Source: an uncultured Acidimicrobiia bacterium (GTDB taxonomy: Bacteria > Actinomycetota > Acidimicrobiia > Acidimicrobiales > CAIXPF01). Taken from it: DNA of 64,000 nucleotides. Positions 1-64,000 of the stretch are shown one piece after another; position 1 is the stretch's first letter, and each line of letters begins with the position of its first letter. The position numbers and the translations under genes were made by a program. The notes under the pieces were generated by a model, which ran no database searches, was not told the DNA's origin, and worked only from the letters and a program-made list of their open reading frames with translations. The DNA lies in NCBI GenBank assembly GCA_903921205.1, contig CAIXPF010000020.1, forward strand, positions 18,775-82,774. The letters run 5' to 3'.

Positions 1-1748
1 TCGCCGGTGCGGGCCCGGTGGTCGAGCGCGGCGAGCAGCGCGCACAGCGTGAACCGGGGTGACGTGTAGTCGGTGTAGGCCAGGTACGGCCCCGCCGGCG
101 GACGGTCCGCCCAGCCGGTCACCTCGAAGAACCCGGCCACCGACGCGGCGAGGTTGCCGAAGCCGGCGAAGTCCCGCCACGGTCCGTCCTGTCCCATCAT
201 GCAGCTCGACAGCATGATGATCGCCGGGTTGAGCCGGGTGAGGTCCTCGTAGCCGAACCCGAGCGTGGCGGCGGTTCCCGGCGTGAACGCCTCGACCGCG
301 ACGTCGGCCCAGCGGGCCAGGTCCTCGATGACGGACCGTGACTGCGGCTTGGACAGGTCGAGTGCGAGCCCGTACTTGCCGGCGTTGGCGGCGTGCCAGG
401 TGATGCCGTTCTCCTGGTCGGGGATGTCGTCGCGATGGCCCAGGGACTGCCGGGCCAGGCACGGGCGGTGCGAGGACTCGACCCGGACGACGGTCGCCCC
501 CCAGTAGGCCAGGATGCGGGTGGCCAGCGGTGCGGCGGCCACCCACGACAGGTCGAGCACCCGCAGCCCGGCCAGCGGTGCGTGCGCCGGTGCGTTGCCG
601 GTTCTCGCCGGCCCGGCCGCCGGGGTCGGGCGGGCCACCGGCTCGGCGGTCCACCGGGCCGCGGCCGCGGGCTCGGCGGCATCGGCCGACGGTGCCGCAC
701 CGAGCCGCGGGAGCGGTGTTGCCGTGGCGCGCACCATCGGGCCGGGGTAGCGCACGCCGTCGTGTTCGTCCCAGTAGTTGCGGGCCTCGAGTTGGGGGCT
801 GGCGAGCACGTCGTGCAGCGTCGACACCGGGGCGATGAGCAGGTGCCGTTCGAGGGCCGCGTCCATCAGCTCCTGCTTGGACTTGGTGGCCGCCCAGTCG
901 CGGATCACGTCGATCAGCCGGGCCAACTCCTCGAGGGTCTCGGTGCCCTGTTGCAGTTGCAGGGCGAAATGGATCCAGTCCTTGTCGCGGGTGGCGTCGT
1001 CGCAGCAACCGTCCTCGTGGATCCACTGGAACAACCGCCGGGAGTACGGGCCGATCATCGGTCCGAAGGCGAGGGTGATGGTGGCGAAGCCGTCGGTGGT
1101 GGCGTGCACCCAGCGCAGCAGCAGCGGGCCGAGGGTGACACCCCCGGCGACGCGGGTGGACGGTGGCATGCCTCCGGGACCGAACAGCACCGCCGGCATC
1201 GCCGCAGCTGCGGTGGCCTGCTGGGCCGACAGGTCGACGTGCTGGCCCAGCCCGTCCCGGCGGCGGGCGGTGAGCGCCACGAGCGCGGCGACGGCGGCCT
1301 CGGAGGAAGCGTGCAGCCAGGCCTGCGGGGCGCTGACCCGGACCGGGGGCCGGTCGCTGTCGCCGGTGACCGACATCGGCCCCGCTGCGGCGTACAGGGT
1401 CAGGTCGTCGGCGGACCAGCCGGCTTTCGGGCCGGTCTCGCCGAAGGGGGTGATCGACACGGTGACCAGCCCGGCCTCGGTGGCGCGCCAGGCGGCGAGA
1501 TCGACCTCGAAGGGGGAGGTGCGGTTGTGCAGCACCACGTCGGCACCGGCAGCGAGCTCGTCGAGCTCTGCGGGGTCGCCCGCCGTGACCAGCCGCTTGC
1601 CGCGGTTGTACGCGGCATACCAGCCGTCCCGGCGGTGCGCCGACGGTGGTTCGGCCAGGATCACCTCGGCACCGAGCTGGGCCAGGAGGAACCCGGCCAT
1701 CCACCCCCGCCGATCGCACAGGTCCAGCACCCGGTACGAGCCCAGCAT
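1..1748 (-). CDS. Tandem-fused family III (CaiB/BaiF) CoA-transferase; the C-terminus runs off the left edge
   Basis: Absent from the ORF track because there is no stop in the window. My reverse-complement translation from ATG 1748-1746 reads MLGSYRVLDLCDRRGWMAGFLLAQLGAEVILAEPP, with SD-like GAGGGGGA just upstream. After an Ala/Pro-rich linker a second CaiB-like N-terminus restarts near 567 (LRVLDLSWVAAAPLATRILAYWGATVVRVES...FGNLAASVAGFF...YTDY). The architecture matches 52759-55188. Confidence 0.8.
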   Translation of the reverse strand, partial: MLGSYRVLDLCDRRGWMAGFLLAQLGAEVILAEPPSAHRRDGWYAAYNRGKRLVTAGDPAELDELAAGADVVLHNRTSPFEVDLAAWRATEAGLVTVSITPFGETGPKAGWSADDLTLYAAAGPMSVTGDSDRPPVRVSAPQAWLHASSEAAVAALVALTARRRDGLGQHVDLSAQQATAAAAMPAVLFGPGGMPPSTRVAGGVTLGPLLLRWVHATTDGFATITLAFGPMIGPYSRRLFQWIHEDGCCDDATRDKDWIHFALQLQQGTETLEELARLIDVIRDWAATKSKQELMDAALERHLLIAPVSTLHDVLASPQLEARNYWDEHDGVRYPGPMVRATATPLPRLGAAPSADAAEPAAAARWTAEPVARPTPAAGPARTGNAPAHAPLAGLRVLDLSWVAAAPLATRILAYWGATVVRVESSHRPCLARQSLGHRDDIPDQENGITWHAANAGKYGLALDLSKPQSRSVIEDLARWADVAVEAFTPGTAATLGFGYEDLTRLNPAIIMLSSCMMGQDGPWRDFAGFGNLAASVAGFFEVTGWADRPPAGPYLAYTDYTSPRFTLCALLAALDHRARTG

Positions 1749-1901
1749 CGTTCCCCCTCACCTCGAACACGACCTGATCGGTCGTTCTCGCGTTGCCCGA
1801 GCGTAGCGGGCAGCGTATGACGAACGTCACAGGGGGGGTCGCTGGAGTTCGTGGTCGCTGCGCTACCGTGCGCTTCTCGCCGAACAGCCGGAGGTCCGAA
1901 C

Positions 1902-3071
1902 ATGGCCTATGCCGAGGGTCGCACGTTCTTCGATGCCGACAGCCATCTCATGGAGCTGCCGAACTTCCTGGTCGAGGGGGCCGACCCCGCCATGCGCGAC
2001 CGGATCCCCCCGCTGTCGGTCAGCTCCGGTGGTCCGATGGCGGTCCGTATGCAGCAGTACGCCGCAGCCGGCGGACACAGCGCCGAGCAGGTGGCCGAGC
2101 TGTCCCGCGACGTGATCGGCGGGGCCAAGAACTACGAGGCCCTCGGCGCGTTCAACCGCAGCGAGCGCACCGTGGCCCTCGACCTGTTGGGGTTCCACGC
2201 CCAGTGGGTGTTCTCGTCGTTCTCGCCCGGACAGGTGCTGTTCATCCGTGACCTCGAGCTGCGTTACGCGGCCTGCCGGGCCCACAACCGCTCCATGGCG
2301 GCGTTCTGCGCCGACGACCCGCGGCTGCTGCCGGTGGCGTTGCTGTCGCTCGACGATCCCGAACGTGCCGCCACCGAGCTCGACCTGGCGCTCGAGCTGG
2401 GCTGCCGGGGCGTGTGGATCCCGGCCGGGCCGTGTGGCGGCCGTTCGCCGGGCCACGACGACCTCGACCCGATCTGGGCTCGCCTCGCCGAGGCCGGGGT
2501 GCCCTTCCTGCTGCACGTCGGCGGCCAGGCCATCCAGATCCGCGAGGAGTACATGAACACCGGCCGGCCGCAGCCCACCGACTGGCTGGGTGGCGCCGAG
2601 AACGTGCGCTCGAAGGACCTCACGGTGCTGCACCAGCGTGCCGAGGAGTTCCTGTCGGTCCTGATCCTCGACGGCGTGCTCGAGCGTCACCGCCAGCTGC
2701 GGGGTGCCGCCGTCGAGCTCGGCGCCACCTGGGTGCCGGGCATGCTGCGTCGTCTCGACCATGCGGCGTCGATCTGGGCCCGATCCGAGCCGGAGCTGCG
2801 CACCTTCACCCGGACGCCTTCGCAGCAGGCCTGCGATCAGCTGGCCTTCACCCCGTACCCGTTCGAGGACGTGGGCTCGTTGATCCGTGAGTCGGCCCCG
2901 GAGTTGTACCTGTTCTCCTCCGACTACCCCCACACCGAGGGCGGCCGGAACCCGATCGGGCGGTTCGAGTCCAGCCTCGGCGACCTCGACGAGGGCGTGC
3001 GGGGCCGGTTCTACGCCGACAACTTCACCAAGCTGCTGCCCTCCGCCCTGGAGCTGGCGCCGGTCGGCTGA
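1902..3071 (+). CDS. Amidohydrolase-2 (ACMSD/PF04909-like) family metal hydrolase
   Basis: Track ORF 1851-3071 trimmed to ATG 1902 (MAYAEGRTFFDADSHLME), which is preceded by GGAGG. The sequence looks like a TIM-barrel amidohydrolase, with LFSSDYPHTEGG near the C-terminus. Confidence 0.75.
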   Translation: MAYAEGRTFFDADSHLMELPNFLVEGADPAMRDRIPPLSVSSGGPMAVRMQQYAAAGGHSAEQVAELSRDVIGGAKNYEALGAFNRSERTVALDLLGFHAQWVFSSFSPGQVLFIRDLELRYAACRAHNRSMAAFCADDPRLLPVALLSLDDPERAATELDLALELGCRGVWIPAGPCGGRSPGHDDLDPIWARLAEAGVPFLLHVGGQAIQIREEYMNTGRPQPTDWLGGAENVRSKDLTVLHQRAEEFLSVLILDGVLERHRQLRGAAVELGATWVPGMLRRLDHAASIWARSEPELRTFTRTPSQQACDQLAFTPYPFEDVGSLIRESAPELYLFSSDYPHTEGGRNPIGRFESSLGDLDEGVRGRFYADNFTKLLPSALELAPVG

Positions 3072-3103
3072 ACGACCGACGCCGTGCGCTGCTGCGCCGG
3101 GCC

Positions 3104-4270
3104 TCAGGCGACGACGCCGTCGGCGCGCAGCGTGGCGATGGTGGCCGCGTCGAGGCCGATCTCGGCGAGGACCTCGTCGGTGTGCTGGCCGAAGCCCGGC
3201 GCCGGACGACCGATGCCGGTCGGCGTGTCGCTGAAGCGGGCCGCGGGCCGGGGGATGTGCACGGTGCCTGCGGTGGGGTGCTCGTGGGTCTCGATCAGGG
3301 CGTTGTGGCGCACCTGCGGATCGGCCAGTGCCTCGTCGAGGGACTGCACCGCCGCCGAGGGGACGTCCGCGGCCCGTAACCGGGACAGGGCCTCGGCGGT
3401 GCTCAGCGCGGCGAACGTGCTGCGGCACTCCTCGAGCAGGGCAGCGGCGTTGCGCACCCGCCCGGCCCGGGTGGCGAACCGCTCGTCGTCGGCGAGCTCC
3501 GGACGGCCGAGGCCCTCCGCGGCGCGGCGGAACTTGTCGTCGGTGGGCCACGCCAGGGTGATCTGACCGTCGAGGGTGTCGTAGGGCTGGTACCAGCCGG
3601 TGTAGGTCGGGACCGGTTCGAGGTGGGGCACGCTGTGGTTCCAGAACAGGTCGAGCCACACGAAGGACAGGGTGGCGTCGAGCAGGCTGAGCTCGACGTG
3701 CTGGCCCCGGCCGGTGCGGGTCCGGGCGAGCAGGGCGCCGAGCGCAGCGTTGGCGGCGGTCACTGCAGTGACCTTGTCGGCGATGACGTTCTTCACCAGA
3801 TCGCCACCCTGGCCGGCCACGACCCCGGCAACCGCCTGCACGATGGGGTCGTAGACCGGTTGGTCTGCGTAGGGCCCGTCGGGGCCGAACCCCGACACCG
3901 ACACGTAGACCAACCGCTCGTTGCGGGCCGACAGCGCCTCGTAGCCGAGGCCGATGCGCTCGGCCACGCCGGGCCGGAAGTTCTGGACGAACACGTCGGC
4001 CCGATCGGCCAGCGCCAACAGGGCGTCGAGGCCCCGTTGGTCGCGGACGTCGATCGCTGCGGCCCGCTTGTTGCGGTGCATCGACACCCACGAACCGGAG
4101 ACGTCACCGACCACCGGGCCGGTCACCCGCATGACATCGGGCCGATGCACCGGCTCGACCATGACGACCTCGGCCCCCATGTCGGCCAGTTGGGTGCTGA
4201 TGAACGGTCCGGCCACCGCGGCGGACACGTCGAGCACCCGGATCCCTTCGAGCGCGCCGCCGTGGTGCAT
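3104..4270 (-). CDS. Family III CoA-transferase (CaiB/BaiF)
   Basis: 388 aa. N-terminus GIRVLDVSAAVAGPF, catalytic-Asp region YDPIVQAVAGV, and C-terminal FGQHTDEVL are all typical of the family. Confidence 0.85.
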   Translation of the reverse strand: MHHGGALEGIRVLDVSAAVAGPFISTQLADMGAEVVMVEPVHRPDVMRVTGPVVGDVSGSWVSMHRNKRAAAIDVRDQRGLDALLALADRADVFVQNFRPGVAERIGLGYEALSARNERLVYVSVSGFGPDGPYADQPVYDPIVQAVAGVVAGQGGDLVKNVIADKVTAVTAANAALGALLARTRTGRGQHVELSLLDATLSFVWLDLFWNHSVPHLEPVPTYTGWYQPYDTLDGQITLAWPTDDKFRRAAEGLGRPELADDERFATRAGRVRNAAALLEECRSTFAALSTAEALSRLRAADVPSAAVQSLDEALADPQVRHNALIETHEHPTAGTVHIPRPAARFSDTPTGIGRPAPGFGQHTDEVLAEIGLDAATIATLRADGVVA

Positions 4271-4276
4271 GGCCGG

Positions 4277-5134
4277 TCAGTCCTTGGTGGCGAACTCGTC
4301 GAGCAACGCCTGGTTGCGGTCGAGGAAGCGGTGGTGCTTGTCGGCCTCGTCGGGGGCCGAGAAGACCACGCGGTGGATACCGAGGCCGGCGTAGCGCTCG
4401 AGCACCTCGCCGGAAGGCGGATTGAAGCAGTACATGGTGATGGCGACGGTGTCGGGGTCGCGCTCGGCGGCGTTGACTGCGTCCCGGAACCAGCCGATGC
4501 CCTTGGCCACGTCGCGGAAGCCGATGTCGAGCGGGCACCACTCGTCGGCGTACTCGGCGACGTGGCGCAACCCGACCCGACCCTGGCAGCCCATCAGGAC
4601 CGGCGGTCCCTGCGGGCGGGTCGGCTTGGGGTACACCCACGACGGGGCGACGTTCACGAAGCTGCCCTGGTAACCGGCTTCTTCCTCGGACCACATCAAT
4701 CGCAGCGCAGCGATGGTCTCGCGCATGGCGTTGTACCGCTGCGACCACGGCACCGAGGACACGTTGGCCAGCTCCTCACGGTTCCAGCCGACGCCGACGC
4801 CGAAGAGCAGGCGGCCACCGGACACCTCGTCGAGGGTGGCGACGGACTTGGCGAGGTCGATGATCTCGTGCTCGAGCACCAGGCAGACCCCGGTGACCAG
4901 CTTCAGTTCGGTGGTCGCCGCAGCGGCCATGGCGAGGGACACGAACGGGTCGCGCATGTGCCAGTAGAAGCGGGGCAGGTCCGCGCCGCTGGGATGCGGG
5001 GTCTCGCGGCTGGCGGGGATGTGGCTGTGCTCGCCGACCCACAGCGAGTCGTAGCCGCGCTGCTCGAGGTCGCGGGCCATCTCGCCGGGAGCTACGCCGT
5101 AGTCGCTGTTGGGTGATGCCAGGCCGATCTTCAC
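4277..5134 (-). CDS. LLM-class (luciferase-like) F420-dependent oxidoreductase
   Basis: Track ORF 4277-5239 trimmed to GTG 5134 (VKIGLASPN). Motifs LWVGEHSHIP and GVGVGWN. Close paralog of 63393-64000. Only a 6-nt gap to the downstream CoA-transferase. Confidence 0.8.
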   Translation of the reverse strand: MKIGLASPNSDYGVAPGEMARDLEQRGYDSLWVGEHSHIPASRETPHPSGADLPRFYWHMRDPFVSLAMAAAATTELKLVTGVCLVLEHEIIDLAKSVATLDEVSGGRLLFGVGVGWNREELANVSSVPWSQRYNAMRETIAALRLMWSEEEAGYQGSFVNVAPSWVYPKPTRPQGPPVLMGCQGRVGLRHVAEYADEWCPLDIGFRDVAKGIGWFRDAVNAAERDPDTVAITMYCFNPPSGEVLERYAGLGIHRVVFSAPDEADKHHRFLDRNQALLDEFATKD

Positions 5135-5320
5135 AGGGTCCCCCCGGGTTCGTCGTCGCCGCCTTTCTAGCCGCCCGTGTCGGAGGACACACGCGACCCG
5201 AATGCGGTCACGGGGGTCGTGCCTGCCCGACGACGGCACGTGGGCCGCGTCGGCGGGTCCTGCCTACAGTGGTCCGGCCCGGGGGCCGGTTCGCCTCGTC
5301 ATGGGCAGGAGGCGATCGAC

Positions 5321-6793
5321 ATGCTGCAACCGCAGGACACGACGGTGGGTGTGCTCGGCGCCGGCATCAGCGGCGTGCTCATGGGCATGCAGCTGCGCCG
5401 GGCCGGCATCGACGACTTCGTCATCTACGAGAAGCAGCCCGACGTCGGCGGCACCTGGCTGCGCAACACCTACCCGGGTCTGCACTGCGACATCCCGTCG
5501 CTGCTGTACAGCTACTCCTTCGAGCACAACCCGTCGTGGTCGATGATCTACGCCGGCCGCCGGGAGATCCAGGCCTACGTGCGGGCCTGCGCCGAGAAGT
5601 ACGACCTGATCGAGCGGATCCGTTTCGGAACCGAGGTCGAGGCGGCCCGCTACGACGAGGACGCCGCGCACTGGACGTTGGAGCTGGCCGACGGCAGCAG
5701 CGTCCGCCACCGCATGCTGGTCTCCGCGACCGGTGGGCTGACCGACGGCCGCCTGCCGCGTATCGACGGGATCGACACCTTCCGGGGGCCGCTGTGGCAT
5801 TCCTCGGGTTGGCGTGACGACGTCGATCTGAGCGGCCTGCGGGTGGCGGTGGTGGGCAGCGCGGCGAGTGCCGTGCAGGTGGTTCCGGAGGTGGCAAAGG
5901 TCGCCGGCAGTGTGGTGGTCTTCTCGCGTACCCCGAACTGGGTCATGCCTCGCAACAACCGGGCGTACCGCGACGACGAGCTGGCCGCCATGCGGACGCC
6001 CGAGGGGCTGCGCCGGGCCCGTCGCCCGCTCTACCGTGATGCGCTGCGCTGGTACAAGGCCTTCCGCAAGGAGTCCACCGGCACCGCCGAGCTGCGCGAG
6101 ATCTGCCTCGGCAACCTGCGGCGGTCCATCGCCGACCCCGCCCTGATCGCGGCGCTGACGCCCGACTACGAGCCGGGCTGCAAGCGGATCCTGGTGTCCG
6201 ACGAGTACTACCCGGCATTGGCGCTCGAGCACGTCGAGCTGGTCCCGCACGGGGTCGACGCGCTCACCGAGGACGCCGTGGTGGCTTCCGACGCATCGGT
6301 GCATCCTGTCGACGTGGTGATCTTCTGCACCGGCTACCGCCTCGGCGGCCGGGCCGATGGCCGCCCGGCGCTCGAGGTCCACGGGCGGGGCGGCCGGCGC
6401 CTCGTCGACCATCTGGCGGGCAAGCCGGAGGCGTACCGGGGCATGGCCCTGCCGGGCTTCCCGAACTACTTCACCGTGTGCGGCATAAACGGCACGGTCG
6501 CCTACGGTTCGGTCACCGCCTCGGCCGAGCTCGAGACCGAGGTCATTGCCGGCTTCGCCGGTCGGTTGGCCCGTGGCGAGTTCCGTTCCGTCGAGGTGCG
6601 GGCCGACGTGACCAGCTCCTGGAGCGAGTCGGTCCAGCAGGAGCTGTCGCAGATGAGCTGGTCGGGCGACTGCCCGAACTTCTACCGCGATGCCAACGGG
6701 CGCATCGTGTCGTTCTTCCCCGGCACCGTCGGGCGCATGCGGCGCGAGCTGCGTGCGCTCGACGATGCCGAGTTCATCCTCGAACCGGCCTGA
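5321..6793 (+). CDS. Class B flavoprotein monooxygenase (FMO / Baeyer-Villiger type)
   Basis: Track ORF 5177-6793 trimmed to ATG 5321 with SD GGCAGGAGG. Motifs GVLGAGISG and DVGGTW, BVMO-like fingerprint FRGPLWHSSGW, and a second dinucleotide fold VAVVGSAASAVQ. Confidence 0.8.
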   Translation: MLQPQDTTVGVLGAGISGVLMGMQLRRAGIDDFVIYEKQPDVGGTWLRNTYPGLHCDIPSLLYSYSFEHNPSWSMIYAGRREIQAYVRACAEKYDLIERIRFGTEVEAARYDEDAAHWTLELADGSSVRHRMLVSATGGLTDGRLPRIDGIDTFRGPLWHSSGWRDDVDLSGLRVAVVGSAASAVQVVPEVAKVAGSVVVFSRTPNWVMPRNNRAYRDDELAAMRTPEGLRRARRPLYRDALRWYKAFRKESTGTAELREICLGNLRRSIADPALIAALTPDYEPGCKRILVSDEYYPALALEHVELVPHGVDALTEDAVVASDASVHPVDVVIFCTGYRLGGRADGRPALEVHGRGGRRLVDHLAGKPEAYRGMALPGFPNYFTVCGINGTVAYGSVTASAELETEVIAGFAGRLARGEFRSVEVRADVTSSWSESVQQELSQMSWSGDCPNFYRDANGRIVSFFPGTVGRMRRELRALDDAEFILEPA

Positions 6794-6868
6794 GCGGCGA
6801 CCCGGCACGGCGTGCCGTACCATCCGGTTGGGTACGGGGCGCATCGGCCGGTCCCGCCTGCGGCAAGA

Positions 6869-7450
6869 ATGCCGGGGTACCCCGAGACTGGAGTTGCCGT
6901 GGCCGCACCGTCGAAGTTCGCCCATGTCGTCTACAACACCCACCGCTACCACGAGATGATCGACTGGTACCTCATGGTGTTCGAGGCCCGCGTGCAGCAC
7001 CGCGACGACCGGCTCACCTTCCTCACCTACGACGACGAGCACCATCGCTTCGCCTTCGCCAACCTCGGGCCCCTGCCGGACGACCCGCCGGCACCGAGGC
7101 TGGGCAAGGGGCCGGGGGTCAACCATGTGGCCTATACCTGGCGTGATCTCGGCGAGTTCGTCGAGCTGTACAAGCGGCTGAAGGACCATGGCGTGCTTCC
7201 GGTGCGTCCCATCCGCCATGGTCTGACGCTGTCGATGTACTACGCGGATCCGGACGGCAACCTCATGGAGTTCCAGATCGACGTGCTCGACCCTGACGCG
7301 GCGAACGCGTTCATGGCCGGGCCGGCCTTCGAGGCGAACCCGGTGGGCGAGCCGTTCGACCCCGAGGAGCTGGTGGCCCGGTACGAGGCGGGGACCTCCG
7401 TCGACGACGTGGTGTTCCGGTCCGACCAGGTCCCGGTGCCGTTCGGGTGA
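6869..7450 (+). CDS. VOC-family protein, small extradiol-dioxygenase (BphC-III-like) type
   Basis: Track ORF 6812-7450. Sequence KFAHVVYNT...TFLTYDDEHHRFAF...VNHVAYTW...YYADPDGNLMEFQ. The start is uncertain: ATG 6869, or GTG 6899, which has a GGAG 5 nt upstream. Confidence 0.65.
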   Translation: MPGYPETGVAVAAPSKFAHVVYNTHRYHEMIDWYLMVFEARVQHRDDRLTFLTYDDEHHRFAFANLGPLPDDPPAPRLGKGPGVNHVAYTWRDLGEFVELYKRLKDHGVLPVRPIRHGLTLSMYYADPDGNLMEFQIDVLDPDAANAFMAGPAFEANPVGEPFDPEELVARYEAGTSVDDVVFRSDQVPVPFG

Positions 7451-9078
7451 TGAGCACTGCTGCAGCGGTGCACCGCGTCCCGGTGCTCGTGGCCGGTGGC
7501 GGTCCGGTGGGCCTCACCCTGGGCCATGAGCTGGCTGCGCACGGGGTGTCGTGCCTGGTGGTCGAGCGCAACCCGTCCACGACCCGGCACCCGAAGATGG
7601 ACATCACCAACAGCCGTTCGATGGAGCTGTTCGGCCGTCTCGGCCTGTCGGAGCTGATCCGCTCGATCGGGGTTCCGGCCGACCATCCCTTCGACGTGAT
7701 CTGGGTGACCCGTCCGACCGGGACGGTGCTGCACCGCTTCGCCTACCCGTCCCAGAACGCCGCATGGGAGCGCATCCGGGCCTGCGAGGACGGGTCGGCG
7801 CCGGCCGAGCCGCCGGTGCGGATCTCACAGATCGTGTTGGAGCCGGCCCTGCGCGACGCACTCGTGGCCCGGCCCGGGGTCACCCTGCGCTACGGGTGGG
7901 CGCTGCGGTCCTTCGTGCAGGACGCCGACGGGGTGACCGCCACCCTCGTCGCCGAGGACGGCACCGAGCAGACCGTTCGCGCCGACTACCTCGTCGGCTG
8001 TGACGGGGGTGGTTCGACGGTTCGTCATCAGCTGGGCATCGGGCTCGACGGCACCCCGGCCATCCGCCAGTCCTACACGGTGCACTTCCGCTCCCGCGAC
8101 CATGCCCGGCTGCAACGTTTCGGTCACGTGTGGCACGTCCAGAGCGCCATGGGCACGCTCGTGGCCCAGGACGACGACGAGGCCTGGACGCTGCACAGCC
8201 GGGTGCCCGACGGTGTCGACCCCGACACGCTCGACCCGCAGGCCGTGCTGGAGGACTTCCTCGGCGGCCCTGTCGAGGCGGAGATCCTGGTGGCGAATCC
8301 GTGGAAGGCCCATCTGCTGGTCGCCGACCGCTACGGCGAGGGTCGGGTACTGCTGTGCGGCGACGCCACCCACCAGTTCGTCCCGACCGGCGGGTACGGG
8401 ATGAACACCGGGGTGGCCGATGCCTGCGACCTGGGCTGGAAGCTGTGGGCCACGCTGGCCGGTTGGGGCGGCCCGGCGCTGCTCGGGTCCTACGAGGCCG
8501 AGCGCCGTCCGGTGGCGTTGACCAACCGGGAGGGTTCCCGGGCCCATGTTCTCACCCGGTTCCGCATCGCCGAGCTGTACGCCGCTCAGCCGAACCTGCA
8601 CGATGAGGGTCTGCTCGGCGAGAAGGCCCGGGCCACGCTGGCTGCGCAGCTCGACGAGATCGGCAACGCCGAGAACGAGTGCTGGGGTATCGAGTACGGC
8701 TATCGCTACGACGACTCGCCGATCGTGGCGCTCGACGCGGAGCCGCCTCCGCCGGTCGATCCTCGCCGGTACGTGCCGTCGACCCGGCCCGGGGGACGGC
8801 TGCCCAACACCTTCGTCGACGGGGTGTCGCTCTACCGGCGGTTGGGGGAGGGCTTCACCCTGCTGGCGGTGGGGGCCGAACCCCCGGCGATGGCGATCGA
8901 ACGGGCTGCGGCCCGGGGTGTTCCCCTGACGGTGCTGGAACTACCGACCGAACTGCGGCCGATCTACCCCGAGCCGTACCTGCTGGTACGCCCCGACCAT
9001 CACCTCGCCTGGCGCGGCGGGACCGACGGCACCGACTGGGACGCCGTGCTGGCCCGCGCCACCGGTTGGGCGGGGTGA
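7447..9078 (+). CDS. FAD-dependent aromatic-ring hydroxylase (PheA/TfdB-like)
   Basis: 543 aa. The GTGATG start overlaps the upstream stop. Motifs VLVAGGGPVGL, CDGGGSTVR and LCGDATHQFVPTGGYGMNTG. Confidence 0.85.
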   Translation: MMSTAAAVHRVPVLVAGGGPVGLTLGHELAAHGVSCLVVERNPSTTRHPKMDITNSRSMELFGRLGLSELIRSIGVPADHPFDVIWVTRPTGTVLHRFAYPSQNAAWERIRACEDGSAPAEPPVRISQIVLEPALRDALVARPGVTLRYGWALRSFVQDADGVTATLVAEDGTEQTVRADYLVGCDGGGSTVRHQLGIGLDGTPAIRQSYTVHFRSRDHARLQRFGHVWHVQSAMGTLVAQDDDEAWTLHSRVPDGVDPDTLDPQAVLEDFLGGPVEAEILVANPWKAHLLVADRYGEGRVLLCGDATHQFVPTGGYGMNTGVADACDLGWKLWATLAGWGGPALLGSYEAERRPVALTNREGSRAHVLTRFRIAELYAAQPNLHDEGLLGEKARATLAAQLDEIGNAENECWGIEYGYRYDDSPIVALDAEPPPPVDPRRYVPSTRPGGRLPNTFVDGVSLYRRLGEGFTLLAVGAEPPAMAIERAAARGVPLTVLELPTELRPIYPEPYLLVRPDHHLAWRGGTDGTDWDAVLARATGWAG

Positions 9079-9120
9079 GCCCCGGGGCCGCACCGCCCGT
9101 GCTGCGACCCCCCCCGGCCG

Positions 9121-9795
9121 TCAGTCGTCGAAGCCGACGAAGCTGGCCAGCTCGACGGCGGGCACGCGTGGCGCCTTCACGTCGTTGGCGGCGAAGTCGT
9201 CGAGCGGATAGCCCATCGCCACGCAGGTCATGATGACCTCGTTCTCGGGAATGTTGGCATGGGCCCGCACCACGTCGGACTGCATGATGCCCTGGCCGTT
9301 GATGACGGTGCCCAGGCCGCGGTCCCACGCCGCCAGACACAACCCGTAGGTCACCGCGCCACAGTCGAAGTGGCCGATCGTGGCGAGCTGCAGGCTCTTG
9401 TCGTAGGTGACCACGATCGACACCGGGGCGTCGAACTGGCGGAAGCCGCGCATCATCCAGTCGGTGCGGCGGGCCTTGTCCTCGCGGATGCCCATGGCGT
9501 CGAAGAGCTGGAAGGCGATCTCGACCTGCCGCTCGCGGTGCACGCCGTCGTAGGCGCCCTCGACGGGGATCTCCCGTTGGGGCTTGGCGCCGGCCATCAT
9601 CCGTTCGGTGTTCCCGGCCCGGATGTTGTCCAGCGGCTCGCCGGCCACCACGTGGAAGTGCCAGGGCTGGGTGTTCATCGACGACGGTGCTCCGGAGGCG
9701 AGCTCGATGATCTCGAGGATGACCTCCTTGGGGACGGGGTCCTTCTTGTAGCCCCGGATGCTGCGTCGCTCCCGAACCAGCTGGGCGTGTTCCAC
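9121..9795 (-). CDS. Nitroreductase-family flavoprotein
   Basis: 224 aa. RRSIRGYKKDPVP...APSSMNTQPWHFHVV is typical of the nitroreductase fold. Confidence 0.8.
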   Translation of the reverse strand: MEHAQLVRERRSIRGYKKDPVPKEVILEIIELASGAPSSMNTQPWHFHVVAGEPLDNIRAGNTERMMAGAKPQREIPVEGAYDGVHRERQVEIAFQLFDAMGIREDKARRTDWMMRGFRQFDAPVSIVVTYDKSLQLATIGHFDCGAVTYGLCLAAWDRGLGTVINGQGIMQSDVVRAHANIPENEVIMTCVAMGYPLDDFAANDVKAPRVPAVELASFVGFDD

Positions 9796-9909
9796 CGAAG
9801 TGCCTTTCGTCGCGGGTGTGCCGGCGAAGTGTAGGCGCGTCGGCTCAGCGTCTCGGAGCGCGATCGCCGGGCCGGTACCGGCTCGCTGCGGCCCGGCCCG
9901 ACGCCCGGG

Positions 9910-10761
9910 TCAGCGGCTGGTTCGGGCGTCGATCTTGGCGAACGCGGCCCGGGTGGCCAGCATGCCGTCGACGGCGCGGGGGAACCCGGCGTAGAGGCAC
10001 ATCTGCACCATGACCTCCTCGATCTCGGTTCGGCTGAGGCCGTGGTTGAGGCCCCCGGGAACGTGGACCCCGAGCTCGTGGGCCTGACCGAGGGCCGCCA
10101 GGATGGCGATCACGCACAGGGACCGGTCACGGCGGCTCAGCTGCGGGCGCGACCAGATCTCGCCGAAGGCGAACCGGAACGCCAGTGCCCCGACATCGCC
10201 GAGCAGGCCGACCATGTTGGCCATGTCGGTCGCGGGGTCCGATGCGGCGCGGCCGGCGGTGAGGGTGCGACGCACGTCGGCGGCCCGTTCGTCGCGGGTG
10301 GCGTCGTCGAGATGCTCGGCGCCCTCGCGCTCGCGGCGGGTTCCCGGCGGGTTGCCGTCGATCTTGTTGTAGGCATTGTCCACGTGCCGCACCGAGCTCA
10401 TGGCGGCGGGGAAGCCGGCATAGGCGGCGACGTGCAGCAGCAGCTCGTCGATTTCGACGCGGGTCATGCCGTGGTTGAGGGCGTTGGCGACGTGCAGCTC
10501 GAGTTCCTCGTCGCGCGCCTGCGCCATCAGCACCGACACCACGACCAGGCTGCGGTCGCGGCGCGACAGCTGCGGACGCGCCCACAGATCACCCATCACC
10601 GCGCTCGACGCGAAGGTGCCCAGGGCGCCGAGACGGCGTTCCATGCCGTTGGCGATCTTGCCGGCGGTGGCCTCGTCGACCCCGATCATGGTGCCGAGGA
10701 CCTCGCGCGCGTCGGCGCTGCGCTGGTCCCAGTTCCGTGTGCTCGACACGCCGTCGCTCAT
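9910..10761 (-). CDS. Tandem carboxymuconolactone decarboxylase (CMD/AhpD-like) domain protein
   Basis: Track ORF 9910-11346 trimmed to ATG 10761 (MSDGVSS) with SD AAGGGGGA. It has two repeats of the CMD pattern (W.RP.LSRRDRSL...LNHG.TR.EI.E...Y.GFP). Confidence 0.8.
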   Translation of the reverse strand: MSDGVSSTRNWDQRSADAREVLGTMIGVDEATAGKIANGMERRLGALGTFASSAVMGDLWARPQLSRRDRSLVVVSVLMAQARDEELELHVANALNHGMTRVEIDELLLHVAAYAGFPAAMSSVRHVDNAYNKIDGNPPGTRREREGAEHLDDATRDERAADVRRTLTAGRAASDPATDMANMVGLLGDVGALAFRFAFGEIWSRPQLSRRDRSLCVIAILAALGQAHELGVHVPGGLNHGLSRTEIEEVMVQMCLYAGFPRAVDGMLATRAAFAKIDARTSR

Positions 10762-10870
10762 GGTTCCCCCTTCGTCCGCCGGTCCGGGCCGGCGCTGGCT
10801 GTCACGGTCTCGCCGACAGAACCGGCCGTTGGTGGCCGTGGCGGCGGCCGTATCGTAGGACGCCGGGCGT

Positions 10871-11782
10871 TCAGCTGCGCTCGGGTGCCAGCACCTCGGC
10901 GGCGAAATGCTCGAGCTGCTCGACCAGACGGGACCGGCCACCCTCCAGTGCCGCGGGCGACATGGCCGACAGCACCAGGTCGGTGACGCCGATCTCGCGG
11001 TAGCGGCCGACGGCGTCGCGCAGCTGCTCGGCGGTGCCGTGCATCGGGGCGCGGGGCGGTCGGTCCCTCGGTCCGGTCCACAGGTCGAGGTCGAGACAGG
11101 CGTGGACCCGGAAGCCGTCGAGGCGTGAGCGGCCGGCGGCGGCCAGCTCGGCGTCGATGACCGGCAGGCGCTTGGCCATGCTCTCCGGTGGCAGGCGCAT
11201 CGGATGCCAGCCCTGCCACCGCGCTGCCCTTCGTAGGGCCGGTGCACGGTTGCCGCCGACCAGGATCGGTGGATGCGGTGAACGGAACGGCTTGGGGGTG
11301 CAGACCACGTCGGCGAAGTCCCAGCGCTCACCGTGCACGGTGGCACTGCCGGGGGCCCACAGCGCGGCCATGACCATCAGGAACTCGTCGGTGAACGCGC
11401 CACGCTCGTGGTAGGGCACGCCGAGCGCGGCGTTCTCCTCGGGCAGGCTGCCGACGCCGACGCCGACGAGCAGCCGGCCCTTGCTGAGGTGATCGAGCGT
11501 GGCGAGCTGCTTGGCCAGGTTGACCGGGTGCAGGTAGGGGAGCACCAGGACGCTGGTACCGAGCTCGACCCGCTCGGTCTTGGCGGCGGCCCAGGTGAGC
11601 ACGGTGAGGGCGTCGTGATAGGGCCGGTCGCCGAGACGTTCGCGCACGTAGCCGATGTTGAGCACGTGGTGCGCCACCCACACCGAGTCGAAGCCGAGGC
11701 GTTCGCAGTCGACGGCCACCTCGGCGACCTCGTCGGGATCGGTGACCCCCATGTTGTTGGGCAGGGTGAAGCCGAAGCGCAT
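10871..11782 (-). CDS. LLM-class flavin/F420-dependent oxidoreductase
   Basis: Track ORF 10871-11992 trimmed to ATG 11782 (MRFGFTLPN). Motifs FDSVWVAHH and GVGVGSLPEE. Confidence 0.75.
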   Translation of the reverse strand: MRFGFTLPNNMGVTDPDEVAEVAVDCERLGFDSVWVAHHVLNIGYVRERLGDRPYHDALTVLTWAAAKTERVELGTSVLVLPYLHPVNLAKQLATLDHLSKGRLLVGVGVGSLPEENAALGVPYHERGAFTDEFLMVMAALWAPGSATVHGERWDFADVVCTPKPFRSPHPPILVGGNRAPALRRAARWQGWHPMRLPPESMAKRLPVIDAELAAAGRSRLDGFRVHACLDLDLWTGPRDRPPRAPMHGTAEQLRDAVGRYREIGVTDLVLSAMSPAALEGGRSRLVEQLEHFAAEVLAPERS

Positions 11783-11857
11783 GGCCCCATCATCGCTCGC
11801 CGTGCCGGGAGCGGCGTTCCGTTCCGGCAGGATTCGAAAGAGAAGTAGATTTTCGGC

Positions 11858-13519
11858 ATGAGCGACATCAGCACCGTTTCCGGCAGGCGGGCCGAGCAGG
11901 CCGATCAGGCCGATCAGATCGAGCATCACGACGTGGTGGTGATCGGTGCCGGTGTGTGCGGGATCTTCATGCTGTACCGGCTGCTCGAGCACGGCTTCGA
12001 CGCCACGGTGCTCGAGGCCGGGAGCGACGTCGGGGGAACCTGGTACTGGAACCGCTACCCGGGCGCCCGCTTCGACTCCGAGAGCTACACCTACGGCTAC
12101 TCGTTCTCCGAGGAGCTCCTACAGGAATGGAACTGGAGCGAGCACTTCGCCCCCCAGCCCGAGACGTTGCGGTACCTGCAGCACGTGGTCGCCAAGTTCG
12201 ACCTGCGGCCCCACATGCAGTTCGGCTGCCGGGTGGCTCGCAACACCTACGACGAGGCCTCGAACACCTGGACCGTGGAGCTGCAGGACGGCCGTCGCGT
12301 GAGCTGCCGGGTGCTGATGACGGCCATCGGCCTGCTGTCGGCGGCAACCCTGCCCCGCTACCCGGGCGTAGAGAGCTTCGCCGGTCGGTCCTTCCACACC
12401 TACAACTGGCCGCACGAGCCGGTGGACTTCACCGGCAAGCGGGTGGCGGTGATCGGTACCGGTGCGACCGGCGTTCAGGTCATTTCCGCCATCGCCGACC
12501 GGGTGGGTGAGCTGACCGTGTTCCAGCGTCGACCGAACTGGTGTGCGCCGCTGCACAACCGCCCGATCACCGAGGCGGAGATGGCCGACATCAAGTCGCG
12601 CTACGACGAGATCTTCGCCCGCTGCCGCGAGACGCCGGGCGGCTTCATCCACGGCCCCGTACGGCAGAGCATGTTCGAGGTGCCCGAGGAGGAGCGGCTG
12701 GCGTTCTGGGAGGAGCTGTACGCCTCGCCGGGCTTCGGGGTGTGGCTGGGCAACTACATCGACATGCTGATGGACGAGAGGGCGAACGCCGAGTTCACCC
12801 GCTTCATCGCCGACAAGATCCGGGCGCGGGTGAACGACCCGGAAGTCGCCGAGAAGCTGATCCCCAAGGACCACGGGTTCGGGACCCGGCGGGTGCCGAT
12901 GGAGACCCGGTACTTCGAGGCCTACAACCGCGACAACGTGCACCTCGTCGACATCAACGAGACCCCGATCGAGGAGATCACCCCGACCGGCATCCGTACC
13001 TCGGCGCAGGCCTACGAGTTCGACATCATCGTGTACGCCACCGGCTTCGACGCCATCACCGGCTCGTTCGACCGGATGGAGTTCGTCGGGGTCGGCGGTC
13101 GCACGCTGCGCGAGAAGTGGGCGGAGGGGCCGGTCACCTACCTCGGGTTGGGTGCGTCGGGGTTCCCGAACCTGCTGACCCTCGCCGGCCCGACGGCCGG
13201 TTCGGTGTCGACCAACTTCCCCCGCGGCATCGAGGAGGCGGTGGACTGGACGACCCGGTTGCTGCTGTTCATGCGGGAACACGGCTACGAACGCATCGAG
13301 CCCACCGCCCCGGCCGAGCGGGAGTGGACCGACCACGTCAAGGAGATGTACGCCGGCCTGCTGCTCAGCAACGCCCGCTCGTGGATGACCGGCTACAACT
13401 CCAACGTCGAGGGCCACGACCGTGTGCGTCACGTCATCTACAACGGTGGGGCCCCGCGGTTCCGCAAGCGGCTGGCCCGGGTGGCCGAGCACGGCTACGA
13501 GGGGTTCTCCTTCGCCTGA
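11858..13519 (+). CDS. Type I Baeyer-Villiger monooxygenase (cyclohexanone-monooxygenase-like)
   Basis: 553 aa. Motifs VVIGAGVCG and DVGGTWYWNRYPG, the canonical fingerprint FAGRSFHTYNWP, and VIGTGATGVQ. Confidence 0.9.
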   Translation: MSDISTVSGRRAEQADQADQIEHHDVVVIGAGVCGIFMLYRLLEHGFDATVLEAGSDVGGTWYWNRYPGARFDSESYTYGYSFSEELLQEWNWSEHFAPQPETLRYLQHVVAKFDLRPHMQFGCRVARNTYDEASNTWTVELQDGRRVSCRVLMTAIGLLSAATLPRYPGVESFAGRSFHTYNWPHEPVDFTGKRVAVIGTGATGVQVISAIADRVGELTVFQRRPNWCAPLHNRPITEAEMADIKSRYDEIFARCRETPGGFIHGPVRQSMFEVPEEERLAFWEELYASPGFGVWLGNYIDMLMDERANAEFTRFIADKIRARVNDPEVAEKLIPKDHGFGTRRVPMETRYFEAYNRDNVHLVDINETPIEEITPTGIRTSAQAYEFDIIVYATGFDAITGSFDRMEFVGVGGRTLREKWAEGPVTYLGLGASGFPNLLTLAGPTAGSVSTNFPRGIEEAVDWTTRLLLFMREHGYERIEPTAPAEREWTDHVKEMYAGLLLSNARSWMTGYNSNVEGHDRVRHVIYNGGAPRFRKRLARVAEHGYEGFSFA

Positions 13520-13573
13520 GCGCGAAGGGCCCCACAGCACCTGCGGTCGACGGTCCGCTCGTTGCCCGAGGTC

Positions 13574-14329
13574 TCAGCCGCCCTGGCGGGGAGGGCGAGG
13601 CCAGCCGTTGGCGGTGGCGCGTTCCCAGTCCGCCGCGGCTCCCCGCCGTACCGCGCGGTACACCGCACGGGCGGTGCGCGAGCCCCAGTAGGAACGCGGT
13701 CCGCCGAACGATCGGCGTCCGTCGGTATCGGGTCCGTCGGTGTCGGGTTGCGGCCCGGCGTCGACGGCCGGCGCCGGCGCGTCGCACGCCACGCAGATGG
13801 CGTCCGACGCAGTGCCGGTCCCGGCCACCCCGGCGTCGACGAGGGCTTGCACCTTGGCCTCGGTGGCCGTGGCCAGCAGGTTCACCAGCGCCCCGTCGCC
13901 GAGCCGGTCGGGCACGACCACAAGGATGTTGATTGTGCCGACGGGCGGCATGGTGCCGGACGCCGGATCGGGGACGGTGACGATCGGCGGCGGCGCCGCA
14001 GCCCAGGTCGGCCAGCCCAGCCCGACCGTGGCGAGCACGGCCACGCCGTCGTCCTCCTCGTGTTCGACGGTGACCACGTCCACCGCGGTCAGCATCCCCA
14101 CGCCCGGGCCGCGCAGCGCCGACGCGTCGGCGAGTTCGCGGACATGGGCGGCGGGGTCGAACCGGTCGTAATCGGCATGCACCTGGGCGTTGAGAAACCA
14201 GTGCATCGGCCCGATACCCCCGCCCACCAACGCCGTGGACACCGCCCGCAGCGGCTGCGCCGGTTTCCACCACAGCACCGAGAGGTCCTGGCCCTGTTCG
14301 TGACGTTGGGCGAACGCAGGGTTGATCAC
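13574..14329 (-). CDS. cbiZ: Adenosylcobinamide amidohydrolase (CbiZ-like)
   Basis: 251 aa. The sequence is CbiZ-like (VSTALVGGGIG...FLNAQV...TINILVVV...TATEAKVQAL). It is the last gene of the riboswitch-controlled importer operon, with a GTGA overlap onto the ATPase gene. Confidence 0.7.
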   Translation of the reverse strand: MINPAFAQRHEQGQDLSVLWWKPAQPLRAVSTALVGGGIGPMHWFLNAQVHADYDRFDPAAHVRELADASALRGPGVGMLTAVDVVTVEHEEDDGVAVLATVGLGWPTWAAAPPPIVTVPDPASGTMPPVGTINILVVVPDRLGDGALVNLLATATEAKVQALVDAGVAGTGTASDAICVACDAPAPAVDAGPQPDTDGPDTDGRRSFGGPRSYWGSRTARAVYRAVRRGAAADWERATANGWPRPPRQGG

Positions 14330-15189
14330 GTCGCCTCCGGCGGGTCGGCTGCATCGACGCGGCGCGTGTGCTGGCCGCCGGTTCCCCGGGTCGGCACCAC
14401 GATGAGCCGATCCCCGTCGTGCAGTACCCGCACCGAGGCCCGGTAGTACCGCGACAGCGTCACCTCGGTCAGCACGTCCTGCGGCGGCCCGCTCGCGGCC
14501 ACCGCGCCGTCGGCCAGGAGCACCACCTGGTCGGCGTACTGACCGGCCAGGGTCAGGTCGTGCATCGTCGACAGGACGGTGAGACCGGCCTCGCGCCGCA
14601 GCGTGTCGACGAGGTCGAGTACGTCGATCTGGTGGCCGATGTCCAACGAGCTCGTCGGTTCGTCGAGCAGCAGCACCGGCGCTTCCTGGACCAACGCCCG
14701 GGCGATGGCGACCCGCTGGGCCTCACCGCCGGAGAGCGAGGTGAGCCGGCGCGGGGCGAGAGACGCCGCACCGAGTCGGTCGAGAACGGCGCCGACGGCG
14801 CGCAGGTCCGATCGCGACTCCCGGGCGAAGGGGCCCATATGGGCCAGGCGGCCGAGCAGGACGTAGGAGCCCACCGTCATCCCGGGCGGCAGGACCGGGC
14901 TCTGCGGGACCAGCGCCAGGTGGCCTGCACGCTGGCGGGCGCTGAGGGTGCTGGTACGTACCCCGCCGACCTCGACGGTGCCCCGGTGCTCGACGAGGCC
15001 CATCACCGCCCGCAGCAGGGTCGACTTGCCGGCGCCGTTCGCCCCCACGACCGTCGTCCAGCCACCCGGAGCGACGCAGACCGAGACGTTGCGCAGCACG
15101 TCGCGCCCGGCGAGCTGCACCGAGATCTCACGCAGGGTGACCCCGCTCGGTGCCGGCCGTGTGCGCCGGGTGGCCACGGTCTGGCTCAT
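14326..15189 (-). CDS. ABC transporter ATP-binding protein (FecE/BtuD-like)
   Basis: Track ORF 14326-16173 trimmed to ATG 15189 (MSQTVATRR), with an ATGA overlap onto the permease stop. Walker A GANGAGKST, signature LSGGEAQR, Walker B LLLDEP. Confidence 0.9.
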   Translation of the reverse strand: MSQTVATRRTRPAPSGVTLREISVQLAGRDVLRNVSVCVAPGGWTTVVGANGAGKSTLLRAVMGLVEHRGTVEVGGVRTSTLSARQRAGHLALVPQSPVLPPGMTVGSYVLLGRLAHMGPFARESRSDLRAVGAVLDRLGAASLAPRRLTSLSGGEAQRVAIARALVQEAPVLLLDEPTSSLDIGHQIDVLDLVDTLRREAGLTVLSTMHDLTLAGQYADQVVLLADGAVAASGPPQDVLTEVTLSRYYRASVRVLHDGDRLIVVPTRGTGGQHTRRVDAADPPEAT

Positions 15190-16385
15190 CGGTCCTGGCG
15201 GCCGGCGGAGCGCAGTACGAGCACGAAGAACGGGGCACCGAGGAACGCCGTCACCACACCGATGGGCAGCTCGGCGGGTGCGAGCACGGTGCGGGCGACG
15301 AGGTCGGTCATGGCCAGAAAGGCCGCGCCGAACAGCAGCGACAACGGGAGCACGACCCGGGCACTCGAACCCATCAGCATTCGCACCAGGTGCGGCACGA
15401 TGATGCCGACGAAGACGATCAGCCCGCTCACGGCGACCGCCGCGGCGGTGCCCAGGGTGGCGGCGAGGACCACCACGAGTCGGATCCGTCTCGGGTCCGC
15501 ACCCAGCGAGGTCGCCTCGTCGTCGCCGACGGCGAGGACGTCGAGCCGCCGTCGGTAGGCGAGCAGCACGGCGAGGGCGATCACGGCGTACGGCAGGAAC
15601 AGCAGGACGTCGTGCCAGCCCGAGGTCGACAACCGTCCGAGGATCCACGAGTACACCCGGCGGATGTCCTCCTGGTTGCGTTGCTGCAGGTAGGTCTGCA
15701 TTGCGGTGAAGAACGCAGAGACCGCCACGCCCGCCAGTACCAGGGCGATCGGCGCGTTGCCCCGGGCACCCGCTGCGCCGAGGAGGTAGGTCAGCCCCAT
15801 CGCCACCAGGCCGCCGATGAACGCGCCGAGTGGGACCAGGGCGGGCGACGCCCACGAGCCGTCCGAGACCAGCAGCAACGTGGCCCCGAAGCCCGCGCCG
15901 CCGGCGACGCCGAGCAGGTACGGATCGGCGAGCGGGTTGCGGAAGGTGGCCTGGTAGGCCCCGCCCGCGGTGGACAGCACCGCTCCGACGAGCAGGCCGA
16001 GCACCACCCGGGGCAACCGGAACTCCCACACGATGGTCCGCTCGGTGTCCGACAGCCCGGAGGGCAGGCGCAGCAGCTCGCGCACCACCGAGCCGGCCCC
16101 GAGCCGTACCGGTCCGATCATGACCCCGGCGACCAGGGCGATCGCCACCGCCAGGAAGCCTGCAGCCAGCCATGGACGCGACAGCCGCTCCGGCCCGATC
16201 AGCGGTTCGTCGACGCCGGCCGCGGCGGCGGTCCCGGCCGGCGACGGAACGGCAGCCGGGGGAGACGTGCGTGGCGCCTCGGTTGCCGCGTCCGGTCCCG
16301 TGCGGTCGTCGGTGGGCGCGTCCGGCCCGGCAGCATCCGGGCTGGTCGCCACCGCCGCGTCGGTCACGGGACCAGCGGGCTTCAC
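15186..16385 (-). CDS. FecCD-family ABC permease (BtuC-like)
   Basis: 399 aa and multi-TM. The sequence is typical of the family (RLPRVVLGLLVGA...GGAYQ...RNPLADP...IGVVTAFLGAPFF). The N-terminus is low-complexity. GTGA overlap with the upstream gene. Confidence 0.9.
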   Translation of the reverse strand: MKPAGPVTDAAVATSPDAAGPDAPTDDRTGPDAATEAPRTSPPAAVPSPAGTAAAAGVDEPLIGPERLSRPWLAAGFLAVAIALVAGVMIGPVRLGAGSVVRELLRLPSGLSDTERTIVWEFRLPRVVLGLLVGAVLSTAGGAYQATFRNPLADPYLLGVAGGAGFGATLLLVSDGSWASPALVPLGAFIGGLVAMGLTYLLGAAGARGNAPIALVLAGVAVSAFFTAMQTYLQQRNQEDIRRVYSWILGRLSTSGWHDVLLFLPYAVIALAVLLAYRRRLDVLAVGDDEATSLGADPRRIRLVVVLAATLGTAAAVAVSGLIVFVGIIVPHLVRMLMGSSARVVLPLSLLFGAAFLAMTDLVARTVLAPAELPIGVVTAFLGAPFFVLVLRSAGRQDR

Positions 16386-17329
16386 TTGGCGACGGGCTGC
16401 TTGGTGACGGCGTCAGCGACGGCGCGGAGGAACTCGACGATGCGCGGGCCCCAGCGGGCGGCGATGTCGTCGTCGAGCTCGACCACCGAACCGGAGGACA
16501 CCGCCTTCAGCTTCGACCAGCCCGGACGAGCCCCGACGGTGGCCTTGCTCTGCCCGCAGCACTTGGTGTCGCCCAGGAAGATCAGGTCGGGGTTGGCGCT
16601 GACCAGGTACTCCTGGGACAGCTGGGGGTAGCCGGAGCCGTCCTTGTCGGCCGCATCGGCGATGTTGGTCAGCCCGGCCAGCGAGTACAGCGACCCGATG
16701 AAGGTCTTGGACGTCGCGCTGTAGAGCGTGTCGTCGAGCTCGTGGTAGTAGGTCGGCTTGGTCGTCCGTTTGGGGAGTCCGGCGACGATTTTGTCGATCT
16801 CGCTCTGCATCGAGGCCACGACCTTGGCGGCGGCTGCGGTGTGGCCGGTGGCCGTGCCGAGCAGAGCGATCTGGGCGTAGCTGTCCTTGATCGTCTCGGC
16901 GGCGGGAAGGACCAGCAGCGGCACCTTGGCCTTGGCAAGGCCGTCGACCAGCTCGGGCACGGCGTCGGCGACCACCACCAGATCAGGGTTCATCCCGACG
17001 ACGGCCTCGACGTTGGGGGTGAAGCCGGACAGGTCGGTCATCGGTGCGTCCGCCGGGTAGTTGGACTGGTCGTCGACCGCCTTGACCTGCTTGCCGGCGT
17101 CGATGGCGAAGAGCATCTCCGTCGCCGTCGGCGACAGCGACACGATGTGGACCGGCTCGGCCTTGATGGTGACGGGGCCCTCGTTGGTATCGAGTTGCAC
17201 CGGGAAGGCGCCGGCCTCGGCCGACGGTGTCGCCTTGGCGTCGTCGCTGCCACCGGATGAGCAGGCCGGGGCCACCAGTGCCAGGGCGAAGGTTCCCGCC
17301 AGCGCGATGCGGCGGATGGGAAGGGTCAT
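16382..17329 (-). CDS. Periplasmic-binding-protein-type lipoprotein (BtuF/siderophore-binding family)
   Basis: 315 aa. Lipobox LVAPAC, then IVSLSPTATEMLFAI...NPDLVV...NPDLIFL. SD AGGAGG upstream. Confidence 0.85.
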   Translation of the reverse strand: MTLPIRRIALAGTFALALVAPACSSGGSDDAKATPSAEAGAFPVQLDTNEGPVTIKAEPVHIVSLSPTATEMLFAIDAGKQVKAVDDQSNYPADAPMTDLSGFTPNVEAVVGMNPDLVVVADAVPELVDGLAKAKVPLLVLPAAETIKDSYAQIALLGTATGHTAAAAKVVASMQSEIDKIVAGLPKRTTKPTYYHELDDTLYSATSKTFIGSLYSLAGLTNIADAADKDGSGYPQLSQEYLVSANPDLIFLGDTKCCGQSKATVGARPGWSKLKAVSSGSVVELDDDIAARWGPRIVEFLRAVADAVTKQPVAK

Positions 17330-17344
17330 GGAAGCCTCCTGTCG

Positions 17345-17570
17345 GTCGAGGATCCCGCTCGCCGACAGTGGCCGTGCCCTGCCGTACGAATCGCTCTATC
17401 CTCGAGAGCGGTGTTCGTCGAAAAACCGCTACGGCAGGCGACCTGGCTCGTCTCCCACCCGGGATCGGGTCGGAGAACCACAGTTGCGGGACAGCGCCGG
17501 GATCACACCGGACTTCGCTGACCGTTCGGTTGCGGCGCACTGTAGCCGCGAACCCCTTGCGGCACCCGTC
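17345..17570 (-). promoter_or_regulatory. Cobalamin (B12) riboswitch leader of the btuFCD-like/cbiZ operon
   Basis: The reverse complement contains the conserved core AAGTCCGGTGTGATCCCGGCGCTGTCCCGCAACTGT (17480-17515) and a B12-box-like GAGCCAGGTCGCCTGCC (17433-17449). Downstream helices follow, for example CCTGCCGTA...TACGGCAGG, ending at the SD of the binding-protein gene. Confidence 0.8.
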
Positions 17571-17623
17571 AGCCCCGGCGCCACGACCGGCGTGAGGTCG
17601 GCAGGTGCCGTGGGACGGGCCGA

Positions 17624-18493
17624 TCAGGCGTAGTTGACGGCCAGTTCCGACTCACGCTCGCCGGCGATGCGGGTGTGCCACATGCGGCGCGGCTCGGTCA
17701 GGTCGAACTCGGTGGCGCAGTGCAGCAGCCGCCGGTTGTCCCACACGATGGCGTCGCCCTCGGTCCACCGGTGGAAGTGCACCCGGGGCGGTCGGCAGGC
17801 CTCGACGACCAGCCGGTCGAGCAATGCCTCGGACTCGGCGGGTTCCATCCCGATGATGCCGTAGGCATGGCGGCCGATGCACAGGTTGGGCCGACCGGTC
17901 TCGGGGTGGATCTTCACCAGCGGCCGGAGGCAGGGCTCGCCGTCGTGGTAGCCGTACTGGTCATAGCCGCCACGGTCGTTGGTCTTGGACGGCAGGTACC
18001 CGGCCCGACCCTGGCTGTAATACAGCGAGTGGTAGGCCTGCAGCCCGGCGAGCTGCTGCTGGGTGTCGGCGTCGAGGGCCTCGTAGGCGGCCCGCATGTC
18101 GGCGAACCCGGTCGGGGCGCCGCAGCTCGGCACGATCTCGGCGGTGAAGACGGCACCCTTCGCCTGCACCGGCATGTAGGTGCTGTCGTGGTGCCAGCCC
18201 TCGTTGCCGCGGATGCCCTTGACCACGTCGTCGTCGGGCGCGCTGTGGATCCGCCCGCTCTTGCCGACGTTGGAGATCGGTGCCGCGGCGAACTCGAGCT
18301 CGCCGAAGCGCAGCGCGAACTCGTTCTGCTCGTCACGGGTCAGGTGCTGCGCCGGGAAGATCAGCAGCCCGTACTCCAGCCAGGCTCGGCGGATGGCCTG
18401 CCAGGTCTGCCCGTCCAGCGAGCGCAACTCGAGGCCGCGTACGGTGGCGCCGAAACTGGCGTCGACCGGTTCGATGTCCAACGTTTCCCCCAT
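17624..18493 (-). CDS. TauD/TfdA-family Fe(II)/2-oxoglutarate dioxygenase
   Basis: Track ORF 17624-18532 trimmed to ATG 18493 (MGETLDIEP). Motifs WHHDSTY (HxD), WDNRRLLHCA and a distal Arg. Confidence 0.8.
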   Translation of the reverse strand: MGETLDIEPVDASFGATVRGLELRSLDGQTWQAIRRAWLEYGLLIFPAQHLTRDEQNEFALRFGELEFAAAPISNVGKSGRIHSAPDDDVVKGIRGNEGWHHDSTYMPVQAKGAVFTAEIVPSCGAPTGFADMRAAYEALDADTQQQLAGLQAYHSLYYSQGRAGYLPSKTNDRGGYDQYGYHDGEPCLRPLVKIHPETGRPNLCIGRHAYGIIGMEPAESEALLDRLVVEACRPPRVHFHRWTEGDAIVWDNRRLLHCATEFDLTEPRRMWHTRIAGERESELAVNYA

Positions 18494-18571
18494 GGGCGAA
18501 GCGTACGACCCGGGCGCCACCACGACAAGCAACCCGCCATGGACGTTCAGCCCGAGGTTCGGGCCGGCCGT

Positions 18572-19270
18572 TCAGATCGAGAAGTCGTCGCCGGACCACA
18601 CGCCTGCGGCCGACGGCCGCAGGGAGGTCAGCACCGGCGTGCCGCCGGCCGCGGTCTCGAGCTGGTCGAGTCGCGCGGTGAGCGACGCCAGGCTGGTGGC
18701 CACCAGATCGGGCATATGGCTGCCGTTGAGGTCGGGCTGGACCTCGGTCGGGCGGTTGCGGGTGCGCGAGATGACCTGGCCGGGCACACCGACCACCACC
18801 GAGTTGGGTGGTACCGGGCGGACCACGACGGCGTTGGCCCCGACCCGGCTGTCCGAGCCGACCTCGATCGGCCCGAGGATCTTGGCGCCGGCCCCGATCG
18901 TGACCCGGTCGCCGATCGTGGGATGACGCTTGCCTTTGGCCAGGCTGGTCCCGCCGAGGGTGACCCCGTGGTACATCATCACGTCCTCGCCGATCTCGGA
19001 GGTCTCACCGATCACCACGCCCATGCCGTGGTCGATGAACAGCCCGGGGCCGATCCGGGCCCCGGGGTGGATCTCGATCCCCGTGAACCAACGTGAGAAC
19101 TGCGACAGGGCCCGCGCCGGGAAGCGCAGCCCCCGGCTCCACAGGGCGTGGGCGCCACGATGCATCCAGACCGCGTGCAGGCCCGGGTAGAGCAGGGCCA
19201 CCTCGAGCGACGAACGCGCTGCAGGGTCCCGCTCCCGGGCCGATCGGAGATCGCGTCGCAGGGACGACAC
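18572..19270 (-). CDS. cysE: Serine O-acetyltransferase
   Basis: 232 aa. Left-handed beta-helix hexapeptide repeats ([31 protein letters not shown]...). The C-terminal residue is Ile (DDFSI), as used for docking into CysK. The start is 1 nt after the cysK stop. Confidence 0.85.
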
Positions 19271-19271
19271 G

Positions 19272-20204
19272 TCAGTCGGCGAGGTCGGCGAACAGTGCCG
19301 TGCTGAGGTACCGCTCGCCGAAGGAGGGGATCACCACCACGATGCGCTTGCCGGCGTTCTCGGGTCGCTTGGCCAGCTGCAGTGCCGCCCAGGTGGCCGC
19401 TCCGGAGGAGATACCGACCAGCAGGCCCTCGGTGGCGGCCATGGCCCGGGCGGTGGCGAAGGCATCGTCGTTGGCGACCTGGATGACCTCGTCGTAGACG
19501 GTGGTGTCGAGGATGCCGGGGACGAAGCCGGCCCCGATCCCCTGGATGGGGTGGGGACCCTTCTGTCCGCCGGAGAGGACCGGCGAGGCGGCGGGCTCGA
19601 CGGCGACGATCTGCACGGAGGGCTTCTTGGCCTTGAGCGCCTGGCCCACACCGGTGATGGTGCCGCCGGTACCGACGCCGCCGACCACGATGTCGACGGT
19701 GCCGTCGGTGTCGTTCCAGATCTCCTCGGCGGTGGTCGCCTTGTGGATCGCCGGGTTGGCCGGGTTCTCGAACTGCTGGGGCATGAAGTAGCGGGGGTCG
19801 CTGTCGGCGAGTTCCTTGGCCTTGGCGATTGCGCCGCCCATCCCCTCGGGCCCGGGGGTGAGGATGAGTTCGGCGCCGTAGGCCCGCAGGAGCATGCGCC
19901 GCTCCTTGCTCATGGTCTCCGGCATGGTGAGCACGATCCTGTAGCCGCGGGCGGCGCAGACCATGGCCAGGGCGATGCCGGTGTTGCCGCTGGTCGGCTC
20001 CACGATGATGGTGTCGGGCTTGATCAGGCCGTCACGCTCGGCGGCGTCGATCATGGCGACACCGATGCGGTCCTTGACGCTGTGGGCCGGGTTGTAGAAC
20101 TCCAGCTTGGCCAGCACGTCGGCGACGGCGCCGTCGCTCACCCGCTGCAGACGGACCAGCGGCGTGTTGCCGACCAGTTCGGTGACGTTCTCGGCGATCT
20201 TCAT
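19272..20204 (-). CDS. cysK: Cysteine synthase A (O-acetylserine sulfhydrylase)
   Basis: 310 aa. PLP lysine region NPAHSVKDR, and motifs [10 protein letters not shown] and [10 protein letters not shown]. Confidence 0.9.
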
Positions 20205-20342
20205 GGTTCGCTTCCCCCGGGGTCGATGACGACGGTCACTCAGCCTAATACCCGACGAGTGCGGTAGGGAATACGTCCGAGGATGCCCCTGCCCGGAAAT
20301 CCGGGCCCGGCCGGCCCGGCACGCATGTGCGACCCGGCTGCT

Positions 20343-21149
20343 TCAACCGAGCAGGCTCTCCAGCTCGATCGCCACGCCGTCCTCGTCGTTGGAGCCGACC
20401 ACGGCGTCGGCCGCCGCCCGGACCGCCTCGTGGGCGTTGGCCACTGCCAGTCCCCGTCCGGCCCAGCGAAGCATCTCGAGGTCATTGGGCATGTCACCGA
20501 ACGCGACTGCGGCCGCGGCGTCGATCTGCAGTTGGGCGGCGAACTCCGCCAACGTGGCTCCCTTGTTCACCCCCGGTGCGCTCATCTCGAGCAGGTGTTG
20601 GCCACCCGACCAGGTGACCTCGGCCAGATGGCCGAGCTCGCGGGTGTTGGCGGCGAGCGCGGTCTGCACGTCGTGGCCGTCGATGCGGGCGAGCAGCTTG
20701 ACCGCCGGCACCCGTACCAGCTCATGGGCATCGTCGATCCGGGTGCCCGGGGGTGGCGTCCAGACGGTCTTCCAGCCGGGCTCGAGGCCGAGGTGATCGA
20801 CGGTCTCGACGGCGAAGAGGACGCCGGGAAACGCGGCTCGGAGCCGATCGACGATCTCGGCCATGGCGTCGGGGGAGAGGGTGTGGCTGGTCACCACCGA
20901 GCGGTTGGCGAGGTCGTAGACCAGGGCACCGTTGGCGCACACCGCGATGCCGCGATGGTCGAGCCGGTCGCCGATGTCCTCGATCCACCGGGGCGGGCGG
21001 CCCGTCGCCAGCACCATGGTCATGCCGGCCCGTTCGCATGCCGTGACCGCCTCGACGGTGCGCGGGCTCAGGGTCCCGTCGCTACGCAGCAGCGTGCCGT
21101 CGAGATCCGACGCGATCAGTCGGGCGTGGACGGGGGGCTCACCGGGCAT
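20343..21149 (-). CDS. Cof-type HAD-IIB family hydrolase/phosphatase
   Basis: 268 aa. Motifs SDLDGTLL, ATGRP, KG and GDMPNDLEML. Confidence 0.8.
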   Translation of the reverse strand: MPGEPPVHARLIASDLDGTLLRSDGTLSPRTVEAVTACERAGMTMVLATGRPPRWIEDIGDRLDHRGIAVCANGALVYDLANRSVVTSHTLSPDAMAEIVDRLRAAFPGVLFAVETVDHLGLEPGWKTVWTPPPGTRIDDAHELVRVPAVKLLARIDGHDVQTALAANTRELGHLAEVTWSGGQHLLEMSAPGVNKGATLAEFAAQLQIDAAAAVAFGDMPNDLEMLRWAGRGLAVANAHEAVRAAADAVVGSNDEDGVAIELESLLG

Positions 21150-21364
21150 GTGCCGACGCTACCCCCGGTGCAGCGACCCGTCCGCCGACCGCCTTGCCGA
21201 TCGGGTGGTTCAGGTTTCCGTCAGCGATCGGTAACACACCGTTGACCGGATGGGCGAACAGCGGCAACGCTCCCTCCGTACCCTCCCGGCACGACAGCTA
21301 CGCGACAGCTTGTCGTTCCATGACGGTCGACAGCCGGGCGGGGCCCGGCGCAGAAAGGGTGCTC

Positions 21365-22342
21365 ATGAGCGGTCTCGGTGGTCTGAACAAGGGCCCGGGT
21401 GGCCTGGTGGTCGGGGTGTGCCAGTTCCAGTTGCCGACGGTGGAGACCCCGGCGCAGCTCGGCGCCACCGCCGAGAAGATCTGCGGGATCGTCGAGCGGA
21501 CCAAGGCCGGCATGTCCAACCTGGACCTGATCGTGTTCCCCGAGTACTCGCTGCACGGGCTGTCGATGAACACCGACGACGCCCTCATGTGCGACCTCGA
21601 CGGGCCGGAGGTGGCGTCCTTCCAGGCCGTGTGCAAGCAGACCTCGACGTGGGGCTGCTTCTCGCTGATGGAACGCAACCCCGGTGGCTACCCGTGGAAC
21701 TCCGGCATCATCATCGACGCGTCCGGCGACATCGTCCTGTACTACCGCAAGCTGCACCCGTGGGTGCCGGTCGAGCCGTGGCACCCGGGTGACCTGGGTA
21801 TCCCGGTGTGCGACGGGCCGGCCGGCTCGAAGATCGCCCTGATCATCTGCCACGACGGGATGTTCCCCGAGATGGCCCGGGAGTGCGCCTACAAGGGTGC
21901 CAACGTGATGCTGCGGACTGCCGGGTACACCGCGCCGATCCGCCAGGCCTGGAAGGTGTCAAACCAGCACAACGCCTTCTCGAACCTGATGTACACGGTG
22001 AACGTGTGCCTCGCCGGCTCCGACGGGATGTTCCGCTCGATGGGCGAGGGGATGATCTGCAACTTCGACGGCACCGTGCTGGCCGAGGGCGGCGGGTTCC
22101 CCGACGAGGTGATCACCGCCGAGATCGTCCCGTCGCGTGCCGACGAGGCCCGCATCGGGTGGGGTGTCGAGAACAACATCTACCAGCTGGCCCATCGTGG
22201 GTACACCGCGGTGGCGGGCGGCGCGACCGACTGTCCGTACACCTGGGTGAAGGACCTGGCGAACGGCTCGTACCGCTTGCCCTGGGAGGACGCGGTCCAG
22301 GTGACCGACGGCCGGGCCTTCGGCTTCGAGCCGCTCGGCTGA
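21365..22342 (+). CDS. amiF: Formamidase / aliphatic amidase (nitrilase superfamily)
   Basis: Track ORF 21194-22342 trimmed to ATG 21365 (MSGLGGLNKGP). E-K-C triad context FPEYS, YRKLHPWVPVEPW and IICHDGMFPE, with strong resemblance to AmiF-type formamidases. Confidence 0.85.
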   Translation: MSGLGGLNKGPGGLVVGVCQFQLPTVETPAQLGATAEKICGIVERTKAGMSNLDLIVFPEYSLHGLSMNTDDALMCDLDGPEVASFQAVCKQTSTWGCFSLMERNPGGYPWNSGIIIDASGDIVLYYRKLHPWVPVEPWHPGDLGIPVCDGPAGSKIALIICHDGMFPEMARECAYKGANVMLRTAGYTAPIRQAWKVSNQHNAFSNLMYTVNVCLAGSDGMFRSMGEGMICNFDGTVLAEGGGFPDEVITAEIVPSRADEARIGWGVENNIYQLAHRGYTAVAGGATDCPYTWVKDLANGSYRLPWEDAVQVTDGRAFGFEPLG

Positions 22343-22367
22343 GCGTCGGCGAGCGTCGGCCCGGCGC

Positions 22368-24371
22368 TCAGGCCGGGTCGGCGACCGCGGCCGAGAACTG
22401 GGTCTGGTACAGGGTGTAGTAAGCCCCGCCGGCGGCGATGAGCTGCTCGTGGCTGCCCTGTTCGACGATGCGGCCGGCCTCCATCACCAGGATCACGTCG
22501 GCATTGCGGATGGTGGAGAGCCGGTGGGCGATGACGAAGCTCGTGCGGTCCGAGCGCAGTGACGCCATCGCCCGCTGCACGAGGACCTCGGTACGGGTGT
22601 CGACGGAGCTGGTGGCCTCGTCGAGGATCAGGATCGCCGGATCGGCGAGGAACGCCCGGGCGATGGTCAGCAGCTGCTTCTCGCCGGCGCTGACCGTGCC
22701 GCCCTCGTCGTCGATCATCGTGTCGTAGCCGTCGGGAAGGGCATGGACGAACCGGTCGACGTAGGCCGCCCGGGCGGCCGCCAGGATGTCCTCCTCGGTG
22801 GCGTCGGGCCGGCCGTAGGCGATGTTCTCGCGGATGGTCCCCCCGAAGAGCCAGGTGTCCTGCAGCACCATGCCGATGTCGGCGCGCAGCGTCCGGCGGG
22901 CCATGGCGGCGATGTCGTGACCGTCGAGGGTGATACGCCCCCCGTCGAGCTCGTAGAAGCGCATGATCAGGTTGACCAGCGTGGTCTTGCCGGCTCCGGT
23001 CGGGCCGACGATCGCCACGGTGGTGCCGGGCTCGGCGACCAACGACAGGTCCTCGATGAGCGGCACGGCCGGGTCATAGGAGAAGCTGACCGACTCGAAG
23101 GCCACCCGGCCCCTCGTCGGACCCTGCACGGATAGCGCCGGCACGGGGTCGGGGGACTGCTCCTCGGCGTCGAGCAACTCGAAGACCCGTTCGGTGGAGG
23201 CGATCCCGGACTGCAGCACGTTGACCATCGACGCCGTGTGGGTCAACGGCTGGGTGAACTGCCGGGAGTACTGGATGATGGCCTGCACGTCGCCGAGGCT
23301 GATCGCGCCGCCGGCCACCCGCACCCCGCCGATGACGGCCAGCGCGACGTAGTTGAGGTTGCCGATGAAGGCCATCGCCGGCTGGATCGCGCCGGACATG
23401 AACTGGGCGCCGAAGCTGGCCTCGAACAGGTCGTCGTTGGTGTTGCGGAACCGGCCCTCGACCTCCTCCTGGCGACCGAAGGCCTTGACGATGGCGTGCC
23501 CGGTGAAGGCCTCCTCGATCAGCCCGTTGAGCTGGCCGGTGTGTTTCCACTGGGCGATGAAGCGGGTCTTGGAGCGCTTGGCGATCTGCTTGAGGGCGAG
23601 GATCGACATCGGCACGGTGAGCGCCGCCACCGTCGCCAGCAGCGGGGACACCACGAACATCATCACCAGCACCGCCACCACCGTCAGCAGCGAGGTGAGC
23701 AGCTGGCTGAGGGTCTGTTGCAGGCTCTGGGCCACGTTGTCGATGTCGTTGGTGACCCGGCTGAGCAGGTCGCCACGGGCGTTGCGGTCGAGATAGCTCA
23801 GCGGGAGGCGGTGGAGCTTCTCCTCGACCTCGGCCCGCAGGGCGAACATCGTCCGCTGCACCACACCGGCGAGCACGTAGGACTGCAGGTAGGAGAGCAG
23901 GAACGAGCCGGTGTACAACGCCAGGGCCGCCCCCAGCGTGCGGTGCAGCCGGCCGAAGTCGACGCCGTTGCCGCTGCGCAGGCCGTTGAAGACGATGTCG
24001 GTGGCCCTGCCGAGCACCCAGGGACCCGCGGCCACGAACGCCACGCTGACGACCGCCATGGTCAGCACCGCGACGACCCGGAAACGATCGGGGGCCATGC
24101 GCCCGACGAGGCGACGGGCGGTGGCGCCGAAGTTCTTGGACCGCTCCGGTGGGGCGCCGAAGCTCGACATCCGGCCGCTGCCCGGTCCGCCGCGTAGCTC
24201 GCTCGGAGGCGGCCGGTGGGCCGCGGTGTCATCGGCATCGGTCACGCCCCTCGTCGGGGCTGCGCCGTTCGTCGATGCCGAGGCATTCCCGGACCCAGCG
24301 CCGTTCGCCGCGCTCGGGCCGGGCGTGGGATCTGCCGGGTTCTCGGGGTCGGGGTCGGCGATGTCGCTCAC
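22368..24371 (-). CDS. ABC exporter, fused TMD-NBD (type I exporter subunit B)
   Basis: Track ORF 22368-25334 trimmed to GTG 24371, with a GTGA overlap onto the upstream stop. The N-terminus is low-complexity, followed by 6 TM. Motifs GPTGAGKTT, VSAGEKQ and ILILDEATS. The start could instead be the internal MSSFGAPPERSK. Confidence 0.85.
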   Translation of the reverse strand: MSDIADPDPENPADPTPGPSAANGAGSGNASASTNGAAPTRGVTDADDTAAHRPPPSELRGGPGSGRMSSFGAPPERSKNFGATARRLVGRMAPDRFRVVAVLTMAVVSVAFVAAGPWVLGRATDIVFNGLRSGNGVDFGRLHRTLGAALALYTGSFLLSYLQSYVLAGVVQRTMFALRAEVEEKLHRLPLSYLDRNARGDLLSRVTNDIDNVAQSLQQTLSQLLTSLLTVVAVLVMMFVVSPLLATVAALTVPMSILALKQIAKRSKTRFIAQWKHTGQLNGLIEEAFTGHAIVKAFGRQEEVEGRFRNTNDDLFEASFGAQFMSGAIQPAMAFIGNLNYVALAVIGGVRVAGGAISLGDVQAIIQYSRQFTQPLTHTASMVNVLQSGIASTERVFELLDAEEQSPDPVPALSVQGPTRGRVAFESVSFSYDPAVPLIEDLSLVAEPGTTVAIVGPTGAGKTTLVNLIMRFYELDGGRITLDGHDIAAMARRTLRADIGMVLQDTWLFGGTIRENIAYGRPDATEEDILAAARAAYVDRFVHALPDGYDTMIDDEGGTVSAGEKQLLTIARAFLADPAILILDEATSSVDTRTEVLVQRAMASLRSDRTSFVIAHRLSTIRNADVILVMEAGRIVEQGSHEQLIAAGGAYYTLYQTQFSAAVADPA

Positions 24372-26110
24372 GCTGCGGCCTCGTCGGCGCTGGCCTGGGA
24401 GGCGACGATCTCCTGGTAGGTCGGACAGTCGGCGAGCAGCTCGGCGTGGCTGCCCAGGCCCACTGCCCGGCCGTGGTCGAGCACCAGGATGCGGGTGGCG
24501 TGGCGAATGGTCGACACCCGTTGCGCCACGATGATCACGGCGGCGTCGGCGGTTGCCGGGGCCAGGGCGGCCCGGAGCCGGGCATCGGTGGCGAGGTCGA
24601 GCGCCGAGAACGAGTCGTCGAAGAGATAGACCTCGGGCTTGCGGATGAGCGCCCGGGCGATGGCGAGGCGTTGCCGCTGCCCGCCCGAGACGTTCGTGCC
24701 GCCCTGGGCGATCGAGGCCTCGAGACCGCCGGGCATCGCCGACACGAAGTCCTCGGCCTGGGCCACCCGGAGGGCCTCCCACATCTCCTCCTCCGTTGCG
24801 TCGGCCTTGCCGTAACGGAGGTTGGAGGCAACGGTGCCGGAGAACAGGTACGGCTTCTGGGGCACCAGTCCGATCCTCGACCACAGCACCGTCGGGTCGA
24901 GCCGGCGCAGGTCGACGCCGTCGAGAAGGACCGCGCCATCGGTGACGTCGATGAGCCGGGGGATCAGGTTCACCAGCGTGGTCTTGCCCGACCCGGTGCT
25001 GCCGATCACCGCCAGGGTCTCGCCGGCCCGGCAGCTGCAGGTGACCTCGCTGAGCACCGCCTCGTCGGCGCCGGGGTAGCGGAAGCCGACGGACTGCAGC
25101 TCCACGGTGCTGCGACGGGGTAGCTCCCGGAGCGCGTCCTCGGCGATGACCACCGAGCTGTCGGTGTCGAGGACCATCTGGATCCGGTCGGCACTGACCG
25201 CGGCCCGTGGCACCAGCGAGGCCATGAACGTGGCCATCATCACCGCGATGAGGATCTGCGTCAGGTAGGTGAGAAAGGCGATGAGGGCCCCGACGCTCAT
25301 CGAGCCGGACGCCACGCGGGCGGCGCCGAACCACAGCACCGCCACGCTCGAGAAGTTGATGACCGCCATGACCACCGGGAACATCAGGGCCTGGATGCGG
25401 CCGGCACGCAGCGAGGTCGCGGTGAGGGTCTCGTTCGCCTGGCGGAAGCGCTCGGTCTCCTCAGGTTCCCGTACGAAGGCCCGCAGGACCCGGACTCCGG
25501 TGAGCTGCTCGCGCAGCACCTGGTTGATGCGGTCGATCCGCTCCTGCATCCGCCGGTACTGGGGGACCATCTTCAAGATGGCGCCTCCGACCGTCACGAC
25601 CAGAACCGGGATGGCGACCAGCAGGATCCACGACAGGCCGACGTCCTGCTGCAGCGCCAGCACCGTGCCACCCACCGCGGTGATCGGGGCGGCGACCAAC
25701 ATGGTGCAGGTCATGAGCACCAGCATCTGGACCTGCTGGACGTCGTTGGTGATGCGGGTGATCAGCGACGGGGCCCCGAACAGGGCGACCTCGCGGGCCG
25801 AGAACCGGTTGACCTGGTGGAACAAGGCCGTGCGCACGTCGCGACCGAACGCCATCGAGGCCCGGGCGCCGCAGTAGACCGCCACGATGGCGAAGCAGAT
25901 CTGTACCAGGGTGATGAGCACCATGATGCTGCCGACCCGCCAGATGTACCCGGTGTCGCCCCGGGCGACGCCCCGGTCGATCAGCCGGGCGTTGAGCGCC
26001 GGCAGGTACAGCGTGGCGAGGGCCTGGACCGCCTGGAACAGTACGACGAGGGCGAGGAGGAGGCGGTAGCGCCTGAGGTGGTGGGTCAACAAGCGCCACA
26101 GCATCGCCAC
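24368..26110 (-). CDS. ABC exporter, fused TMD-NBD (subunit A of a heterodimeric pair)
   Basis: 580 aa. Motifs GSTGSGKTT, VSGGQRQR and YLFDDSFSALD. Confidence 0.9.
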   Translation of the reverse strand: MAMLWRLLTHHLRRYRLLLALVVLFQAVQALATLYLPALNARLIDRGVARGDTGYIWRVGSIMVLITLVQICFAIVAVYCGARASMAFGRDVRTALFHQVNRFSAREVALFGAPSLITRITNDVQQVQMLVLMTCTMLVAAPITAVGGTVLALQQDVGLSWILLVAIPVLVVTVGGAILKMVPQYRRMQERIDRINQVLREQLTGVRVLRAFVREPEETERFRQANETLTATSLRAGRIQALMFPVVMAVINFSSVAVLWFGAARVASGSMSVGALIAFLTYLTQILIAVMMATFMASLVPRAAVSADRIQMVLDTDSSVVIAEDALRELPRRSTVELQSVGFRYPGADEAVLSEVTCSCRAGETLAVIGSTGSGKTTLVNLIPRLIDVTDGAVLLDGVDLRRLDPTVLWSRIGLVPQKPYLFSGTVASNLRYGKADATEEEMWEALRVAQAEDFVSAMPGGLEASIAQGGTNVSGGQRQRLAIARALIRKPEVYLFDDSFSALDLATDARLRAALAPATADAAVIIVAQRVSTIRHATRILVLDHGRAVGLGSHAELLADCPTYQEIVASQASADEAAA

Positions 26111-26223
26111 GATCCTGCCACGCAGCCACCAGCAGACCGGTCACGCTCCGGTGACGGAGCTGCATCGCCGGGGGAGAGTGAGGCGAGTCTCCCGTTGACC
26201 GTGCGGCGCTCGGCGGGTAGACG

Positions 26224-27258
26224 ATGGCCATCGTCACCGACGCGCGTTCCGTCAGCATCGTGATCACGGCATACAACTACGAGCGCTTCGTCGGTGACGC
26301 GGTGCGCTCGGCGCTCGCCCAGACGCATGGCGCGGTCGAGGTGGTCGTGGTCGACGATGGATCGACCGATGCCACCGGCGAACGGGCGGTCGCCTTTCCC
26401 GGGGTCCTGTTGATCCGCCAGGCGAACGGTGGCCAGGGCTCGGCGTTCAACGCCGGTTGGCGGGCCACCTCGGGCGACATCGTGATCTTCCTCGATGCCG
26501 ATGACCTGCTCGAGCCGTCCGCAGCGAGCCGGGTGGTGGCGGCGATGGCCCGCGAGGTGTCGAAGGTCCAGTTCTGTCTGCGGGTGGTGGACGAGTCGGG
26601 GTCGATGACCGGTCGGGTGCTTCCCCATCACGCACGCATCGACGCCGGCAGGTTCCGTCGTCGGACCGAACGGGCCGGGTCGTACCCGACGCCTCCCACC
26701 TCGGGCAACGCGTTCGCCCGTTGGTACCTCGAGCGGGTCATGCCGCTGCCCGAGGAGGACTTCCGCTACAACGCCGAGGGCCTCCCGGTTCTGTTGGCAC
26801 CGTTCTTCGGTGACGTGGTGCATCTCGACGAGGTGCTCGGTGCCTACCGGGTCCACGGCGGCAATCACATCGGGGGCCATTCCGATGTGCGACTCTTCCG
26901 GGAACAGCTCGATCGCGGCCACCGAAAGGCTGCCATCGCCGAACAGGTGCTCGACGACGTGCTCGGAATCCGATGGGACCATCGGCGTCTCCTGCGCCGA
27001 AACCCGTTCTATCTCGGTCGTCTGGCGGACCTGCAGGCGCTGGCCCCCGGTGATCCGCGGGTGGCCGGTTTGCACCCCATGGCCTTGCGCGCCCGGCTGG
27101 CCAGGGCTCGTCTGCTCGACCCGTTCGAAAGCCCCGCCGTGCGTGTGCGGGGCACGGTCGGAGCCTTGGTCGGTATCGGCGCTCGTCGGCGACGCTCGGC
27201 GGGGCGCCGAGCCGTGCCACCGGTCGCCCCCGCTGTGGCGGACGTCAGCGGCCGCTGA
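26224..27258 (+). CDS. Family 2 glycosyltransferase
   Basis: 344 aa. Motifs VSIVITAYNYERF, VVVVDDGSTD and FLDADD. The 3' end overlaps the convergent gene by 14 nt. Confidence 0.75.
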   Translation: MAIVTDARSVSIVITAYNYERFVGDAVRSALAQTHGAVEVVVVDDGSTDATGERAVAFPGVLLIRQANGGQGSAFNAGWRATSGDIVIFLDADDLLEPSAASRVVAAMAREVSKVQFCLRVVDESGSMTGRVLPHHARIDAGRFRRRTERAGSYPTPPTSGNAFARWYLERVMPLPEEDFRYNAEGLPVLLAPFFGDVVHLDEVLGAYRVHGGNHIGGHSDVRLFREQLDRGHRKAAIAEQVLDDVLGIRWDHRRLLRRNPFYLGRLADLQALAPGDPRVAGLHPMALRARLARARLLDPFESPAVRVRGTVGALVGIGARRRRSAGRRAVPPVAPAVADVSGR

Positions 27259-28033
27259 AGCGTGGCGCCCGCTTTTCCTTGAAGGCCGCCACCGCCTCGA
27301 GATGGTCTGCGGTGTTGAACGCCACGCCCATCGGGCCGGTGACCAGGTCGAGCGCGCCCGGCAGGTCGGTGCCGACCGACTGGCGGGCGACCTGCTTGAT
27401 CAGACGGATGGCCACCCGGGGGCCGCGAGCGAGCCGCGCCGCGAACTCGAGCAACTCCGGGACGAGGGCGTCGTCGTCGCACACCCGTGAGACGATGCCC
27501 AGCTGCAGGGCGGTGTCGGCGTCGATGAACTCGCCGGTCCACAGCAACTCGAGGGCCTTGGACATGCCGACCAGGCGGGGCAGCAGGAAGGCGCCACCGT
27601 CGCCGGGGACCAGGCCCATCTTGACGTAGCTCTCGCAGAACTGGGCGCGCCGACTCGCCCAGCGGATGTCGGCCATCAGGGCCATGTCCATGCCGGCGCC
27701 GGTCGCTGCGCCGTTGACCGCGCACAGGTACGGCTTCTGCAGGGCGGCGACGGCCCGGCCGACCGGATGCACGTGGGTGCGCAGATAGTCACCGATGTGC
27801 AGCGCCGCGTTACCCTCGACCGCCCCGAGGGTGGACACGTCGCCGCCGGCGCAGAACGCCCGGCCGGCCCCGGTCAGCACCACGGCAGCCACGTCGTCGT
27901 CGAGCTGGCATTCGTGCAACGCCGCAGCCCAGTCGGCCAACATCGTGTTGTGGAAGGCGTTGAGCGCCTCCGGCCGGTTCAGTGTGATGGTGGCCACCCC
28001 ATCGGCCTTCTCGAAGCGCAACTCGTCACCCAT
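27245..28033 (-). CDS. Enoyl-CoA hydratase/isomerase (crotonase family)
   Basis: 262 aa. Motifs ITLNRPEALNA, FCAGGD, AVNGAATGAGMDMAL and AFKEKR. Confidence 0.85.
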   Translation of the reverse strand: MGDELRFEKADGVATITLNRPEALNAFHNTMLADWAAALHECQLDDDVAAVVLTGAGRAFCAGGDVSTLGAVEGNAALHIGDYLRTHVHPVGRAVAALQKPYLCAVNGAATGAGMDMALMADIRWASRRAQFCESYVKMGLVPGDGGAFLLPRLVGMSKALELLWTGEFIDADTALQLGIVSRVCDDDALVPELLEFAARLARGPRVAIRLIKQVARQSVGTDLPGALDLVTGPMGVAFNTADHLEAVAAFKEKRAPRFSGR

Positions 28034-28083
28034 GGCCCGATCCTGCCATGCCGGGCTGCTGCGGGTCGCTTCGTCGGGCTCGG

Positions 28084-28425
28084 TCAGCCTTGCTCGAAGC
28101 TGACCAGGATGGCGGCGTTGGCGATGACCAGCGCATCGTCGCCCGTCGGGGACTCGACGTCGAGCCCGCCGGCGACTGGCGTCACGGTGACCGTACCGTA
28201 CGGTACCTCGGCGGCGATGGCCGCGAGGTCGAGGGCATCAGGCCGGGCGACCGCAATGCGCACCTCGATGTGCATGTCCCGGCGGGACTTCCCGGCGGCC
28301 TCGAAGAAGTTCAGGCTGCTGTGGCGCAACGCATCGGACACTGCCCGCCGCGCCGCGTTGGTGTAGTCGCGGCCGTGTACGTCGACGCCCATGCCCATCT
28401 CGGTGATCCAGCGAACCAGTGCCAT
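28084..28425 (-). CDS. Lin0512-family small conserved protein (function unknown)
   Basis: Track ORF 28084-29535 trimmed to ATG 28425. At 113 aa, ITEMGMGVDVHGRDYTNAARRAV matches my memory of the Lin0512/TIGR02058 signature. The family call comes from memory only. Confidence 0.55.
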   Translation of the reverse strand: MALVRWITEMGMGVDVHGRDYTNAARRAVSDALRHSSLNFFEAAGKSRRDMHIEVRIAVARPDALDLAAIAAEVPYGTVTVTPVAGGLDVESPTGDDALVIANAAILVSFEQG

Positions 28426-28508
28426 GCCGGCACGGTAGTCCTGTGGCGCCACGGTAGAGAGGGGCCGACGGCTCCGTCGTTGCCGGGCCGGGCCCCCGGC
28501 CCGGCTCG

Positions 28509-28870
28509 CTACGCGACCGGTGGCGGTTCGGGCGGCGGTTCTGTCGGCGGGGGCGTGGTGGTCGGCGGCGGGGCCGGCGGCTCGGTGGTCGTCGTGGGCG
28601 GTGGTTCCGTCGTCGTCGTCGTCGTCGGGGGAGGCTCGCTCGTGGTGGTGGTGGGCGGCTCGGTGGTCGTGGTGGTCGGCGCCGCCGTGGTCGTCGTGGA
28701 GGGCTCGGTGGTGGTCGGCGGTGCCGTGGTGGTGGGAGCCGGCGGGAGGGTGGTCGCCGGGGGTGGGGTCGTCGGCGGAGGCGAGGCCGTGGTGGGCGGT
28801 GCCGGTGGCCGGGTGGTCACGGTGATGACGATGCCGGCCCACGGCGCTGCGGTGGTGGTCACCCCAAGCG
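28509..28870. repeat. Low-complexity coding repeat (Pro/Thr-rich tail)
   Basis: Recurring GGCTCGGTGGTSGT-like units on the + strand. It translates on the - strand as PTTTTEPP repeats. Confidence 0.6.
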
Positions 28871-29879
28871 GGGCCGACACGGTCTGATTGCCGGACGTGC
28901 TGCCTGCCACTGCGGTGGTGGTCGCCGGGCCCGTCGTGGCGACGGCCTGGGTGGCGCTGGTGGTCGGGCCGAGGGTGGTGACCGTGACGCTGCCGGGGGT
29001 CGGGCCCGGCAGTCGGGCGCCCGGAGCCTCGGCGCCCGCGTATTCCCCGATGCCGTCGATGACAACCGTGCGGGCGGTCGGTCCGGTGGACGAGGTGAAT
29101 GCCGCGGCCAGCGCACCGACCGCGAGCGCCGCAGCCGTTCCCAGCCCGGTCATCGCCAACACCCGCCGGCGCCCACGCCCGGGCTCGATCTCCGCCGTGC
29201 CCGCAGCGATCGCTGCCGGCGGTGACGGGACCGACGGCGCAAGGGGTACCGCAGGGGCGACTGCTACCGGCAGGGGGGAGATGGCGTCGGCGGCGGCGAT
29301 CAGCAGCGCCAGCAGCCCGGGTACCCGTTCGAGCGGCCGGTCGGGCTGGACGGTGTCGGCCAGTTCGCTGACCAGCCAAGTCAGGTCGACGGTACCGACC
29401 GAGTCGCGCCTCAGCTCGCCGAGCCGGTCGGTGAGGCTGTGGTAGAGCACCAGCTCCGAGCCACGGACCAGGGCGTGACAGGTGCGCACATCGGCGCGTT
29501 CGATGCGGCTGACTTCGTCGAGATCGAGCTCGCACAGGTACGCGAGAGCCAGGGCCGAGCGGAATTGCGCCGGGAGCAGCGCGAGGGCGACGAGGGTCTG
29601 ACGGATCGGACCCTCGCCGAGCGCGAAGGCCCGCCGCTCACCGGGCGCGAGCAGGCCGAGGGCCCGTGCCCGGGTGCTGACCAGGGCCTCGGTGGTGGCG
29701 GCGTGCGCCTTGCCGGTGCCGGTGGGCGACCGCGTCGCCGAGACAGCCGGGTCGAAGACCGCAGCGGCGAACTCGGGGTCGAGGGTGATGAGCGCGCCGT
29801 AGCGGTAGCGCCTGGCGGCCTCGGGGTCGAGGGGGGTCGCCGATGACGCTGCACCTGAGGTGTGCACGGCCGCATCCAC
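28509..29879 (-). CDS. Membrane-anchored protein: sigma-70 region-4-like HTH, one TM segment, Pro/Thr-rich extracytoplasmic tail
   Basis: 456 aa. GTG start with SD AAGGGGG 8 nt upstream. LPAQFRSALALAYLCELDLDEVSRIERADVRTCHALVRGSELVL fits the region-4 pattern. TM segment VLAMTGLGTAAALAVGALAAAF. The last roughly 120 aa are TTTEPP-like low complexity. Confidence 0.55.
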   Translation of the reverse strand: MDAAVHTSGAASSATPLDPEAARRYRYGALITLDPEFAAAVFDPAVSATRSPTGTGKAHAATTEALVSTRARALGLLAPGERRAFALGEGPIRQTLVALALLPAQFRSALALAYLCELDLDEVSRIERADVRTCHALVRGSELVLYHSLTDRLGELRRDSVGTVDLTWLVSELADTVQPDRPLERVPGLLALLIAAADAISPLPVAVAPAVPLAPSVPSPPAAIAAGTAEIEPGRGRRRVLAMTGLGTAAALAVGALAAAFTSSTGPTARTVVIDGIGEYAGAEAPGARLPGPTPGSVTVTTLGPTTSATQAVATTGPATTTAVAGSTSGNQTVSAPLGVTTTAAPWAGIVITVTTRPPAPPTTASPPPTTPPPATTLPPAPTTTAPPTTTEPSTTTTAAPTTTTTEPPTTTTSEPPPTTTTTTEPPPTTTTEPPAPPPTTTPPPTEPPPEPPPVA

Positions 29880-30008
29880 TGCTCAGGCCCCCTTCCCGCT
29901 CTCGCCGACTGCGCCCACCGCTGCCTGAACGATGGGTGAAGCGTACCGGTGTCCCTGTCGTTGCCACTGGTCGGCAGGGCGTTCTTTTCCGGGGCTACCC
30001 TGCCCGCC

Positions 30009-31022
30009 ATGGCCCGACGGAATCCCCGCGAACACGGAGAGTGGTTGGCCCGGACCGTGGAGGAAGCCCTCGAACCGGAGCTGCCCATCGTCGACCCCCA
30101 CCATCACCTGTGGACCCATGTCGAGCCTCCCTACCTGCTCGACGAACTGCGCGGCGACACCGGGGCAGGTCACCGCGTCACCGACACGGTCTTCGTCGAG
30201 TGCGGCTGGGCCTGGGATCGTGACGCCGCAGACCCGGTCATGGTGCCGGTGCCGGAAGTAGCGGCGGTAGCCGAACTGGCCCGACGCAGCGACGACGGGG
30301 CGGGTAGCCGCATCGCCGCCATCGTCGGCCACGCCGACCTCCGGTACGGGGCCGAGGCGGGCCGTGCGCTCGATGCGCTGGCCGAGGCCGGCGACGGCCG
30401 GTTCGTCGGTATCCGTCATGCAACGGCGTGGGACGCCGACCCGGCGATCCCCGATCACCGTACCGAACCCGGTCCGGGGCTCATGGGGGATGCGACCTGG
30501 CGTCGTGGCTTCGCCGAGTTGGCGTCGCGGGGACTGTCCTACGACGCCTGGCTGTACCACCCGCAGATCCCGGAGTTGGTCGAGTTGGCCCGGGCGTTTC
30601 CCGAGGTGCCGATGGTGTGCGATCACCTCGGCGGGCCGCTCGGCGTTCGGTCCTACGGCGGCCGCCGCAGCGAGGTGCACAGTCAGACCCGTGGCGCGCT
30701 CGAACAGTTGGCCTCCTGCCCCAACGTGACGCTCAAGCTCGGTGGTATCGGCATGGCGGTGATGGGCGACGGTTGGCACCGACGTGAGCAACCGCCGGGC
30801 TCCGGGGAGATCGCTGCGGTCTGGGGGCCGTTCATCCGGTGGTGCATCGACACGTTCGGCCCCGACCGTTGCATGTTCGAGTCGAACTTCCCGGTGGATC
30901 GCGAGTCGGTCTCGTACGTGGTGCTGTGGAACGCCTTCAAGCGCATGACCGCCGACCTCGGCGCCGACGACCGTGCCGCACTGTTCGGGGGAACGGCACG
31001 ACGGGTGTACCGGCTGGCCTGA
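30009..31022 (+). CDS. Amidohydrolase-2 family hydrolase (lactonase/decarboxylase-type TIM barrel)
   Basis: Track ORF 29949-31022 trimmed to ATG 30009. Motifs IVDPHHHLW, VCDHLGGP and MFESNFPVD. Confidence 0.75.
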   Translation: MARRNPREHGEWLARTVEEALEPELPIVDPHHHLWTHVEPPYLLDELRGDTGAGHRVTDTVFVECGWAWDRDAADPVMVPVPEVAAVAELARRSDDGAGSRIAAIVGHADLRYGAEAGRALDALAEAGDGRFVGIRHATAWDADPAIPDHRTEPGPGLMGDATWRRGFAELASRGLSYDAWLYHPQIPELVELARAFPEVPMVCDHLGGPLGVRSYGGRRSEVHSQTRGALEQLASCPNVTLKLGGIGMAVMGDGWHRREQPPGSGEIAAVWGPFIRWCIDTFGPDRCMFESNFPVDRESVSYVVLWNAFKRMTADLGADDRAALFGGTARRVYRLA

Positions 31023-31048
31023 ACCGCCCGGCTGGCCTGAACCGCCCG
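31013..31048. repeat. Perfect 18-bp tandem duplication spanning a stop codon
   Basis: GCTGGCCTGAACCGCCCG occurs at 31013-31030 and again at 31031-31048. The first copy contains the TGA of 30009-31022. Confidence 0.8.
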
Positions 31049-31110
31049 GCTGAGCTGAGCGGCGTGGCTGACCGGGACCGCCCGGTGGGCCGCGGCGCTA
31101 CCATCCGGCG

Positions 31111-32313
31111 ATGCTCGACGGGATCAAGGTGCTCGACCTCACGCAGTACTTCGCCGGCCCTTCGGCCTCGAGGTTGCTGGCCGAGCTGGGCGCCGACGTC
31201 ATCAAGGTCGAACTCGCCCCCGGTGGGGACCCGTCGAGGCTGCTGCCCGTCGGGCGTGACGGCCGCAGTGGCTACTACGTCCAGCAGAACCGCGGGAAGC
31301 GGGCGATCTGCGTCGACTTCGACCGGCCGGAGTCGTGGGCCCTGCTCACCCGGCTGGCAGGCGAGGTCGACATCGTGGTGGAGAACTTCGGTCCCGGGGT
31401 GCTCGAGCGGCGGGGGCTGGACTACGCGACCTTGAGTGCGCTCCATCCGCGGCTGGTGATGGCCTCGATCTCGGCGTTCGGGCGCAGCGGTCCGTGGTCG
31501 CACAAGGTCGGCTACGACCAGGTGGCACAGGCCGTGTCGGGGCTGATGGCCCTCACCGGTGAGCCCGACGGCACGCCGCTGTTCGCCGGCTTGCCGGTGG
31601 CGGACGGCTCGTCGGGGGTGCACGCCTTCGCCGGGCTTGGTTGGGCGCTGTTCCATCGGGAGCGGACCGGGCGGGGCCAGCACGTCGACGTCGCCATGGT
31701 CGACTCGTTGTTCTGCTGGCACGTGTTCGCCATCCAGGCGCACACCCTCACCAACGGCACGTTCCGCCAGGAACGCACCGGCGCCCATTCGCTGGCGGCC
31801 GCTCCGTCGGGGGTGTTCCGCGGTCCGGAGGGGTGGATCGTGGTGCTGGTGCTGGACCGGCAGTGGCCCAAGTTCTGTGAGGCCATCGGCCGTCCGGAGC
31901 TGGTCGACGATGCTCGCTATGCCACCGCCGCGGACCGGGTGGCCCGCCGCGACGAGATGAATGCGCTGCTCGAAGGTTGGATGGCCGGGTTCGCCACCGA
32001 CGAGGAGGTCATCGCCGCCCTCGACCGCCATCGGGTGCCCGCTGCGCCGGTGCTGGCACCGGAGGAAACCTTCGGCCACGAGTACTACGAGGACCGCGGC
32101 CTGATCGTGCGGGTCGACGATCCGATCCTCGGTGAGGTGGCGGTGCCGGGGCTGCCGATCAAGTTCTCGGACCTACCCCGTCGCGACCCGGTCGCAGCTC
32201 CGCTGCTCGGCCAGCACAACGCCGAGGTCCTGGCCGACCTGCTCGGCCTCGACGGCCCGGCCGTGGCGGCCCTGGTGGCTGACGGCGTGCTGCACGGCGC
32301 ATCGGACCGCTGA
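31111..32313 (+). CDS. Family III CoA-transferase (CaiB/BaiF)
   Basis: 400 aa. Motifs GIKVLDLTQYFAGPSA, GYDQVAQAVSGL and LGQHNAEVL. Confidence 0.85.
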   Translation: MLDGIKVLDLTQYFAGPSASRLLAELGADVIKVELAPGGDPSRLLPVGRDGRSGYYVQQNRGKRAICVDFDRPESWALLTRLAGEVDIVVENFGPGVLERRGLDYATLSALHPRLVMASISAFGRSGPWSHKVGYDQVAQAVSGLMALTGEPDGTPLFAGLPVADGSSGVHAFAGLGWALFHRERTGRGQHVDVAMVDSLFCWHVFAIQAHTLTNGTFRQERTGAHSLAAAPSGVFRGPEGWIVVLVLDRQWPKFCEAIGRPELVDDARYATAADRVARRDEMNALLEGWMAGFATDEEVIAALDRHRVPAAPVLAPEETFGHEYYEDRGLIVRVDDPILGEVAVPGLPIKFSDLPRRDPVAAPLLGQHNAEVLADLLGLDGPAVAALVADGVLHGASDR

Positions 32314-32461
32314 CGCCGCTGGCGCCCCGGCCGGTGGGTGGCAGGCGGACAGGTGCCCGGCGGTTCCCTTGCCGGCGGCGCCGCGCCCGGCACCCGGCCC
32401 GGCGACGGGGACCTATGCTGCGTGCTCGTCCGGCCCGCCACCCGGAACCCGAGGAGGCCCC

Positions 32462-33202
32462 ATGTCCACCGCCCGAGCCGCGGCGACCCCCGGCGCCAAG
32501 ATGATGTACCTCATCAAGGCCCGCCCCACGACCTCCCGTGAGGAGTTGGTGGCCCATTGGTTCGCGAACCACATGCCCCTGGTCATCGCCGCCCAGCACG
32601 CCGCGGCCGCCGCCGGGAAGCTGCATGCGACGCGGTACGTGGCCACGTTGTTCGATGCCGACCGCGACGGCGGCCGGGTCTGGGACGGGGTGGCGCAGCT
32701 GTGGTGGGAACGGGCCTTGCCCCGCCCCGAGCAGCCCCACGGCGCCGTGCCGACCGATTCCTTCCAGGAGAAGGCGGAGCCGTACGTGCCCTGGGCCACC
32801 ACCGAGTACGTGGTCCTCGACGGCAGCGAGCGCCTGCCGGTGGTGCCGCTGACACTGAACCCGCCGTTCCCGTGCACCCGCAGCGGCTTCCACAAGGTGA
32901 CCTTTCTGGTCGGCGCACAGCCGGGGGCCGACTGCCGGGCGTTGTTCGACCACTGGCTCGATGTGCACATCCCCAACGTCCGTTCGGTGATGGAGCAGGT
33001 CGGCGGGTTCCGCTACGTGGTGAGTCACAGCATCGAACCCGAGGCCGAGCCCTATGCCGGCATGGCCGAGCTGTACTTCCCCGACGCCGCCGCCTGGTCG
33101 CGTTTCCGTGACACCATCCAGCCGGACGGTATGGAGCGCTGGACCGACCCCTCGCGCACGGTGGTCTTGCGGGCCGGTACGGAGATGATCGGGATCTCGT
33201 GA
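32462..33202 (+). CDS. Tandem EthD-domain protein
   Basis: Track ORF 32132-33202 trimmed to ATG 32462 with SD GAGGAGG. It has two dimeric alpha/beta-barrel EthD-like halves (MMYLIKARP...W..H and HKVTFLVGA...HW..H..). The family call is tentative. Confidence 0.55.
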   Translation: MSTARAAATPGAKMMYLIKARPTTSREELVAHWFANHMPLVIAAQHAAAAAGKLHATRYVATLFDADRDGGRVWDGVAQLWWERALPRPEQPHGAVPTDSFQEKAEPYVPWATTEYVVLDGSERLPVVPLTLNPPFPCTRSGFHKVTFLVGAQPGADCRALFDHWLDVHIPNVRSVMEQVGGFRYVVSHSIEPEAEPYAGMAELYFPDAAAWSRFRDTIQPDGMERWTDPSRTVVLRAGTEMIGIS

Positions 33203-33314
33203 CCTTCGGCCCGACCGTCGGGCCCGATCGCCCGATCCCGAGCATCTAGGGTAGGACCAGGTCCGGGTCGCGGTTCGCGGCGGCGGGCGTGAGCGCTGAG
33301 CAGGGGGAACAGCC

Positions 33315-33758
33315 ATGGGTCGGATCGTCGTCGGCGTCGACGGGTCGGAACACAGCCGTCAGGCACTGCAGTGGGCGGCGGCCCAGGCCGTGGCCCAGCA
33401 GGCCGAACTCGAGGCGATCATCTGCTGGCACTACCCGGTGCTCGCGGCCGACGGGTTCAGCGGGGCGGTCGTGCCCATCGACGTCGAGGCCTTGAAGGAC
33501 AACGCCAGACAGACCCTCGACCAGGCCATCGATGCGGCCCTGCCCGACGACGCGGCGCGGGCCGCCATCGTGCGCACGGTGGTCGAGGGAAGCCCGGGTC
33601 ATGCCCTGGTCGAGGCCTCCACCGGTGCCGACCTGCTGGTGGTGGGTTCACGCGGCCACGGCGGGTTCGCCGGGCTGTTGCTCGGTTCGGTCGGCGCACA
33701 GTGCGTGCACCATGCGCACTGCCCGGTCACGGTGATCCGTCCCGACAAGACCGCCTGA
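33315..33758 (+). CDS. Universal stress protein (UspA family)
   Basis: 147 aa. Motifs IVVGVDGSEHS, LLVVGSRGHGGFAGLLLGSV and HAHCPV. Confidence 0.85.
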   Translation: MGRIVVGVDGSEHSRQALQWAAAQAVAQQAELEAIICWHYPVLAADGFSGAVVPIDVEALKDNARQTLDQAIDAALPDDAARAAIVRTVVEGSPGHALVEASTGADLLVVGSRGHGGFAGLLLGSVGAQCVHHAHCPVTVIRPDKTA

Positions 33759-33776
33759 GCGATCGCGCGACGGATC

Positions 33777-33968
33777 GTGCGCTGTCCGGTGTGTGCCCGG
33801 CCGACCCGGGCGATCTGTTCGTTCGCGGAGCACGTGGCCGTGCTCGAGGCGCCGAGCGGGTCGATCAGCACCCGTACCGAGCAACGGCTCGAACGCCGCT
33901 GCGGGTGGTGCGGCGCCCACCTCACGGCCTCCCGGGCGGTCGTGGTGGAGGACCTGCCGGCACTTTGA
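33777..33968 (+). CDS. Possible small zinc-ribbon protein (63 aa)
   Basis: GTG start 19 nt after the usp stop. Two CxxC pairs (C3/C6 and C42/C45). G/C third-position bias resembles that of neighbouring genes. I recognise no homology. Confidence 0.3.
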   Translation: MRCPVCARPTRAICSFAEHVAVLEAPSGSISTRTEQRLERRCGWCGAHLTASRAVVVEDLPAL

Positions 33969-34026
33969 GTGACCTCGGGGCCGTTCGGCGTGAGCTCATC
34001 GGTCGGCAAGCGGGCGTCGAAGGCAA

Positions 34027-35007
34027 TTGCCCCGACGCAGGTCGACCTGTCAACCTTCCCCGGTGACCGATCCCGTGGCCGTCCCGTCGACCGGGCCCGA
34101 GCCGACGGGAGTCGGCCTCGAGCTGCCCGTTCCGGTGGAGCGGTCCGAGGCGGCGCCGGGGGCCCTGCCCTATGTGGGGCTCGCCACCGTGCTGCTGCTG
34201 TGGGGACTCGGCCCGCCGGTCTCGAAGCTGATCACCGCGCCGCCGCTCACCGCGAGCTTCGCCCGGTTGTGGACCTCGTCGTTGGCGATGCTGGCGGTCG
34301 GTGTGGTCAGCGGACACCGTCCCAGCCGGGCGAGCATGCGGGCCAGCCTCATCGGTGGGGTGGCGTTCGGCATGAACTCGCTGGTGTTCTTCACCGCCTT
34401 GTCGAACGCCTCGATCGCCACCATCACGGTGATCGGATCGCTGCAGCCGGCGGTGGTGATGCTCGGGGCGTCCCGGCTGTTCGGCGAGCGGGTGAACCGG
34501 CGGGTCATCGCGTGGACGGCGGTCGCCATCGGCGGCGCCGTCGTGGCCGTGCTCGGAGCCGGAGCGTCGGTACACACCAATGCCCTCGGTGTGCTGTGCT
34601 CCATCGGGTCGCTGTTGGCGATGGGTGTCTACTTCCTGGCGTCCAAGCAGGCCCGGCGAACCCTGGGGGCCTGGGAGTACGTGACCGGCGTGATGTTGTG
34701 GGCGTCGATCCTGGTCACGCCGGTGGTGGCCCTCGGCGGCGGGCTCGGCCATCTCGACGCCATCGACCACGTCGACTGGTTCTGGCTGTTCGTGATGCTG
34801 ATCGGCCCGGGTGTGGGTGGCCAGTTGATCATGGGCTGGTCGGTGCGCTGGGTGCCGGTGTCGCTGTCGGCGATGATCCTGCTCGGTTCGACGGTGGTGT
34901 CGATCCTGGCGGCGTGGCCGATCCACGGCGAGCAGCCGACGGTCGTGCAATTGGTCGGCTGCACGATCACCCTGGGTGCGGTCGGCCTGATCCTCCAGGG
35001 CCGCTGA
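34027..35007 (+). CDS. EamA/DMT-family transporter
   Basis: About 10 TM segments and two EamA-like halves. The start is uncertain (TTG 34027 or GTG 34063). Confidence 0.75.
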   Translation: MPRRRSTCQPSPVTDPVAVPSTGPEPTGVGLELPVPVERSEAAPGALPYVGLATVLLLWGLGPPVSKLITAPPLTASFARLWTSSLAMLAVGVVSGHRPSRASMRASLIGGVAFGMNSLVFFTALSNASIATITVIGSLQPAVVMLGASRLFGERVNRRVIAWTAVAIGGAVVAVLGAGASVHTNALGVLCSIGSLLAMGVYFLASKQARRTLGAWEYVTGVMLWASILVTPVVALGGGLGHLDAIDHVDWFWLFVMLIGPGVGGQLIMGWSVRWVPVSLSAMILLGSTVVSILAAWPIHGEQPTVVQLVGCTITLGAVGLILQGR

Positions 35008-35073
35008 CCACGGCAGACAAACCCGGGACCCGCCCGCCGGGACCCGGTCACCCATGCCCGCCGGGGTTCCGGG

Positions 35074-36195
35074 TCATTCGATGATGCGGTAACGCAGCTG
35101 ACCCTCGACGGTGCGGGTGGTGGCCTTGCCGGTCTGGCGGAGGTACTCGAGGTGGGCGAAGGTCTCGCTGTCGGCCATCGGTCCCCACGAGTGCGGCTTG
35201 AACAGGTGCTTGGAGAACTCGGGCACCGTCATCTCGTTCTCGGGTGCGTGCACGGCGGCGTTGGTGAGGGTGTCGAAACGGCCCTGGTGATGGTCGAAGA
35301 TCTCCCGTGAGCGCCCGGCGAGGTCGTGGAACTCCAGGCCGTGGGCCGGCAGCACCGTGCGCACGTCGTCGATGGTGTACATCCGCTCGAGCGACAGCAG
35401 GAAGTCGCCCATCGGCCGTCGTTGTGTCGTGAGCCCCGAGATGTGAGGGGTGATCGTGGGCAGGAGGTGGTCGCCGGAGATGAACGTGCCGCCGACCGGA
35501 TCGAGCAGGCAGAGATGGTCGGCCGTGTGGCCGGGCGTGTGCACCGACACCCACTCGCGGTCGCCGAGGCTGAGCACCTGGCCGTCCACGACCCGGGTGG
35601 ACGGCTTCGGGGGCTGCCAGACCTTGCTCAGCAGCAGCGGCAGGACCCGCCACCTGAACCGGGCGCGCCACTCGTTGTCGGGTGGCGAGCCGCCCCACGG
35701 CACGGGCCGGTCCCAGGGCGAGTTCCGCTCCCGGCCGGTCACTTTCAGCAGGGAGCGTTCGATGGCGTTGAACTGCACCTCGTAGTCGGTGATCACGGCG
35801 ACCTCGTGGACGAGGTCGGACTCCTCGTGGGGATCCCAGTAGGTCTTGAAGTTGGCATGGGTGACCAGCTCGGCACCGGACACCTCGCGCACCCGCTGGG
35901 CTGCGCCGTAGTGGTCGGGATGGGAGTGGGTGACCACCACGGTGTGGACCCGCCGCATCGGCATGCCGACCTCGTCGAGCTTCTTGCGCAGCACCTGCCA
36001 CGAGCGCAGGCTCGGGGTGCCGGGATCGACCAGCGCCACCCCGTTGCGGTCCTCGATCACGTAGCAGTTCACGTGACCCAGACCGGGCATGTTCATCGGG
36101 AGCTGGATCCGCAGCACACCCGGGGCGACCTCTTTGACCTCGCTCTCCGGTGGCCGACGTTCCTCGCGTACCGGTGCAGTCATCTGGTCCCCCAT
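35074..36195 (-). CDS. MBL-fold metallo-hydrolase
   Basis: 373 aa. Motifs THSHPDHYG and TPGHTADH. Lies downstream of the P450 on the same strand. Confidence 0.8.
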   Translation of the reverse strand: MGDQMTAPVREERRPPESEVKEVAPGVLRIQLPMNMPGLGHVNCYVIEDRNGVALVDPGTPSLRSWQVLRKKLDEVGMPMRRVHTVVVTHSHPDHYGAAQRVREVSGAELVTHANFKTYWDPHEESDLVHEVAVITDYEVQFNAIERSLLKVTGRERNSPWDRPVPWGGSPPDNEWRARFRWRVLPLLLSKVWQPPKPSTRVVDGQVLSLGDREWVSVHTPGHTADHLCLLDPVGGTFISGDHLLPTITPHISGLTTQRRPMGDFLLSLERMYTIDDVRTVLPAHGLEFHDLAGRSREIFDHHQGRFDTLTNAAVHAPENEMTVPEFSKHLFKPHSWGPMADSETFAHLEYLRQTGKATTRTVEGQLRYRIIE

Positions 36196-36301
36196 GACGC
36201 CACACGGTACGGAGCGAGGGCGGCTCGGAGCGAAACGACGCCGGGCCCGAGCGCCCGGGGCCGTCGTGCGGACCCGCTCCGTCCGGGTGGGCCCGGGTCG
36301 A

Positions 36302-37510
36302 TCAGGCCTGGTTCAGGATGCGTGCGGGAATCCGGCGCGGTCCCCGGACCTGGCCGGGGGCGAGCAGGATGGCGTCGGGGTCGCTCAGCTCGAAGTCCGG
36401 GTAGCGGGCCAGGAACTCCTCGACCGCCACGATCATCTCCATACGGGCCAGGTTGGAGCCGAGGCAACGGTGGATGCCCAGACCGAAGGCGGCATGGCGG
36501 TTGGCCTGCCGGTCGATGATCACCTCGTCGGGCCGGTCCACGACCTCGGGGTCGCGGTTGGCGGCCGGGAACCCCAGCAGGACCCATTCGCCGGCCGTGA
36601 TCGGGCGGCCGCCGATCTCGGTGTCGGCCTGGGCCACCCGGGCGACCCAGACCGGCGGGTAGAAGCGGAGGAACTCCTCGACCGCGGTGGGGATCAGCGC
36701 GGGCTCGGCCGCCAGCCGGTGACGGTCCTCGGCGTGGCCGGCGAGGTGCATCAGCGAGAATCCGATGCCCGACCAGGTGGTGTCGATGCCGGCGATCAGC
36801 AGCAGGAACAGCATGTTCAACAGCTCGCGATCGGGGATCGGCTGGTCATCGATCCGCTGGTCGAGCAGGAAGGTCACCAGGTCGTCGCCCGGCTCGGCCC
36901 GTCGCTGCTCGAGCAGCCCTCGCATGTAGTCCAGCATGACGTTGCTGGTGTCACGGGCCACGTCGATGTCGGTCGGGCCGACCTCGAGCAGGTCGTGCAG
37001 CCAGACCCGGAACTGCGGCACGTCGGCCAGGGGCACGCCCAGCATGATGGCGGTCAGCTCGGCCGGGATGACCTGGGCGTAGTCGACTGCGAGGTCGATG
37101 TCGGTGCGGTCGCCGATGGTGTCGAGTGCCCGGCGGCAGATTTCGCGGACCGGTTCCTCCCAGCGCTTGGTGGCGACGGGGTTGAAGAACGGCAGCATGA
37201 CCCGGCGCTTGGCGGTGTGGTCGGGCGGGTCGCTGTTGATCGGGGGCAGTGGCAGGCCGGGGTGGCTGGTGGGCAGCTCGTTGATCACGATGCGGCGGCT
37301 GCTGAACTGGGAGGGGTCCTGGGCGGCGGCGGCGACGTCCTCCCACCGGGTGAGTACGTTCATCCCGCCGTAGCGGTTGCTGTGCGCCACCGGGGCGTTG
37401 GTCCGCAACGCCGACCAGACCGAGTCGGGGTCGGCGATGAAGGCGGCGTCGAAGTGGTCGAAGTCGGTGCTCCAGTCCTCGACGGGTGTGCGGTCCTTGA
37501 GCTCGGCCAT
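36302..37510 (-). CDS. Cytochrome P450
   Basis: 402 aa. I-helix AGIDTT, EEFLRF (ExxR), and heme loop FGLGIHRCLG. SD AGGGGGA. Confidence 0.9.
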   Translation of the reverse strand: MAELKDRTPVEDWSTDFDHFDAAFIADPDSVWSALRTNAPVAHSNRYGGMNVLTRWEDVAAAAQDPSQFSSRRIVINELPTSHPGLPLPPINSDPPDHTAKRRVMLPFFNPVATKRWEEPVREICRRALDTIGDRTDIDLAVDYAQVIPAELTAIMLGVPLADVPQFRVWLHDLLEVGPTDIDVARDTSNVMLDYMRGLLEQRRAEPGDDLVTFLLDQRIDDQPIPDRELLNMLFLLLIAGIDTTWSGIGFSLMHLAGHAEDRHRLAAEPALIPTAVEEFLRFYPPVWVARVAQADTEIGGRPITAGEWVLLGFPAANRDPEVVDRPDEVIIDRQANRHAAFGLGIHRCLGSNLARMEMIVAVEEFLARYPDFELSDPDAILLAPGQVRGPRRIPARILNQA

Positions 37511-37635
37511 GTCCTGGTTCCCCCTGTGGCACCGGTGTCCCGACCTGGTGCCGACCTCGGCATGGTACCGAATGGCGAGCGACGCGATCGTCTTGCGCGT
37601 GTGTTAGAACCGCCGCCGGTGCGGCGAGGAGGTCG

Positions 37636-38649
37636 GTGGTGAGCGAGCGCGAGATCCGCAGCCGGCTCGAGTCCTTCCTGTGCGTCCGTCTCGGAGCTGC
37701 GGCGCGCCCTCGGATCGATGACGTGCATCGGGTTTCCGTCGGCCGCTCGCGTGAGAACTGGCTGTTCGACGCCACCTGGCTCGACGGCGGTACCGAGGTC
37801 CGTGAGTCGCTGATCGTGCGGCGTGATCCGCTCGGCGGGCTGCTCGAAACCGATCGGGCCGTCGAGTACGCCGTGCTGGCTGCGCTCCAGGCGACCCCGG
37901 TGCCCGCCCCGGCGGTGCGCTGGCTCGACGCGGACGGGGCCGAACTGGGTCGACCCTCCCTGGTGATGGTGCGTGAGCCGGGGGAGTGCGACTACTTCGT
38001 CCTCAACGGCGAGCGGCCGCTGGAGGACCGGGTGGCGCTGGCCCGCCGGCTGTGTGCGCTGCTGGTCGAGGTGCACCGGGCCGATTGGGCAGGGGCCGGC
38101 CTGGGCGACGTGTTCGGCGATCCCGGCCCCGAGGCGGCGACGGTGGAGCTTGCGGGCTGGGAGTCCATCCTTCGCCGCGATCAGCTCGAGCCGTACCCGG
38201 AACTGGAGCTGGCGTTGCGGGGTTTGCGGGCGACCGTGCCGCGCTCGCCGCGCACAGTCGTGGTCCACGGCGACTTCAAGGCGGGCAACGTGCTGCTGCG
38301 TGACGGCGAGCCGGGCACCTTGCTCGACTGGGAGTTGGCCCATCTCGGGGACCCGCACGAGGACCTCGGATGGATCACCCAGCCCCTGCGCACCCGGGAG
38401 CACCTCATCGCCGGCGCGTGGGAGCGTGACGACCTCCTGGCGTACTACGAGGAGCTGTCGGGGTGGGAGGTGGACCGCGACGCCGTGCGCTGGTGGAACG
38501 CCCTGGCCTGCTTCAAGACCGCGGTGATGCAGATCAGCGGCCTGCGTTCCTATGTCGAGGGTCGTTGCGACGAGCTCTACCAGCCCACCGCTGCGGTGCT
38601 CGGCACGTTGCTCGACCTCGTCGACGAGCTCACCGGGGCGCCGGCCTGA
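37636..38649 (+). CDS. APH-fold phosphotransferase, ACAD10/11-N-terminal/LvaA-like (kinase A)
   Basis: 337 aa. N-terminal strand VHRVSVGRSRENWLF, catalytic HGDFKAGNVLL, and LLDWE. Confidence 0.8.
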   Translation: MVSEREIRSRLESFLCVRLGAAARPRIDDVHRVSVGRSRENWLFDATWLDGGTEVRESLIVRRDPLGGLLETDRAVEYAVLAALQATPVPAPAVRWLDADGAELGRPSLVMVREPGECDYFVLNGERPLEDRVALARRLCALLVEVHRADWAGAGLGDVFGDPGPEAATVELAGWESILRRDQLEPYPELELALRGLRATVPRSPRTVVVHGDFKAGNVLLRDGEPGTLLDWELAHLGDPHEDLGWITQPLRTREHLIAGAWERDDLLAYYEELSGWEVDRDAVRWWNALACFKTAVMQISGLRSYVEGRCDELYQPTAAVLGTLLDLVDELTGAPA

Positions 38650-39110
38650 TGGAACCGACGGTCGCCGCGCAGTTACGGGCCATCCGACGCCTCGTCGACG
38701 AGGCCGCCGCCGACGCCGGGCTCGGTGATGGCGCCGCGCAGGCGTTGACGATGGCGTCGTCGCAGCTTCGCCGGCTCGAGGGGGCCGAGGCGGCGCGTCT
38801 GCCGTTCCTGGTCGAGGACAACCGCGCCACCGCAGCGTTGCTGGCCGAGTTGGCCGTCCTGGCGCCCGAGCTCGCGCCCCCTGCGCCGCCGTCGCCGGAC
38901 CCCGAAGCGGTGGTCTCCGAGGCCGATGCTGCCCGTCGTAACGTCGAATTGCGGGCGCTGCTCGCCCGCGCGGTCCACGTGCTGCCCGACGACGCTCCGG
39001 GCGACGCCGCCCGGGCGAGAGTGGTCGAGCTTCTCCGGGCCCGTCTGACCCGTAACCCGTCCCTCAACCGTCCACTGCGCCCCGGCGCCGAACGAACGGG
39101 AACCCCGTGA
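38649..39110 (+). CDS. Hypothetical helical protein, partner A of kinase A
   Basis: Track ORF 38463-39110 trimmed to ATG 38649, with a TGATG junction to the kinase. 153 aa. Alignable by eye with 41229-41657. Confidence 0.5.
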   Translation: MEPTVAAQLRAIRRLVDEAAADAGLGDGAAQALTMASSQLRRLEGAEAARLPFLVEDNRATAALLAELAVLAPELAPPAPPSPDPEAVVSEADAARRNVELRALLARAVHVLPDDAPGDAARARVVELLRARLTRNPSLNRPLRPGAERTGTP

Positions 39111-40255
39111 CCGACCATGACCCGATCCCGAAGCTGACCATGAGCGACGAGCACTTCGCCGAGCAGTTCCCGCTCTCGCCGCTCGACGACTACCTGATCC
39201 ACCAGACCCCCGACCCCATCCGGGTGATGTGGACCGGCGACCCCCGGGCCTACGAGCGCTACTGGATGGTCTGTCACGATCCCGCCGGTGAGGTGCTGGT
39301 CGCTGCGGGGGGCAGCTTCTATCCCAACCTCGATCGGGCCGAGGCCTATGCGATCGTCAACCACCGGGGTCAGCACACCTCGGTGCGGGGCTTTCGCCGG
39401 CTCGGCGCCGACCGGGCCGACCTGCGTATCGGACCGATCAACCCGCAGATCATCGCCGGCATGCGCTGGTGGCGCTACGAGCTCGAACCGAACGAGTGGG
39501 GGGTCAGCTTCCAGCTCGACTTCCGGGACACCACTCGCCAGGTGTTCCGCGAACCGCTGTCGAACTCCGCGGGCGGCAGCCCTCCCGGCCGCCGCAACGA
39601 CGTGACGACCGGCTTCGAGAGCTTCGGCGAGGTCGAGGGCTGGGTGCAGGTCGGCGACACCCGCATCGAGATCCCGGCCGGCTCGCCGGGCACCCGGGAC
39701 CGCCACTGGGGTGTCGGCCGTGGCGTCGGAGGCCCGGCGCTGTCGCTGGGCGGCCGGCTGCACGTTGGGGTGTCGGGCAACGCGTTCGTGGCCTTCCCGA
39801 GCTGGACCCTGTGGGGTGACCGGGTGTTCCACCGCTTCGGTGACCCTCGTCCCGGCATGGGCCGGGTGGGCAAGCCGTCGCGACGGTTGCGGTTCGAACC
39901 CGACACCAACATCTTCGTCGAGGGCATCGTCGACTACCCGCTCGACACCGGCGAGGTGAAGCAGGTCCACTACGAGCGCATCGGCTTCCAGACCGCCTAC
40001 CTGCGTTGCGGCATGTACGGGGGGACGCCGGACCGGGGCATCCACTCCGGGGGCTACGACGGTCCCGACCTCGTCGAGGGCGAGACCTACGACGTGACCC
40101 GTCCCGAGGTCCGCCGGGCCATCGCCGGCCTCGACGAGCACCTGTGCCGCGCCACCTGCGACGGAGAGGTGGCGACCGGGCTGTACCAGCCGATCGACCC
40201 GACCGCGTACGAGGCCTGCGCCGCCGGCAAGCCCGGTTGGGCCTTCCTCGAGTGA
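39107..40255 (+). CDS. Conserved-looking protein of unknown function (382 aa)
   Basis: GTGA overlaps at both ends. Coding-type G/C third positions. I recognise no catalytic motif. Notable strings are DDYLIHQTPDP and TRDRHWGVGRG. Confidence 0.6.
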   Translation: MTDHDPIPKLTMSDEHFAEQFPLSPLDDYLIHQTPDPIRVMWTGDPRAYERYWMVCHDPAGEVLVAAGGSFYPNLDRAEAYAIVNHRGQHTSVRGFRRLGADRADLRIGPINPQIIAGMRWWRYELEPNEWGVSFQLDFRDTTRQVFREPLSNSAGGSPPGRRNDVTTGFESFGEVEGWVQVGDTRIEIPAGSPGTRDRHWGVGRGVGGPALSLGGRLHVGVSGNAFVAFPSWTLWGDRVFHRFGDPRPGMGRVGKPSRRLRFEPDTNIFVEGIVDYPLDTGEVKQVHYERIGFQTAYLRCGMYGGTPDRGIHSGGYDGPDLVEGETYDVTRPEVRRAIAGLDEHLCRATCDGEVATGLYQPIDPTAYEACAAGKPGWAFLE

Positions 40256-41235
40256 ACGAGGTCCGGGCCGAGCCGCTCGCGGCGTTCCTCTCGGAGCAGG
40301 TGGGCAGTGCCGTCACCGTTGGCGAGTTGCAGCGGATCTCCTCGGTCGGCAACGCCCGCGAGCCGTGGCTGTTCCGCGCCTCGTGGGACGGTGGCGACGA
40401 ACGGTGCGTCATGCTCGTCAAGGCCGAGGCCGGTCAGCTCGAGACCACCCTCGGCCCCGAGTTCTCCACCATCGCCGCCCTCGACGGCAGCGGGGTGCCG
40501 GTGCCGCCGGCCCGCTGGCTCGACGAGGCCGGTGCGGCCTTCGGGTCGGCGTTCTTCGTGACGGCCTGGGTGCCCGGCACCGCCGACACCCGGGTGTTGC
40601 GCAAGCCGGAGGGCGATACGGCCATCGCCGCAGTGGCCCGGCAACTGGCGGTCGCAGCGGCGCGGCTGCACGCCCAGGACCCCGCCCGTTTCGGGCACCT
40701 GACACCGACCAGCCCCGAGACGGCTGCGTCCGATCAGCTCGACCACTGGGAGGAGCTGTTCCGCCGCCAACGGCTCGAGCCGCATCCGGGGTTGGTCTAC
40801 GCGCTGCGCTGGCTGCGCGAGCGACTGCCCCGGGCTGCGCGGGTATCCGTGGTCCACGGCGACCTGCGCTTCGGCAACCTGCTCTACGACGGTGATCGGT
40901 TGACCGCCCTGGTCGACTGGGAGATGGTCCACCTCGGTGACCCGGTCGAGGACCTGGGCTGGGTGTACCGCTCGCTGTGGTCGCCGGCACGGTCGCTGCC
41001 GTTCGAGGAGTTCCTTGCGGTGTACGCAGAGGAGGCGGGTCGTCCGGTGGATCGGGAGCACCTCCGCTGGTACGAGGTGTTCAACGAGGTCAAGCACAGC
41101 GTGATCTCGCTGACCGGCACCCGCAGCTTTGCCGACCGTGCCACCACCAGTCTGCGCCACGCCGACCGCTCGGCGACCGTCCCTCCGTTCGTGCGGCGGA
41201 TCCTGGAGCTGATCATGCAGGCCCCGTCATGTTGA
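40252..41235 (+). CDS. APH-fold phosphotransferase, ACAD10/11-N-terminal/LvaA-like (kinase B)
   Basis: Track ORF 40006-41235 trimmed to GTG 40252 (GTGA junction). Motifs LQRISSVGNAREPWLF, HGDLRFGNLLY and LVDWE. Confidence 0.8.
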   Translation: MNEVRAEPLAAFLSEQVGSAVTVGELQRISSVGNAREPWLFRASWDGGDERCVMLVKAEAGQLETTLGPEFSTIAALDGSGVPVPPARWLDEAGAAFGSAFFVTAWVPGTADTRVLRKPEGDTAIAAVARQLAVAAARLHAQDPARFGHLTPTSPETAASDQLDHWEELFRRQRLEPHPGLVYALRWLRERLPRAARVSVVHGDLRFGNLLYDGDRLTALVDWEMVHLGDPVEDLGWVYRSLWSPARSLPFEEFLAVYAEEAGRPVDREHLRWYEVFNEVKHSVISLTGTRSFADRATTSLRHADRSATVPPFVRRILELIMQAPSC

Positions 41236-41657
41236 ACCCGTCAGTGATCGACCTGTTGGTCGGCGTGGCCGACGGGCTGCGGGCCGAGGTGCTCGAGGTC
41301 CTCGAGCCGGGCCCGGCCCGGGACCAGGTCACCGCAGCTATCGCCATCGTGCGACGCGTGGCACGGGCCCTTCCCGGCCTGGTGCCCTACCTCCTGGCCG
41401 ACATCGACGACCTCCAGGCGACCCTTGCGCTGCTCGGTGTGCCCCCCGACGCGGCGGCGCCCCGGCCGGATCCGGGAACGGACGGCCTCGACGTGCTGAT
41501 CGCCTTCGACCTCACGCTGCGCGACCGCATCGCGGCGCTTGCCGAACCTGACGGAGCACTCGAGCTCGGTGCACCCGAGCGACGGATCCTGATCGACCTC
41601 CTGGGTCGGATGACCGAACGCGACGCCGGGTTGCGACTGTCGCCCTGGGAGCGCTGA
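41229..41657 (+). CDS. Hypothetical helical protein, partner B of kinase B
   Basis: Track ORF 40977-41657 trimmed to ATG 41229, with a 7-nt overlap onto the kinase. 142 aa. Paralogous by eye to 38649-39110. Confidence 0.5.
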   Translation: MLNPSVIDLLVGVADGLRAEVLEVLEPGPARDQVTAAIAIVRRVARALPGLVPYLLADIDDLQATLALLGVPPDAAAPRPDPGTDGLDVLIAFDLTLRDRIAALAEPDGALELGAPERRILIDLLGRMTERDAGLRLSPWER

Positions 41658-41796
41658 CCGACCGGTCCAAGACCTGCTCACCGGCCCTCTGACCGGCCGA
41701 TTCGGGGTCGCAACGGTGCCGCCGCACGGCAAGCTCGGCGCGAGGCCGCGCCACGGACTACCGTCACAGGGTCTGCATCGTCTCAGGGGGACGCAT

Positions 41797-42669
41797 TTGA
41801 AGTACTTCGCGCCGTCGACAGTGGAAGAAGCAGCGGGGTTGCTGGCCCAGCCGAACACCAAGGTGTTCGCCGGGGCCACCGACGTGATCCCGCAGATCCG
41901 GGCCGGCCGGCCCGAACCCGAAGCCTTGGTCGACCTCAAGAAGATCGACCGTCTGGTCTCCGTCCAGCGCACCGATGCCAAGTGGGTCATCGGTGCGGCC
42001 ACGCCCACCGCACGGCTGACCGGCAACGCCGAGCTCGCCGCCGAGTTCCCCGGCCTGGTCGAGGCCGCCGGCCTCATCGGTTCCGATCAGGTGCAGAGCC
42101 GGTCGAGCCTGGGCGGCAACCTGTGCAACGCCTCGCCTGCAGCCGACTCGGTGCCGGCCATGGTCGTCAACGGCGTCCGTGCCGTGATCGCCACCCCCGG
42201 TGGGGGCACGCGCACCCTGGCGGTCGAGGACGTGCCGGCCGGTCCTGGCCGGACCAACCTCGTTCCCGGCGAGTTCGTGGTCGAGCTCGAGGTCGACCGT
42301 GCCCCGGCACGCACCGGCGACGCCTACCTGCGGCTCATCCCGCGTACCGAGATGGACATCGCCGTCGTCGGCGCCGGCGTCCGGGTCACCCTCGACGAGT
42401 CCGGCACCGTCACCGACGCCCGCGTGGCGCTCGGCGCCGTCGCCCCGACCGTCGTGCGGGTGCAGGCCGCCGAGGCCGCGCTGATCGGCAGCAAGCTCGA
42501 CGACGCGGCCCTTGCTGCGGCCGCTGCCGCGGCGAGCGCCGCCTGCAACCCCATCGACGACAAGCGGGGCACCATCGCCTACCGCACCCACGTCGCCGGT
42601 GTCCTCACCCGCCGTGCGGCGGTCATCGCCGGCCAGCGTGCCGCCGAGAAGAACGGAGCTTCCCGATGA
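41797..42669 (+). CDS. Molybdenum hydroxylase FAD-binding (medium) subunit
   Basis: Track ORF 41716-42669 trimmed to TTG 41797 with GGGGGA 5-6 nt upstream. Motifs FAGATDVIPQIR, GGNLCNASPAADS and DDKRGTIAYR. Confidence 0.8.
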   Translation: MKYFAPSTVEEAAGLLAQPNTKVFAGATDVIPQIRAGRPEPEALVDLKKIDRLVSVQRTDAKWVIGAATPTARLTGNAELAAEFPGLVEAAGLIGSDQVQSRSSLGGNLCNASPAADSVPAMVVNGVRAVIATPGGGTRTLAVEDVPAGPGRTNLVPGEFVVELEVDRAPARTGDAYLRLIPRTEMDIAVVGAGVRVTLDESGTVTDARVALGAVAPTVVRVQAAEAALIGSKLDDAALAAAAAAASAACNPIDDKRGTIAYRTHVAGVLTRRAAVIAGQRAAEKNGASR

Positions 42670-43148
42670 GCCGGATCCAAGTGAGCTGCACCGTCAACGG
42701 TGACCCGGTCGACTTCCTCTGCGACGCCGACGGCTCGCTGCTCAACACCTTGCGTGACGAGCTCGGCCTCACCGGCATCAAGGAAGGCTGCGGAACCGGC
42801 GACTGCGGCGCCTGCTCGATCCTCATGGACGACCAGCTGCACTGCGCCTGCCTGATCTTCGCCCCCGAGGCCACCGGGACGACCATCACCACCGTCGAAG
42901 GCCTTGCCGACGGCGATCACCTGACCCCGCTGCAGGAATGCTTCCTCGAGGGTGCCGCCCTCCAGTGCGGCATCTGCACCCCCGGGTTCCTGGTGGCCGC
43001 CACGGCCCTTCTCAAGCACAACCCCAACCCCACCGAGACCGAAATCCGTTACGCACTGGCAGGGAACCTCTGCCGTTGCACCGGCTACGACAAGATCGTG
43101 CGTGCTGTCCGTGAGGCGGCCGCGCAGATGAGGGAGGCGTCAGCATGA
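42666..43148 (+). CDS. Molybdenum hydroxylase (2Fe-2S)-binding small subunit
   Basis: ATGA junction. 160 aa. Motifs CGTGDCGACS, CGICTPG and CRCTGY. Confidence 0.9.
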   Translation: MSRIQVSCTVNGDPVDFLCDADGSLLNTLRDELGLTGIKEGCGTGDCGACSILMDDQLHCACLIFAPEATGTTITTVEGLADGDHLTPLQECFLEGAALQCGICTPGFLVAATALLKHNPNPTETEIRYALAGNLCRCTGYDKIVRAVREAAAQMREASA

Positions 43149-45400
43149 CCATCGCAGAAGATCCGGCAACCACCTCACCCGGCTACAAGTGGGTCGGCAC
43201 CCGGATGATCCGGCCCGACGGCTTCGAGAAGGTCACCGGGCGTGCCCGCTTCGGTGCCGACATCAAGCTCAACGGGATGCTCTACGGCCACGTGCTGCGC
43301 TCGCCGCACGCCCACGCCAAGATCGTGTCGATCGACACCAGCGAGGCCGAGAAGATGGCGGGCGTGCGCGCGGTCATCACCGGTGCGGACTTCCCCGATC
43401 CCTCCGGCCCCGCCGGCGATCAGGACCTGCAGCGCAACGTCATCGCCCGTGAGAAGGCCCTCTACGAAGGCCACGTGATCGCTGCGGTCGCAGCGCAGAC
43501 CCGTGCCCAGGCCAAGGCCGCGGCCGAGGCCATCAAGGTGGTCTACGAGGTCCTCCCGCACGTGATGACCGTCGACGAGGCCATGGCCCCCGGTGCGCCG
43601 TTGCTGCACCCGAAGCTGATGACCAAGGGCGTCGATCCCGCCCCCACCGAGCCGTCGAACGTGGCGAGCCGTGCGGTGTACCAGGGCGGCGACCTCGACC
43701 TCGGCTTCGCCGAGTCCGACGTGGTCGTCGAGGGGACCTTCACCACCAAGCCGGTGCACCAGGGCTACATCGAGCCCCACGCCGCGGTGGCCGACACCAC
43801 CCCCAACGGCCGCACCACGCTGTGGTGCTCGTCGCAGGGCCACTTCACGATGCGGTCGCTGTCGGCCAAGGTGCTGGGCTGGGAGCCCTCCAAGCTGAAG
43901 GTCATCCCTGCCGAGATCGGCGGCGGCTTCGGTGGCAAGACCACCATCTACCTCGAGCCTCTCGCCGTGCGCCTGTCGCAGAAGGCGGGCCGGCCGGTGA
44001 AGCTGGTCATGAGCCGTGACGAGGTGTTCCGGGCCACCGGTCCGGCCTCGGGCACCAAGATCGTCGGCAAGTTGGGCTTCAAGAACGACGGCACCATGGT
44101 TGCCGGCGAGCTGTGGATGGCCTACGAGGCTGGTGCCTTCGCCGGTTCGCCGGCCGGTGCCGGCTCGATGACCGCGCTGGCCCCCTACACCGTGCCGAAC
44201 TTCCTCATCGAGGGCTTCGACGTGGTGGTCAACAAGCCCAAGGTCGCGGCCTACCGCGCTCCGGGCGCCCCGATGTCGTCCTTCGCCGTGGAGAGCCTCA
44301 TCGACGAGGCCGCCAAGAAGCTCGGCATGGACCCGATCGACATCCGGCTCAAGAACGCCGTGACCGAGGGTTGCCAGGCCACGTATGGTCCGAAGTTCCC
44401 GCGGATCGGCTTCGTGGAGACCCTCGAGGCCATCAAGAACCACCCGAACTACAAGATCCCGCTCGGCCCCAACCAGGGTCGCGGCGTGGCATCGGGCTTC
44501 TGGTTCAACGCCGGTCTCAACTCCAGCGCCACGGTGCACGTGAACGAGGACGGCAACGTCATCGTCGTCACCGGCTCGCCCGACATCGGTGGCAGCCGCG
44601 CCTCGATGGCCCTGATGGCCGCCGAGGAGTTCGGCATCGACGCCGCCCGGATCCAGCCGGTCGTCGGCGACACCGAGTCGGTCGGCTACAACGACCAGAC
44701 CGGTGGTAGCCGGACGACCCTGGCCACCGGTGCCGCGGTCATCGAGGCCTGCCGCAAGGTGATCGCCGATCTGCGTGGCCGCGCGGCCAAGCAGTGGGAC
44801 GTGTCGCTCGACAAGGTCGAGTGGGTCGACGGTCAGGCCCAGCACGTGGAGGGCACCCAGCCCCCGCTGTCGCTCGCCGATCTGGCCAAGGGTTGGAACC
44901 GTACCGGTGGCCCGCTGACCGCCAGCGCGGCCCTCAACGCCCGCGGCGTCGGCTCGGCGTTCTCGACCCAGGTCGTCGACCTCGAGGTCGATCCCGACAC
45001 CGGCCATGTGACGGTGCTGCGCTACCTCACCGCCCAGGACGCCGGTCGGGCCATCCACCCGAGCTACGTCGAGGGCCAGCTGCAGGGCGGCGTCGTGCAG
45101 GGCCTCGGCTGGGCGCTGAACGAGGAGTACATCTTCGACCGCAACGGCAAGATGGAGAACCCCGGCTTCCTCGACTACCGCATCCCGGTGGCGTCGGACC
45201 TGCCGATGATCGACACGATCGTCGTCGAGGTCCCCAACCCCGGTCACCCCTACGGCGTGCGTGGGGTGGGCGAGGTCGGCATCGTCCCGCCGTTGGCCGC
45301 CGTGGCCAACGCCGTCGACGACGCCGTCAGCCGTCGTATCCACGACCTGCCGCTGTCGCCGGTGCGCATCCTCGACGCCATCATCAACAAGGACAGCTGA
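43145..45400 (+). CDS. Molybdopterin-binding large subunit of a xanthine-dehydrogenase/aldehyde-oxidase-family hydroxylase
   Basis: 751 aa with an ATGA junction. Motifs GRARFGADI, AAYRAPGAP and the catalytic-Glu context RGVGEVGIVP. It lacks the AYRCSFR/AYRGAGR loop of CO dehydrogenases. Confidence 0.9.
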   Translation: MTIAEDPATTSPGYKWVGTRMIRPDGFEKVTGRARFGADIKLNGMLYGHVLRSPHAHAKIVSIDTSEAEKMAGVRAVITGADFPDPSGPAGDQDLQRNVIAREKALYEGHVIAAVAAQTRAQAKAAAEAIKVVYEVLPHVMTVDEAMAPGAPLLHPKLMTKGVDPAPTEPSNVASRAVYQGGDLDLGFAESDVVVEGTFTTKPVHQGYIEPHAAVADTTPNGRTTLWCSSQGHFTMRSLSAKVLGWEPSKLKVIPAEIGGGFGGKTTIYLEPLAVRLSQKAGRPVKLVMSRDEVFRATGPASGTKIVGKLGFKNDGTMVAGELWMAYEAGAFAGSPAGAGSMTALAPYTVPNFLIEGFDVVVNKPKVAAYRAPGAPMSSFAVESLIDEAAKKLGMDPIDIRLKNAVTEGCQATYGPKFPRIGFVETLEAIKNHPNYKIPLGPNQGRGVASGFWFNAGLNSSATVHVNEDGNVIVVTGSPDIGGSRASMALMAAEEFGIDAARIQPVVGDTESVGYNDQTGGSRTTLATGAAVIEACRKVIADLRGRAAKQWDVSLDKVEWVDGQAQHVEGTQPPLSLADLAKGWNRTGGPLTASAALNARGVGSAFSTQVVDLEVDPDTGHVTVLRYLTAQDAGRAIHPSYVEGQLQGGVVQGLGWALNEEYIFDRNGKMENPGFLDYRIPVASDLPMIDTIVVEVPNPGHPYGVRGVGEVGIVPPLAAVANAVDDAVSRRIHDLPLSPVRILDAIINKDS

Positions 45401-45648
45401 TGGCGCACGTCCACTTCTCGGCGGGGCTGCGCAGCGGCTTCACCGGTGGCGTGGCCGTGTTGGAGGTCGAAGCGACGACCGTCGGTGGCCTGATCAAGGC
45501 GCTCGACGCACGGTTCCCGGGCATCGGCGAGAAGCTGAGCTCGGGGACCTCCGTCGCCATCGACGGTGAGATCATCCCCGACGCGGAGTTCGAGTCGCTC
45601 TCGGCCACGGCCGAGGTGCATTTCCTCGAAACCATCGGCGGCGGCTGA
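45400..45648 (+). CDS. MoaD/ThiS-family ubiquitin-like sulfur-carrier protein
   Basis: Track ORF 44794-45648 trimmed to ATG 45400, with a TGATG junction to the Mo subunit. 82 aa, with a beta-grasp-like pattern and a C-terminal GGG. Confidence 0.6.
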   Translation: MAHVHFSAGLRSGFTGGVAVLEVEATTVGGLIKALDARFPGIGEKLSSGTSVAIDGEIIPDAEFESLSATAEVHFLETIGGG

Positions 45649-45668
45649 CCGCTCGCAACCCGATTGCT

Positions 45669-45712
45669 GCCACGGCGGCGGGAGGACCCCAGGGTCTGCC
45701 CGCCGCCGTGGC
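45669..45712 (+). terminator. GC-rich hairpin, probable intrinsic terminator of the nine-gene operon
   Basis: GCCACGGCGGCGGG (45669-45682) pairs perfectly with CCCGCCGCCGTGGC (45699-45712). The 16-nt loop has an internal GACCC/GGGTC pairing. There is no U-tract. Confidence 0.5.
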
Positions 45713-45833
45713 GCGTCCGGATGCAGCGGACCGCCCGACCCGCGGGAACCGCACAGGATCGCCGGATTTCGACTAGGAAAGGGGGTACTGATCTGGTACG
45801 ACATCCCCGATCCCACGAAACCGGAGTGCACCC

Positions 45834-47006
45834 ATGCGTGAAGCCGTCATCGTCTCCTACGCCCGAACCGGGTTGGCCAAGTCCGCCCGTGGCGGGTTCA
45901 ACATGACCCCTGCCATGTCCATGGCGGCGCATGCCATCAAGCACGCCGTGGCGAAGTCCGGTGTCGAGCCCGAAGCCGTCGAGGACCTCTACCTCGGCAA
46001 CGGTGCCCACGGCTCGGGCAACCTCGGTCGCCTCGCCGGTCTGCTCGCCGGCCTGCCCATCACCACCGGCGGCTCGACCATCCAGCGCCACTGCTCGTCG
46101 GGCCTCAACGCCATCGCCCTCGCCGCCAACTACATCAAGCAGGACGGCGCCGATGTCGTCGTCGCCGGTGGTGTCGAGTCGATCTCGATGCCCAACCCCG
46201 GCATGGGCGGCTCGGCCAACATGGATCCGGCGCTGACCGACATGTACCCCGCCATCTACATGGCCATGATCGAGACCGCCGACATCGTGGCTCAGCGCTA
46301 CAACGTGTCGCGCGAATACCAGGACGAGTACTCCCTCCAGTCCCAGCAGCGCATGGGCCGGGCCCAGGCCAACGGCCTGTTCGAGGACGAGATCGTCCCC
46401 ATGGCCACCAAGATGAAGGTCGTCAACCGCGAGACCAAGGAAGAGACGATGGTCGATGCGGTGGTCGACCGCGACGACTGCAACCGTCCCGAGACCACGC
46501 TCGAGGGCCTCGCCAAGCTGCAGCCGGTCCGCGGTGAGGGCAACTTCATCACCGCCGGCAACGCCAGCCAGCTCTCCGACGGTGCTGCGGCGGTCGTCAT
46601 GATGTCGGCGGAGGAGGCGGCCCGCCGCAACCTCGAGCCGATGGGGGCCTTCAAGGGCTGGGCCGTGGCCGGCTGCGAGCCCGACGAGATGGGCATCGGG
46701 CCGATCTACGCGGTGCCGAAGCTGCTCAAGCGCCACGGCCTCACCGTCGACGACATCGACATCTGGGAGCTGAACGAGGCCTTCGCAAGCCAGTGCCTCT
46801 ACAGCCGTGACACCCTCGGGATCGACCCCGAGAAGTACAACGTCAACGGTGGCTCGATCGCCATCGGGCACCCCTTCGGCATGACCGGCACCCGTTGCGC
46901 CGGCCACATCCTGCAGGAAGGCAAGCGCCGCGGTGCCAAGTGGGGCGTCGTCACGATGTGCATCGGTGGCGGTCAGGGCGCGGCCGGCCTGCTCGAGATC
47001 TACTGA
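45834..47006 (+). CDS. Acetyl-CoA C-acyltransferase (thiolase II-like)
   Basis: 390 aa. Active-site context HCSSGLNA, NEAFASQ, and GHPFGMTG...CIGGGQG. Confidence 0.9.
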   Translation: MREAVIVSYARTGLAKSARGGFNMTPAMSMAAHAIKHAVAKSGVEPEAVEDLYLGNGAHGSGNLGRLAGLLAGLPITTGGSTIQRHCSSGLNAIALAANYIKQDGADVVVAGGVESISMPNPGMGGSANMDPALTDMYPAIYMAMIETADIVAQRYNVSREYQDEYSLQSQQRMGRAQANGLFEDEIVPMATKMKVVNRETKEETMVDAVVDRDDCNRPETTLEGLAKLQPVRGEGNFITAGNASQLSDGAAAVVMMSAEEAARRNLEPMGAFKGWAVAGCEPDEMGIGPIYAVPKLLKRHGLTVDDIDIWELNEAFASQCLYSRDTLGIDPEKYNVNGGSIAIGHPFGMTGTRCAGHILQEGKRRGAKWGVVTMCIGGGQGAAGLLEIY

Positions 47007-47045
47007 GCGCGGCGAGCCGTCTCGGCTCCTGAACCGTACTGACCG

Positions 47046-47071
47046 TGGCCGCACCCCGCCGGGTGCGGCCA
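47046..47071 (+). terminator. Hairpin terminator after the thiolase gene
   Basis: TGGCCGCACCC (47046-47056), a CGCC loop, then GGGTGCGGCCA (47061-47071): a perfect 11-bp stem. Confidence 0.5.
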
Positions 47072-47267
47072 TCGTCGCGTCCGGGCTCGTCCATGGGGGT
47101 CTGGCCTCACACGGTCGTGCAGTCGGGTGCAGGGCCGCCGTCGGACGGTTGTCGTGTCGTGAGCCGATCGCCTCGGCCTGCTCGCGCACTGAGGCACGCC
47201 GATGGCCGGGCCGAACCAATAGCCTTCGGGCAGTCGGCCGGTGCCGGCCGGTGGAGGAGGCGTGGCC

Positions 47268-48101
47268 ATGGCAACCCTGGTGGTCGGTGTCGACGGTTCG
47301 GCGGAGTCCCTGGCCGCCCTGTCCTGGGCGGTATCGCTGGCCGGTGCGGAGGCAACGGTGGTTGCCGTGGAGGTGGTTCCCGGTGATGTCGCCACACCGC
47401 TGTGGGCCGAGGCAGCCCGCTCCGCCGGTGCCGGCGAGGTCCGGCAGACGGCCGGGGACGAGGTGTCCAGCGGTCTGTTGAGCGTGGCCGACGAACTGCA
47501 TGCGGACGGTGTGGTCGTCGGGGCGCACCGCGGCGAGGGCGGCGGCACGCGCTCGCTGGGTCGGGCCACCGCCCACCTGGTGCGTCATGCGACGCGACCG
47601 GTTCTGGTGCACCGCACGGCGTCCGGACGATCTGACGAGGACGACGGGCCGGCAACCGTGGCCGTCGGGGTCGGGGACGGGGCGGCCACCGAGGCTGCGC
47701 TGCGCTGGGCGGCGACGCAGGCCGTCGCCCGGGGTCTGCACCTGCGGCTGGTTCGCGCCGTGGGCCGTCCCTCCTTGCGGCGGCCCGACAGCGTGTTCGA
47801 CCTGCTGGCCCGCACCATCGATCCGGCAGCGCCCCGGCAACTCGCCGAGTCCGATCTTTCAGCGCTCGCCGCCGAGTTGCGCCGGGAGAGCGGCGGCGCA
47901 CTCAGCGTCGACTGGGAGGCCGATACCGGGGGTGCCGCAGCGGGCCTGGTGCGGGCGACGGCCGACGCGGATCTCTTGGTGGTGGGTCGTCATGCCGGGC
48001 GGCTGACCGAACGGCTGGTGTCGCCGTCGCTGCACCATGTGCTCACGCACGCCAACTGCCCGGTCGTCGTGGTCCCCGCCGCGGTGACCGATGCCGGCTG
48101 A
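47268..48101 (+). CDS. Tandem-domain universal stress protein
   Basis: Track ORF 47241-48101 trimmed to ATG 47268 with SD GGAGGAGG. It has two Usp-like halves (LVVGVDGS... and ...LLVVGRHAG...ANCPVVVV). Confidence 0.75.
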   Translation: MATLVVGVDGSAESLAALSWAVSLAGAEATVVAVEVVPGDVATPLWAEAARSAGAGEVRQTAGDEVSSGLLSVADELHADGVVVGAHRGEGGGTRSLGRATAHLVRHATRPVLVHRTASGRSDEDDGPATVAVGVGDGAATEAALRWAATQAVARGLHLRLVRAVGRPSLRRPDSVFDLLARTIDPAAPRQLAESDLSALAAELRRESGGALSVDWEADTGGAAAGLVRATADADLLVVGRHAGRLTERLVSPSLHHVLTHANCPVVVVPAAVTDAG

Positions 48102-50610
48102 GCCGGCGGCACCGGGCGACGACCGCACGGGGCCGGCGACCACGCCCGGCGGCGTGGTTGGGCCGGGCCCACCGGGCCCACCGGGCCCGCTCGGTGGCGA
48201 GGGTGGTCTCGCGGGGCTCGATGAGGCAGCGGTGTCGGCGCGTCGGAGCGAGGGCCGCGCCAACGTGCAGCCCTCCCGTACCACCCGTCGGTACCGCGAC
48301 ATCGTCAAGGCCAACGTGGCAACCCGTTTCACCGCGATCATCGCGGTGCTCGCCCTGGTGGTGCTGCTGGTAGGCGATCCGCTCGACGCGATCTTCGCCT
48401 TCGTGCTCGCGTTCAACATCACCGTAGGCATGGTCCAGGAGATCCGGGCGAAACGGTCGCTCGACCGGTTGCAGGTGCTCACCACGCCGACCGTCCGGGT
48501 GCGTCGGGCAGGCATCGAGCGGGACATCGCCCCTGCCGAGGTCGTCCTCGACGACGTGGTTCTTCTCGGCGCCGGAGACCAGGTGCCGGTGGACGCCCGG
48601 GTTTCGCAGGCGGACGGGCTCGAGGTGGACGAGTCGTCGCTCACCGGTGAATCGGACCCGGTGCCCAAGCTCGCCGGTGACGAGGTCCTGTCGGGCAGTG
48701 CCGTGGTGGCCGGTACCGCGGTCGTGGTGGCCGTCCGGGTGGGCGAGCAGGCGTCGGTACACCGGTTGGTGGCCCAGGCCCGGCAGTTCGTGCTCACCCG
48801 GTCGGAACTCCGGGAGGGCATCGACCGGATCCTGCAGGCCATCAGCTGGATGCTGCCCGCCGTCGCTGCGCTGCTGCTGTGGAGCCAACTGCGGGCCGAC
48901 CGCAGCGTGGCCGACGGCCTGGTGAGCGCGGTGGCCGGGGTGGTGGGCCTGGTGCCGCAGGGCCTGGTGCTGCTGGTGAGCCTGGCCATGGCTGTCGCCA
49001 TCGGGCGGCTGGCCCGCGATCACGTGGTGGTCCAGGAACTCGCGGCGGTCGAGGGCTTGGCCCGGGTCGACGTGCTGTGCGTGGACAAGACCGGCACCCT
49101 GACCACCGGCGAGCTGGCGGTGGAGTCGATCGAGGCCCTTGAAGCCTGGCCGGCACGGGAGTCGGCACGGGAGCCGGCAGCGCAGCCGGCACCGGTGGCG
49201 GCACCGGTGGCGGCACCGGACGAGCTGGCCCTCGGGTTGGCTGCGTTGGTCGGCACCGAGTCCAACCCCAATGCCACCCTGGCGATCCTGTCGCGCCACC
49301 TGCCGACGGCGCCGTCCTGGCCGGTGAGCGGTCGGGTGGCGTTCTCATCGGCCCGGAAGTGGAGCGCAACCTCATTCGGTGACCGCGGTACCTGGCTCAT
49401 CGGGGCGCCAGAAGTCCTGCTCGATGCCGTGGGCACCAACGCTTCCCCGACGGTCCGGAAGCGGGTATCGGCGTTGGCGGCCGAGGCCAAGCGGGTGCTG
49501 CTGGTCGGCTGGTCGCCGCACCCGCTGGGTACCGGCACGGAGCTACCGGCGGCGGTTCACCCGGTCGGGCTGGTGGTGCTCTCCGAACAGGCACGCGGCG
49601 ACGCCGCCACGACCATGGCCTACTTCGCCCGCCAGCACGTGACGGTCAAGGTGATCTCCGGGGACAACCCCCGGACGGTCTCCGCAGTCGCAGTCGGGCT
49701 CGGTGTGCCCGGGGCCGAGGCCTACGTCGACCTGCGCGAGGTGCAGGGTCCGCTCGCCGAGCTCGCCGAGCGGACCACCGTGTTCGGTCGGGTGCTGCCC
49801 GAGCAGAAGCGCGAGCTGGTTGAAGCACTGCAGCAGGCCGGCCATGTGGTGGCGATGACCGGCGACGGTGTCAACGACATCCCGGCACTCAAACGGGCCG
49901 ATATCGGCATCGCAATGGACACCGCAACGCCGGCCACCAAGGCGGTGGCGCAGCTGGTGCTGCTCGACGGCCGCTTCGACCACCTTCCCCGGGTCGTGGC
50001 AGAGGGCCGCCGGGTCATCGCCAACATGGAACGGGTCTCGGCTCTGTTCCTGACCAAGACGGTCTATGCGACCGTGTTCGCCCTGGTGGTGGGGTTGTCC
50101 GGGGCGGTGTTCCCGTTCCTGCCCCGCCATCTCAGCCTGGTCTCGGAGTTGACGGTGGGCATTCCCGCCTTCGTGCTGAGCTTCCGCTCGATCGAACGTC
50201 CGGTGGAGGCGGGCTATCTCGGGCGGGTCCTGCGCTTCGCCGTTCCCGCCGGTCTGGGTGCTGCCTCGGTGACCCTGCTGACCTACTGGCTGAGCCGTCC
50301 GGGCTGGTTCGACAGCGGGCTCGGCCCGGCCCGCAGTGCCTCGACGTTCGCCCTCGGGGTGATGTCGCTGTGGATCCTCTACCGGCTGGTGCGTCCACTC
50401 GACCGCTTCGAGGCGGTGCTCATCGGGACGCTGCTCGCCGTGCTGGTCCTGGCCTACGTCCTGCCCGTCACCCGGAGCCTGTACGCCCTCGAGCTGCCCT
50501 CGCCGGCGTATGGGCTGGCGACGGGCCTGGTCGTGGTGGGTGGCATCGTGCTGCTGCAGGTGGTGTTCGGCCTCGGCGACCGGCTGGTGCGCCGTCGCAG
50601 AACGAGCTGA
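48091..50610 (+). CDS. Cation-transporting P-type ATPase (P2-like, HAD-IC)
   Basis: 839 aa. Motifs TGES, CVDKTGTLT and MTGDGVNDIPALKRADIGIAM, with C-terminal TM helices. The start overlaps the usp gene by 11 nt. Confidence 0.85.
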   Translation: MPAEPAAPGDDRTGPATTPGGVVGPGPPGPPGPLGGEGGLAGLDEAAVSARRSEGRANVQPSRTTRRYRDIVKANVATRFTAIIAVLALVVLLVGDPLDAIFAFVLAFNITVGMVQEIRAKRSLDRLQVLTTPTVRVRRAGIERDIAPAEVVLDDVVLLGAGDQVPVDARVSQADGLEVDESSLTGESDPVPKLAGDEVLSGSAVVAGTAVVVAVRVGEQASVHRLVAQARQFVLTRSELREGIDRILQAISWMLPAVAALLLWSQLRADRSVADGLVSAVAGVVGLVPQGLVLLVSLAMAVAIGRLARDHVVVQELAAVEGLARVDVLCVDKTGTLTTGELAVESIEALEAWPARESAREPAAQPAPVAAPVAAPDELALGLAALVGTESNPNATLAILSRHLPTAPSWPVSGRVAFSSARKWSATSFGDRGTWLIGAPEVLLDAVGTNASPTVRKRVSALAAEAKRVLLVGWSPHPLGTGTELPAAVHPVGLVVLSEQARGDAATTMAYFARQHVTVKVISGDNPRTVSAVAVGLGVPGAEAYVDLREVQGPLAELAERTTVFGRVLPEQKRELVEALQQAGHVVAMTGDGVNDIPALKRADIGIAMDTATPATKAVAQLVLLDGRFDHLPRVVAEGRRVIANMERVSALFLTKTVYATVFALVVGLSGAVFPFLPRHLSLVSELTVGIPAFVLSFRSIERPVEAGYLGRVLRFAVPAGLGAASVTLLTYWLSRPGWFDSGLGPARSASTFALGVMSLWILYRLVRPLDRFEAVLIGTLLAVLVLAYVLPVTRSLYALELPSPAYGLATGLVVVGGIVLLQVVFGLGDRLVRRRRTS
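48165..48191 (+). repeat. In-frame 9-bp tandem repeat (about 3 copies)
   Basis: GGGCCCACC GGGCCCACC GGGCCCGCT, encoding GPGPPGPPGP in the ATPase N-terminal tail. Confidence 0.75.
49151..49222 (+). repeat. In-frame degenerate 12-nt tandem repeat (6 units)
   Basis: The units CGGCACGGGAGT / CGGCACGGGAGC / CGGCAGCGCAGC / CGGCACCGGTGG / CGGCACCGGTGG / CGGCACCGGACG encode ARES AREP AAQP APVA APVA APDE. They begin about 15 codons after DKTGTLT. Confidence 0.8.
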
Positions 50611-50615
50611 CCCCG

Positions 50616-50649
50616 GGGCGCGGCCACGGCCGTTGCCGGGGCCGCGCCC
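50616..50649. terminator. Hairpin between convergent genes (possible bidirectional terminator)
   Basis: GGGCGCGGCC (50616-50625) pairs with GGCCGCGCCC (50640-50649). An inner CGGC/GCCG pairing sits in the loop. Confidence 0.4.
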
Positions 50650-50655
50650 GACCGG

Positions 50656-51429
50656 TCAACGGGTGCGTGCCGCGACGTTCGGGAACTGGCCGGTCGTGGC
50701 GGTCACCCCGCCGTCCACCGGCAGGGCGACGCCGGTGATGAACGAGGCGTCGGGCGAGAGCAGGAACGACACGGCCGCAGCGAGCTCGGAGGACTCGCCC
50801 CAACGGGCCATCGGGACGATGTTGCGCATGGTCTGGTCGACGTCGCTGCGGTTGCGCATCGGCTCGGTCATGCCGGTCTTGGTCGGCCCAGGGCACACTG
50901 CGTTGACCCGGATGCCCTCGTGGGCGACGTCGAGGGCGACGGCCTTGGCCAGGTTGATCACCGCCGCCTTGGACGCGTTGTAGGTCCACAGGCCGGGATC
51001 GGCGCCGATGCCCGAGGTCGAACCGGTGACGACGATCGCCCCACCGGACACCTTGCGCAGCGCCGGCAGCGCAGCCCGCATCCCCAGTGCCACGGCCCGG
51101 ACGTTGACGTCCATGACCTTGTCGAACATCGACATCGGAGCTCGGTCGATGGCACCGAACCCGGCGACGCCGGCGTTGAGGAACACCCCGTGCAACGCCC
51201 CGAAGTGCTCCTCGGCCGCGCTGACCATGGCCTCGTTCGTGGCCTCGGTCGTGACGTCACCCGCGACGGCGACCACGCCGTCGACCGTGTCGGTCCAGCG
51301 CAGGCCCTCCTCCGTGAGATCGACGGCGACGACCATGGCCCCATCGGCGACCAACCGCTCCACCGTGGCCCGGCCGATGCCCGACGCGGCGCCGGTGACG
51401 GCGTACACCCTGCCCTTGTTGCTGCTCAT
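50656..51429 (-). CDS. Short-chain dehydrogenase/reductase (SDR)
   Basis: Track ORF 50656-51573 trimmed to ATG 51429. Motifs TGAASGIG, NAG and YNASKAAV. Confidence 0.85.
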   Translation of the reverse strand: MSSNKGRVYAVTGAASGIGRATVERLVADGAMVVAVDLTEEGLRWTDTVDGVVAVAGDVTTEATNEAMVSAAEEHFGALHGVFLNAGVAGFGAIDRAPMSMFDKVMDVNVRAVALGMRAALPALRKVSGGAIVVTGSTSGIGADPGLWTYNASKAAVINLAKAVALDVAHEGIRVNAVCPGPTKTGMTEPMRNRSDVDQTMRNIVPMARWGESSELAAAVSFLLSPDASFITGVALPVDGGVTATTGQFPNVAARTR

Positions 51430-51490
51430 GGCCCAGACCGTAGTGGCTGCGCCGGGCCGGCTCGTCACCCCCGCCCGGCAGCCACCGGGG

Positions 51491-52681
51491 TCAGAGCAGG
51501 CCCTTGCGGCTCCGGCTCCACGGGATGTCACGGTCGACGCGGGGTTCGGCAGGCATGCCGAGCACGCGCTCACCGAGGATGTTGCGCTGGATCTCGTCCG
51601 TACCGCCGCGGATCGACATCGACGGCGAGGTCAGGTACGTCATGCTGTGCTCGTTGTCGGTCAGCATGCCGTCGGGGCCGAGCGAGTCGAGCGCGATGGT
51701 GGCCCGGTCGCGGTACTGGCGGGTGGCGCGCAGCTTGGCACCGGAACCGGCAGGGCCGGGCTGACGCGAGGCGGCGGCACGGCTGTTGGTCCACGAGGCG
51801 GCCTGATCGAAGGCGTAGGCGTTCATGGCCCGCTGCCGCCAGATCGGGTCGTCGAAGGGACCGTCCGGCAACAGGGCGGCCAGCCAGGTCGGAGCCGTCG
51901 GGGCACCGCCCCGCTGCTTCTTGGCCCCGCCACCGCCGCCGCCTCCGCCGGCGGAGGCCCGCTCGTGGGCCAGGACCGTCACGGCGACGTTCCAGCCGGT
52001 GCCCAGCTCGCCGATCCTCCAGCTGTCGGGGATCCGGGCGCCGGACACGAACACCTCGGAGAAATGCTTGTCCCCGTTCATCTGCACCAACGGACGGACC
52101 TCGACGGCAGGGTCGTCCATCCGGATGGCGAACATCGTGAGGCCGTTGTGCTTGGGAACCTCGGTGTCGGTGCGGGCCAGGACCAGACCCCAGGTGGCCC
52201 ACATGCCCCGGCTGGTCCACACCTTCTGGCCGTCGAGGGTCCATTCGTCGCCGTCGCGTTCGGCCTTCATGGCGACGTTGGCGAGGTCGGAGCCGGCCTC
52301 CGGTTCGGAGAACATCTGGCACCAGATCTCCGAGCCGTTGGCGATCGACGGCATCCACTGGCGCTGCTGCTCCGTGGTGCCGTGCGCGAGCAGCGTGGGG
52401 CCGACCATGGCCAGACCGACGGCGTAGACGTACAGGTCAGGAACGGCGAACTCGCGCTGGATGCGCTTGATGGCCCGTCCGTCCTCGCCCGATGCGCCGC
52501 GGCCACCGAGCTCGGCCGGCCAGGACGGGACGGCCCAGCCGTCCGCCGCCGCAGCTTGGAGGTAGCGCCGCCCCGACTCGAGGTCGTCGCTGCCCACACC
52601 CATCGTGGCAGCCCGTACGCCCGGCTTCCGGCGCTCGAGGAACGCCTCCATACCGGACCGAATGTCGTCGTCGCTCAACAC
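51491..52681 (-). CDS. Acyl-CoA dehydrogenase family protein
   Basis: 396 aa. Motifs FSEPEAGSDLA, GQKVWTS and RGGTDEIQRNILGERVLG. It contains an internal Gly8 insertion. Confidence 0.85.
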   Translation of the reverse strand: MLSDDDIRSGMEAFLERRKPGVRAATMGVGSDDLESGRRYLQAAAADGWAVPSWPAELGGRGASGEDGRAIKRIQREFAVPDLYVYAVGLAMVGPTLLAHGTTEQQRQWMPSIANGSEIWCQMFSEPEAGSDLANVAMKAERDGDEWTLDGQKVWTSRGMWATWGLVLARTDTEVPKHNGLTMFAIRMDDPAVEVRPLVQMNGDKHFSEVFVSGARIPDSWRIGELGTGWNVAVTVLAHERASAGGGGGGGGAKKQRGGAPTAPTWLAALLPDGPFDDPIWRQRAMNAYAFDQAASWTNSRAAASRQPGPAGSGAKLRATRQYRDRATIALDSLGPDGMLTDNEHSMTYLTSPSMSIRGGTDEIQRNILGERVLGMPAEPRVDRDIPWSRSRKGLL

Positions 52682-52758
52682 GGCTGCACGCTAGCGGACG
52701 CCGTGCCGCCGGGGCGGCTCGGTGAGCGGGCCACAGTCGTTCGGGCTACCGTGCGCGC

Positions 52759-55188
52759 ATGCTGTCGAGGTTTCGCGTGGTGGACATGACCGACGAGCGC
52801 GGCCAGCTGGCCGGCTACCTGCTCGCCGCGCTCGGTGCCGAGGTGATCGCCGTGGAGCCGCCGGGTGGTAGCGACAGCCGCCGTCGAGCCCCGTTCGGAC
52901 CCGACGGGTCCTCGCTCGCCCACGCTGCGGCGAACCGGGGCAAGCGCTCGGTCGTGGTCGACCCGGCAGATGTCGTCGACCGGGCGGTGCTCGACCGGCT
53001 GCTCGCCGGGGCCGACGTGGTGCTGCTGAGCGGCACGCCGGGTGAACTCGCGGCGTCGGACGTGTCGCCCGGAGCCCTGGCCACCGAGCATCCCCAGCTG
53101 GTGGTGGTGGCGATCAGCCCGTACGGCCAGCACGGGCCCAAGGCCGACTGGGCGGCCACCGATCTCACCGTGTGGGCCGCCGGCGGTCCGCTGGCCCTCT
53201 CCGGTGCTCCAGACCGGGCTCCGGTGCGGGTGAGCGTGGCCCAGTCCTTCGGTCACGCCTCGGCCACCGCAGCAAGTGGGGCGGTGCTGGCCCTGCTGGA
53301 ACGTGAGCAGTCCGGCCTCGGTCAGGTGCTCGACGTCTCTGCGCAGTTGTCCGCCATGCCGTTCACCCAGTCGGGGGTGCTCAGTGCCGCCGTCGGGGCG
53401 GAGCTGTTGTCGCGATCAGGCGGGGGCATCAAGAGCGGCGAGGTCTTCCTCCGCTTCGTGTACCCCGCAAGGGACGGGCATGTGTCGATCACGCTGGTGT
53501 TCGGCGCCGCCGTCGGTCCGTCCACCGCCCGGTTCATGCAATACCTCGGCGAGCAGGGTTGGCTCGAGCCGGCCGAGGTCGACCGGGACTGGATCGGCTA
53601 TCACATCGCCCTCGCCGAGGGTCGCGAGCCGCTCGCCGGGTTCGAGGCCCTCAAGGATCGGGTTGCCGCCTTCACCGCCAGCCGTACCAAGGACGAACTG
53701 TTCGCGCTGGCCCGTGAGCAGCGCTTTCTCATCGCCCCGGTGGCCACCACGGCCGACGTGCTGGCCTCCGAGCAGTTCGCCGCCCGAGGGTTCTGGCAGG
53801 ACATCGACGGGGTGCGCTTCCCCGGCCCGTGGGCCCGGACCGCACAACCATGGCCGACGCTCGCACCGGCACCGAATGCCGGTGCCGACACGGCGACGGT
53901 GGTCGCGGAGCCCGCCCGGTCGCCGTCGGTCCGTCCGGCGACGGGGGCGAGCGGGGTGTCCGCCGGGGGATCGGGCCCGGGGGTCGGCGCCCGGCGGCCG
54001 CTCGAGGGTCTCAAGGTGGTGGACTTCATGTGGGCGGTGGCGGGACCGACGCTCTCGCGGTCGTTGGCCGACGCCGGGGCGACGGTCATCCGCGTCGAGT
54101 CGTCCTCACGGGTCGACCCAGCTCGGGCGTTCCTGCCGTTCATCGACAACCAGTTCGGGGAGGAGAACTCGGCGTTGTTCCACAACCTCGGTGCGGGCAA
54201 GCAGAGCTTCACCCTCGACCTGAACCGGCCGGAGGGCCGTGAGGTGGCACTCGACCTGGTGCGCTGGGCCGATGTCGTGTGCGAGGCCTACTCGCCCAAG
54301 GCGATGCGCAGCTTCGGTCTCGACTACGAGCAGCTCCGGGCGGTGAACCCGTCGGTGGTGATGCTCTCGTCGTGCCTGTTCGGCCAGCAGGGACCGCTGG
54401 CGTCCTTCGCCGGGTACGGGAACCTCGCCGGCGCCATGACCGGCTTCTACAACCTCACCGGTTGGCCTGACGGCGACCCCGAAGGCCCCTTCGGGGCATT
54501 CACCGACTACGCCGCCCCGTCGGTGGCGCTCACCACGTTGCTGACCGCGGTCGACCACCAGCGCCTCACCGGGGAGGGCCAGTACCTCGACTTCTCCCAG
54601 GCCGAGGCGTCGCTGCACTTCCTGGCCTCGGCCTTGCTCGAGTACGAGGTGCACGGCCATGTCGCCGAGCGTCGGGGTAACGCCGATCTCGAGCAGTGCC
54701 CGCACGCGGTGTTCCCCGCTGCCGGGGACGACCGGTGGGTGGCGGTGGTGGCCCAGGACGATGCGGCCTGGGCGGCGCTTGCTGCGCTGGTGGGTCGGGC
54801 CGATCTCGCCGGGCTGGGTCCGACCGAACGTCTGGCGCGACGTGAGGAGCTCGAGGCCATCGTGGGAACCTGGACCTCGACGCATGCGCCGGGCGAGGTC
54901 GAGGCGGCCTGCCAGGCGGTCGGTGTGGCCGCCCACCGGGTGCAGAACGCCGACGAGCTGCTGCTGGACCCGCAGCTGTTGCACCTTGGTCACTGGCGCC
55001 GGGTGCCGCACCCCCGGCACGGCGAGACCGTGGTGGAGGGACCCCGGATGGAATTGTCGCGCACCCCGGTCGGACCGCTGGCGGCGGGTCCGCTCCTCGG
55101 TGGTCACGTGCGCAGCGTGCTCGAGGAGCTGCTCGGCTATGACCCCGCGCGGGTCGACGAGCTCGCGGCGTCGGGCCTGTTCGACTGA
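52759..55188 (+). CDS. Tandem-fused family III (CaiB/BaiF) CoA-transferase (two complete halves in one chain)
   Basis: 809 aa. Half 1 starts FRVVDMTDERGQLAGYLLAALGAEV. After a Gly/Ser/Pro/Ala-rich linker, half 2 restarts at about aa 415 (LEGLKVVDFMWAVAGPTLSRSLADAGATV, nt 54001). Confidence 0.85.
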   Translation: MLSRFRVVDMTDERGQLAGYLLAALGAEVIAVEPPGGSDSRRRAPFGPDGSSLAHAAANRGKRSVVVDPADVVDRAVLDRLLAGADVVLLSGTPGELAASDVSPGALATEHPQLVVVAISPYGQHGPKADWAATDLTVWAAGGPLALSGAPDRAPVRVSVAQSFGHASATAASGAVLALLEREQSGLGQVLDVSAQLSAMPFTQSGVLSAAVGAELLSRSGGGIKSGEVFLRFVYPARDGHVSITLVFGAAVGPSTARFMQYLGEQGWLEPAEVDRDWIGYHIALAEGREPLAGFEALKDRVAAFTASRTKDELFALAREQRFLIAPVATTADVLASEQFAARGFWQDIDGVRFPGPWARTAQPWPTLAPAPNAGADTATVVAEPARSPSVRPATGASGVSAGGSGPGVGARRPLEGLKVVDFMWAVAGPTLSRSLADAGATVIRVESSSRVDPARAFLPFIDNQFGEENSALFHNLGAGKQSFTLDLNRPEGREVALDLVRWADVVCEAYSPKAMRSFGLDYEQLRAVNPSVVMLSSCLFGQQGPLASFAGYGNLAGAMTGFYNLTGWPDGDPEGPFGAFTDYAAPSVALTTLLTAVDHQRLTGEGQYLDFSQAEASLHFLASALLEYEVHGHVAERRGNADLEQCPHAVFPAAGDDRWVAVVAQDDAAWAALAALVGRADLAGLGPTERLARREELEAIVGTWTSTHAPGEVEAACQAVGVAAHRVQNADELLLDPQLLHLGHWRRVPHPRHGETVVEGPRMELSRTPVGPLAAGPLLGGHVRSVLEELLGYDPARVDELAASGLFD

Positions 55189-55317
55189 CCCGCACCACGG
55201 GTCGGCGCTGTCGACGGGGCCGGTGGCGTCGGGCCGGTGGCGTCGGGTCGCACCCGGTGACTGCGGGCGCTACGGTCCGGTGCGACCCCGGCGCAGTCCG
55301 ATGCGCCGGTCAGGGGA

Positions 55318-56214
55318 GTGGAGGTTCCGGCAGTGACCCTGCAGACGTGGCAGATCGGTGAGGCCAAGATCACCAAGGTGACGGAGATGGAGCAGCGCTG
55401 GCCCGGCTTCGCCGTCATCCCGCAGGCGACCCCGGCGGCGATGAAGGAGCACGACTGGGTGCTCGGGCCCTTCGCAGACCCGGAGTCGGGCAAGATCCGC
55501 CTGTCCTTCCATGCGTTCTGCATCGAGGTCGGCGACGAGAAGATCGTGGTCGACACCTGCGCCGGCAACGACAAGGTCCGACCCAACTTCGAGGCGCTCG
55601 GCGGGCTGCACACCGACTTCCTCGAGCGGATGACCGAAGCCGGTTTCGGCCCCGACGACGTCACCGCAGTGGTCTGCACCCACCTGCACGTCGATCACGT
55701 CGGCTGGAACACCAACCTGGTGAACGGGGTGTGGACCCCGACCTTCCCGAAGGCCCGTTACCTCTTCGGGGCCAAGGAATGGAACCACTGGCGGGTCGAG
55801 CCCCAGGTCTACGGCGACGTGGTCGGCGACAGCATCAAGCCGTGCATCGACGCCGGGCTGGCCGAGCTGGTCGAGTCCGACCTGCGTCTCAACGACGCCG
55901 TGTGGCTGGAGCCCACCCCGGGTCACACTCCCGGCCACCACAGCGTGCGGATCTCCTCCGGCGGGCTCGATGCGGTGGTGACCGGCGACATGGTCCACCA
56001 TCCGATCCAGTTCCACCACCCCGACTGGTCGAGCGAGCCCGACGTCGACAAGCCCATGGCCATCGACACCCGCCGGGCGTTCGCCGAGCGGTACTGCGAC
56101 GATCACACCATCGTGCTCGGCACCCACTTCGGTGGCCCGAGCTGCGGCCATCTGCGCCGTCTCGACGCCGGTGGCTGGTGGCTCGACTCGACCGGGTTCC
56201 CCGACATCAGCTGA
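55318..56214 (+). CDS. MBL-fold metallo-hydrolase (lactonase-like)
   Basis: 298 aa. Motifs THLHVDHVGW and TPGHTPGH. GTG 55333 is a better-spaced start relative to GGAGTGGAGG. Confidence 0.75.
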   Translation: MEVPAVTLQTWQIGEAKITKVTEMEQRWPGFAVIPQATPAAMKEHDWVLGPFADPESGKIRLSFHAFCIEVGDEKIVVDTCAGNDKVRPNFEALGGLHTDFLERMTEAGFGPDDVTAVVCTHLHVDHVGWNTNLVNGVWTPTFPKARYLFGAKEWNHWRVEPQVYGDVVGDSIKPCIDAGLAELVESDLRLNDAVWLEPTPGHTPGHHSVRISSGGLDAVVTGDMVHHPIQFHHPDWSSEPDVDKPMAIDTRRAFAERYCDDHTIVLGTHFGGPSCGHLRRLDAGGWWLDSTGFPDIS

Positions 56215-56278
56215 TCGCAGCGACCCACGGTGGCCGGGCGGGTCCGTCCTGCCGGGGCGCCGTGGGCGCAATGCGCCG

Positions 56279-57070
56279 TCAGTCGGTGCGGTCCTCGAGG
56301 CCGGGCATGCGCTTGCGCGATCCGAACGGACGGTCCTTGTCGAAGAACGCACCGCCGAGGCTGGCCAGCACGTAGGTCGAGTGCCCGGCGGCGATGGCCC
56401 CCCGGAACCCCTGGGCATCCTGGGCGTCGTTGACCTGCCGCTTGATCGACTGGGCGACGATGGGCTCGAGCCGGGCGATGCGCTCGGCCTTGGCCATCGC
56501 CGCCTCGGTCAGCTGCTCCCGGGGTACCACCTCGGAGACGAAGCCCAGTTCCTGGGCCCGGCGCGCGTCGAGGTCGCCGTACTCCCACAGCAGGTCCTTG
56601 GCGCGACGGGCGCCGATGTCCCATGGGGTCGACTGGAACTGGAACAGGCCGGGCATGAACCGGGCGTCCTCGGACGCCACGATGAGGTCCATGGCTGCGG
56701 CGATCATCCAGCCGCCGTAGATGCAACGGCCCTGTACCGCGGCCAACGTCGGCTTGGGCAGGTCGCGCCAGCGCATGGTGTTGTCGACGTTCCAGTCCCA
56801 GGAGCGCTGGTGTACCCCGACCACGCCGGGCGGGTACGGCCGGGCCTCGCGATCGGCGAGTTCCTCGGGGGTCCCGATGTCGTGGCCCGACGACCAGTGC
56901 TCGCCGCTGCCGAAGAGCACCACCACCCGCACGTCGTGGTCGGCCATGGCGTCGGCGAAGGCCGCATCGAGTTCCTCGAGGAGCACCCGGGACTGGGCGT
57001 TGCGGTACTTCGGGCGGTTCATGGTCACCGCTGCGACCGCTCCGATCCGTTCGTAGAGCACGGTGGTCAT
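56279..57070 (-). CDS. Enoyl-CoA hydratase/isomerase (crotonase family)
   Basis: Track ORF 56279-57382 trimmed to ATG 57070 with SD GGAGGA. Motifs VTMNRPKYRNA and AAVQGRCIYGGWMIAAAMD. Confidence 0.85.
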   Translation of the reverse strand: MTTVLYERIGAVAAVTMNRPKYRNAQSRVLLEELDAAFADAMADHDVRVVVLFGSGEHWSSGHDIGTPEELADREARPYPPGVVGVHQRSWDWNVDNTMRWRDLPKPTLAAVQGRCIYGGWMIAAAMDLIVASEDARFMPGLFQFQSTPWDIGARRAKDLLWEYGDLDARRAQELGFVSEVVPREQLTEAAMAKAERIARLEPIVAQSIKRQVNDAQDAQGFRGAIAAGHSTYVLASLGGAFFDKDRPFGSRKRMPGLEDRTD

Positions 57071-57091
57071 GGGTCGTTCCTCCGGGTTCGC

Positions 57092-57170
57092 GGGGTCGGC
57101 AGTCGGGTCGGCAGGGTGGTCGGGTCGACAGGGTGGTCGGGTCGGCAGGGTGGTCGGGTCGGCAGGGTCA
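57092..57170. repeat. 17-bp tandem repeat, about 4.5 copies, intercistronic
   Basis: GGGTCGGCAGGGTGGTC at 57105-57121, 57122-57138 (one G-to-A change) and 57139-57155. Partial copies lie at 57092-57104 and 57156-57170, and the last contains the TGA (57168-57170) of the upstream dehydrogenase gene. Confidence 0.85.
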
Positions 57171-58124
57171 GCCGCCGACGATGACCCGGGTGGGTGCGCC
57201 GTCGAGATAGGCCCGGATGTTCTCGGCGATGTGCCGGTAGAACACGTCGTAGACGTTCTCGGACACGTAGCCGACGTGTGGCGTGGCCAGCACGTTGTCC
57301 AGGGTGCGGAACGGATGGCCTGCCGGGAGCGGTTCGATCCCGAAGGCGTCGAGGCCGGCGCCGGCGATGGTGCCTGCGGCACAGGCCCGGGCGAGCGCGT
57401 CCTCGTCGCAGATCGGGCCGCGGCTGGTGTTGATGAGCCAAGCGGTCGGCTTCATCATGGCGAGCTCGGCGGCACCGACGAGATGCCGGGTGCGCTCGGA
57501 GAGCACCAGATGGACGCTGAGCACATCGGCGCGCCGGAACAGCTCGTCCTTGCTCACCAGTTCGGCACCGATCTCGGCGCAACGCTGGGCCGTGAGGTTC
57601 TGGCTCCAGGCCACCAGGTTCATGCCGAAGGCCTTGCCCACCTGGGCGACCATGGCCCCGATGCGTCCCAGCCCGGCGAGGCCGAGCGTCGCGCCGTGCA
57701 GGTCGGTGCCGATGGTGCTCATCCACCGGCCGGCGCGCACGTTGGCGATCTCGGTCGGCACCTGGCGCAGCGCCGCCAGGATGAGTGCCCAGGTCAGCTC
57801 GGCGGTGCTCTGCACACTGCCGCTCGTGCCGCACAGCGTGATGCCCCGTTCGAGGCAGGCGTCCTCGTCGATGGCGGCGTTGCGCATCCCGGTGGTCACC
57901 AGCAGGCGCAGGTTCGGCAACCGGTCGAGCAGCGCGCGGTCGAACGTGGTGCGCTCGCGCATGGCGACGACGGCCTCGTAGGGCCGGAGACGTTCCACGA
58001 GTGCCTCTCGGTCCTCCACATGGTCGGTGAAGGCGTCGTAGACGACCCGCTCGTCGGCCGGGTTGCGGGCCAGGTAGGCGGTGGCCACCCCCTGGTAGTC
58101 GTCGAGCAGGGCCACCCGCATCAT
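57168..58124 (-). CDS. D-isomer-specific 2-hydroxyacid dehydrogenase
   Basis: Track ORF 57168-58856 trimmed to ATG 58124, with an ATGA overlap onto the upstream stop. Motifs GLAGLGRIG, NTSRG and HVGY. Confidence 0.85.
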   Translation of the reverse strand: MMRVALLDDYQGVATAYLARNPADERVVYDAFTDHVEDREALVERLRPYEAVVAMRERTTFDRALLDRLPNLRLLVTTGMRNAAIDEDACLERGITLCGTSGSVQSTAELTWALILAALRQVPTEIANVRAGRWMSTIGTDLHGATLGLAGLGRIGAMVAQVGKAFGMNLVAWSQNLTAQRCAEIGAELVSKDELFRRADVLSVHLVLSERTRHLVGAAELAMMKPTAWLINTSRGPICDEDALARACAAGTIAGAGLDAFGIEPLPAGHPFRTLDNVLATPHVGYVSENVYDVFYRHIAENIRAYLDGAPTRVIVGG

Positions 58125-59011
58125 CCCCCGACCACCTGCATGAACCGCTCGAGGGCGGCGATGTGCTCGCCGACGGTGCTGAAACCCGGGGCCTCCATGC
58201 CGGTCCACGCCGCGGTGGTGCTCATGGCGTTGATGGTGACGTAGTCGATGCCGGCCTCGCGGGCGCTGTCGACGGAGCTGGCCCAGCGGGCCTCGCCGAG
58301 CCCGTACATGAGGGTGAACTCGAGCGGGAAGGTCGCCGGATCGCGACCCTCGGCCGCGACGAGGGCGCGCAGCTCGGTGGCCTGCTCGACGGTCTTGCGG
58401 CCGGCGCTGGCGAAGGTGAAGCCGTCGCCCACCCGGGCGGCCCGGCGGAACGCCACCTTGGTCGAGCCGCCGAACCACAGCGGGATCGGCCGGCGCGGCC
58501 GGGGCAGGATGCCGGCCCGGTCGATGCGGTGGTGGCCGGTGGTCACGTCGAGCACCGGCTCGCTCCACAGCCGGCGCATGAGGCTGATCTGGTCGTCGAA
58601 GCGGGCACCGCGACCTTCCCAGGGGATGCCGAGGCCCTCGTATTCCACCGGGTTCCATCCGGTGCCGATGCCGAGCCGGAGCCGTCCTCCGGAGAGGATG
58701 TCGACCTCGGCGGCCTGCTTGGCGGCGAGCACGGTCTGGCGTTGCGGCAGGATGATGATGGCCGTCTCGAACTCGATGGTGCTGGTGACACCGGCGAGGA
58801 ACCCGAACAGCACGAACGGCTCGTGGAACGGGTCGCGTTCGGTGTACGGCCCCCACAGTTTCGGCTCGCGCCCGGCGTGCTCGGCGCCGAGCACGTGGTC
58901 GTAGGCGACGATGTGGCTGTAGCCGAGGGACTCGGCGGCCTGGGCGATGTCGCGGATGGCGATGGGGTCGTCACCGATCTCGGTGGTGGGGAAGGTCGCT
59001 CCGAATTTCAC
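58121..59011 (-). CDS. LLM-class F420-dependent oxidoreductase
   Basis: Track ORF 58121-59434 trimmed to GTG 59011 (VKFGATFPT). Motif GIGTGWNPVEYE. The start is not certain. Confidence 0.75.
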   Translation of the reverse strand: MKFGATFPTTEIGDDPIAIRDIAQAAESLGYSHIVAYDHVLGAEHAGREPKLWGPYTERDPFHEPFVLFGFLAGVTSTIEFETAIIILPQRQTVLAAKQAAEVDILSGGRLRLGIGTGWNPVEYEGLGIPWEGRGARFDDQISLMRRLWSEPVLDVTTGHHRIDRAGILPRPRRPIPLWFGGSTKVAFRRAARVGDGFTFASAGRKTVEQATELRALVAAEGRDPATFPLEFTLMYGLGEARWASSVDSAREAGIDYVTINAMSTTAAWTGMEAPGFSTVGEHIAALERFMQVVGG

Positions 59012-59108
59012 CGGCGCATTCTTGCCGATCACCCCACCCGCCGCTCGGTACCGTGCGGTATGGCTTGTGGCGCGTCGTGGCGCAGCCGGCGAGCGATAGG
59101 GTCGGCCC

Positions 59109-60047
59109 ATGTCGATCAAGCTGAGGAAGCTTCCTGACGCATCGTTCGGTGCGATCGTCGAGGGGCTCGAGCCGTCGGAGACGCCGACCGAGGAGATCGT
59201 CGCCGAGGTACGGGCTGCGTTGGCCGAGCACGTGTTGCTGGTCGTACGCGGCCATCGGCCGCCCAGCGATGCGGAGCTGGTCCGCTTCGCCGGTGGGTTC
59301 GGTCCCCTTTTCGACGGGGGCGAGCTGTTCGGCATCGCCTCGCCGACCAGGGAGATCCTGCGGCTCACCAGTGAACGCAACGAGCTCGGCGTGGAGACCG
59401 GTCCGTCGTCGGCGACCCCGTTGCCGTGGCACACCGACTACTCCTACCTGCCCTGCGCCGCCCGGGAGACGTTCCTCGAGGCGGTGCAGCTGCCCGCCGA
59501 CGGTGGCGGGCGGACGTGGTTCGCCGACGTGTACGACGCCTGGGAGTCGCTGGCCCAGACCATCCATGATCGCCTCGACGGGCTGGTCGGCATCCACTCG
59601 ATCAAGGGCAGCGGTCGGCATCTCAACCGTGACGAGCGGCGGGCGGCACGGGCCGGACGCGAGGTCAAGAACCCCGACTTCACCTACCCCGGCGGCCGGG
59701 TGCCGGCCCGTCATCCGTTGGCCCATCGGCACCCCGACACCGGGCGGATCGCGCTGTACGTGAACTCCCTGGTGGCCGGGATCGAGGGCTGGGACCCCGA
59801 CGACGCCGACAGCCTGATCGAGGACCTGATCGTGCACGCGACCGACGAGGGACGGGTCTACGGGCACGCCTGGGAGGTCGGCGATCTGGTGATCTTCGAC
59901 GACATCGGCACCATCCACCGGCGCGATCCGTCCGATCGGGACCAGATCCGCACCATGCGCCAGCTGTCCACCATGCTCACCGACGACGGCCTGGCCGGGG
60001 CCGCTTCGGTGACCGTGTCGACCGTGGGCGGCGCCAGACCCGGCTGA
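59109..60047 (+). CDS. TauD/TfdA-family Fe(II)/2-oxoglutarate dioxygenase
   Basis: 312 aa. Motifs PWHTDYSY (HxD), FDDIGTIHRR and a distal Arg. Confidence 0.8.
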   Translation: MSIKLRKLPDASFGAIVEGLEPSETPTEEIVAEVRAALAEHVLLVVRGHRPPSDAELVRFAGGFGPLFDGGELFGIASPTREILRLTSERNELGVETGPSSATPLPWHTDYSYLPCAARETFLEAVQLPADGGGRTWFADVYDAWESLAQTIHDRLDGLVGIHSIKGSGRHLNRDERRAARAGREVKNPDFTYPGGRVPARHPLAHRHPDTGRIALYVNSLVAGIEGWDPDDADSLIEDLIVHATDEGRVYGHAWEVGDLVIFDDIGTIHRRDPSDRDQIRTMRQLSTMLTDDGLAGAASVTVSTVGGARPG

Positions 60048-60077
60048 ACGGGCCCGACCCCGCCGGGGTCCGTCGGG

Positions 60078-60691
60078 CTACGCGCCGGCCCACACCGGTG
60101 GACGTCGCCCGGCCCACGGGCGGGCCCCTTCGAGCTGACCGGCCACCCGGAACAGCACGTCCTCGCGCCACTGGCCGCCATCGGGACCATGCCCGAGGCG
60201 ACGGCCGCAGCGGAACCACCACTCGATCCGCTGGGCGAGCGGCTGAGGTCCCACGGGTTGTGGGTCGGACCGAACGCCAGCGGCTCGGTGGTGGGCACCG
60301 AGCCCCATTCCGGGGTGTTGGTCTTGCCCAGGGTGATCAGGCCGCTCGCCCGGAACCTGGCCGCGAGCTCGGTGTCGTGGTCCGGTCGGTAGTCGAGCTC
60401 CTTCAGCACGGCCATGCCGGCGCAGTAGCGGTCACCGGCGGTATGGGCCATCAGGTCCTTCATCAGGAACGGCACGCCGGCGAACGGCCCGCCGGCCCCG
60501 CCTGCGGACGCGAGCGTCCGGGCCGCCTGTCGGGCGCCCTCGTACAGCGGGGTGATGACCGCGTTGAGCTGCGGGTTCAGCCGCTCGATGCGCTCGACGG
60601 CGGCCTCGACCAGCTCTGCAGCGCTGAGCTCAGCGCGGCGCACCAGCTCGGCCTGGGCCAGTGCGTCGAGACCTGCGAGGTCCTCGCTCAT
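60078..60691 (-). pseudogene. Amidase-signature amidase inactivated by a frame-shifting internal deletion
   Basis: From ATG 60691 there are 172 aa of canonical AS sequence (FLMKDL...GKTNTPEWG...[19 protein letters not shown]), which stops matching at about 60176. The GGSIRIPA nucleophile segment is absent. A typical amidase C-terminus ([24 protein letters not shown], stop 60078) follows immediately in another frame. Confidence 0.7.
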
Positions 60692-61125
60692 GAGACGGCC
60701 CACTGCAGCAGCGTGTGCACCGGGTCGTCGTCGAGGTGGTGCTCGAAGACCGCGTGGACCGGGGCGCCGATGACCAGCGGCTGGTGGGGGTCACCCACCA
60801 GGTTGCCGACGATGCGGACGCCGTCGGCGTGGGGCAGTTCCACCAGGACGACCACGTACGGGCCCTGTTCGGCCAGGGCGGGGTGCACCGGGTGCCAGAT
60901 CCGTTCGTGGCTGTAGATGATCCCTTCGGCCGCGGTCTCCTCGTAGCGCAGGTCGAAGGAATGGCAGCGGTGGCACACCCATTCAGGTCCCCACTGCCAG
61001 CGGTTGCAGCCGTTGCAGCGTTGCAGGAGGAGCTTCTCCTGCTGCAGGCCCTCCCAGAACGGGGTGTCGAGTCCGTCGCGTGACGGGGCCGGCTTGGCCA
61101 GTCCCGGTCGGAGATAGGGGGTCAT
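60688..61125 (-). CDS. Zn-ribbon/OB-fold protein (DUF35 family)
   Basis: Track ORF 60688-62349 trimmed to ATG 61125. The rubredoxin-like CNGCNRWQWGPEWVCHRC is followed by an OB-fold region. It pairs with the upstream thiolase-like gene. Confidence 0.8.
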   Translation of the reverse strand: MTPYLRPGLAKPAPSRDGLDTPFWEGLQQEKLLLQRCNGCNRWQWGPEWVCHRCHSFDLRYEETAAEGIIYSHERIWHPVHPALAEQGPYVVVLVELPHADGVRIVGNLVGDPHQPLVIGAPVHAVFEHHLDDDPVHTLLQWAVS

Positions 61126-61127
61126 GC

Positions 61128-62312
61128 TCACAGCGTTGCCTCGCTCCCGAAGATGCAGGAGCTGACGGGGGTGACCATCGGGCCTGAACAGACCATGGCC
61201 ACCTCGGCGTCGGGCACCTGGCAGGTGGACTCTCCCCAGATCTGGCGGACCGCCTCGATGTTGAGGCCCAGACCGTGCATGTAGCACTCGGCCAGGTTGC
61301 CGCCGCTGGTGTTGAGCGGCAGCTTGCCGCCCGGGGCCGAGAGGTTCTCGACCGTGAGGAAGTCGTTGACCTCCTCGGCGGTGCAGAACCCGTGCTCGAC
61401 GATGCTCATCATCACGCCGCCGGTGAAGTTCTCGTAGCTCTGCAGCACGTCGACGTCGCCGGGGCCCATCTGCGCCATGCGGTACAGACGAGGCGCCACG
61501 GTGGTGAAACCCGAGGAGGCGTACTCCGGGGTGTTGTGCACCGGTGCGCCGGCGCGGTGTTGCGAACCCGAGACCGCGGCGAGCACGTAGCAGGGGTTGT
61601 GGTCGAAGTCCTTGGCCCGTTCGGCGGACACCAGCACCATGGCGGCGGCGCCGTCGTTCTCCTGGCAGCAGTCGAACAGGTGGAACGGCTCGACGATCCA
61701 GCGCGAGGCGTCGTAGGTGGCCTCGTCGAGCGGCCGTCCGTTCATCACGGCCCGCGGGTTGTGCTGGGCGTGGGCGTAGGACGCCAGCGAGATCGCCCGC
61801 AGCGCTTCCTGCTGCACGCCGTGGTCGTGCATGAACCGGTTGACCTTCATGGCGAACATGTGGGCCGCCGACATCAGCCCGTAGGGCAGGGTGTGGGCCG
61901 CAGCGCCCGACACCATCCGGCTGCGCGGGCCCTGGCCGAACCGGCCGAACTGGCCCTGCGCCAGGGCCCGGAAGACCACCACGCACTCGGCCTGGCCGGT
62001 GGCGATGGCGGCAGCGGCGTTGGCCACCGCGCCGGATCCGCCGCCCCCGCCTCCGCCCCACTGCATCGAGGCGAAGCTGAGCTGCTTGCAGCCCAGCGCT
62101 GCGGACAGGCGAGAGGCGTCGGAGCGGTCGTTGCTGTAGGACGAGAAGCCGTCGACGTCGGCAGGATCGATGCCGGCATTGGCGCAGGCACCGAGCACGG
62201 CCTCGATGGCCAGCTTGAACTCGGGGTCGGGGGAGCGGCCCCACTTGTAGTACTCGGTCTCGGCGACGCCGACCACGGCGGCCTTGCCCCGAAGCGTGCG
62301 ATCCGTTGTCAT
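61128..62312 (-). CDS. SCP-x/nonspecific lipid-transfer-type thiolase-like protein
   Basis: 394 aa. VVGVAETEYYK, and C-terminal SGGNLAECYMHG...QIWGE, typical of DUF35-partnered thiolase-like enzymes. Confidence 0.85.
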   Translation of the reverse strand: MTTDRTLRGKAAVVGVAETEYYKWGRSPDPEFKLAIEAVLGACANAGIDPADVDGFSSYSNDRSDASRLSAALGCKQLSFASMQWGGGGGGGSGAVANAAAAIATGQAECVVVFRALAQGQFGRFGQGPRSRMVSGAAAHTLPYGLMSAAHMFAMKVNRFMHDHGVQQEALRAISLASYAHAQHNPRAVMNGRPLDEATYDASRWIVEPFHLFDCCQENDGAAAMVLVSAERAKDFDHNPCYVLAAVSGSQHRAGAPVHNTPEYASSGFTTVAPRLYRMAQMGPGDVDVLQSYENFTGGVMMSIVEHGFCTAEEVNDFLTVENLSAPGGKLPLNTSGGNLAECYMHGLGLNIEAVRQIWGESTCQVPDAEVAMVCSGPMVTPVSSCIFGSEATL

Positions 62313-62507
62313 GCGCTCCCCCTGATCGAGCCCGTCCTGCGGGCCTCATGGCGGACGGTACACCGGCGCACGGCCCCGGGCACGCAGCCCGGCCCGTGCC
62401 GGCCGAGGGGTACGATCCGCACCCACGGCCACCGGCCCTGCCGCAACGGCGTCCGGGCAGCCCGATCAGTCCGAGCCAATGATCCGTATCACCTCAAGGG
62501 GATTGTC

Positions 62508-63326
62508 ATGTCCAAGCGTGTCCTGCTCACCGGTGCCTCGACCGGCATCGGTTTCGCCACCCTGCAGATGCTCGTCGCCGACGGCCACGAGGTGACCTCG
62601 CTCGACGTCAAGGAGGCGCCGGCCGGCGCAGCCGTGCACCACCACTGCGATCTGTCCGACCCGGCATCGATCGACGCCGTGGTTGCGCAGCTGCAGGGCC
62701 CCTACGACGCGGTGCTCAACGTGGCCGGTGTCGCCGGTTCGATGGGTGCCGAGCTGGTGCTGCGGGTCAACGTGTACGGCCTGCGTCACCTGACCGAGTC
62801 GCTGCTCGCCGCCGGCAAGATCGCTGCGCCGGGCGGGTCGATCGTGAACATCGCGTCGCTGGCCGGGATGGCCTGGGATCGCCACCTCGACCGCATCAAC
62901 GCCCTCGAGGACGCCGAGGACTTCGCAGCCGGCATCGAGGTGGCCAAGGCCTACGACAAGGGCGGCCCCGCCGCCTACATCCTGTCCAAGGAGTGGGTGG
63001 TGGCCTACACCAAGCGCCTGGCCGGCCGGGTGGTCACCCAGGGCATCCGGGTCAACAGCGTGAGCCCCGGCCCGGTGATCACCCCGTTGTTCCCGTACTT
63101 CGAGACCGATGCCGGCAAGGAACAGATGGCCTGGATGAACGAACAGGTCGGCCGGGCCGCCCAGCCCGAGGACGAGGCCGAGGCCATCTGCTGGCTGGCC
63201 GTGGGCCGCAGCGGCTGGGTGAACGGTGTCGACCTTCCCGTCGACGGCGGGTTGCAGGCCGGCATGGCGGTCGGTTGGGCGGACACCAAGTCCTCGCCCG
63301 CTTCGAGGGCCCGCCGGGGCTCCTGA
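62508..63326 (+). CDS. Short-chain dehydrogenase/reductase (SDR)
   Basis: Track ORF 61275-63326 trimmed to ATG 62508 with SD AAGGGGA. Motifs TGASTGIG and YILSKEWV. Confidence 0.85.
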   Translation: MSKRVLLTGASTGIGFATLQMLVADGHEVTSLDVKEAPAGAAVHHHCDLSDPASIDAVVAQLQGPYDAVLNVAGVAGSMGAELVLRVNVYGLRHLTESLLAAGKIAAPGGSIVNIASLAGMAWDRHLDRINALEDAEDFAAGIEVAKAYDKGGPAAYILSKEWVVAYTKRLAGRVVTQGIRVNSVSPGPVITPLFPYFETDAGKEQMAWMNEQVGRAAQPEDEAEAICWLAVGRSGWVNGVDLPVDGGLQAGMAVGWADTKSSPASRARRGS

Positions 63327-63392
63327 GCGGTATCGTGACGCCTCGACGCCGGGCCAGCGGGCCCGGCGCGGGGCTGCTCAGCAGGGGGAACC

Positions 63393-64000
63393 ATGAAGTT
63401 CGGGTATCTGGCGTTGAACTCCGCGGACGGCATCCGGCCCGACCGCCTCGGCCGGGAGCTCGAGGACCGTGGCTTCGACTCGGTGTGGATGCCCGAGCAC
63501 AGCCACATCCCGACCAGCCGCGATTCGGCCTACCCGGGTGGCGGTGACCTGCCCGACGGTTACTGGCACATGATGGACCCCTTCGTGTCCTTGCAGGCGG
63601 TGGCATCGGCCACCTCCAACCTGCTGCTCGCCACCGGCGTGTGTCTGCTGCTCGAGCACGATCTGCTCGACCTGGCCTGCACGGTCGCCACGCTCGACGT
63701 GCTCTCCGGCGGCCGGGTCCTGCTCGGGGTCGGCGTCGGCTGGAACGAGGAGGAGCTGGTCAACACCCGGCCCGACGTGCCGTTCAAGCAGCGGTACTCG
63801 GCGATGCGTGAACGGGTTGCCGCCCTGCGGGCCTGTTGGACCGAGGAGACCCCGTCCTTCGAGGGCCGCTACGAGCGGTTCTCCGAGTCGTGGGTGTACC
63901 CGAAGCCGCTGCAGCAGCCGGTGCCGATCGCACTGGGCAACGCCGGCCGGGTCGGCATCAAGCATGCCGCAGAGTATGCGGACCACTGGTGCCCGCTCGA
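63393..64000 (+). CDS. LLM-class F420-dependent oxidoreductase; the C-terminus runs off the right edge
   Basis: Absent from the ORF track because there is no stop in the window. ATG 63393 follows SD AGGGGGA. MKFGYLALN...WMPEHSHIP...GVGVGWNEEE. I estimate roughly half of the aligned residues are identical to 4277-5134. Confidence 0.8.
   Translation, partial: MKFGYLALNSADGIRPDRLGRELEDRGFDSVWMPEHSHIPTSRDSAYPGGGDLPDGYWHMMDPFVSLQAVASATSNLLLATGVCLLLEHDLLDLACTVATLDVLSGGRVLLGVGVGWNEEELVNTRPDVPFKQRYSAMRERVAALRACWTEETPSFEGRYERFSESWVYPKPLQQPVPIALGNAGRVGIKHAAEYADHWCPL

Follow-up and report, generated by a model that had tools for sequence, protein, structure and literature searches.

Introduction

Among described systems, the closest to the locus reported here are the 25-hydroxysteroid kinase (25-HSK; PDB 9fsg/9ft5/9fu5) and the 25-phosphosteroid lyase (25-PSL; 9fzn/9g2i/9g4c) of the denitrifying sterol degrader Sterolibacterium denitrificans. 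The substrates of 25-HSK are tertiary C25 alcohols, which it phosphorylates; elimination of the phosphate is the task of a distinct C-O lyase (PMC8449060, PMC11061730). The kinase is active without a partner (PMC8449060), and the kinase and lyase genes are unlinked. Together with molybdenum hydroxylases of the DMSO-reductase (DMSOR) family, the two enzymes carry out anaerobic oxidation of the cholesterol side chain (PMC8449060, PMC11061730).

In Actinomycetota, an adjacent kinase-lyase pair is likewise present in Mycobacterium tuberculosis: Rv3168 (3ats/3att, 'putative aminoglycoside phosphotransferase') and Rv3169, after which an NCBIfam family is named. This pair has a single kinase and presumably, going by the H37Rv map, no small partner ORF between the two genes. 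The LvaA-LvaB-LvaC system of levulinate catabolism in Pseudomonas putida and the ACAD10/ACAD11 proteins also employ an APH-type kinase that phosphorylates a hydroxyl ahead of phosphate elimination; according to a statement in PMC6692424 (citing Rand 2017), LvaA needs a co-purifying 12-kDa partner, LvaB. In class V lanthipeptide systems, the APH-like kinase LxmK is similarly followed by a separate phosphate lyase, LxmX.

Here we describe a gene cluster in a 64,000-nucleotide stretch of DNA (the window) from an uncultured Acidimicrobiia bacterium. Judging from its sequence, the cluster probably encodes a kinase-plus-lyase system that would remove a hydroxyl via phosphorylation and subsequent phosphate elimination. 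Two features are new relative to the known systems: the partner subunit and the layout with two kinases.

Gene order and junctions

The nine forward-strand ORFs predicted in the first-pass annotation are all real, and their junctions are as described there: TGATG (38647-38651 and 45398-45402), GTGA (39107-39110 and 40252-40255), ATGA (at 42666 and at 43145) and one 7-nt overlap (41229-41235). Only one gap interrupts the row; it is 139 nt long (41658..41796) and precedes the TTG start of an FAD-subunit gene. Third-position GC is of the coding type in all nine ORFs, including both small ones (0.83-0.93). The domain assignments were likewise borne out by Pfam and NCBIfam: two APH kinases, the FAD, 2Fe-2S and Mo subunits of a xanthine dehydrogenase (XDH)-family enzyme, and a ThiS/MoaD-like protein with a terminal GG.

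The divergent P450 (36302-37510, reverse strand) and MBL hydrolase (35074-36195, reverse strand) genes were also found. The intergenic region between the P450 and kinase A genes (37511..37635) is the presumed promoter region; it has a ribosome-binding site, GAGGAGG, at 37626 and no match to the sigma-70 consensus. The 139-nt gap contains a -10-like TACCGT within GGACTACCGT at 41755 and a ribosome-binding site, CAGGGGGA, at 41784, and no stable hairpin forms in it (fold z = +0.97). The -10-like motif is kept in the four related loci that share the full nine-gene order (L002, L003, L004 and L006), and is absent upstream of stand-alone XDH cassettes. Beyond the last ORF lies a GC-rich hairpin with a 14-bp stem (45669..45712, forward strand), whose stability is well above expectation (-51.9 kcal/mol, z = -6.8; 0/200 shuffles fold as well). 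The same four relatives carry hairpins of different sequence at this position. The hairpin is likely a terminator that lacks a U-tract.

The two kinases

Kinase A (337 aa; 37636..38649, forward strand; Pfam PF01636, E 2e-26) and kinase B (327 aa; 40252..41235, forward strand; PF01636, E 1e-29) are APH-fold small-molecule kinases with 38% mutual identity (BLASTP E 5e-55). They carry the motifs first read from the translations, HGDFKAGN/DWE in kinase A and HGDLRFGN/DWE in kinase B, and have their N-terminal and catalytic motifs in common with 25-HSK. The AlphaFold2 model of kinase A (pLDDT 95) has its best Foldseek matches in 25-HSK (9ft5/9fsg, E 1.5e-19, TM 0.76; substrate- or product-bound structures), followed by Rv3168 and 3dxp. 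Antibiotic-resistance APHs match this model at ~1e-10, some 6-9 orders of magnitude more weakly than 25-HSK. Identity of kinase A to the characterised enzyme is low, about 23-24%. For kinase B, the top PDB hits by sequence are 3dxp, 9o56 and Rv3168, and the PDB sequence search shows no specific closeness to 25-HSK (25 bits). Matches to ACAD11 are weak for both kinases (22-32 bits; E 6e-4 for kinase A and 8e-7 for kinase B), that of kinase B being no better than its match to APH(3').

Sequence matches and Foldseek agree with the earlier assignment in placing the kinases outside the antibiotic-APH clades. We therefore give almost no credence to the idea that they are phosphotransferases of antibiotic or xenobiotic resistance, or LxmK-like peptide kinases working with a lyase that dehydrates phospho-Ser/Thr. 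Such a role could be read from NCBIfam matches to APH(3'), Mph, capreomycin/viomycin kinases and LxmK, but these are sub-threshold, reaching 30-45 bits against cut-offs of 205-650, and the structural neighbours of kinase A are 25-HSK and Rv3168. The lyase belongs to a family other than that of LxmX; precursor peptide, cyclase and transporter are all absent, and the genomic context is catabolic.

The lyase and the proposed reaction

The 382-aa protein between the two kinase units (39107..40255, forward strand), initially an unknown that was guessed to occupy the position of an eliminase, is a predicted phosphoester C-O lyase (phosphate eliminase) of the Rv3169 family (NCBIfam NF053593, E 1.2e-86, 291 bits, cut-off 150). 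Its only PDB match is 25-PSL (9fzn/9g4c, E 5e-21, residues 21-359), to which it is ~30% identical over the full length. Across 25-PSL and 10 orthologues of the lyase, 63 positions are invariant, including D27, D28, H32, Q33 and R197-D198-R199-x-W201.

Because the lyase resembles 25-PSL and kinase A resembles 25-HSK, genes 1-5 look like an ATP-dependent dehydratase. This five-gene stretch (37636-41657) looks like one module that converts an alcohol to a phosphoester and then to an alkene. An APH-fold kinase would move the gamma-phosphate of ATP onto a hydroxyl out of reach of ordinary dehydrogenases or dehydratases, probably that of a tertiary alcohol or otherwise one that blocks beta-oxidation; the Rv3169-family lyase would then expel the phosphate and so create a C=C bond. 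Kinases A and B probably differ in the substrate, hydroxyl position or stereoisomer on which they act, with the single lyase common to both.

The module thus follows the logic of the Sterolibacterium enzymes, and the closest characterised system is 25-HSK/25-PSL, with Rv3168/Rv3169. Identity to 25-HSK/25-PSL is nevertheless only about 23-30%. Where Sterolibacterium has one kinase, no partner and unlinked genes, the module has a pair of kinases with one helical partner apiece, all translationally coupled to the lyase; M. tuberculosis also differs in having one kinase. The hosts differ as well, the present one being an aerobic-type member of Acidimicrobiia with P450 and BVMO genes.

The partner proteins

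The paralogous kinases A and B flank the lyase, each with its own four-helix partner of 140-150 aa. Partner A (153 aa; 38649..39110, forward strand) is conserved downstream of A-type kinases and has no match in Pfam or NCBIfam; its AlphaFold2 model (pLDDT 86) consists of four helices, and a comparison of this fold with PDB structures returned no match. Partner B (142 aa; 41229..41657, forward strand) is its paralogue: the likeness originally seen by eye holds at the profile level (hhalign probability 95.5%, E 1.6e-8, 135 columns). The partner family comprises 587 representative clusters, all without annotation.

The partners follow their kinases closely. Of 31 A-type kinase positions, 30 have a partner beside the kinase or fused to it in frame, and every one of the 13 loci with a B-type kinase, the distant L039 among them, has a B-type partner after that kinase. 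In-frame kinase-partner fusions occur in L016, L018, L021, L033 and L038, and the partner forms the C-terminal domain in 29 of the 30 kinase A homologues of at least 420 aa. Most likely, partners A and B are kinase subunits. Since 25-HSK needs no partner, the argument for this role comes from fusion and adjacency. The small proteins might instead be lyase adaptors or regulators that lie beside the kinases by chance, and a generic helical bundle without an informative fold match would suit that role; yet every fusion joins the partner to the kinase C-terminus, and the partner subfamilies each stay with their own kinase subfamily on either side of the lyase, which makes this explanation highly improbable.

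The units also occur singly. Most loci, and also a Rhodococcus opacus plasmid, have the kinase A-partner A-lyase triad without a second triad, and L039 has the lyase-kinase B-partner B triad alone.

The molybdenum-enzyme cassette

Genes 6-9 encode an XDH-family molybdoenzyme and its companion, all on the forward strand: an FAD-binding subunit (290 aa; 41797..42669; PF00941, PF03450), a subunit with two [2Fe-2S] clusters (160 aa; 42666..43148; PF01799, PF00111), a molybdopterin-binding large subunit (751 aa; 43145..45400; PF01315, PF02738, PF20256) and an 82-aa ThiS/MoaD-like beta-grasp protein (45400..45648; PF02597, 35.8 bits, cut-off 22.5) whose C-terminal GG is kept in L002, L003, L004 and L006. 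The large subunit reaches no NCBIfam equivalog cut-off; its best PDB match is the alpha subunit of 4-hydroxybenzoyl-CoA reductase (4-HBCR; 1rm6, HcrA; E 5e-96), an enzyme with the same three subunits and standard domain sets. The FAD subunit has only 2 Cys and falls far below the NCBIfam cut-off for 4-HBCR beta, and therefore lacks the [4Fe-4S] insert found in 4-HBCR. The active-site Cys loop of CODH is missing too, the large subunit reading AAYRAPGAP. A further difference from three-subunit enzymes of the XDH/CODH family is the constant, translationally coupled ThiS/MoaD-like gene, which is the fourth gene of the cassette throughout.

The first-pass annotation had treated all nine genes as one operon. 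Conservation of the neighbourhood shows that the full order does recur in some relatives, in 4 of the 13 loci with a B-type kinase. The row is better described as two units, the five-gene module and a four-gene XDH/ThiS cassette, which is autonomous and adjoins the module in one sub-clade only. In L040-L043, from other Acidimicrobiia, the FAD-FeS-Mo-ThiS genes occur without kinase or lyase (72-78% identity), again with the ThiS gene after that for the Mo subunit. L040 and L032 come from the same MAG, in which cassette and five-gene module lie on different contigs. Most likely, genes 6-9 are a separate, self-contained cassette whose function is not obviously dependent on the kinases. In the present lineage the cassette comes immediately after the module and may be co-transcribed with it.

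The nine-gene order is kept in two flank contexts, one shared by the window and L002, the other by L003, L004 and L006; with the hairpin-free gap, this means that module and XDH enzyme may be functionally linked. In its strongest form, such a link would make all nine genes one pathway: the XDH enzyme would hydroxylate a substrate with water or oxidise a product, and the kinases and lyase would then move the functional group through phosphorylation followed by elimination, analogous to the S25DH / 25-HSK / 25-PSL / S26DH cascade of Sterolibacterium with another molybdoenzyme family. We consider this unlikely. Besides the constancy of the order under differing flanks, the shared strand and the position of the one strong hairpin, behind gene 9, speak for it. 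So does a DMSOR-family enzyme that adjoins the module in a different sub-lineage, L005/7/9, but its gene is divergently oriented beside PKS genes, and the product resembles formate dehydrogenase and acetylene hydratase rather than ethylbenzene or steroid C25 dehydrogenase. The autonomy of the cassette elsewhere, its separation from the module within one MAG and its presence in so few of the loci with a B-type kinase weigh against a single pathway. To our knowledge, XDH-family enzymes act on activated sp2 carbons and aldehydes and not on alkyl C-H bonds, which also counts against it. Coupling of such kinases to a molybdenum hydroxylase, for which no described pathway had been known at first, does have a precedent in cholesterol side-chain oxidation, with DMSOR-family and not XDH-family enzymes (PMC8449060, PMC11061730).

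Metabolic neighbourhood

Genes near the module across its loci include a double family-III CoA-transferase (11 loci), acetyl-CoA hydrolase/transferase (10), enoyl-CoA hydratase (ECH; 9) and SDR (8), together with cyclase, AMP-ligase, thiolase-like plus ChsH2 OB-fold, BVMO and luciferase-like monooxygenase genes. Genes of this kind indicate the breakdown of CoA-activated lipids or terpenoids, and the substrate they suggest is a terpenoid, steroid or alicyclic acid that bears a hydroxyl, or a CoA ester of one of these.

The same context bears on the original proposal of two LvaAB-like units. Two kinase-plus-paralogous-partner units are indeed present; LvaAB or ACAD10/11 as their nearest relatives did not hold. 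As in the Lva system, a small partner accompanies the kinase in a setting of CoA-ester catabolism, whereas the eliminase here is not a flavoprotein of the acyl-CoA-dehydrogenase fold like LvaC or ACAD. The kinase-partner pairs could phosphorylate 4-hydroxyacyl-CoAs as LvaAB does, with the Rv3169-family lyase in place of the flavin-dependent LvaC/ACAD eliminase and the chain returning to beta-oxidation. This proposal, which concerns the substrate and is compatible with the kinase-lyase mechanism, strikes us as possible but doubtful. CoA-transferase, CoA-ligase, ECH and thiolase genes are abundant in the neighbourhoods, nearby BVMO and lactonase-type genes could yield hydroxy-acids, ACAD11 and the '3dxp' class are among the kinase matches, and LvaA, too, is stated to depend on its partner (PMC6692424, citing Rand 2017). 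However, those ACAD11 matches are the weak ones given above, the partners have 140-150 aa against the ~12 kDa of LvaB, and the sole characterised member of the Rv3169 family has the tertiary phosphate of a free steroid as its substrate.

The window itself also encodes thiolase, ACAD, SDR, ECH and CoA-transferases, and its P450 is closest to P450cin, CYP143 and CYP125.

Gene order and boundaries

All nine plus-strand ORFs translate cleanly, with a third-position GC content of 0.83–0.93 that includes both small ORFs, and their start and stop overlaps match those described in the first-pass annotation. The single gap, of 139 nt (41658–41796), separates a five-gene module of two kinases, two small partner proteins and a 382-aa protein (37636–41657) from a molybdenum-enzyme cassette (41797–45648), and is followed by a TTG start codon behind a strong ribosome-binding site. 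Folding of the gap revealed no hairpin. A −10-like element within it is conserved only in the clade in which module and cassette are linked, and is absent upstream of stand-alone cassettes; with the motif kept only within that clade, no internal promoter is claimed. Scanning for promoter and terminator consensus sequences returned nothing usable in DNA of ∼70% GC. The 14-bp hairpin after the last gene (45669–45712) has a folding energy of −51.9 kcal/mol (z = −6.8), and hairpins of other sequence occupy the same place in four related loci. Co-transcription of the module and the cassette is possible. The nearest relatives of the window are metagenome-assembled genomes of Acidimicrobiia, with the same block present at the related locus L002 at 81–98% protein identity. 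A search of the window for paralogues of the nine genes recovered no additional copies.

Lyase and kinases

Pfam and NCBIfam searches with the nine proteins identified two APH-fold kinases, three subunits of an XDH-family enzyme and one ThiS/MoaD protein, and returned nothing for either small ORF. The 382-aa protein (39107–40255) belongs to the family of Mycobacterium tuberculosis Rv3169: it matches the NCBIfam profile NF053593 with 290.9 bits against a cut-off of 150 (E = 1.2e-86), spanning profile positions 1–348 of 351. Its sole relatives in the PDB are 9fzn, 9g2i and 9g4c, all named 25-phosphosteroid lyase (25-PSL), from Sterolibacterium denitrificans. The match to 9fzn covers residues 21–359 (E = 4.9e-21), and identity to 25-PSL is ∼30%. 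In an alignment of 25-PSL, the window protein and ten orthologues, 63 positions do not vary. Many are polar (D27, D28, H32, Q33, R197, D198, R199 and W201, among others), and the motifs DD..HQ and RDRxWG are included. It had been guessed earlier, from its place in the operon, that this protein occupies the position of a phosphate eliminase; its homology to the Rv3169 family and to 25-PSL bears the guess out. Our literature search found no paper on the structure or mechanism of 25-PSL, and none on the function of Rv3169.

The kinase domain PF01636 was recognized in kinases A and B with 93 and 104 bits. Residues H211, D213 and N218 of the HGDxxxxN loop, together with D231-W232-E233, the DWE motif with its Mg-binding aspartate, are invariant across 56 sequences. 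In a Foldseek comparison kinase A is closest to the 25-hydroxysteroid kinase (25-HSK) of S. denitrificans (1.5e-19), followed by Rv3168 of M. tuberculosis and 3dxp (5.5e-18 and 1.5e-16), whereas resistance APHs match it at 1e-10 or weaker, about 6–9 orders of magnitude worse. The matched 25-HSK structures were released in January 2026. Sequence searches place both kinases nearer the 25-HSK/Rv3168/3dxp class than antibiotic or choline kinases, and outside the antibiotic-APH clades. Kinase A shares only 23–24% identity with 25-HSK and 38% with kinase B. The best sequence matches of kinase B are 3dxp, 9o56 and Rv3168, with 25-HSK itself reaching just 25 bits. No genes for steroid C25/C26 dehydrogenases were found in the window.

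Partner proteins

The small ORFs that follow the kinases have conserved orthologues with fixed start positions and distinctive motifs. Their likeness, first noticed by eye, was confirmed by profile–profile comparison, which shows end-to-end homology between the partner A and partner B families (95.5%, E = 1.6e-8). An exhaustive HMM search extended the family to 587 representative clusters, 231 of them at E ≤ 1e-10. All of these clusters lack both a name and a Pfam domain, a cluster look-up of ten short members returned no names, and the family is unnamed in any source. The AF2 model of partner A consists of four helices (pLDDT 86). Against the PDB, Foldseek finds only chance helical matches for it (best E 1.8), so the fold gives no functional clue.

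The clue comes from gene fusions, the strongest functional evidence on the partner. Among the 120 best homologues of kinase A, 30 are at least 420 aa long; in 29 of them the partner forms the C-terminal domain. These single-chain fusions of an A-type kinase with the partner (430–525 aa) account for roughly one in four of the closest kinase homologues; they comprise the kinase A homologue P0096 and 28 other proteins, and are found at loci L005, L007, L009, L016, L018, L021, L033 and L038. At some loci partners missed by tblastn turned out to be fused in frame. The partner is present, adjacent or fused, at 30 of 31 A-type kinase positions, kinase A of L037 being the exception. All 13 loci that encode a B-type kinase also have a B-type partner after it. 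The concern that the small ORFs might lack homologues or be unlinked from the kinases is therefore dispelled: homologues are abundant, and kinase-adjacent or fused. From the fusions we infer that partner and kinase associate physically, and given this together with its conservation beside the kinase, we treat the partner as a kinase subunit.

Gene neighbourhoods of the module

The triad of kinase A, partner A and lyase is the common core, found in most of 37 genome loci and on the Rhodococcus opacus plasmid pRop44186_a, the one useful match of a plasmid megablast. The lyase–kinase B–partner B triad occurs alone in L039. The five-gene unit, present in about eleven loci, is the union of the two triads about one shared lyase.

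Genes for CoA-ester metabolism and oxygenases are frequent neighbours of the module. A double family-III CoA-transferase of ∼800 aa (820 aa in the window, 52726–55188, plus strand) has an orthologue less than 10 kb from the lyase in 11 related loci, often directly after it, and lies 7 kb downstream in the window; because of this proximity it may belong to the same pathway. Other recurrent neighbours are an acetyl-CoA hydrolase/transferase, a cyclase-family protein, an AMP-ligase, a thiolase-like protein with a ChsH2-type OB-fold, a BVMO, luciferase-like monooxygenases, ECH and SDR. The window additionally encodes a thiolase and an ACAD, as well as a P450 whose nearest relatives are P450cin, CYP143 and CYP125-type enzymes. 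The CoA-ester and oxygenase neighbours point to a catabolic role, with a hydroxylated lipid, terpenoid or steroid-like acid as the putative substrate, possibly in CoA-ester form.

The plasmid locus (L001; NZ_CP082159.1, 56649–61946) encodes an adenylate-forming enzyme, a cyclase-family protein, an acetyl-CoA hydrolase/transferase, the kinase, a 126-aa partner and the lyase, the last two annotated as hypothetical proteins. Its accessory genes recur beside the triad in the Acidimicrobiia loci L024, L026 and L030. In L003, L004 and L006 the region upstream of kinase A holds an epoxide hydrolase with an EHN domain, a luciferase-like monooxygenase, an SDR and a 3-hydroxyisobutyrate-dehydrogenase-like gene, where the window has a P450 and MBL pair. 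In the sub-lineage of L005, L007 and L009 the five-gene module is divergently adjoined by the gene for a 689-aa Mo-bisPGD enzyme of the DMSO-reductase family (∼6150–8380, minus strand) and by PKS genes. We rejected this enzyme as an S25DH-like hydroxylase: in the PDB it is nearest to formate dehydrogenase and acetylene hydratase rather than to ethylbenzene or steroid C25 dehydrogenase.

Molybdenum-enzyme cassette

The domains of an XDH/CODH-family enzyme are complete and all above the Pfam cut-offs: FAD_binding_5 and CO_deh_flav_C in the FAD subunit, Fer2 and Fer2_2 in the 2Fe-2S subunit, and Ald_Xan_dh_C, MoCoBD_1 and MoCoBD_2 in the Mo subunit. The large subunit misses all NCBIfam equivalog cut-offs. 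Its closest solved relative is the alpha subunit of 4-hydroxybenzoyl-CoA reductase (E = 5e-96). Identity with that enzyme was rejected, as the scores are 444 bits against a cut-off of 994.55 for alpha and 83.9 against 404.55 for beta, and the FAD subunit (290 aa, 2 Cys) is without the [4Fe-4S] insert. An aerobic CO dehydrogenase was likewise rejected: the sequence VAAYRAPGAPM stands in place of the loop VAYRCSFR with its Cu-binding cysteine, and the TIGR02416 score of 304.7 stays below the cut-off of 991. The 82-aa ThiS/MoaD protein has the PF02597 domain (35.8 bits against a cut-off of 22.5) and the C-terminal Gly-Gly of sulfur-carrier beta-grasp proteins: it ends in GGG, its orthologues in KGG or SGG. 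A ThiS-like GG protein always directly follows the Mo subunit. Rfam searches revealed no riboswitch, such as one for Moco, in or near the gene cluster.

The FAD-FeS-Mo-ThiS cassette also stands alone, at 72–78% identity and with unrelated neighbours, in L040–L043, where neither kinase nor lyase accompanies it. L040 belongs to the same MAG as L032, which has the five-gene module on another contig. One cassette orthologue is indexed in 131 blocks of a contig collection, some of them 'tara'-sourced. The cassette is a conserved autonomous unit in many Acidimicrobiia. The nine-gene arrangement is conserved in part of the relatives only: the full order is limited to the window, L002, L003, L004 and L006, and is kept in this clade although both flanks differ between window/L002 and L003, L004 and L006. 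Any pathway-level link of the module to the XDH cassette is hypothetical.

Proposed reaction and relation to known systems

In S. denitrificans 25-HSK adds a phosphate to tertiary C25 steroid alcohols, and a C–O lyase distinct from it eliminates this phosphate to yield the delta-24 alkene; in 2021 the lyase gene was not yet known, and it had no linkage to the 25-HSK gene (PMC8449060). The lyase was still termed putative in 2024 (PMC11061730). By analogy, a kinase of the present module would, with its partner and ATP, convert an alcohol into a phosphoester, which the Rv3169-family lyase would then convert into an alkene and phosphate. The two kinase–partner pairs would feed one lyase, presumably from two substrates, positions or stereoisomers. 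Homology, gene architecture, fusions and conservation are established here; the activities, the binding of partner to kinase, the class of substrate and the reason for having two kinases are deduced.

The kinase–lyase principle is common to this locus and Sterolibacterium, whose Mo enzymes are of another family than the XDH enzyme found here; the first-pass statement that no described pathway couples such kinases to a molybdenum hydroxylase overlooks that pathway. The earlier comparison with LvaA-LvaB of Pseudomonas putida levulinate catabolism and with ACAD10/11 holds, as regards LvaA-LvaB, in that a small partner is adjacent or fused to the kinase, but by sequence matches these systems are a more distant analogy than Sterolibacterium. 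They use an eliminase of the ACAD fold (LvaC or the ACAD10/11 C-domain), which is not present here: as noted earlier, Pfam finds no ACAD domain in the nine genes, and the nearest ACAD is 6 kb away on the opposite strand. The kinase–lyase principle and the name of the lyase family were known before; the dedicated partner family, the two-kinase, one-lyase operon and its lineage-specific adjacency to an XDH/ThiS cassette are new.

ATP-dependent dehydration via a phosphoester was worked out recently, and in one anaerobic sterol degrader only. The same enzyme pair is hard-wired as an operon in Acidimicrobiia; a Rhodococcus plasmid carries it too, and so, going by the family name, does M. tuberculosis as Rv3168/Rv3169. 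This suggests that phosphoester dehydration is probably a general route in Actinomycetota for removing non-oxidizable hydroxyl groups, and offers a candidate function for Rv3168/Rv3169-type pairs. To these the locus adds a conserved, often fused helical kinase partner of a family that no database names, which makes kinase and partner a defined protein–protein pair for study; the XDH/ThiS cassette encodes a molybdoenzyme that is abundant in Acidimicrobiia. A more far-reaching reading has two parts. The nine genes would act in a single pathway, the actinobacterial equivalent of the oxygen-independent C–H functionalization cascade of Sterolibacterium, in which an XDH-family molybdoenzyme, accompanied by a ThiS-like protein of its own, and an ATP-dependent dehydratase would jointly reposition or introduce a hydroxyl group on an isoprenoid or CoA-ester substrate. 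The four-helix partner family would be an obligatory specificity or activation subunit for an entire class of metabolite kinases, the general form of the LvaA-LvaB relationship. We regard this reading as quite unlikely.

Other features of the window

Two universal-stress-protein genes flank the region (33300–33755 and 47241–48098, plus strand), the second followed by a P-type ATPase (48088–50607, plus strand). The sole Rfam match in the window, 20 kb from the cluster, is a cobalamin riboswitch (RF00174; 17416–17559, minus strand; 37.9 bits, gathering score 31.5) upstream of minus-strand genes at ∼15186–17395.

Follow-up and report, generated by a model that had tools for sequence, protein, structure and literature searches.

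What would a 382-residue protein do whose gene is wedged between two small-molecule kinase modules? The question arises at positions 39107–40255 of the window, by which we mean the whole 64,000-nucleotide stretch of DNA analysed here, from an uncultured Acidimicrobiia bacterium. An earlier note on this DNA had found the protein unassignable to any family and had ventured, from its position, that its substrate is the product of the kinases, which it might handle as a phospho-lyase or mutase, for example. We propose, with a probability of about 70%, that it is a phosphate-eliminating C–O lyase that carries out the latter of the two steps of an ATP-dependent dehydration. The genes of the module are arranged as follows:

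37636..38649, plus strand: kinase A, a small-molecule kinase of the APH fold, with 337 aa if read from the putative start GTG 37636 (Pfam APH, E 2.4e-26)
38649..39110, plus strand: helical partner A, conserved, 153 aa, between kinase A and the lyase gene
39107..40255, plus strand: putative phosphate-eliminating C–O lyase, all-beta, Rv3169 family; 382 aa, a homologue of 25-phosphosteroid lyase (25-PSL)
40252..41235, plus strand: kinase B, likewise of the APH fold; 327 aa (Pfam APH, E 2.8e-29)
41229..41657, plus strand: helical partner B, a paralogue of partner A; 142 aa, its ATG at 41229 overlapping the kinase B stop

The ORF of the 382-aa protein runs from GTG 39107 to the TGA at 40253–40255. 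GC by codon position is 0.69/0.52/0.91 in its stop-to-stop frame, which is typical of genes in this window of 70.8% GC, and the frame plot switches cleanly at either border; the gene-like third-position bias described before is thus borne out, with a GC3 of 0.91. Both of the GTGA overlaps claimed for its ends were also found: the one at 39107–39110 joins the stop of the upstream 153-aa ORF to the GTG start of our gene, the one at 40252–40255 joins the GTG start of kinase B to the TGA stop of our gene, and together they indicate translational coupling with the neighbours. Because residues 10–11 (LT) and 14–21 are conserved among homologues, the start is probably GTG 39107; ATG 39140 may serve as an alternative. 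The ORF is far from a chance frame, as its 686 homologues (E ≤ 1e-5) and 899 clusters (50% identity) show. The placement between two kinase modules stands as well, but the gene does not adjoin kinase A directly, the conserved 153-aa helical protein (38649–39110) intervening.

By its profile match the protein is a member of the Rv3169 family (NCBIfam NF053593): it scores 290.9 bits (E 1.2e-86) against a curated cut-off of 150 bits, with residues 23–362 aligned to positions 1–348 of the 351 in the model, on which 25-PSL scores 388 bits. In Pfam it has no match at E 0.01 nor at E 10, and DUF7065/DUF7064, which give weak or partial matches to 25-PSL and to the paralogues in the genome, do not match it at E ≤ 10. 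The statement that no family could be assigned therefore holds for Pfam and fails for NCBIfam and for the PDB, where phmmer returned exclusively the 25-PSL entries of Sterolibacterium denitrificans (9fzn, 9g2i, and 9g4c, released January 2026); residues 21–359 (339 of 382) align to 3–348 of 362 in 9fzn, at E 4.9e-21. 25-PSL eliminates phosphate from 25-phospho-cholesta-1,4-dien-3-one, a substrate supplied by the 25-hydroxysteroid kinase (25-HSK). The one confident match to a characterised protein is, in other words, to an enzyme that acts on a phospho-intermediate.

The two proteins share the NF053593 family, the two-barrel fold, and sequence homology over their full length. The motifs DDYxxHQ, YxRY, YPN, GP, and RDRxWG are common to both, and the LDDYxxHQ, YxRY, YPN, and RDRxWG motifs fall on one another in the alignment. 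DDYLIHQTPDP, YERYWM, and TRDRHWGVGRG, the strings that had caught the eye in the earlier reading, are all present in the translation and prove to be conserved motifs of the Rv3169 family. Differences from 25-PSL are a shorter central segment, an extra C-terminal tail (...IDPTAYEACAAGKPGWAFLE), and RDRHWG in place of RDRSWG.

The AlphaFold model (pLDDT 85.4, pTM 0.88) is nearly all beta, in keeping with the beta-rich fold that had been guessed; the N-terminal segment bearing H32 and Q33 is weakly modelled, with pLDDT < 50 at residues 31–35. A Foldseek search with this model, one of the checks suggested earlier, places 9fzn, 9g4c, and 9g2i first (E 1e-22, TM 0.71–0.75), among them the product complex with phosphate and desmosta-1,4-dien-3-one (9g4c). 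The next folds reach TM about 0.4; at E 1e-6 to 1e-4 they are those of Fsa2, Phm7, CghA, and kievitone hydratase, which, like the DUF7065/DUF7064 proteins, have the same general two-barrel architecture; the double-barrel enzymes of the kievitone hydratase/Diels–Alderase type use no phospho-intermediate. The fold could accordingly house another chemistry, the protein being a hydratase, isomerase, cyclase, or pericyclase on a hydrophobic substrate, in the manner of kievitone hydratase, hydratases of the CrtC/AttH type, or the Fsa2/Phm7/CghA Diels–Alderases, and the kinases serving another step, a reading that would also accommodate the protein's place in a deep clade of its own and the 10 of 30 distant family members with no kinase nearby. 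We consider this improbable: the similarity to those folds amounts to TM 0.35–0.5 and 8–11% identity, as opposed to the higher TM and full-length match for 25-PSL, kinase adjacency is essentially universal in the clade and the genes are translationally coupled, and several of the residues held in common with 25-PSL are Arg, His, or Asp, of the sort expected for phosphate handling.

Conservation was scored on 54 diverse sequences of the Rv3169 family with a mean identity of 25%. All four invariant and all 16 near-invariant (≥ 90%) family columns are retained in the 382-aa protein: D27, H32, Q33, D45, R51, Y72, P73, N74, G109, P110, G174, G178, R197, D198, W201, G202, R204, G282, Y304, and G315. 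Conservation at this family level suggests that the active site of 25-PSL may be preserved. It also bears on whether the protein is an enzyme at all, as opposed to a lipocalin-like binder, carrier, or scaffold that serves the two kinases as a regulator or by offering them a hydrophobic substrate. The beta-barrel fold, distant lipocalin-like matches, and the position between two kinase modules are compatible with such a role; strict conservation of D27, H32, D45, R51, R197, D198, and R204 in so divergent a family, in a polar and charged pattern that is typical of an active site and common to a proven enzyme, makes it very unlikely, and the accessory role is already filled by the helical partner.

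Homology does not extend to orthology. In the tree, the protein lies in a deep clade separate from 25-PSL, with support of 100/100 and a stem length of 1.0, and identity to 25-PSL is 24–28%. By these measures it is not the 25-PSL orthologue, and its function may have drifted from that of 25-PSL. Within the family, the mycobacterial Rv3169 type falls on the main branch and the window protein in the separate clade.

The kinases provide the second line of evidence. In kinase A the catalytic motifs HGDxxxxN and DWE are invariant, the best sequence match in the PDB is the 25-hydroxysteroid kinase 9fsg (E 3.7e-16), and the best fold matches are the 25-hydroxysteroid kinase structures 9fsg/9ft5 (Foldseek E 8.8e-20, TM 0.75), followed by Rv3168 (3ats). 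Kinase A is likely the producer of the phospho-ester that the lyase would use. Kinase B, about 35–37% identical to kinase A, matches 3dxp, 9o56, 3ats (Rv3168), and the ACAD11 kinase domain in the PDB, and follows the lyase gene in some of the relatives only. Against 3ats the window kinases score E about 1e-11 by sequence and E 1.5e-18 in Foldseek. A testable role is thereby offered for kinases that are annotated as aminoglycoside phosphotransferases.

The kinases also match the LxmK and LanL kinase domains of NCBIfam weakly (E 1e-3 to 3e-11, far under the cut-offs), and these matches raise the idea of a peptide dehydration module in which a lanthipeptide-like kinase and a phospho-Ser/Thr lyase work on a ribosomal peptide. 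We give this practically no credence and rejected it as a candidate: the barrel protein does not resemble lanthipeptide lyases, the operon contains no precursor peptide, cyclase, or transporter of the lanthipeptide kind, and the neighbours are catabolic (P450, Mo-hydroxylase, thiolase, and CoA-transferases).

How regularly the lyase gene is accompanied by such a kinase was counted in its relatives. An APH-type kinase adjoins the gene in 32 of the 37 close relatives, and in the remaining five the locus is truncated on the upstream side by the end of the contig; kinases of the type of kinase A adjoin it in about 30 of the 37. Among 30 distant Rv3169-family loci from Actinomycetota (L041–L070), 20 have an APH kinase within 1.5 kb and 10 do not; the best-scoring paralogue in the same genome (C122) likewise has none nearby, and a third, weaker paralogue (contig C53), which matches DUF7065 and DUF7064, adjoins one. 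The genome of the window has 16 APH matches in 4.36 Mb, so adjacency by chance would be expected in about 1% of cases. Most homologues thus adjoin kinases, and neither of the two outcomes that the earlier note had named as refuting its guess, a confident match to an unrelated enzyme family or homologues mostly apart from kinases, was obtained.

The same pairing is found in Mycobacterium tuberculosis, where the APH kinase Rv3168 (3ats/3att) is followed by Rv3169 in one operon, repressed by the TetR regulator Rv3167c (PMC5340868); no such regulator adjoins the window module. Our search of the literature on Rv3169 found no functional study, its useful content being the Rv3168–Rv3169 operon under Rv3167c. 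Recurring as it does across Actinomycetota and beyond, Rv3168–Rv3169 included, the pairing provides a testable function for the "Rv3169 family", which is labelled "hypothetical" in the databases.

Homology to 25-PSL and synteny with kinases together make a phospho-lyase acting on the kinase product, as first supposed, well supported, its activity being a prediction. In the mechanism that we propose, an APH-fold kinase would phosphorylate the substrate on a poorly activated hydroxyl; the likeliest candidate is kinase A together with partner A, and the pair of kinase B and partner B may take part as well, an assignment that we infer. The two-barrel beta protein would then bind the phospho-ester and form a C=C double bond by eliminating inorganic phosphate, a step predicted from the homology and the model. 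Such a kinase-plus-lyase route is established for 25-hydroxysteroids (PMC7411048, PMC8449060), where 25-PSL acts downstream of an APH-fold kinase, as the window protein would. The kinase and lyase genes are translationally coupled in the window and unlinked in Sterolibacterium. ATP-dependent dehydration by phosphorylation and then elimination had previously been presented as peculiar to the anaerobic breakdown of cholesterol by a single betaproteobacterium; the window holds a divergent form of the 25-HSK/25-PSL-type pair in a translationally coupled operon of an Acidimicrobiia genome.

Homology and synteny require no more than that the substrate be the kinase product, and a phospho-ester could also be used without elimination, by a phosphatase, a phosphomutase, or a phosphate-displacing transferase or cyclase (substitution, lactone or ring formation). 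Carbocation-type chemistry after loss of phosphate could end in capture by a nucleophile and not in loss of a proton, and in relatives "Cyclase" (PF04199) and CoA-transferase genes lie beside the module. We nonetheless think this unlikely, since the sole characterised member of the family eliminates phosphate to give an alkene, with the structure of its product complex solved (9g4c), a kinase paired with a phosphatase would be a futile and wasteful arrangement, and substitution chemistry is without precedent in the family.

The small ORFs that follow each kinase are, judged by their conservation and gene order, conserved kinase partners, a point missed in the earlier reading. Helical partner A, linked to kinase A by a TGATG overlap and to the lyase gene by the GTGA described above, has conserved counterparts in Acidimicrobiia, Amycolatopsis, Rhodococcus, and Dormibacteria. 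Searches with 20 members of its family found no match in Pfam, nor did a profile search of the PDB. The partner tracks the kinase wherever the kinase sits, and in three loci (L004, L006, and L008) it is fused to it in frame. The pairwise similarity of partner B to partner A is weak, and its match to the partner profile reaches 6.3e-29; the loci in which it stands behind kinase B are L001, L002, L005, L007, L009, L031, and L036. No partner genes were found in the 30 distant Actinomycetota loci of the Rv3169 family. A role that can be tested is thereby proposed for a conserved helical protein that carries no annotation.

To the question of the substrate the wider neighbourhood of the module speaks:

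36302..37510, minus strand: cytochrome P450, divergently transcribed (Pfam p450)
41716..45400, plus strand: three-subunit molybdenum hydroxylase of the xanthine-oxidase family, on the same strand as the lyase gene
41716–42669, plus strand: its FAD subunit (Pfam FAD_binding_5, CO_deh_flav_C)
42666–43148, plus strand: its 2Fe-2S subunit (Pfam Fer2, Fer2_2)
43145–45400, plus strand: its Mo subunit (Pfam MoCoBD_1, MoCoBD_2, Ald_Xan_dh_C)

The P450 finds its best PDB matches in P450cin, CYP143, CYP125, and vitamin D3 25-hydroxylase, and a homologue of 35–36% identity lies near the module in L027 and L028; it could install the hydroxyl group for the kinase. The Mo hydroxylase is co-located with the module only in the closest relatives (L001, L002, L003, and L005). 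A steroid was considered as the substrate and rejected: the KshA_C profile has no match in the genome of the window, and the protein is no orthologue of 25-PSL. With a host that lacks KshA and relatives whose modules lie in CoA-thioester neighbourhoods, unlike the setting of 25-PSL, a steroid is an unlikely substrate, and the module probably does not use a sterol. A hydroxylated acid or acyl-CoA is what the genes around the relatives' modules suggest instead.

Were that so, the lyase would do here what LvaC, a flavin enzyme, or the corresponding domain of ACAD10/11 does in the catabolism of 4-hydroxy acids. In Pseudomonas putida (LvaA/LvaB/LvaC) and in mammals (ACAD10/ACAD11), a 4-hydroxyacyl-CoA kinase acts first and phosphate is then eliminated to an enoyl product; the route through a kinase and a small partner (LvaA/LvaB) is established for 4-hydroxyvaleryl-CoA (PMC6692424). 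The APH-fold kinase LvaA needs its small partner LvaB, an essential protein of 12 kDa, and the window kinases, which match the ACAD11 kinase domain and 3dxp, have a small co-encoded protein as a putative partner. A CoA-thioester context is common to the Lva/ACAD systems and to the relatives of our module. What differs is the eliminator of phosphate: a flavin ACAD-type enzyme in the former, and here a predicted beta-barrel lyase, which takes that place in an operon (37636–45400) that contains no ACAD gene, LvaC type included. Should hydroxyacyl-CoAs prove to be the substrates, the module would solve the 4-hydroxy-acid problem in a second way, independent of flavin.

A more speculative extension, which we hold to be possible though doubtful, is that kinase, helical partner, and barrel lyase make up a three-component, flavin-free system for the removal of unactivated hydroxyls from hydroxy-acyl-CoA thioesters, an alternative to LvaC and ACAD10/11 with a presumed wide distribution among aerobic Actinomycetota and in related phyla. 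The partner would then be a new kinase subunit, either recognising the CoA substrate or passing the labile phospho-ester on to the lyase. Opened lactones are one example of the hydroxy-acyl-CoA substrates that such a system might take.

The 382-aa protein is encoded from the GTG at 39107 to the TGA at 40253-40255 on the forward strand. Its GC content per codon position (0.69/0.52/0.91, where the window as a whole has 70.8% GC) is the profile of genuine genes in the window, and the frame plot switches cleanly at either border. The earlier note had described a gene-like third-position bias and GTGA overlaps at the two ends of this ORF, and the DNA bears out both overlaps. It had also placed the ORF between two kinase modules: this holds for the 3' side, where kinase B overlaps directly from its GTG at 40252, but the upstream neighbor is the 153-aa partner A, not kinase A. 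Partner A begins on a TGATG junction with kinase A, and partner B overlaps kinase B from ATG 41229. From the mapped overlapping ORFs, the order is thus kinase A, partner A, 382-aa protein, kinase B, partner B:

35074-36195, reverse strand, divergent MBL-fold protein beyond the P450
36302-37510, reverse strand, divergent P450 upstream of the kinase module
37636-38649, forward strand, kinase A
38649-39110, forward strand, partner A, small helical protein (153-aa ORF)
39107-40255, forward strand, 382-aa protein
40252-41235, forward strand, kinase B
41229-41657, forward strand, partner B, small helical protein (142-aa ORF)
41716-45400, forward strand, three-subunit Mo-hydroxylase of the xanthine-oxidase family (CoxMSL-type), 3' of the second kinase module; a thiolase gene also lies 3' of partner B

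The earlier note could assign the protein to no family, which is true of Pfam, where there was no match, but not of NCBIfam or the PDB. NCBIfam model NF053593 (Rv3169 family, cut-off 150 bits) is covered in full at E 1.2e-86 and 290.9 bits, and the PDB sequence search returned 25-phosphosteroid lyase (25-PSL; 9fzn, 9g2i, 9g4c) alone, aligning residues 21-359 with 3-348 of 362 (E 4.9e-21). The 25-PSL sequence, as extracted from that alignment, scores 388 bits against NF053593; therefore, both proteins belong to one curated family. They have in common the motifs LDDYxxHQ, YxRY, and G(S/T)RDRxWG, exactly the strings that had looked conspicuous before. Homologues number 686 at E <= 1e-5, with 899 clusters (50% identity) at E <= 1e-3.

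The AlphaFold model (80 homologues as input; pLDDT 85.4, pTM 0.88) is nearly all beta, as had been guessed from the sequence. Its top PDB matches are the 25-PSL structures (E 1e-22, TM 0.71-0.75), one of them with phosphate and the alkene product bound, after which matches fall to TM ~0.4: the Diels-Alderases Fsa2, Phm7, and CghA, and kievitone hydratase. Such company would suit a protein that kept the fold for other chemistry, as a hydratase, isomerase, or pericyclase; with the 25-PSL structures ranking so far ahead, we think this improbable. An alignment of 54 sequences from across the family (mean identity 25%) shows that the 382-aa protein keeps all invariant and near-invariant residues: D27, H32, Q33, D45, R51, Y72, P73, N74, G109, P110, G174, G178, R197, D198, W201, G202, R204, G282, Y304, and G315. 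A role in binding without catalysis, which a conserved barrel might also serve, seems very improbable beside this complement.

Both kinases have the APH fold (Pfam) with the HGDxxxxN loop and DWE motif intact. The best PDB sequence match of kinase A is 9fsg (E 3.7e-16), a structure of 25-hydroxysteroid kinase (25-HSK), which supplies the 25-PSL substrate; its AlphaFold model (pLDDT 94.5) likewise has 9fsg and 9ft5 at the top (E 8.8e-20, TM 0.75), followed by Rv3168 (3ats) and Reut_A1007 (3dxp). In Sterolibacterium denitrificans the 25-HSK and 25-PSL genes are unlinked, and the authors of 2021 had no lyase candidate by the kinase gene (PMC8449060). In M. tuberculosis, Rv3168 (APH) and Rv3169 form a single operon, which the TetR regulator Rv3167c represses (PMC5340868).

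Co-occurrence with kinases, which the earlier note had proposed to examine, is clear: a same-strand APH kinase adjoins the lyase gene in 32/37 related loci (GTDB genomes, 66-98% identity, mainly Acidimicrobiia), the upstream side ending at a contig edge in the other five. The family is above cut-off in 44 of 301 Actinomycetota genomes, commonly in multiple copies, and at 30 distant loci drawn from these, an APH kinase lies within the 1.5 kb of flank covered in 20. The own genome has 16 APH matches in 4.36 Mb, so a chance neighbor would be expected in ~1% of cases. It has two more family members: a canonical Rv3169-type paralogue (C122:28867-29991, 345 bits) lacking any kinase within 1.5 kb, and a weak DUF7065/DUF7064-type member (C53:14111-14470) directly 3' of another APH kinase.

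We put the probability that the 382-aa protein is a kinase-coupled phosphate lyase at roughly 0.7. Kinase A with its partner would phosphorylate an unactivated alcohol, using the gamma-phosphate of ATP, and kinase B with its own might do so at another hydroxyl or on another substrate. The barrel protein would take the phospho-ester and eliminate phosphate, leaving a double bond, with D27, H32, and D198 as candidates for acid/base catalysis and R51, R197, and R204 for binding the phosphate. Kinase linkage would equally fit hydrolysis, mutase action, or substitution on the phospho-ester; given the match to 25-PSL we hold this unlikely, if slightly less so than the other alternatives. Lanthipeptide-like peptide dehydration, which would also join phosphorylation to elimination, is hardly credible: the kinases score far under the cut-offs of the LxmK and LanL models, and the operon encodes no peptide machinery.

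The partners are conserved proteins of about 140-165 aa, with an N-terminal block M(H/R)PTxxEQL...LRRL...LPFLxxDN, a variable Pro/Ala linker, and a C-terminal block NxxLRxLL...ARxRIxxHLRxR; no relative was found in Pfam or the PDB. By the partner profile they are always 3' of the APH kinase, wherever it sits: in L027, L028, and L033 the kinase gene comes after the lyase gene, with the partner still behind it. At the distant loci L041-L070, this profile found none. In several related loci, the partner is joined in frame to the C-terminus of the kinase, giving ORFs of ~500-530 aa, among them:

L004:4343-5929, kinase-partner fusion
L006:4440-5930, kinase-partner fusion
L008:4336-5928, kinase-partner fusion

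Since it tracks the kinase and is fused to it, the partner probably represents a novel subunit or domain of the kinase. By analogy, its role recalls LvaB, the 12 kDa protein needed with the APH-type kinase LvaA to phosphorylate 4-hydroxyvaleryl-CoA (PMC6692424).

In the maximum-likelihood tree, the 382-aa protein belongs to a clade of 11 members with 100/100 support and a stem length of 1.0; the other 43 representatives, including 25-PSL and the C122 paralogue, lie outside it. Identity to 25-PSL is 24-28%. The own genome has no KshA C-terminal domain match, so this marker of the aerobic 9,10-seco steroid pathway is missing from it; the window holds many beta-oxidation-like clusters despite this. 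The module lies beside genes for an acyl-CoA synthetase, a PF04199 "cyclase", and an AcetylCoA_hyd_C CoA-transferase in Amycolatopsis, Rhodococcus, Dormibacteria, and Solirubrobacteraceae, where ACAD, enoyl-CoA hydratase, thiolase/DUF35, and FMO-like monooxygenase are commonly encoded close by:

L071:4932-11131, kinase-partner-lyase module with CoA-thioester genes
L072:4874-11140, the same
L073:1664-10440, the same
L074:6994-10402, the same

This neighborhood suggests a hydroxy-acid or lactone pathway. Because of the separate clade, the low identity, the KshA absence, and the CoA-thioester genes of relatives, we did not classify the protein as a 25-phosphosteroid lyase sensu stricto: the two enzymes probably share their chemistry, but probably not their substrate. 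Our best guess, at roughly even odds if the protein is a phosphate lyase, is a hydroxylated acid or acyl-CoA.

The 382-aa protein would be a divergent representative of ATP-dependent dehydration of the 25-HSK/25-PSL type. Annotation has yet to record the functional link: the 25-PSL structure entries date only from January 2026, NCBI still names the family after an M. tuberculosis ORF that is uncharacterised, and those homologues that carry a source name are all called "hypothetical" or "DUF2804".

The divergent P450, whose best PDB matches are P450cin, CYP143, CYP125, and vitamin D3 25-hydroxylase and whose homologues also occur by the module in L027 and L028, could be the source of the substrate hydroxyl group, and together with the MBL-fold protein could supply the hydroxylated substrate. 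The Mo-hydroxylase large subunit scores best on the 4-hydroxybenzoyl-CoA reductase alpha and XdhA models, under both cut-offs; the enzyme could act on the lyase product, and outside the closest relatives (L001, L002, L003, and L005) its genes do not travel with the module.
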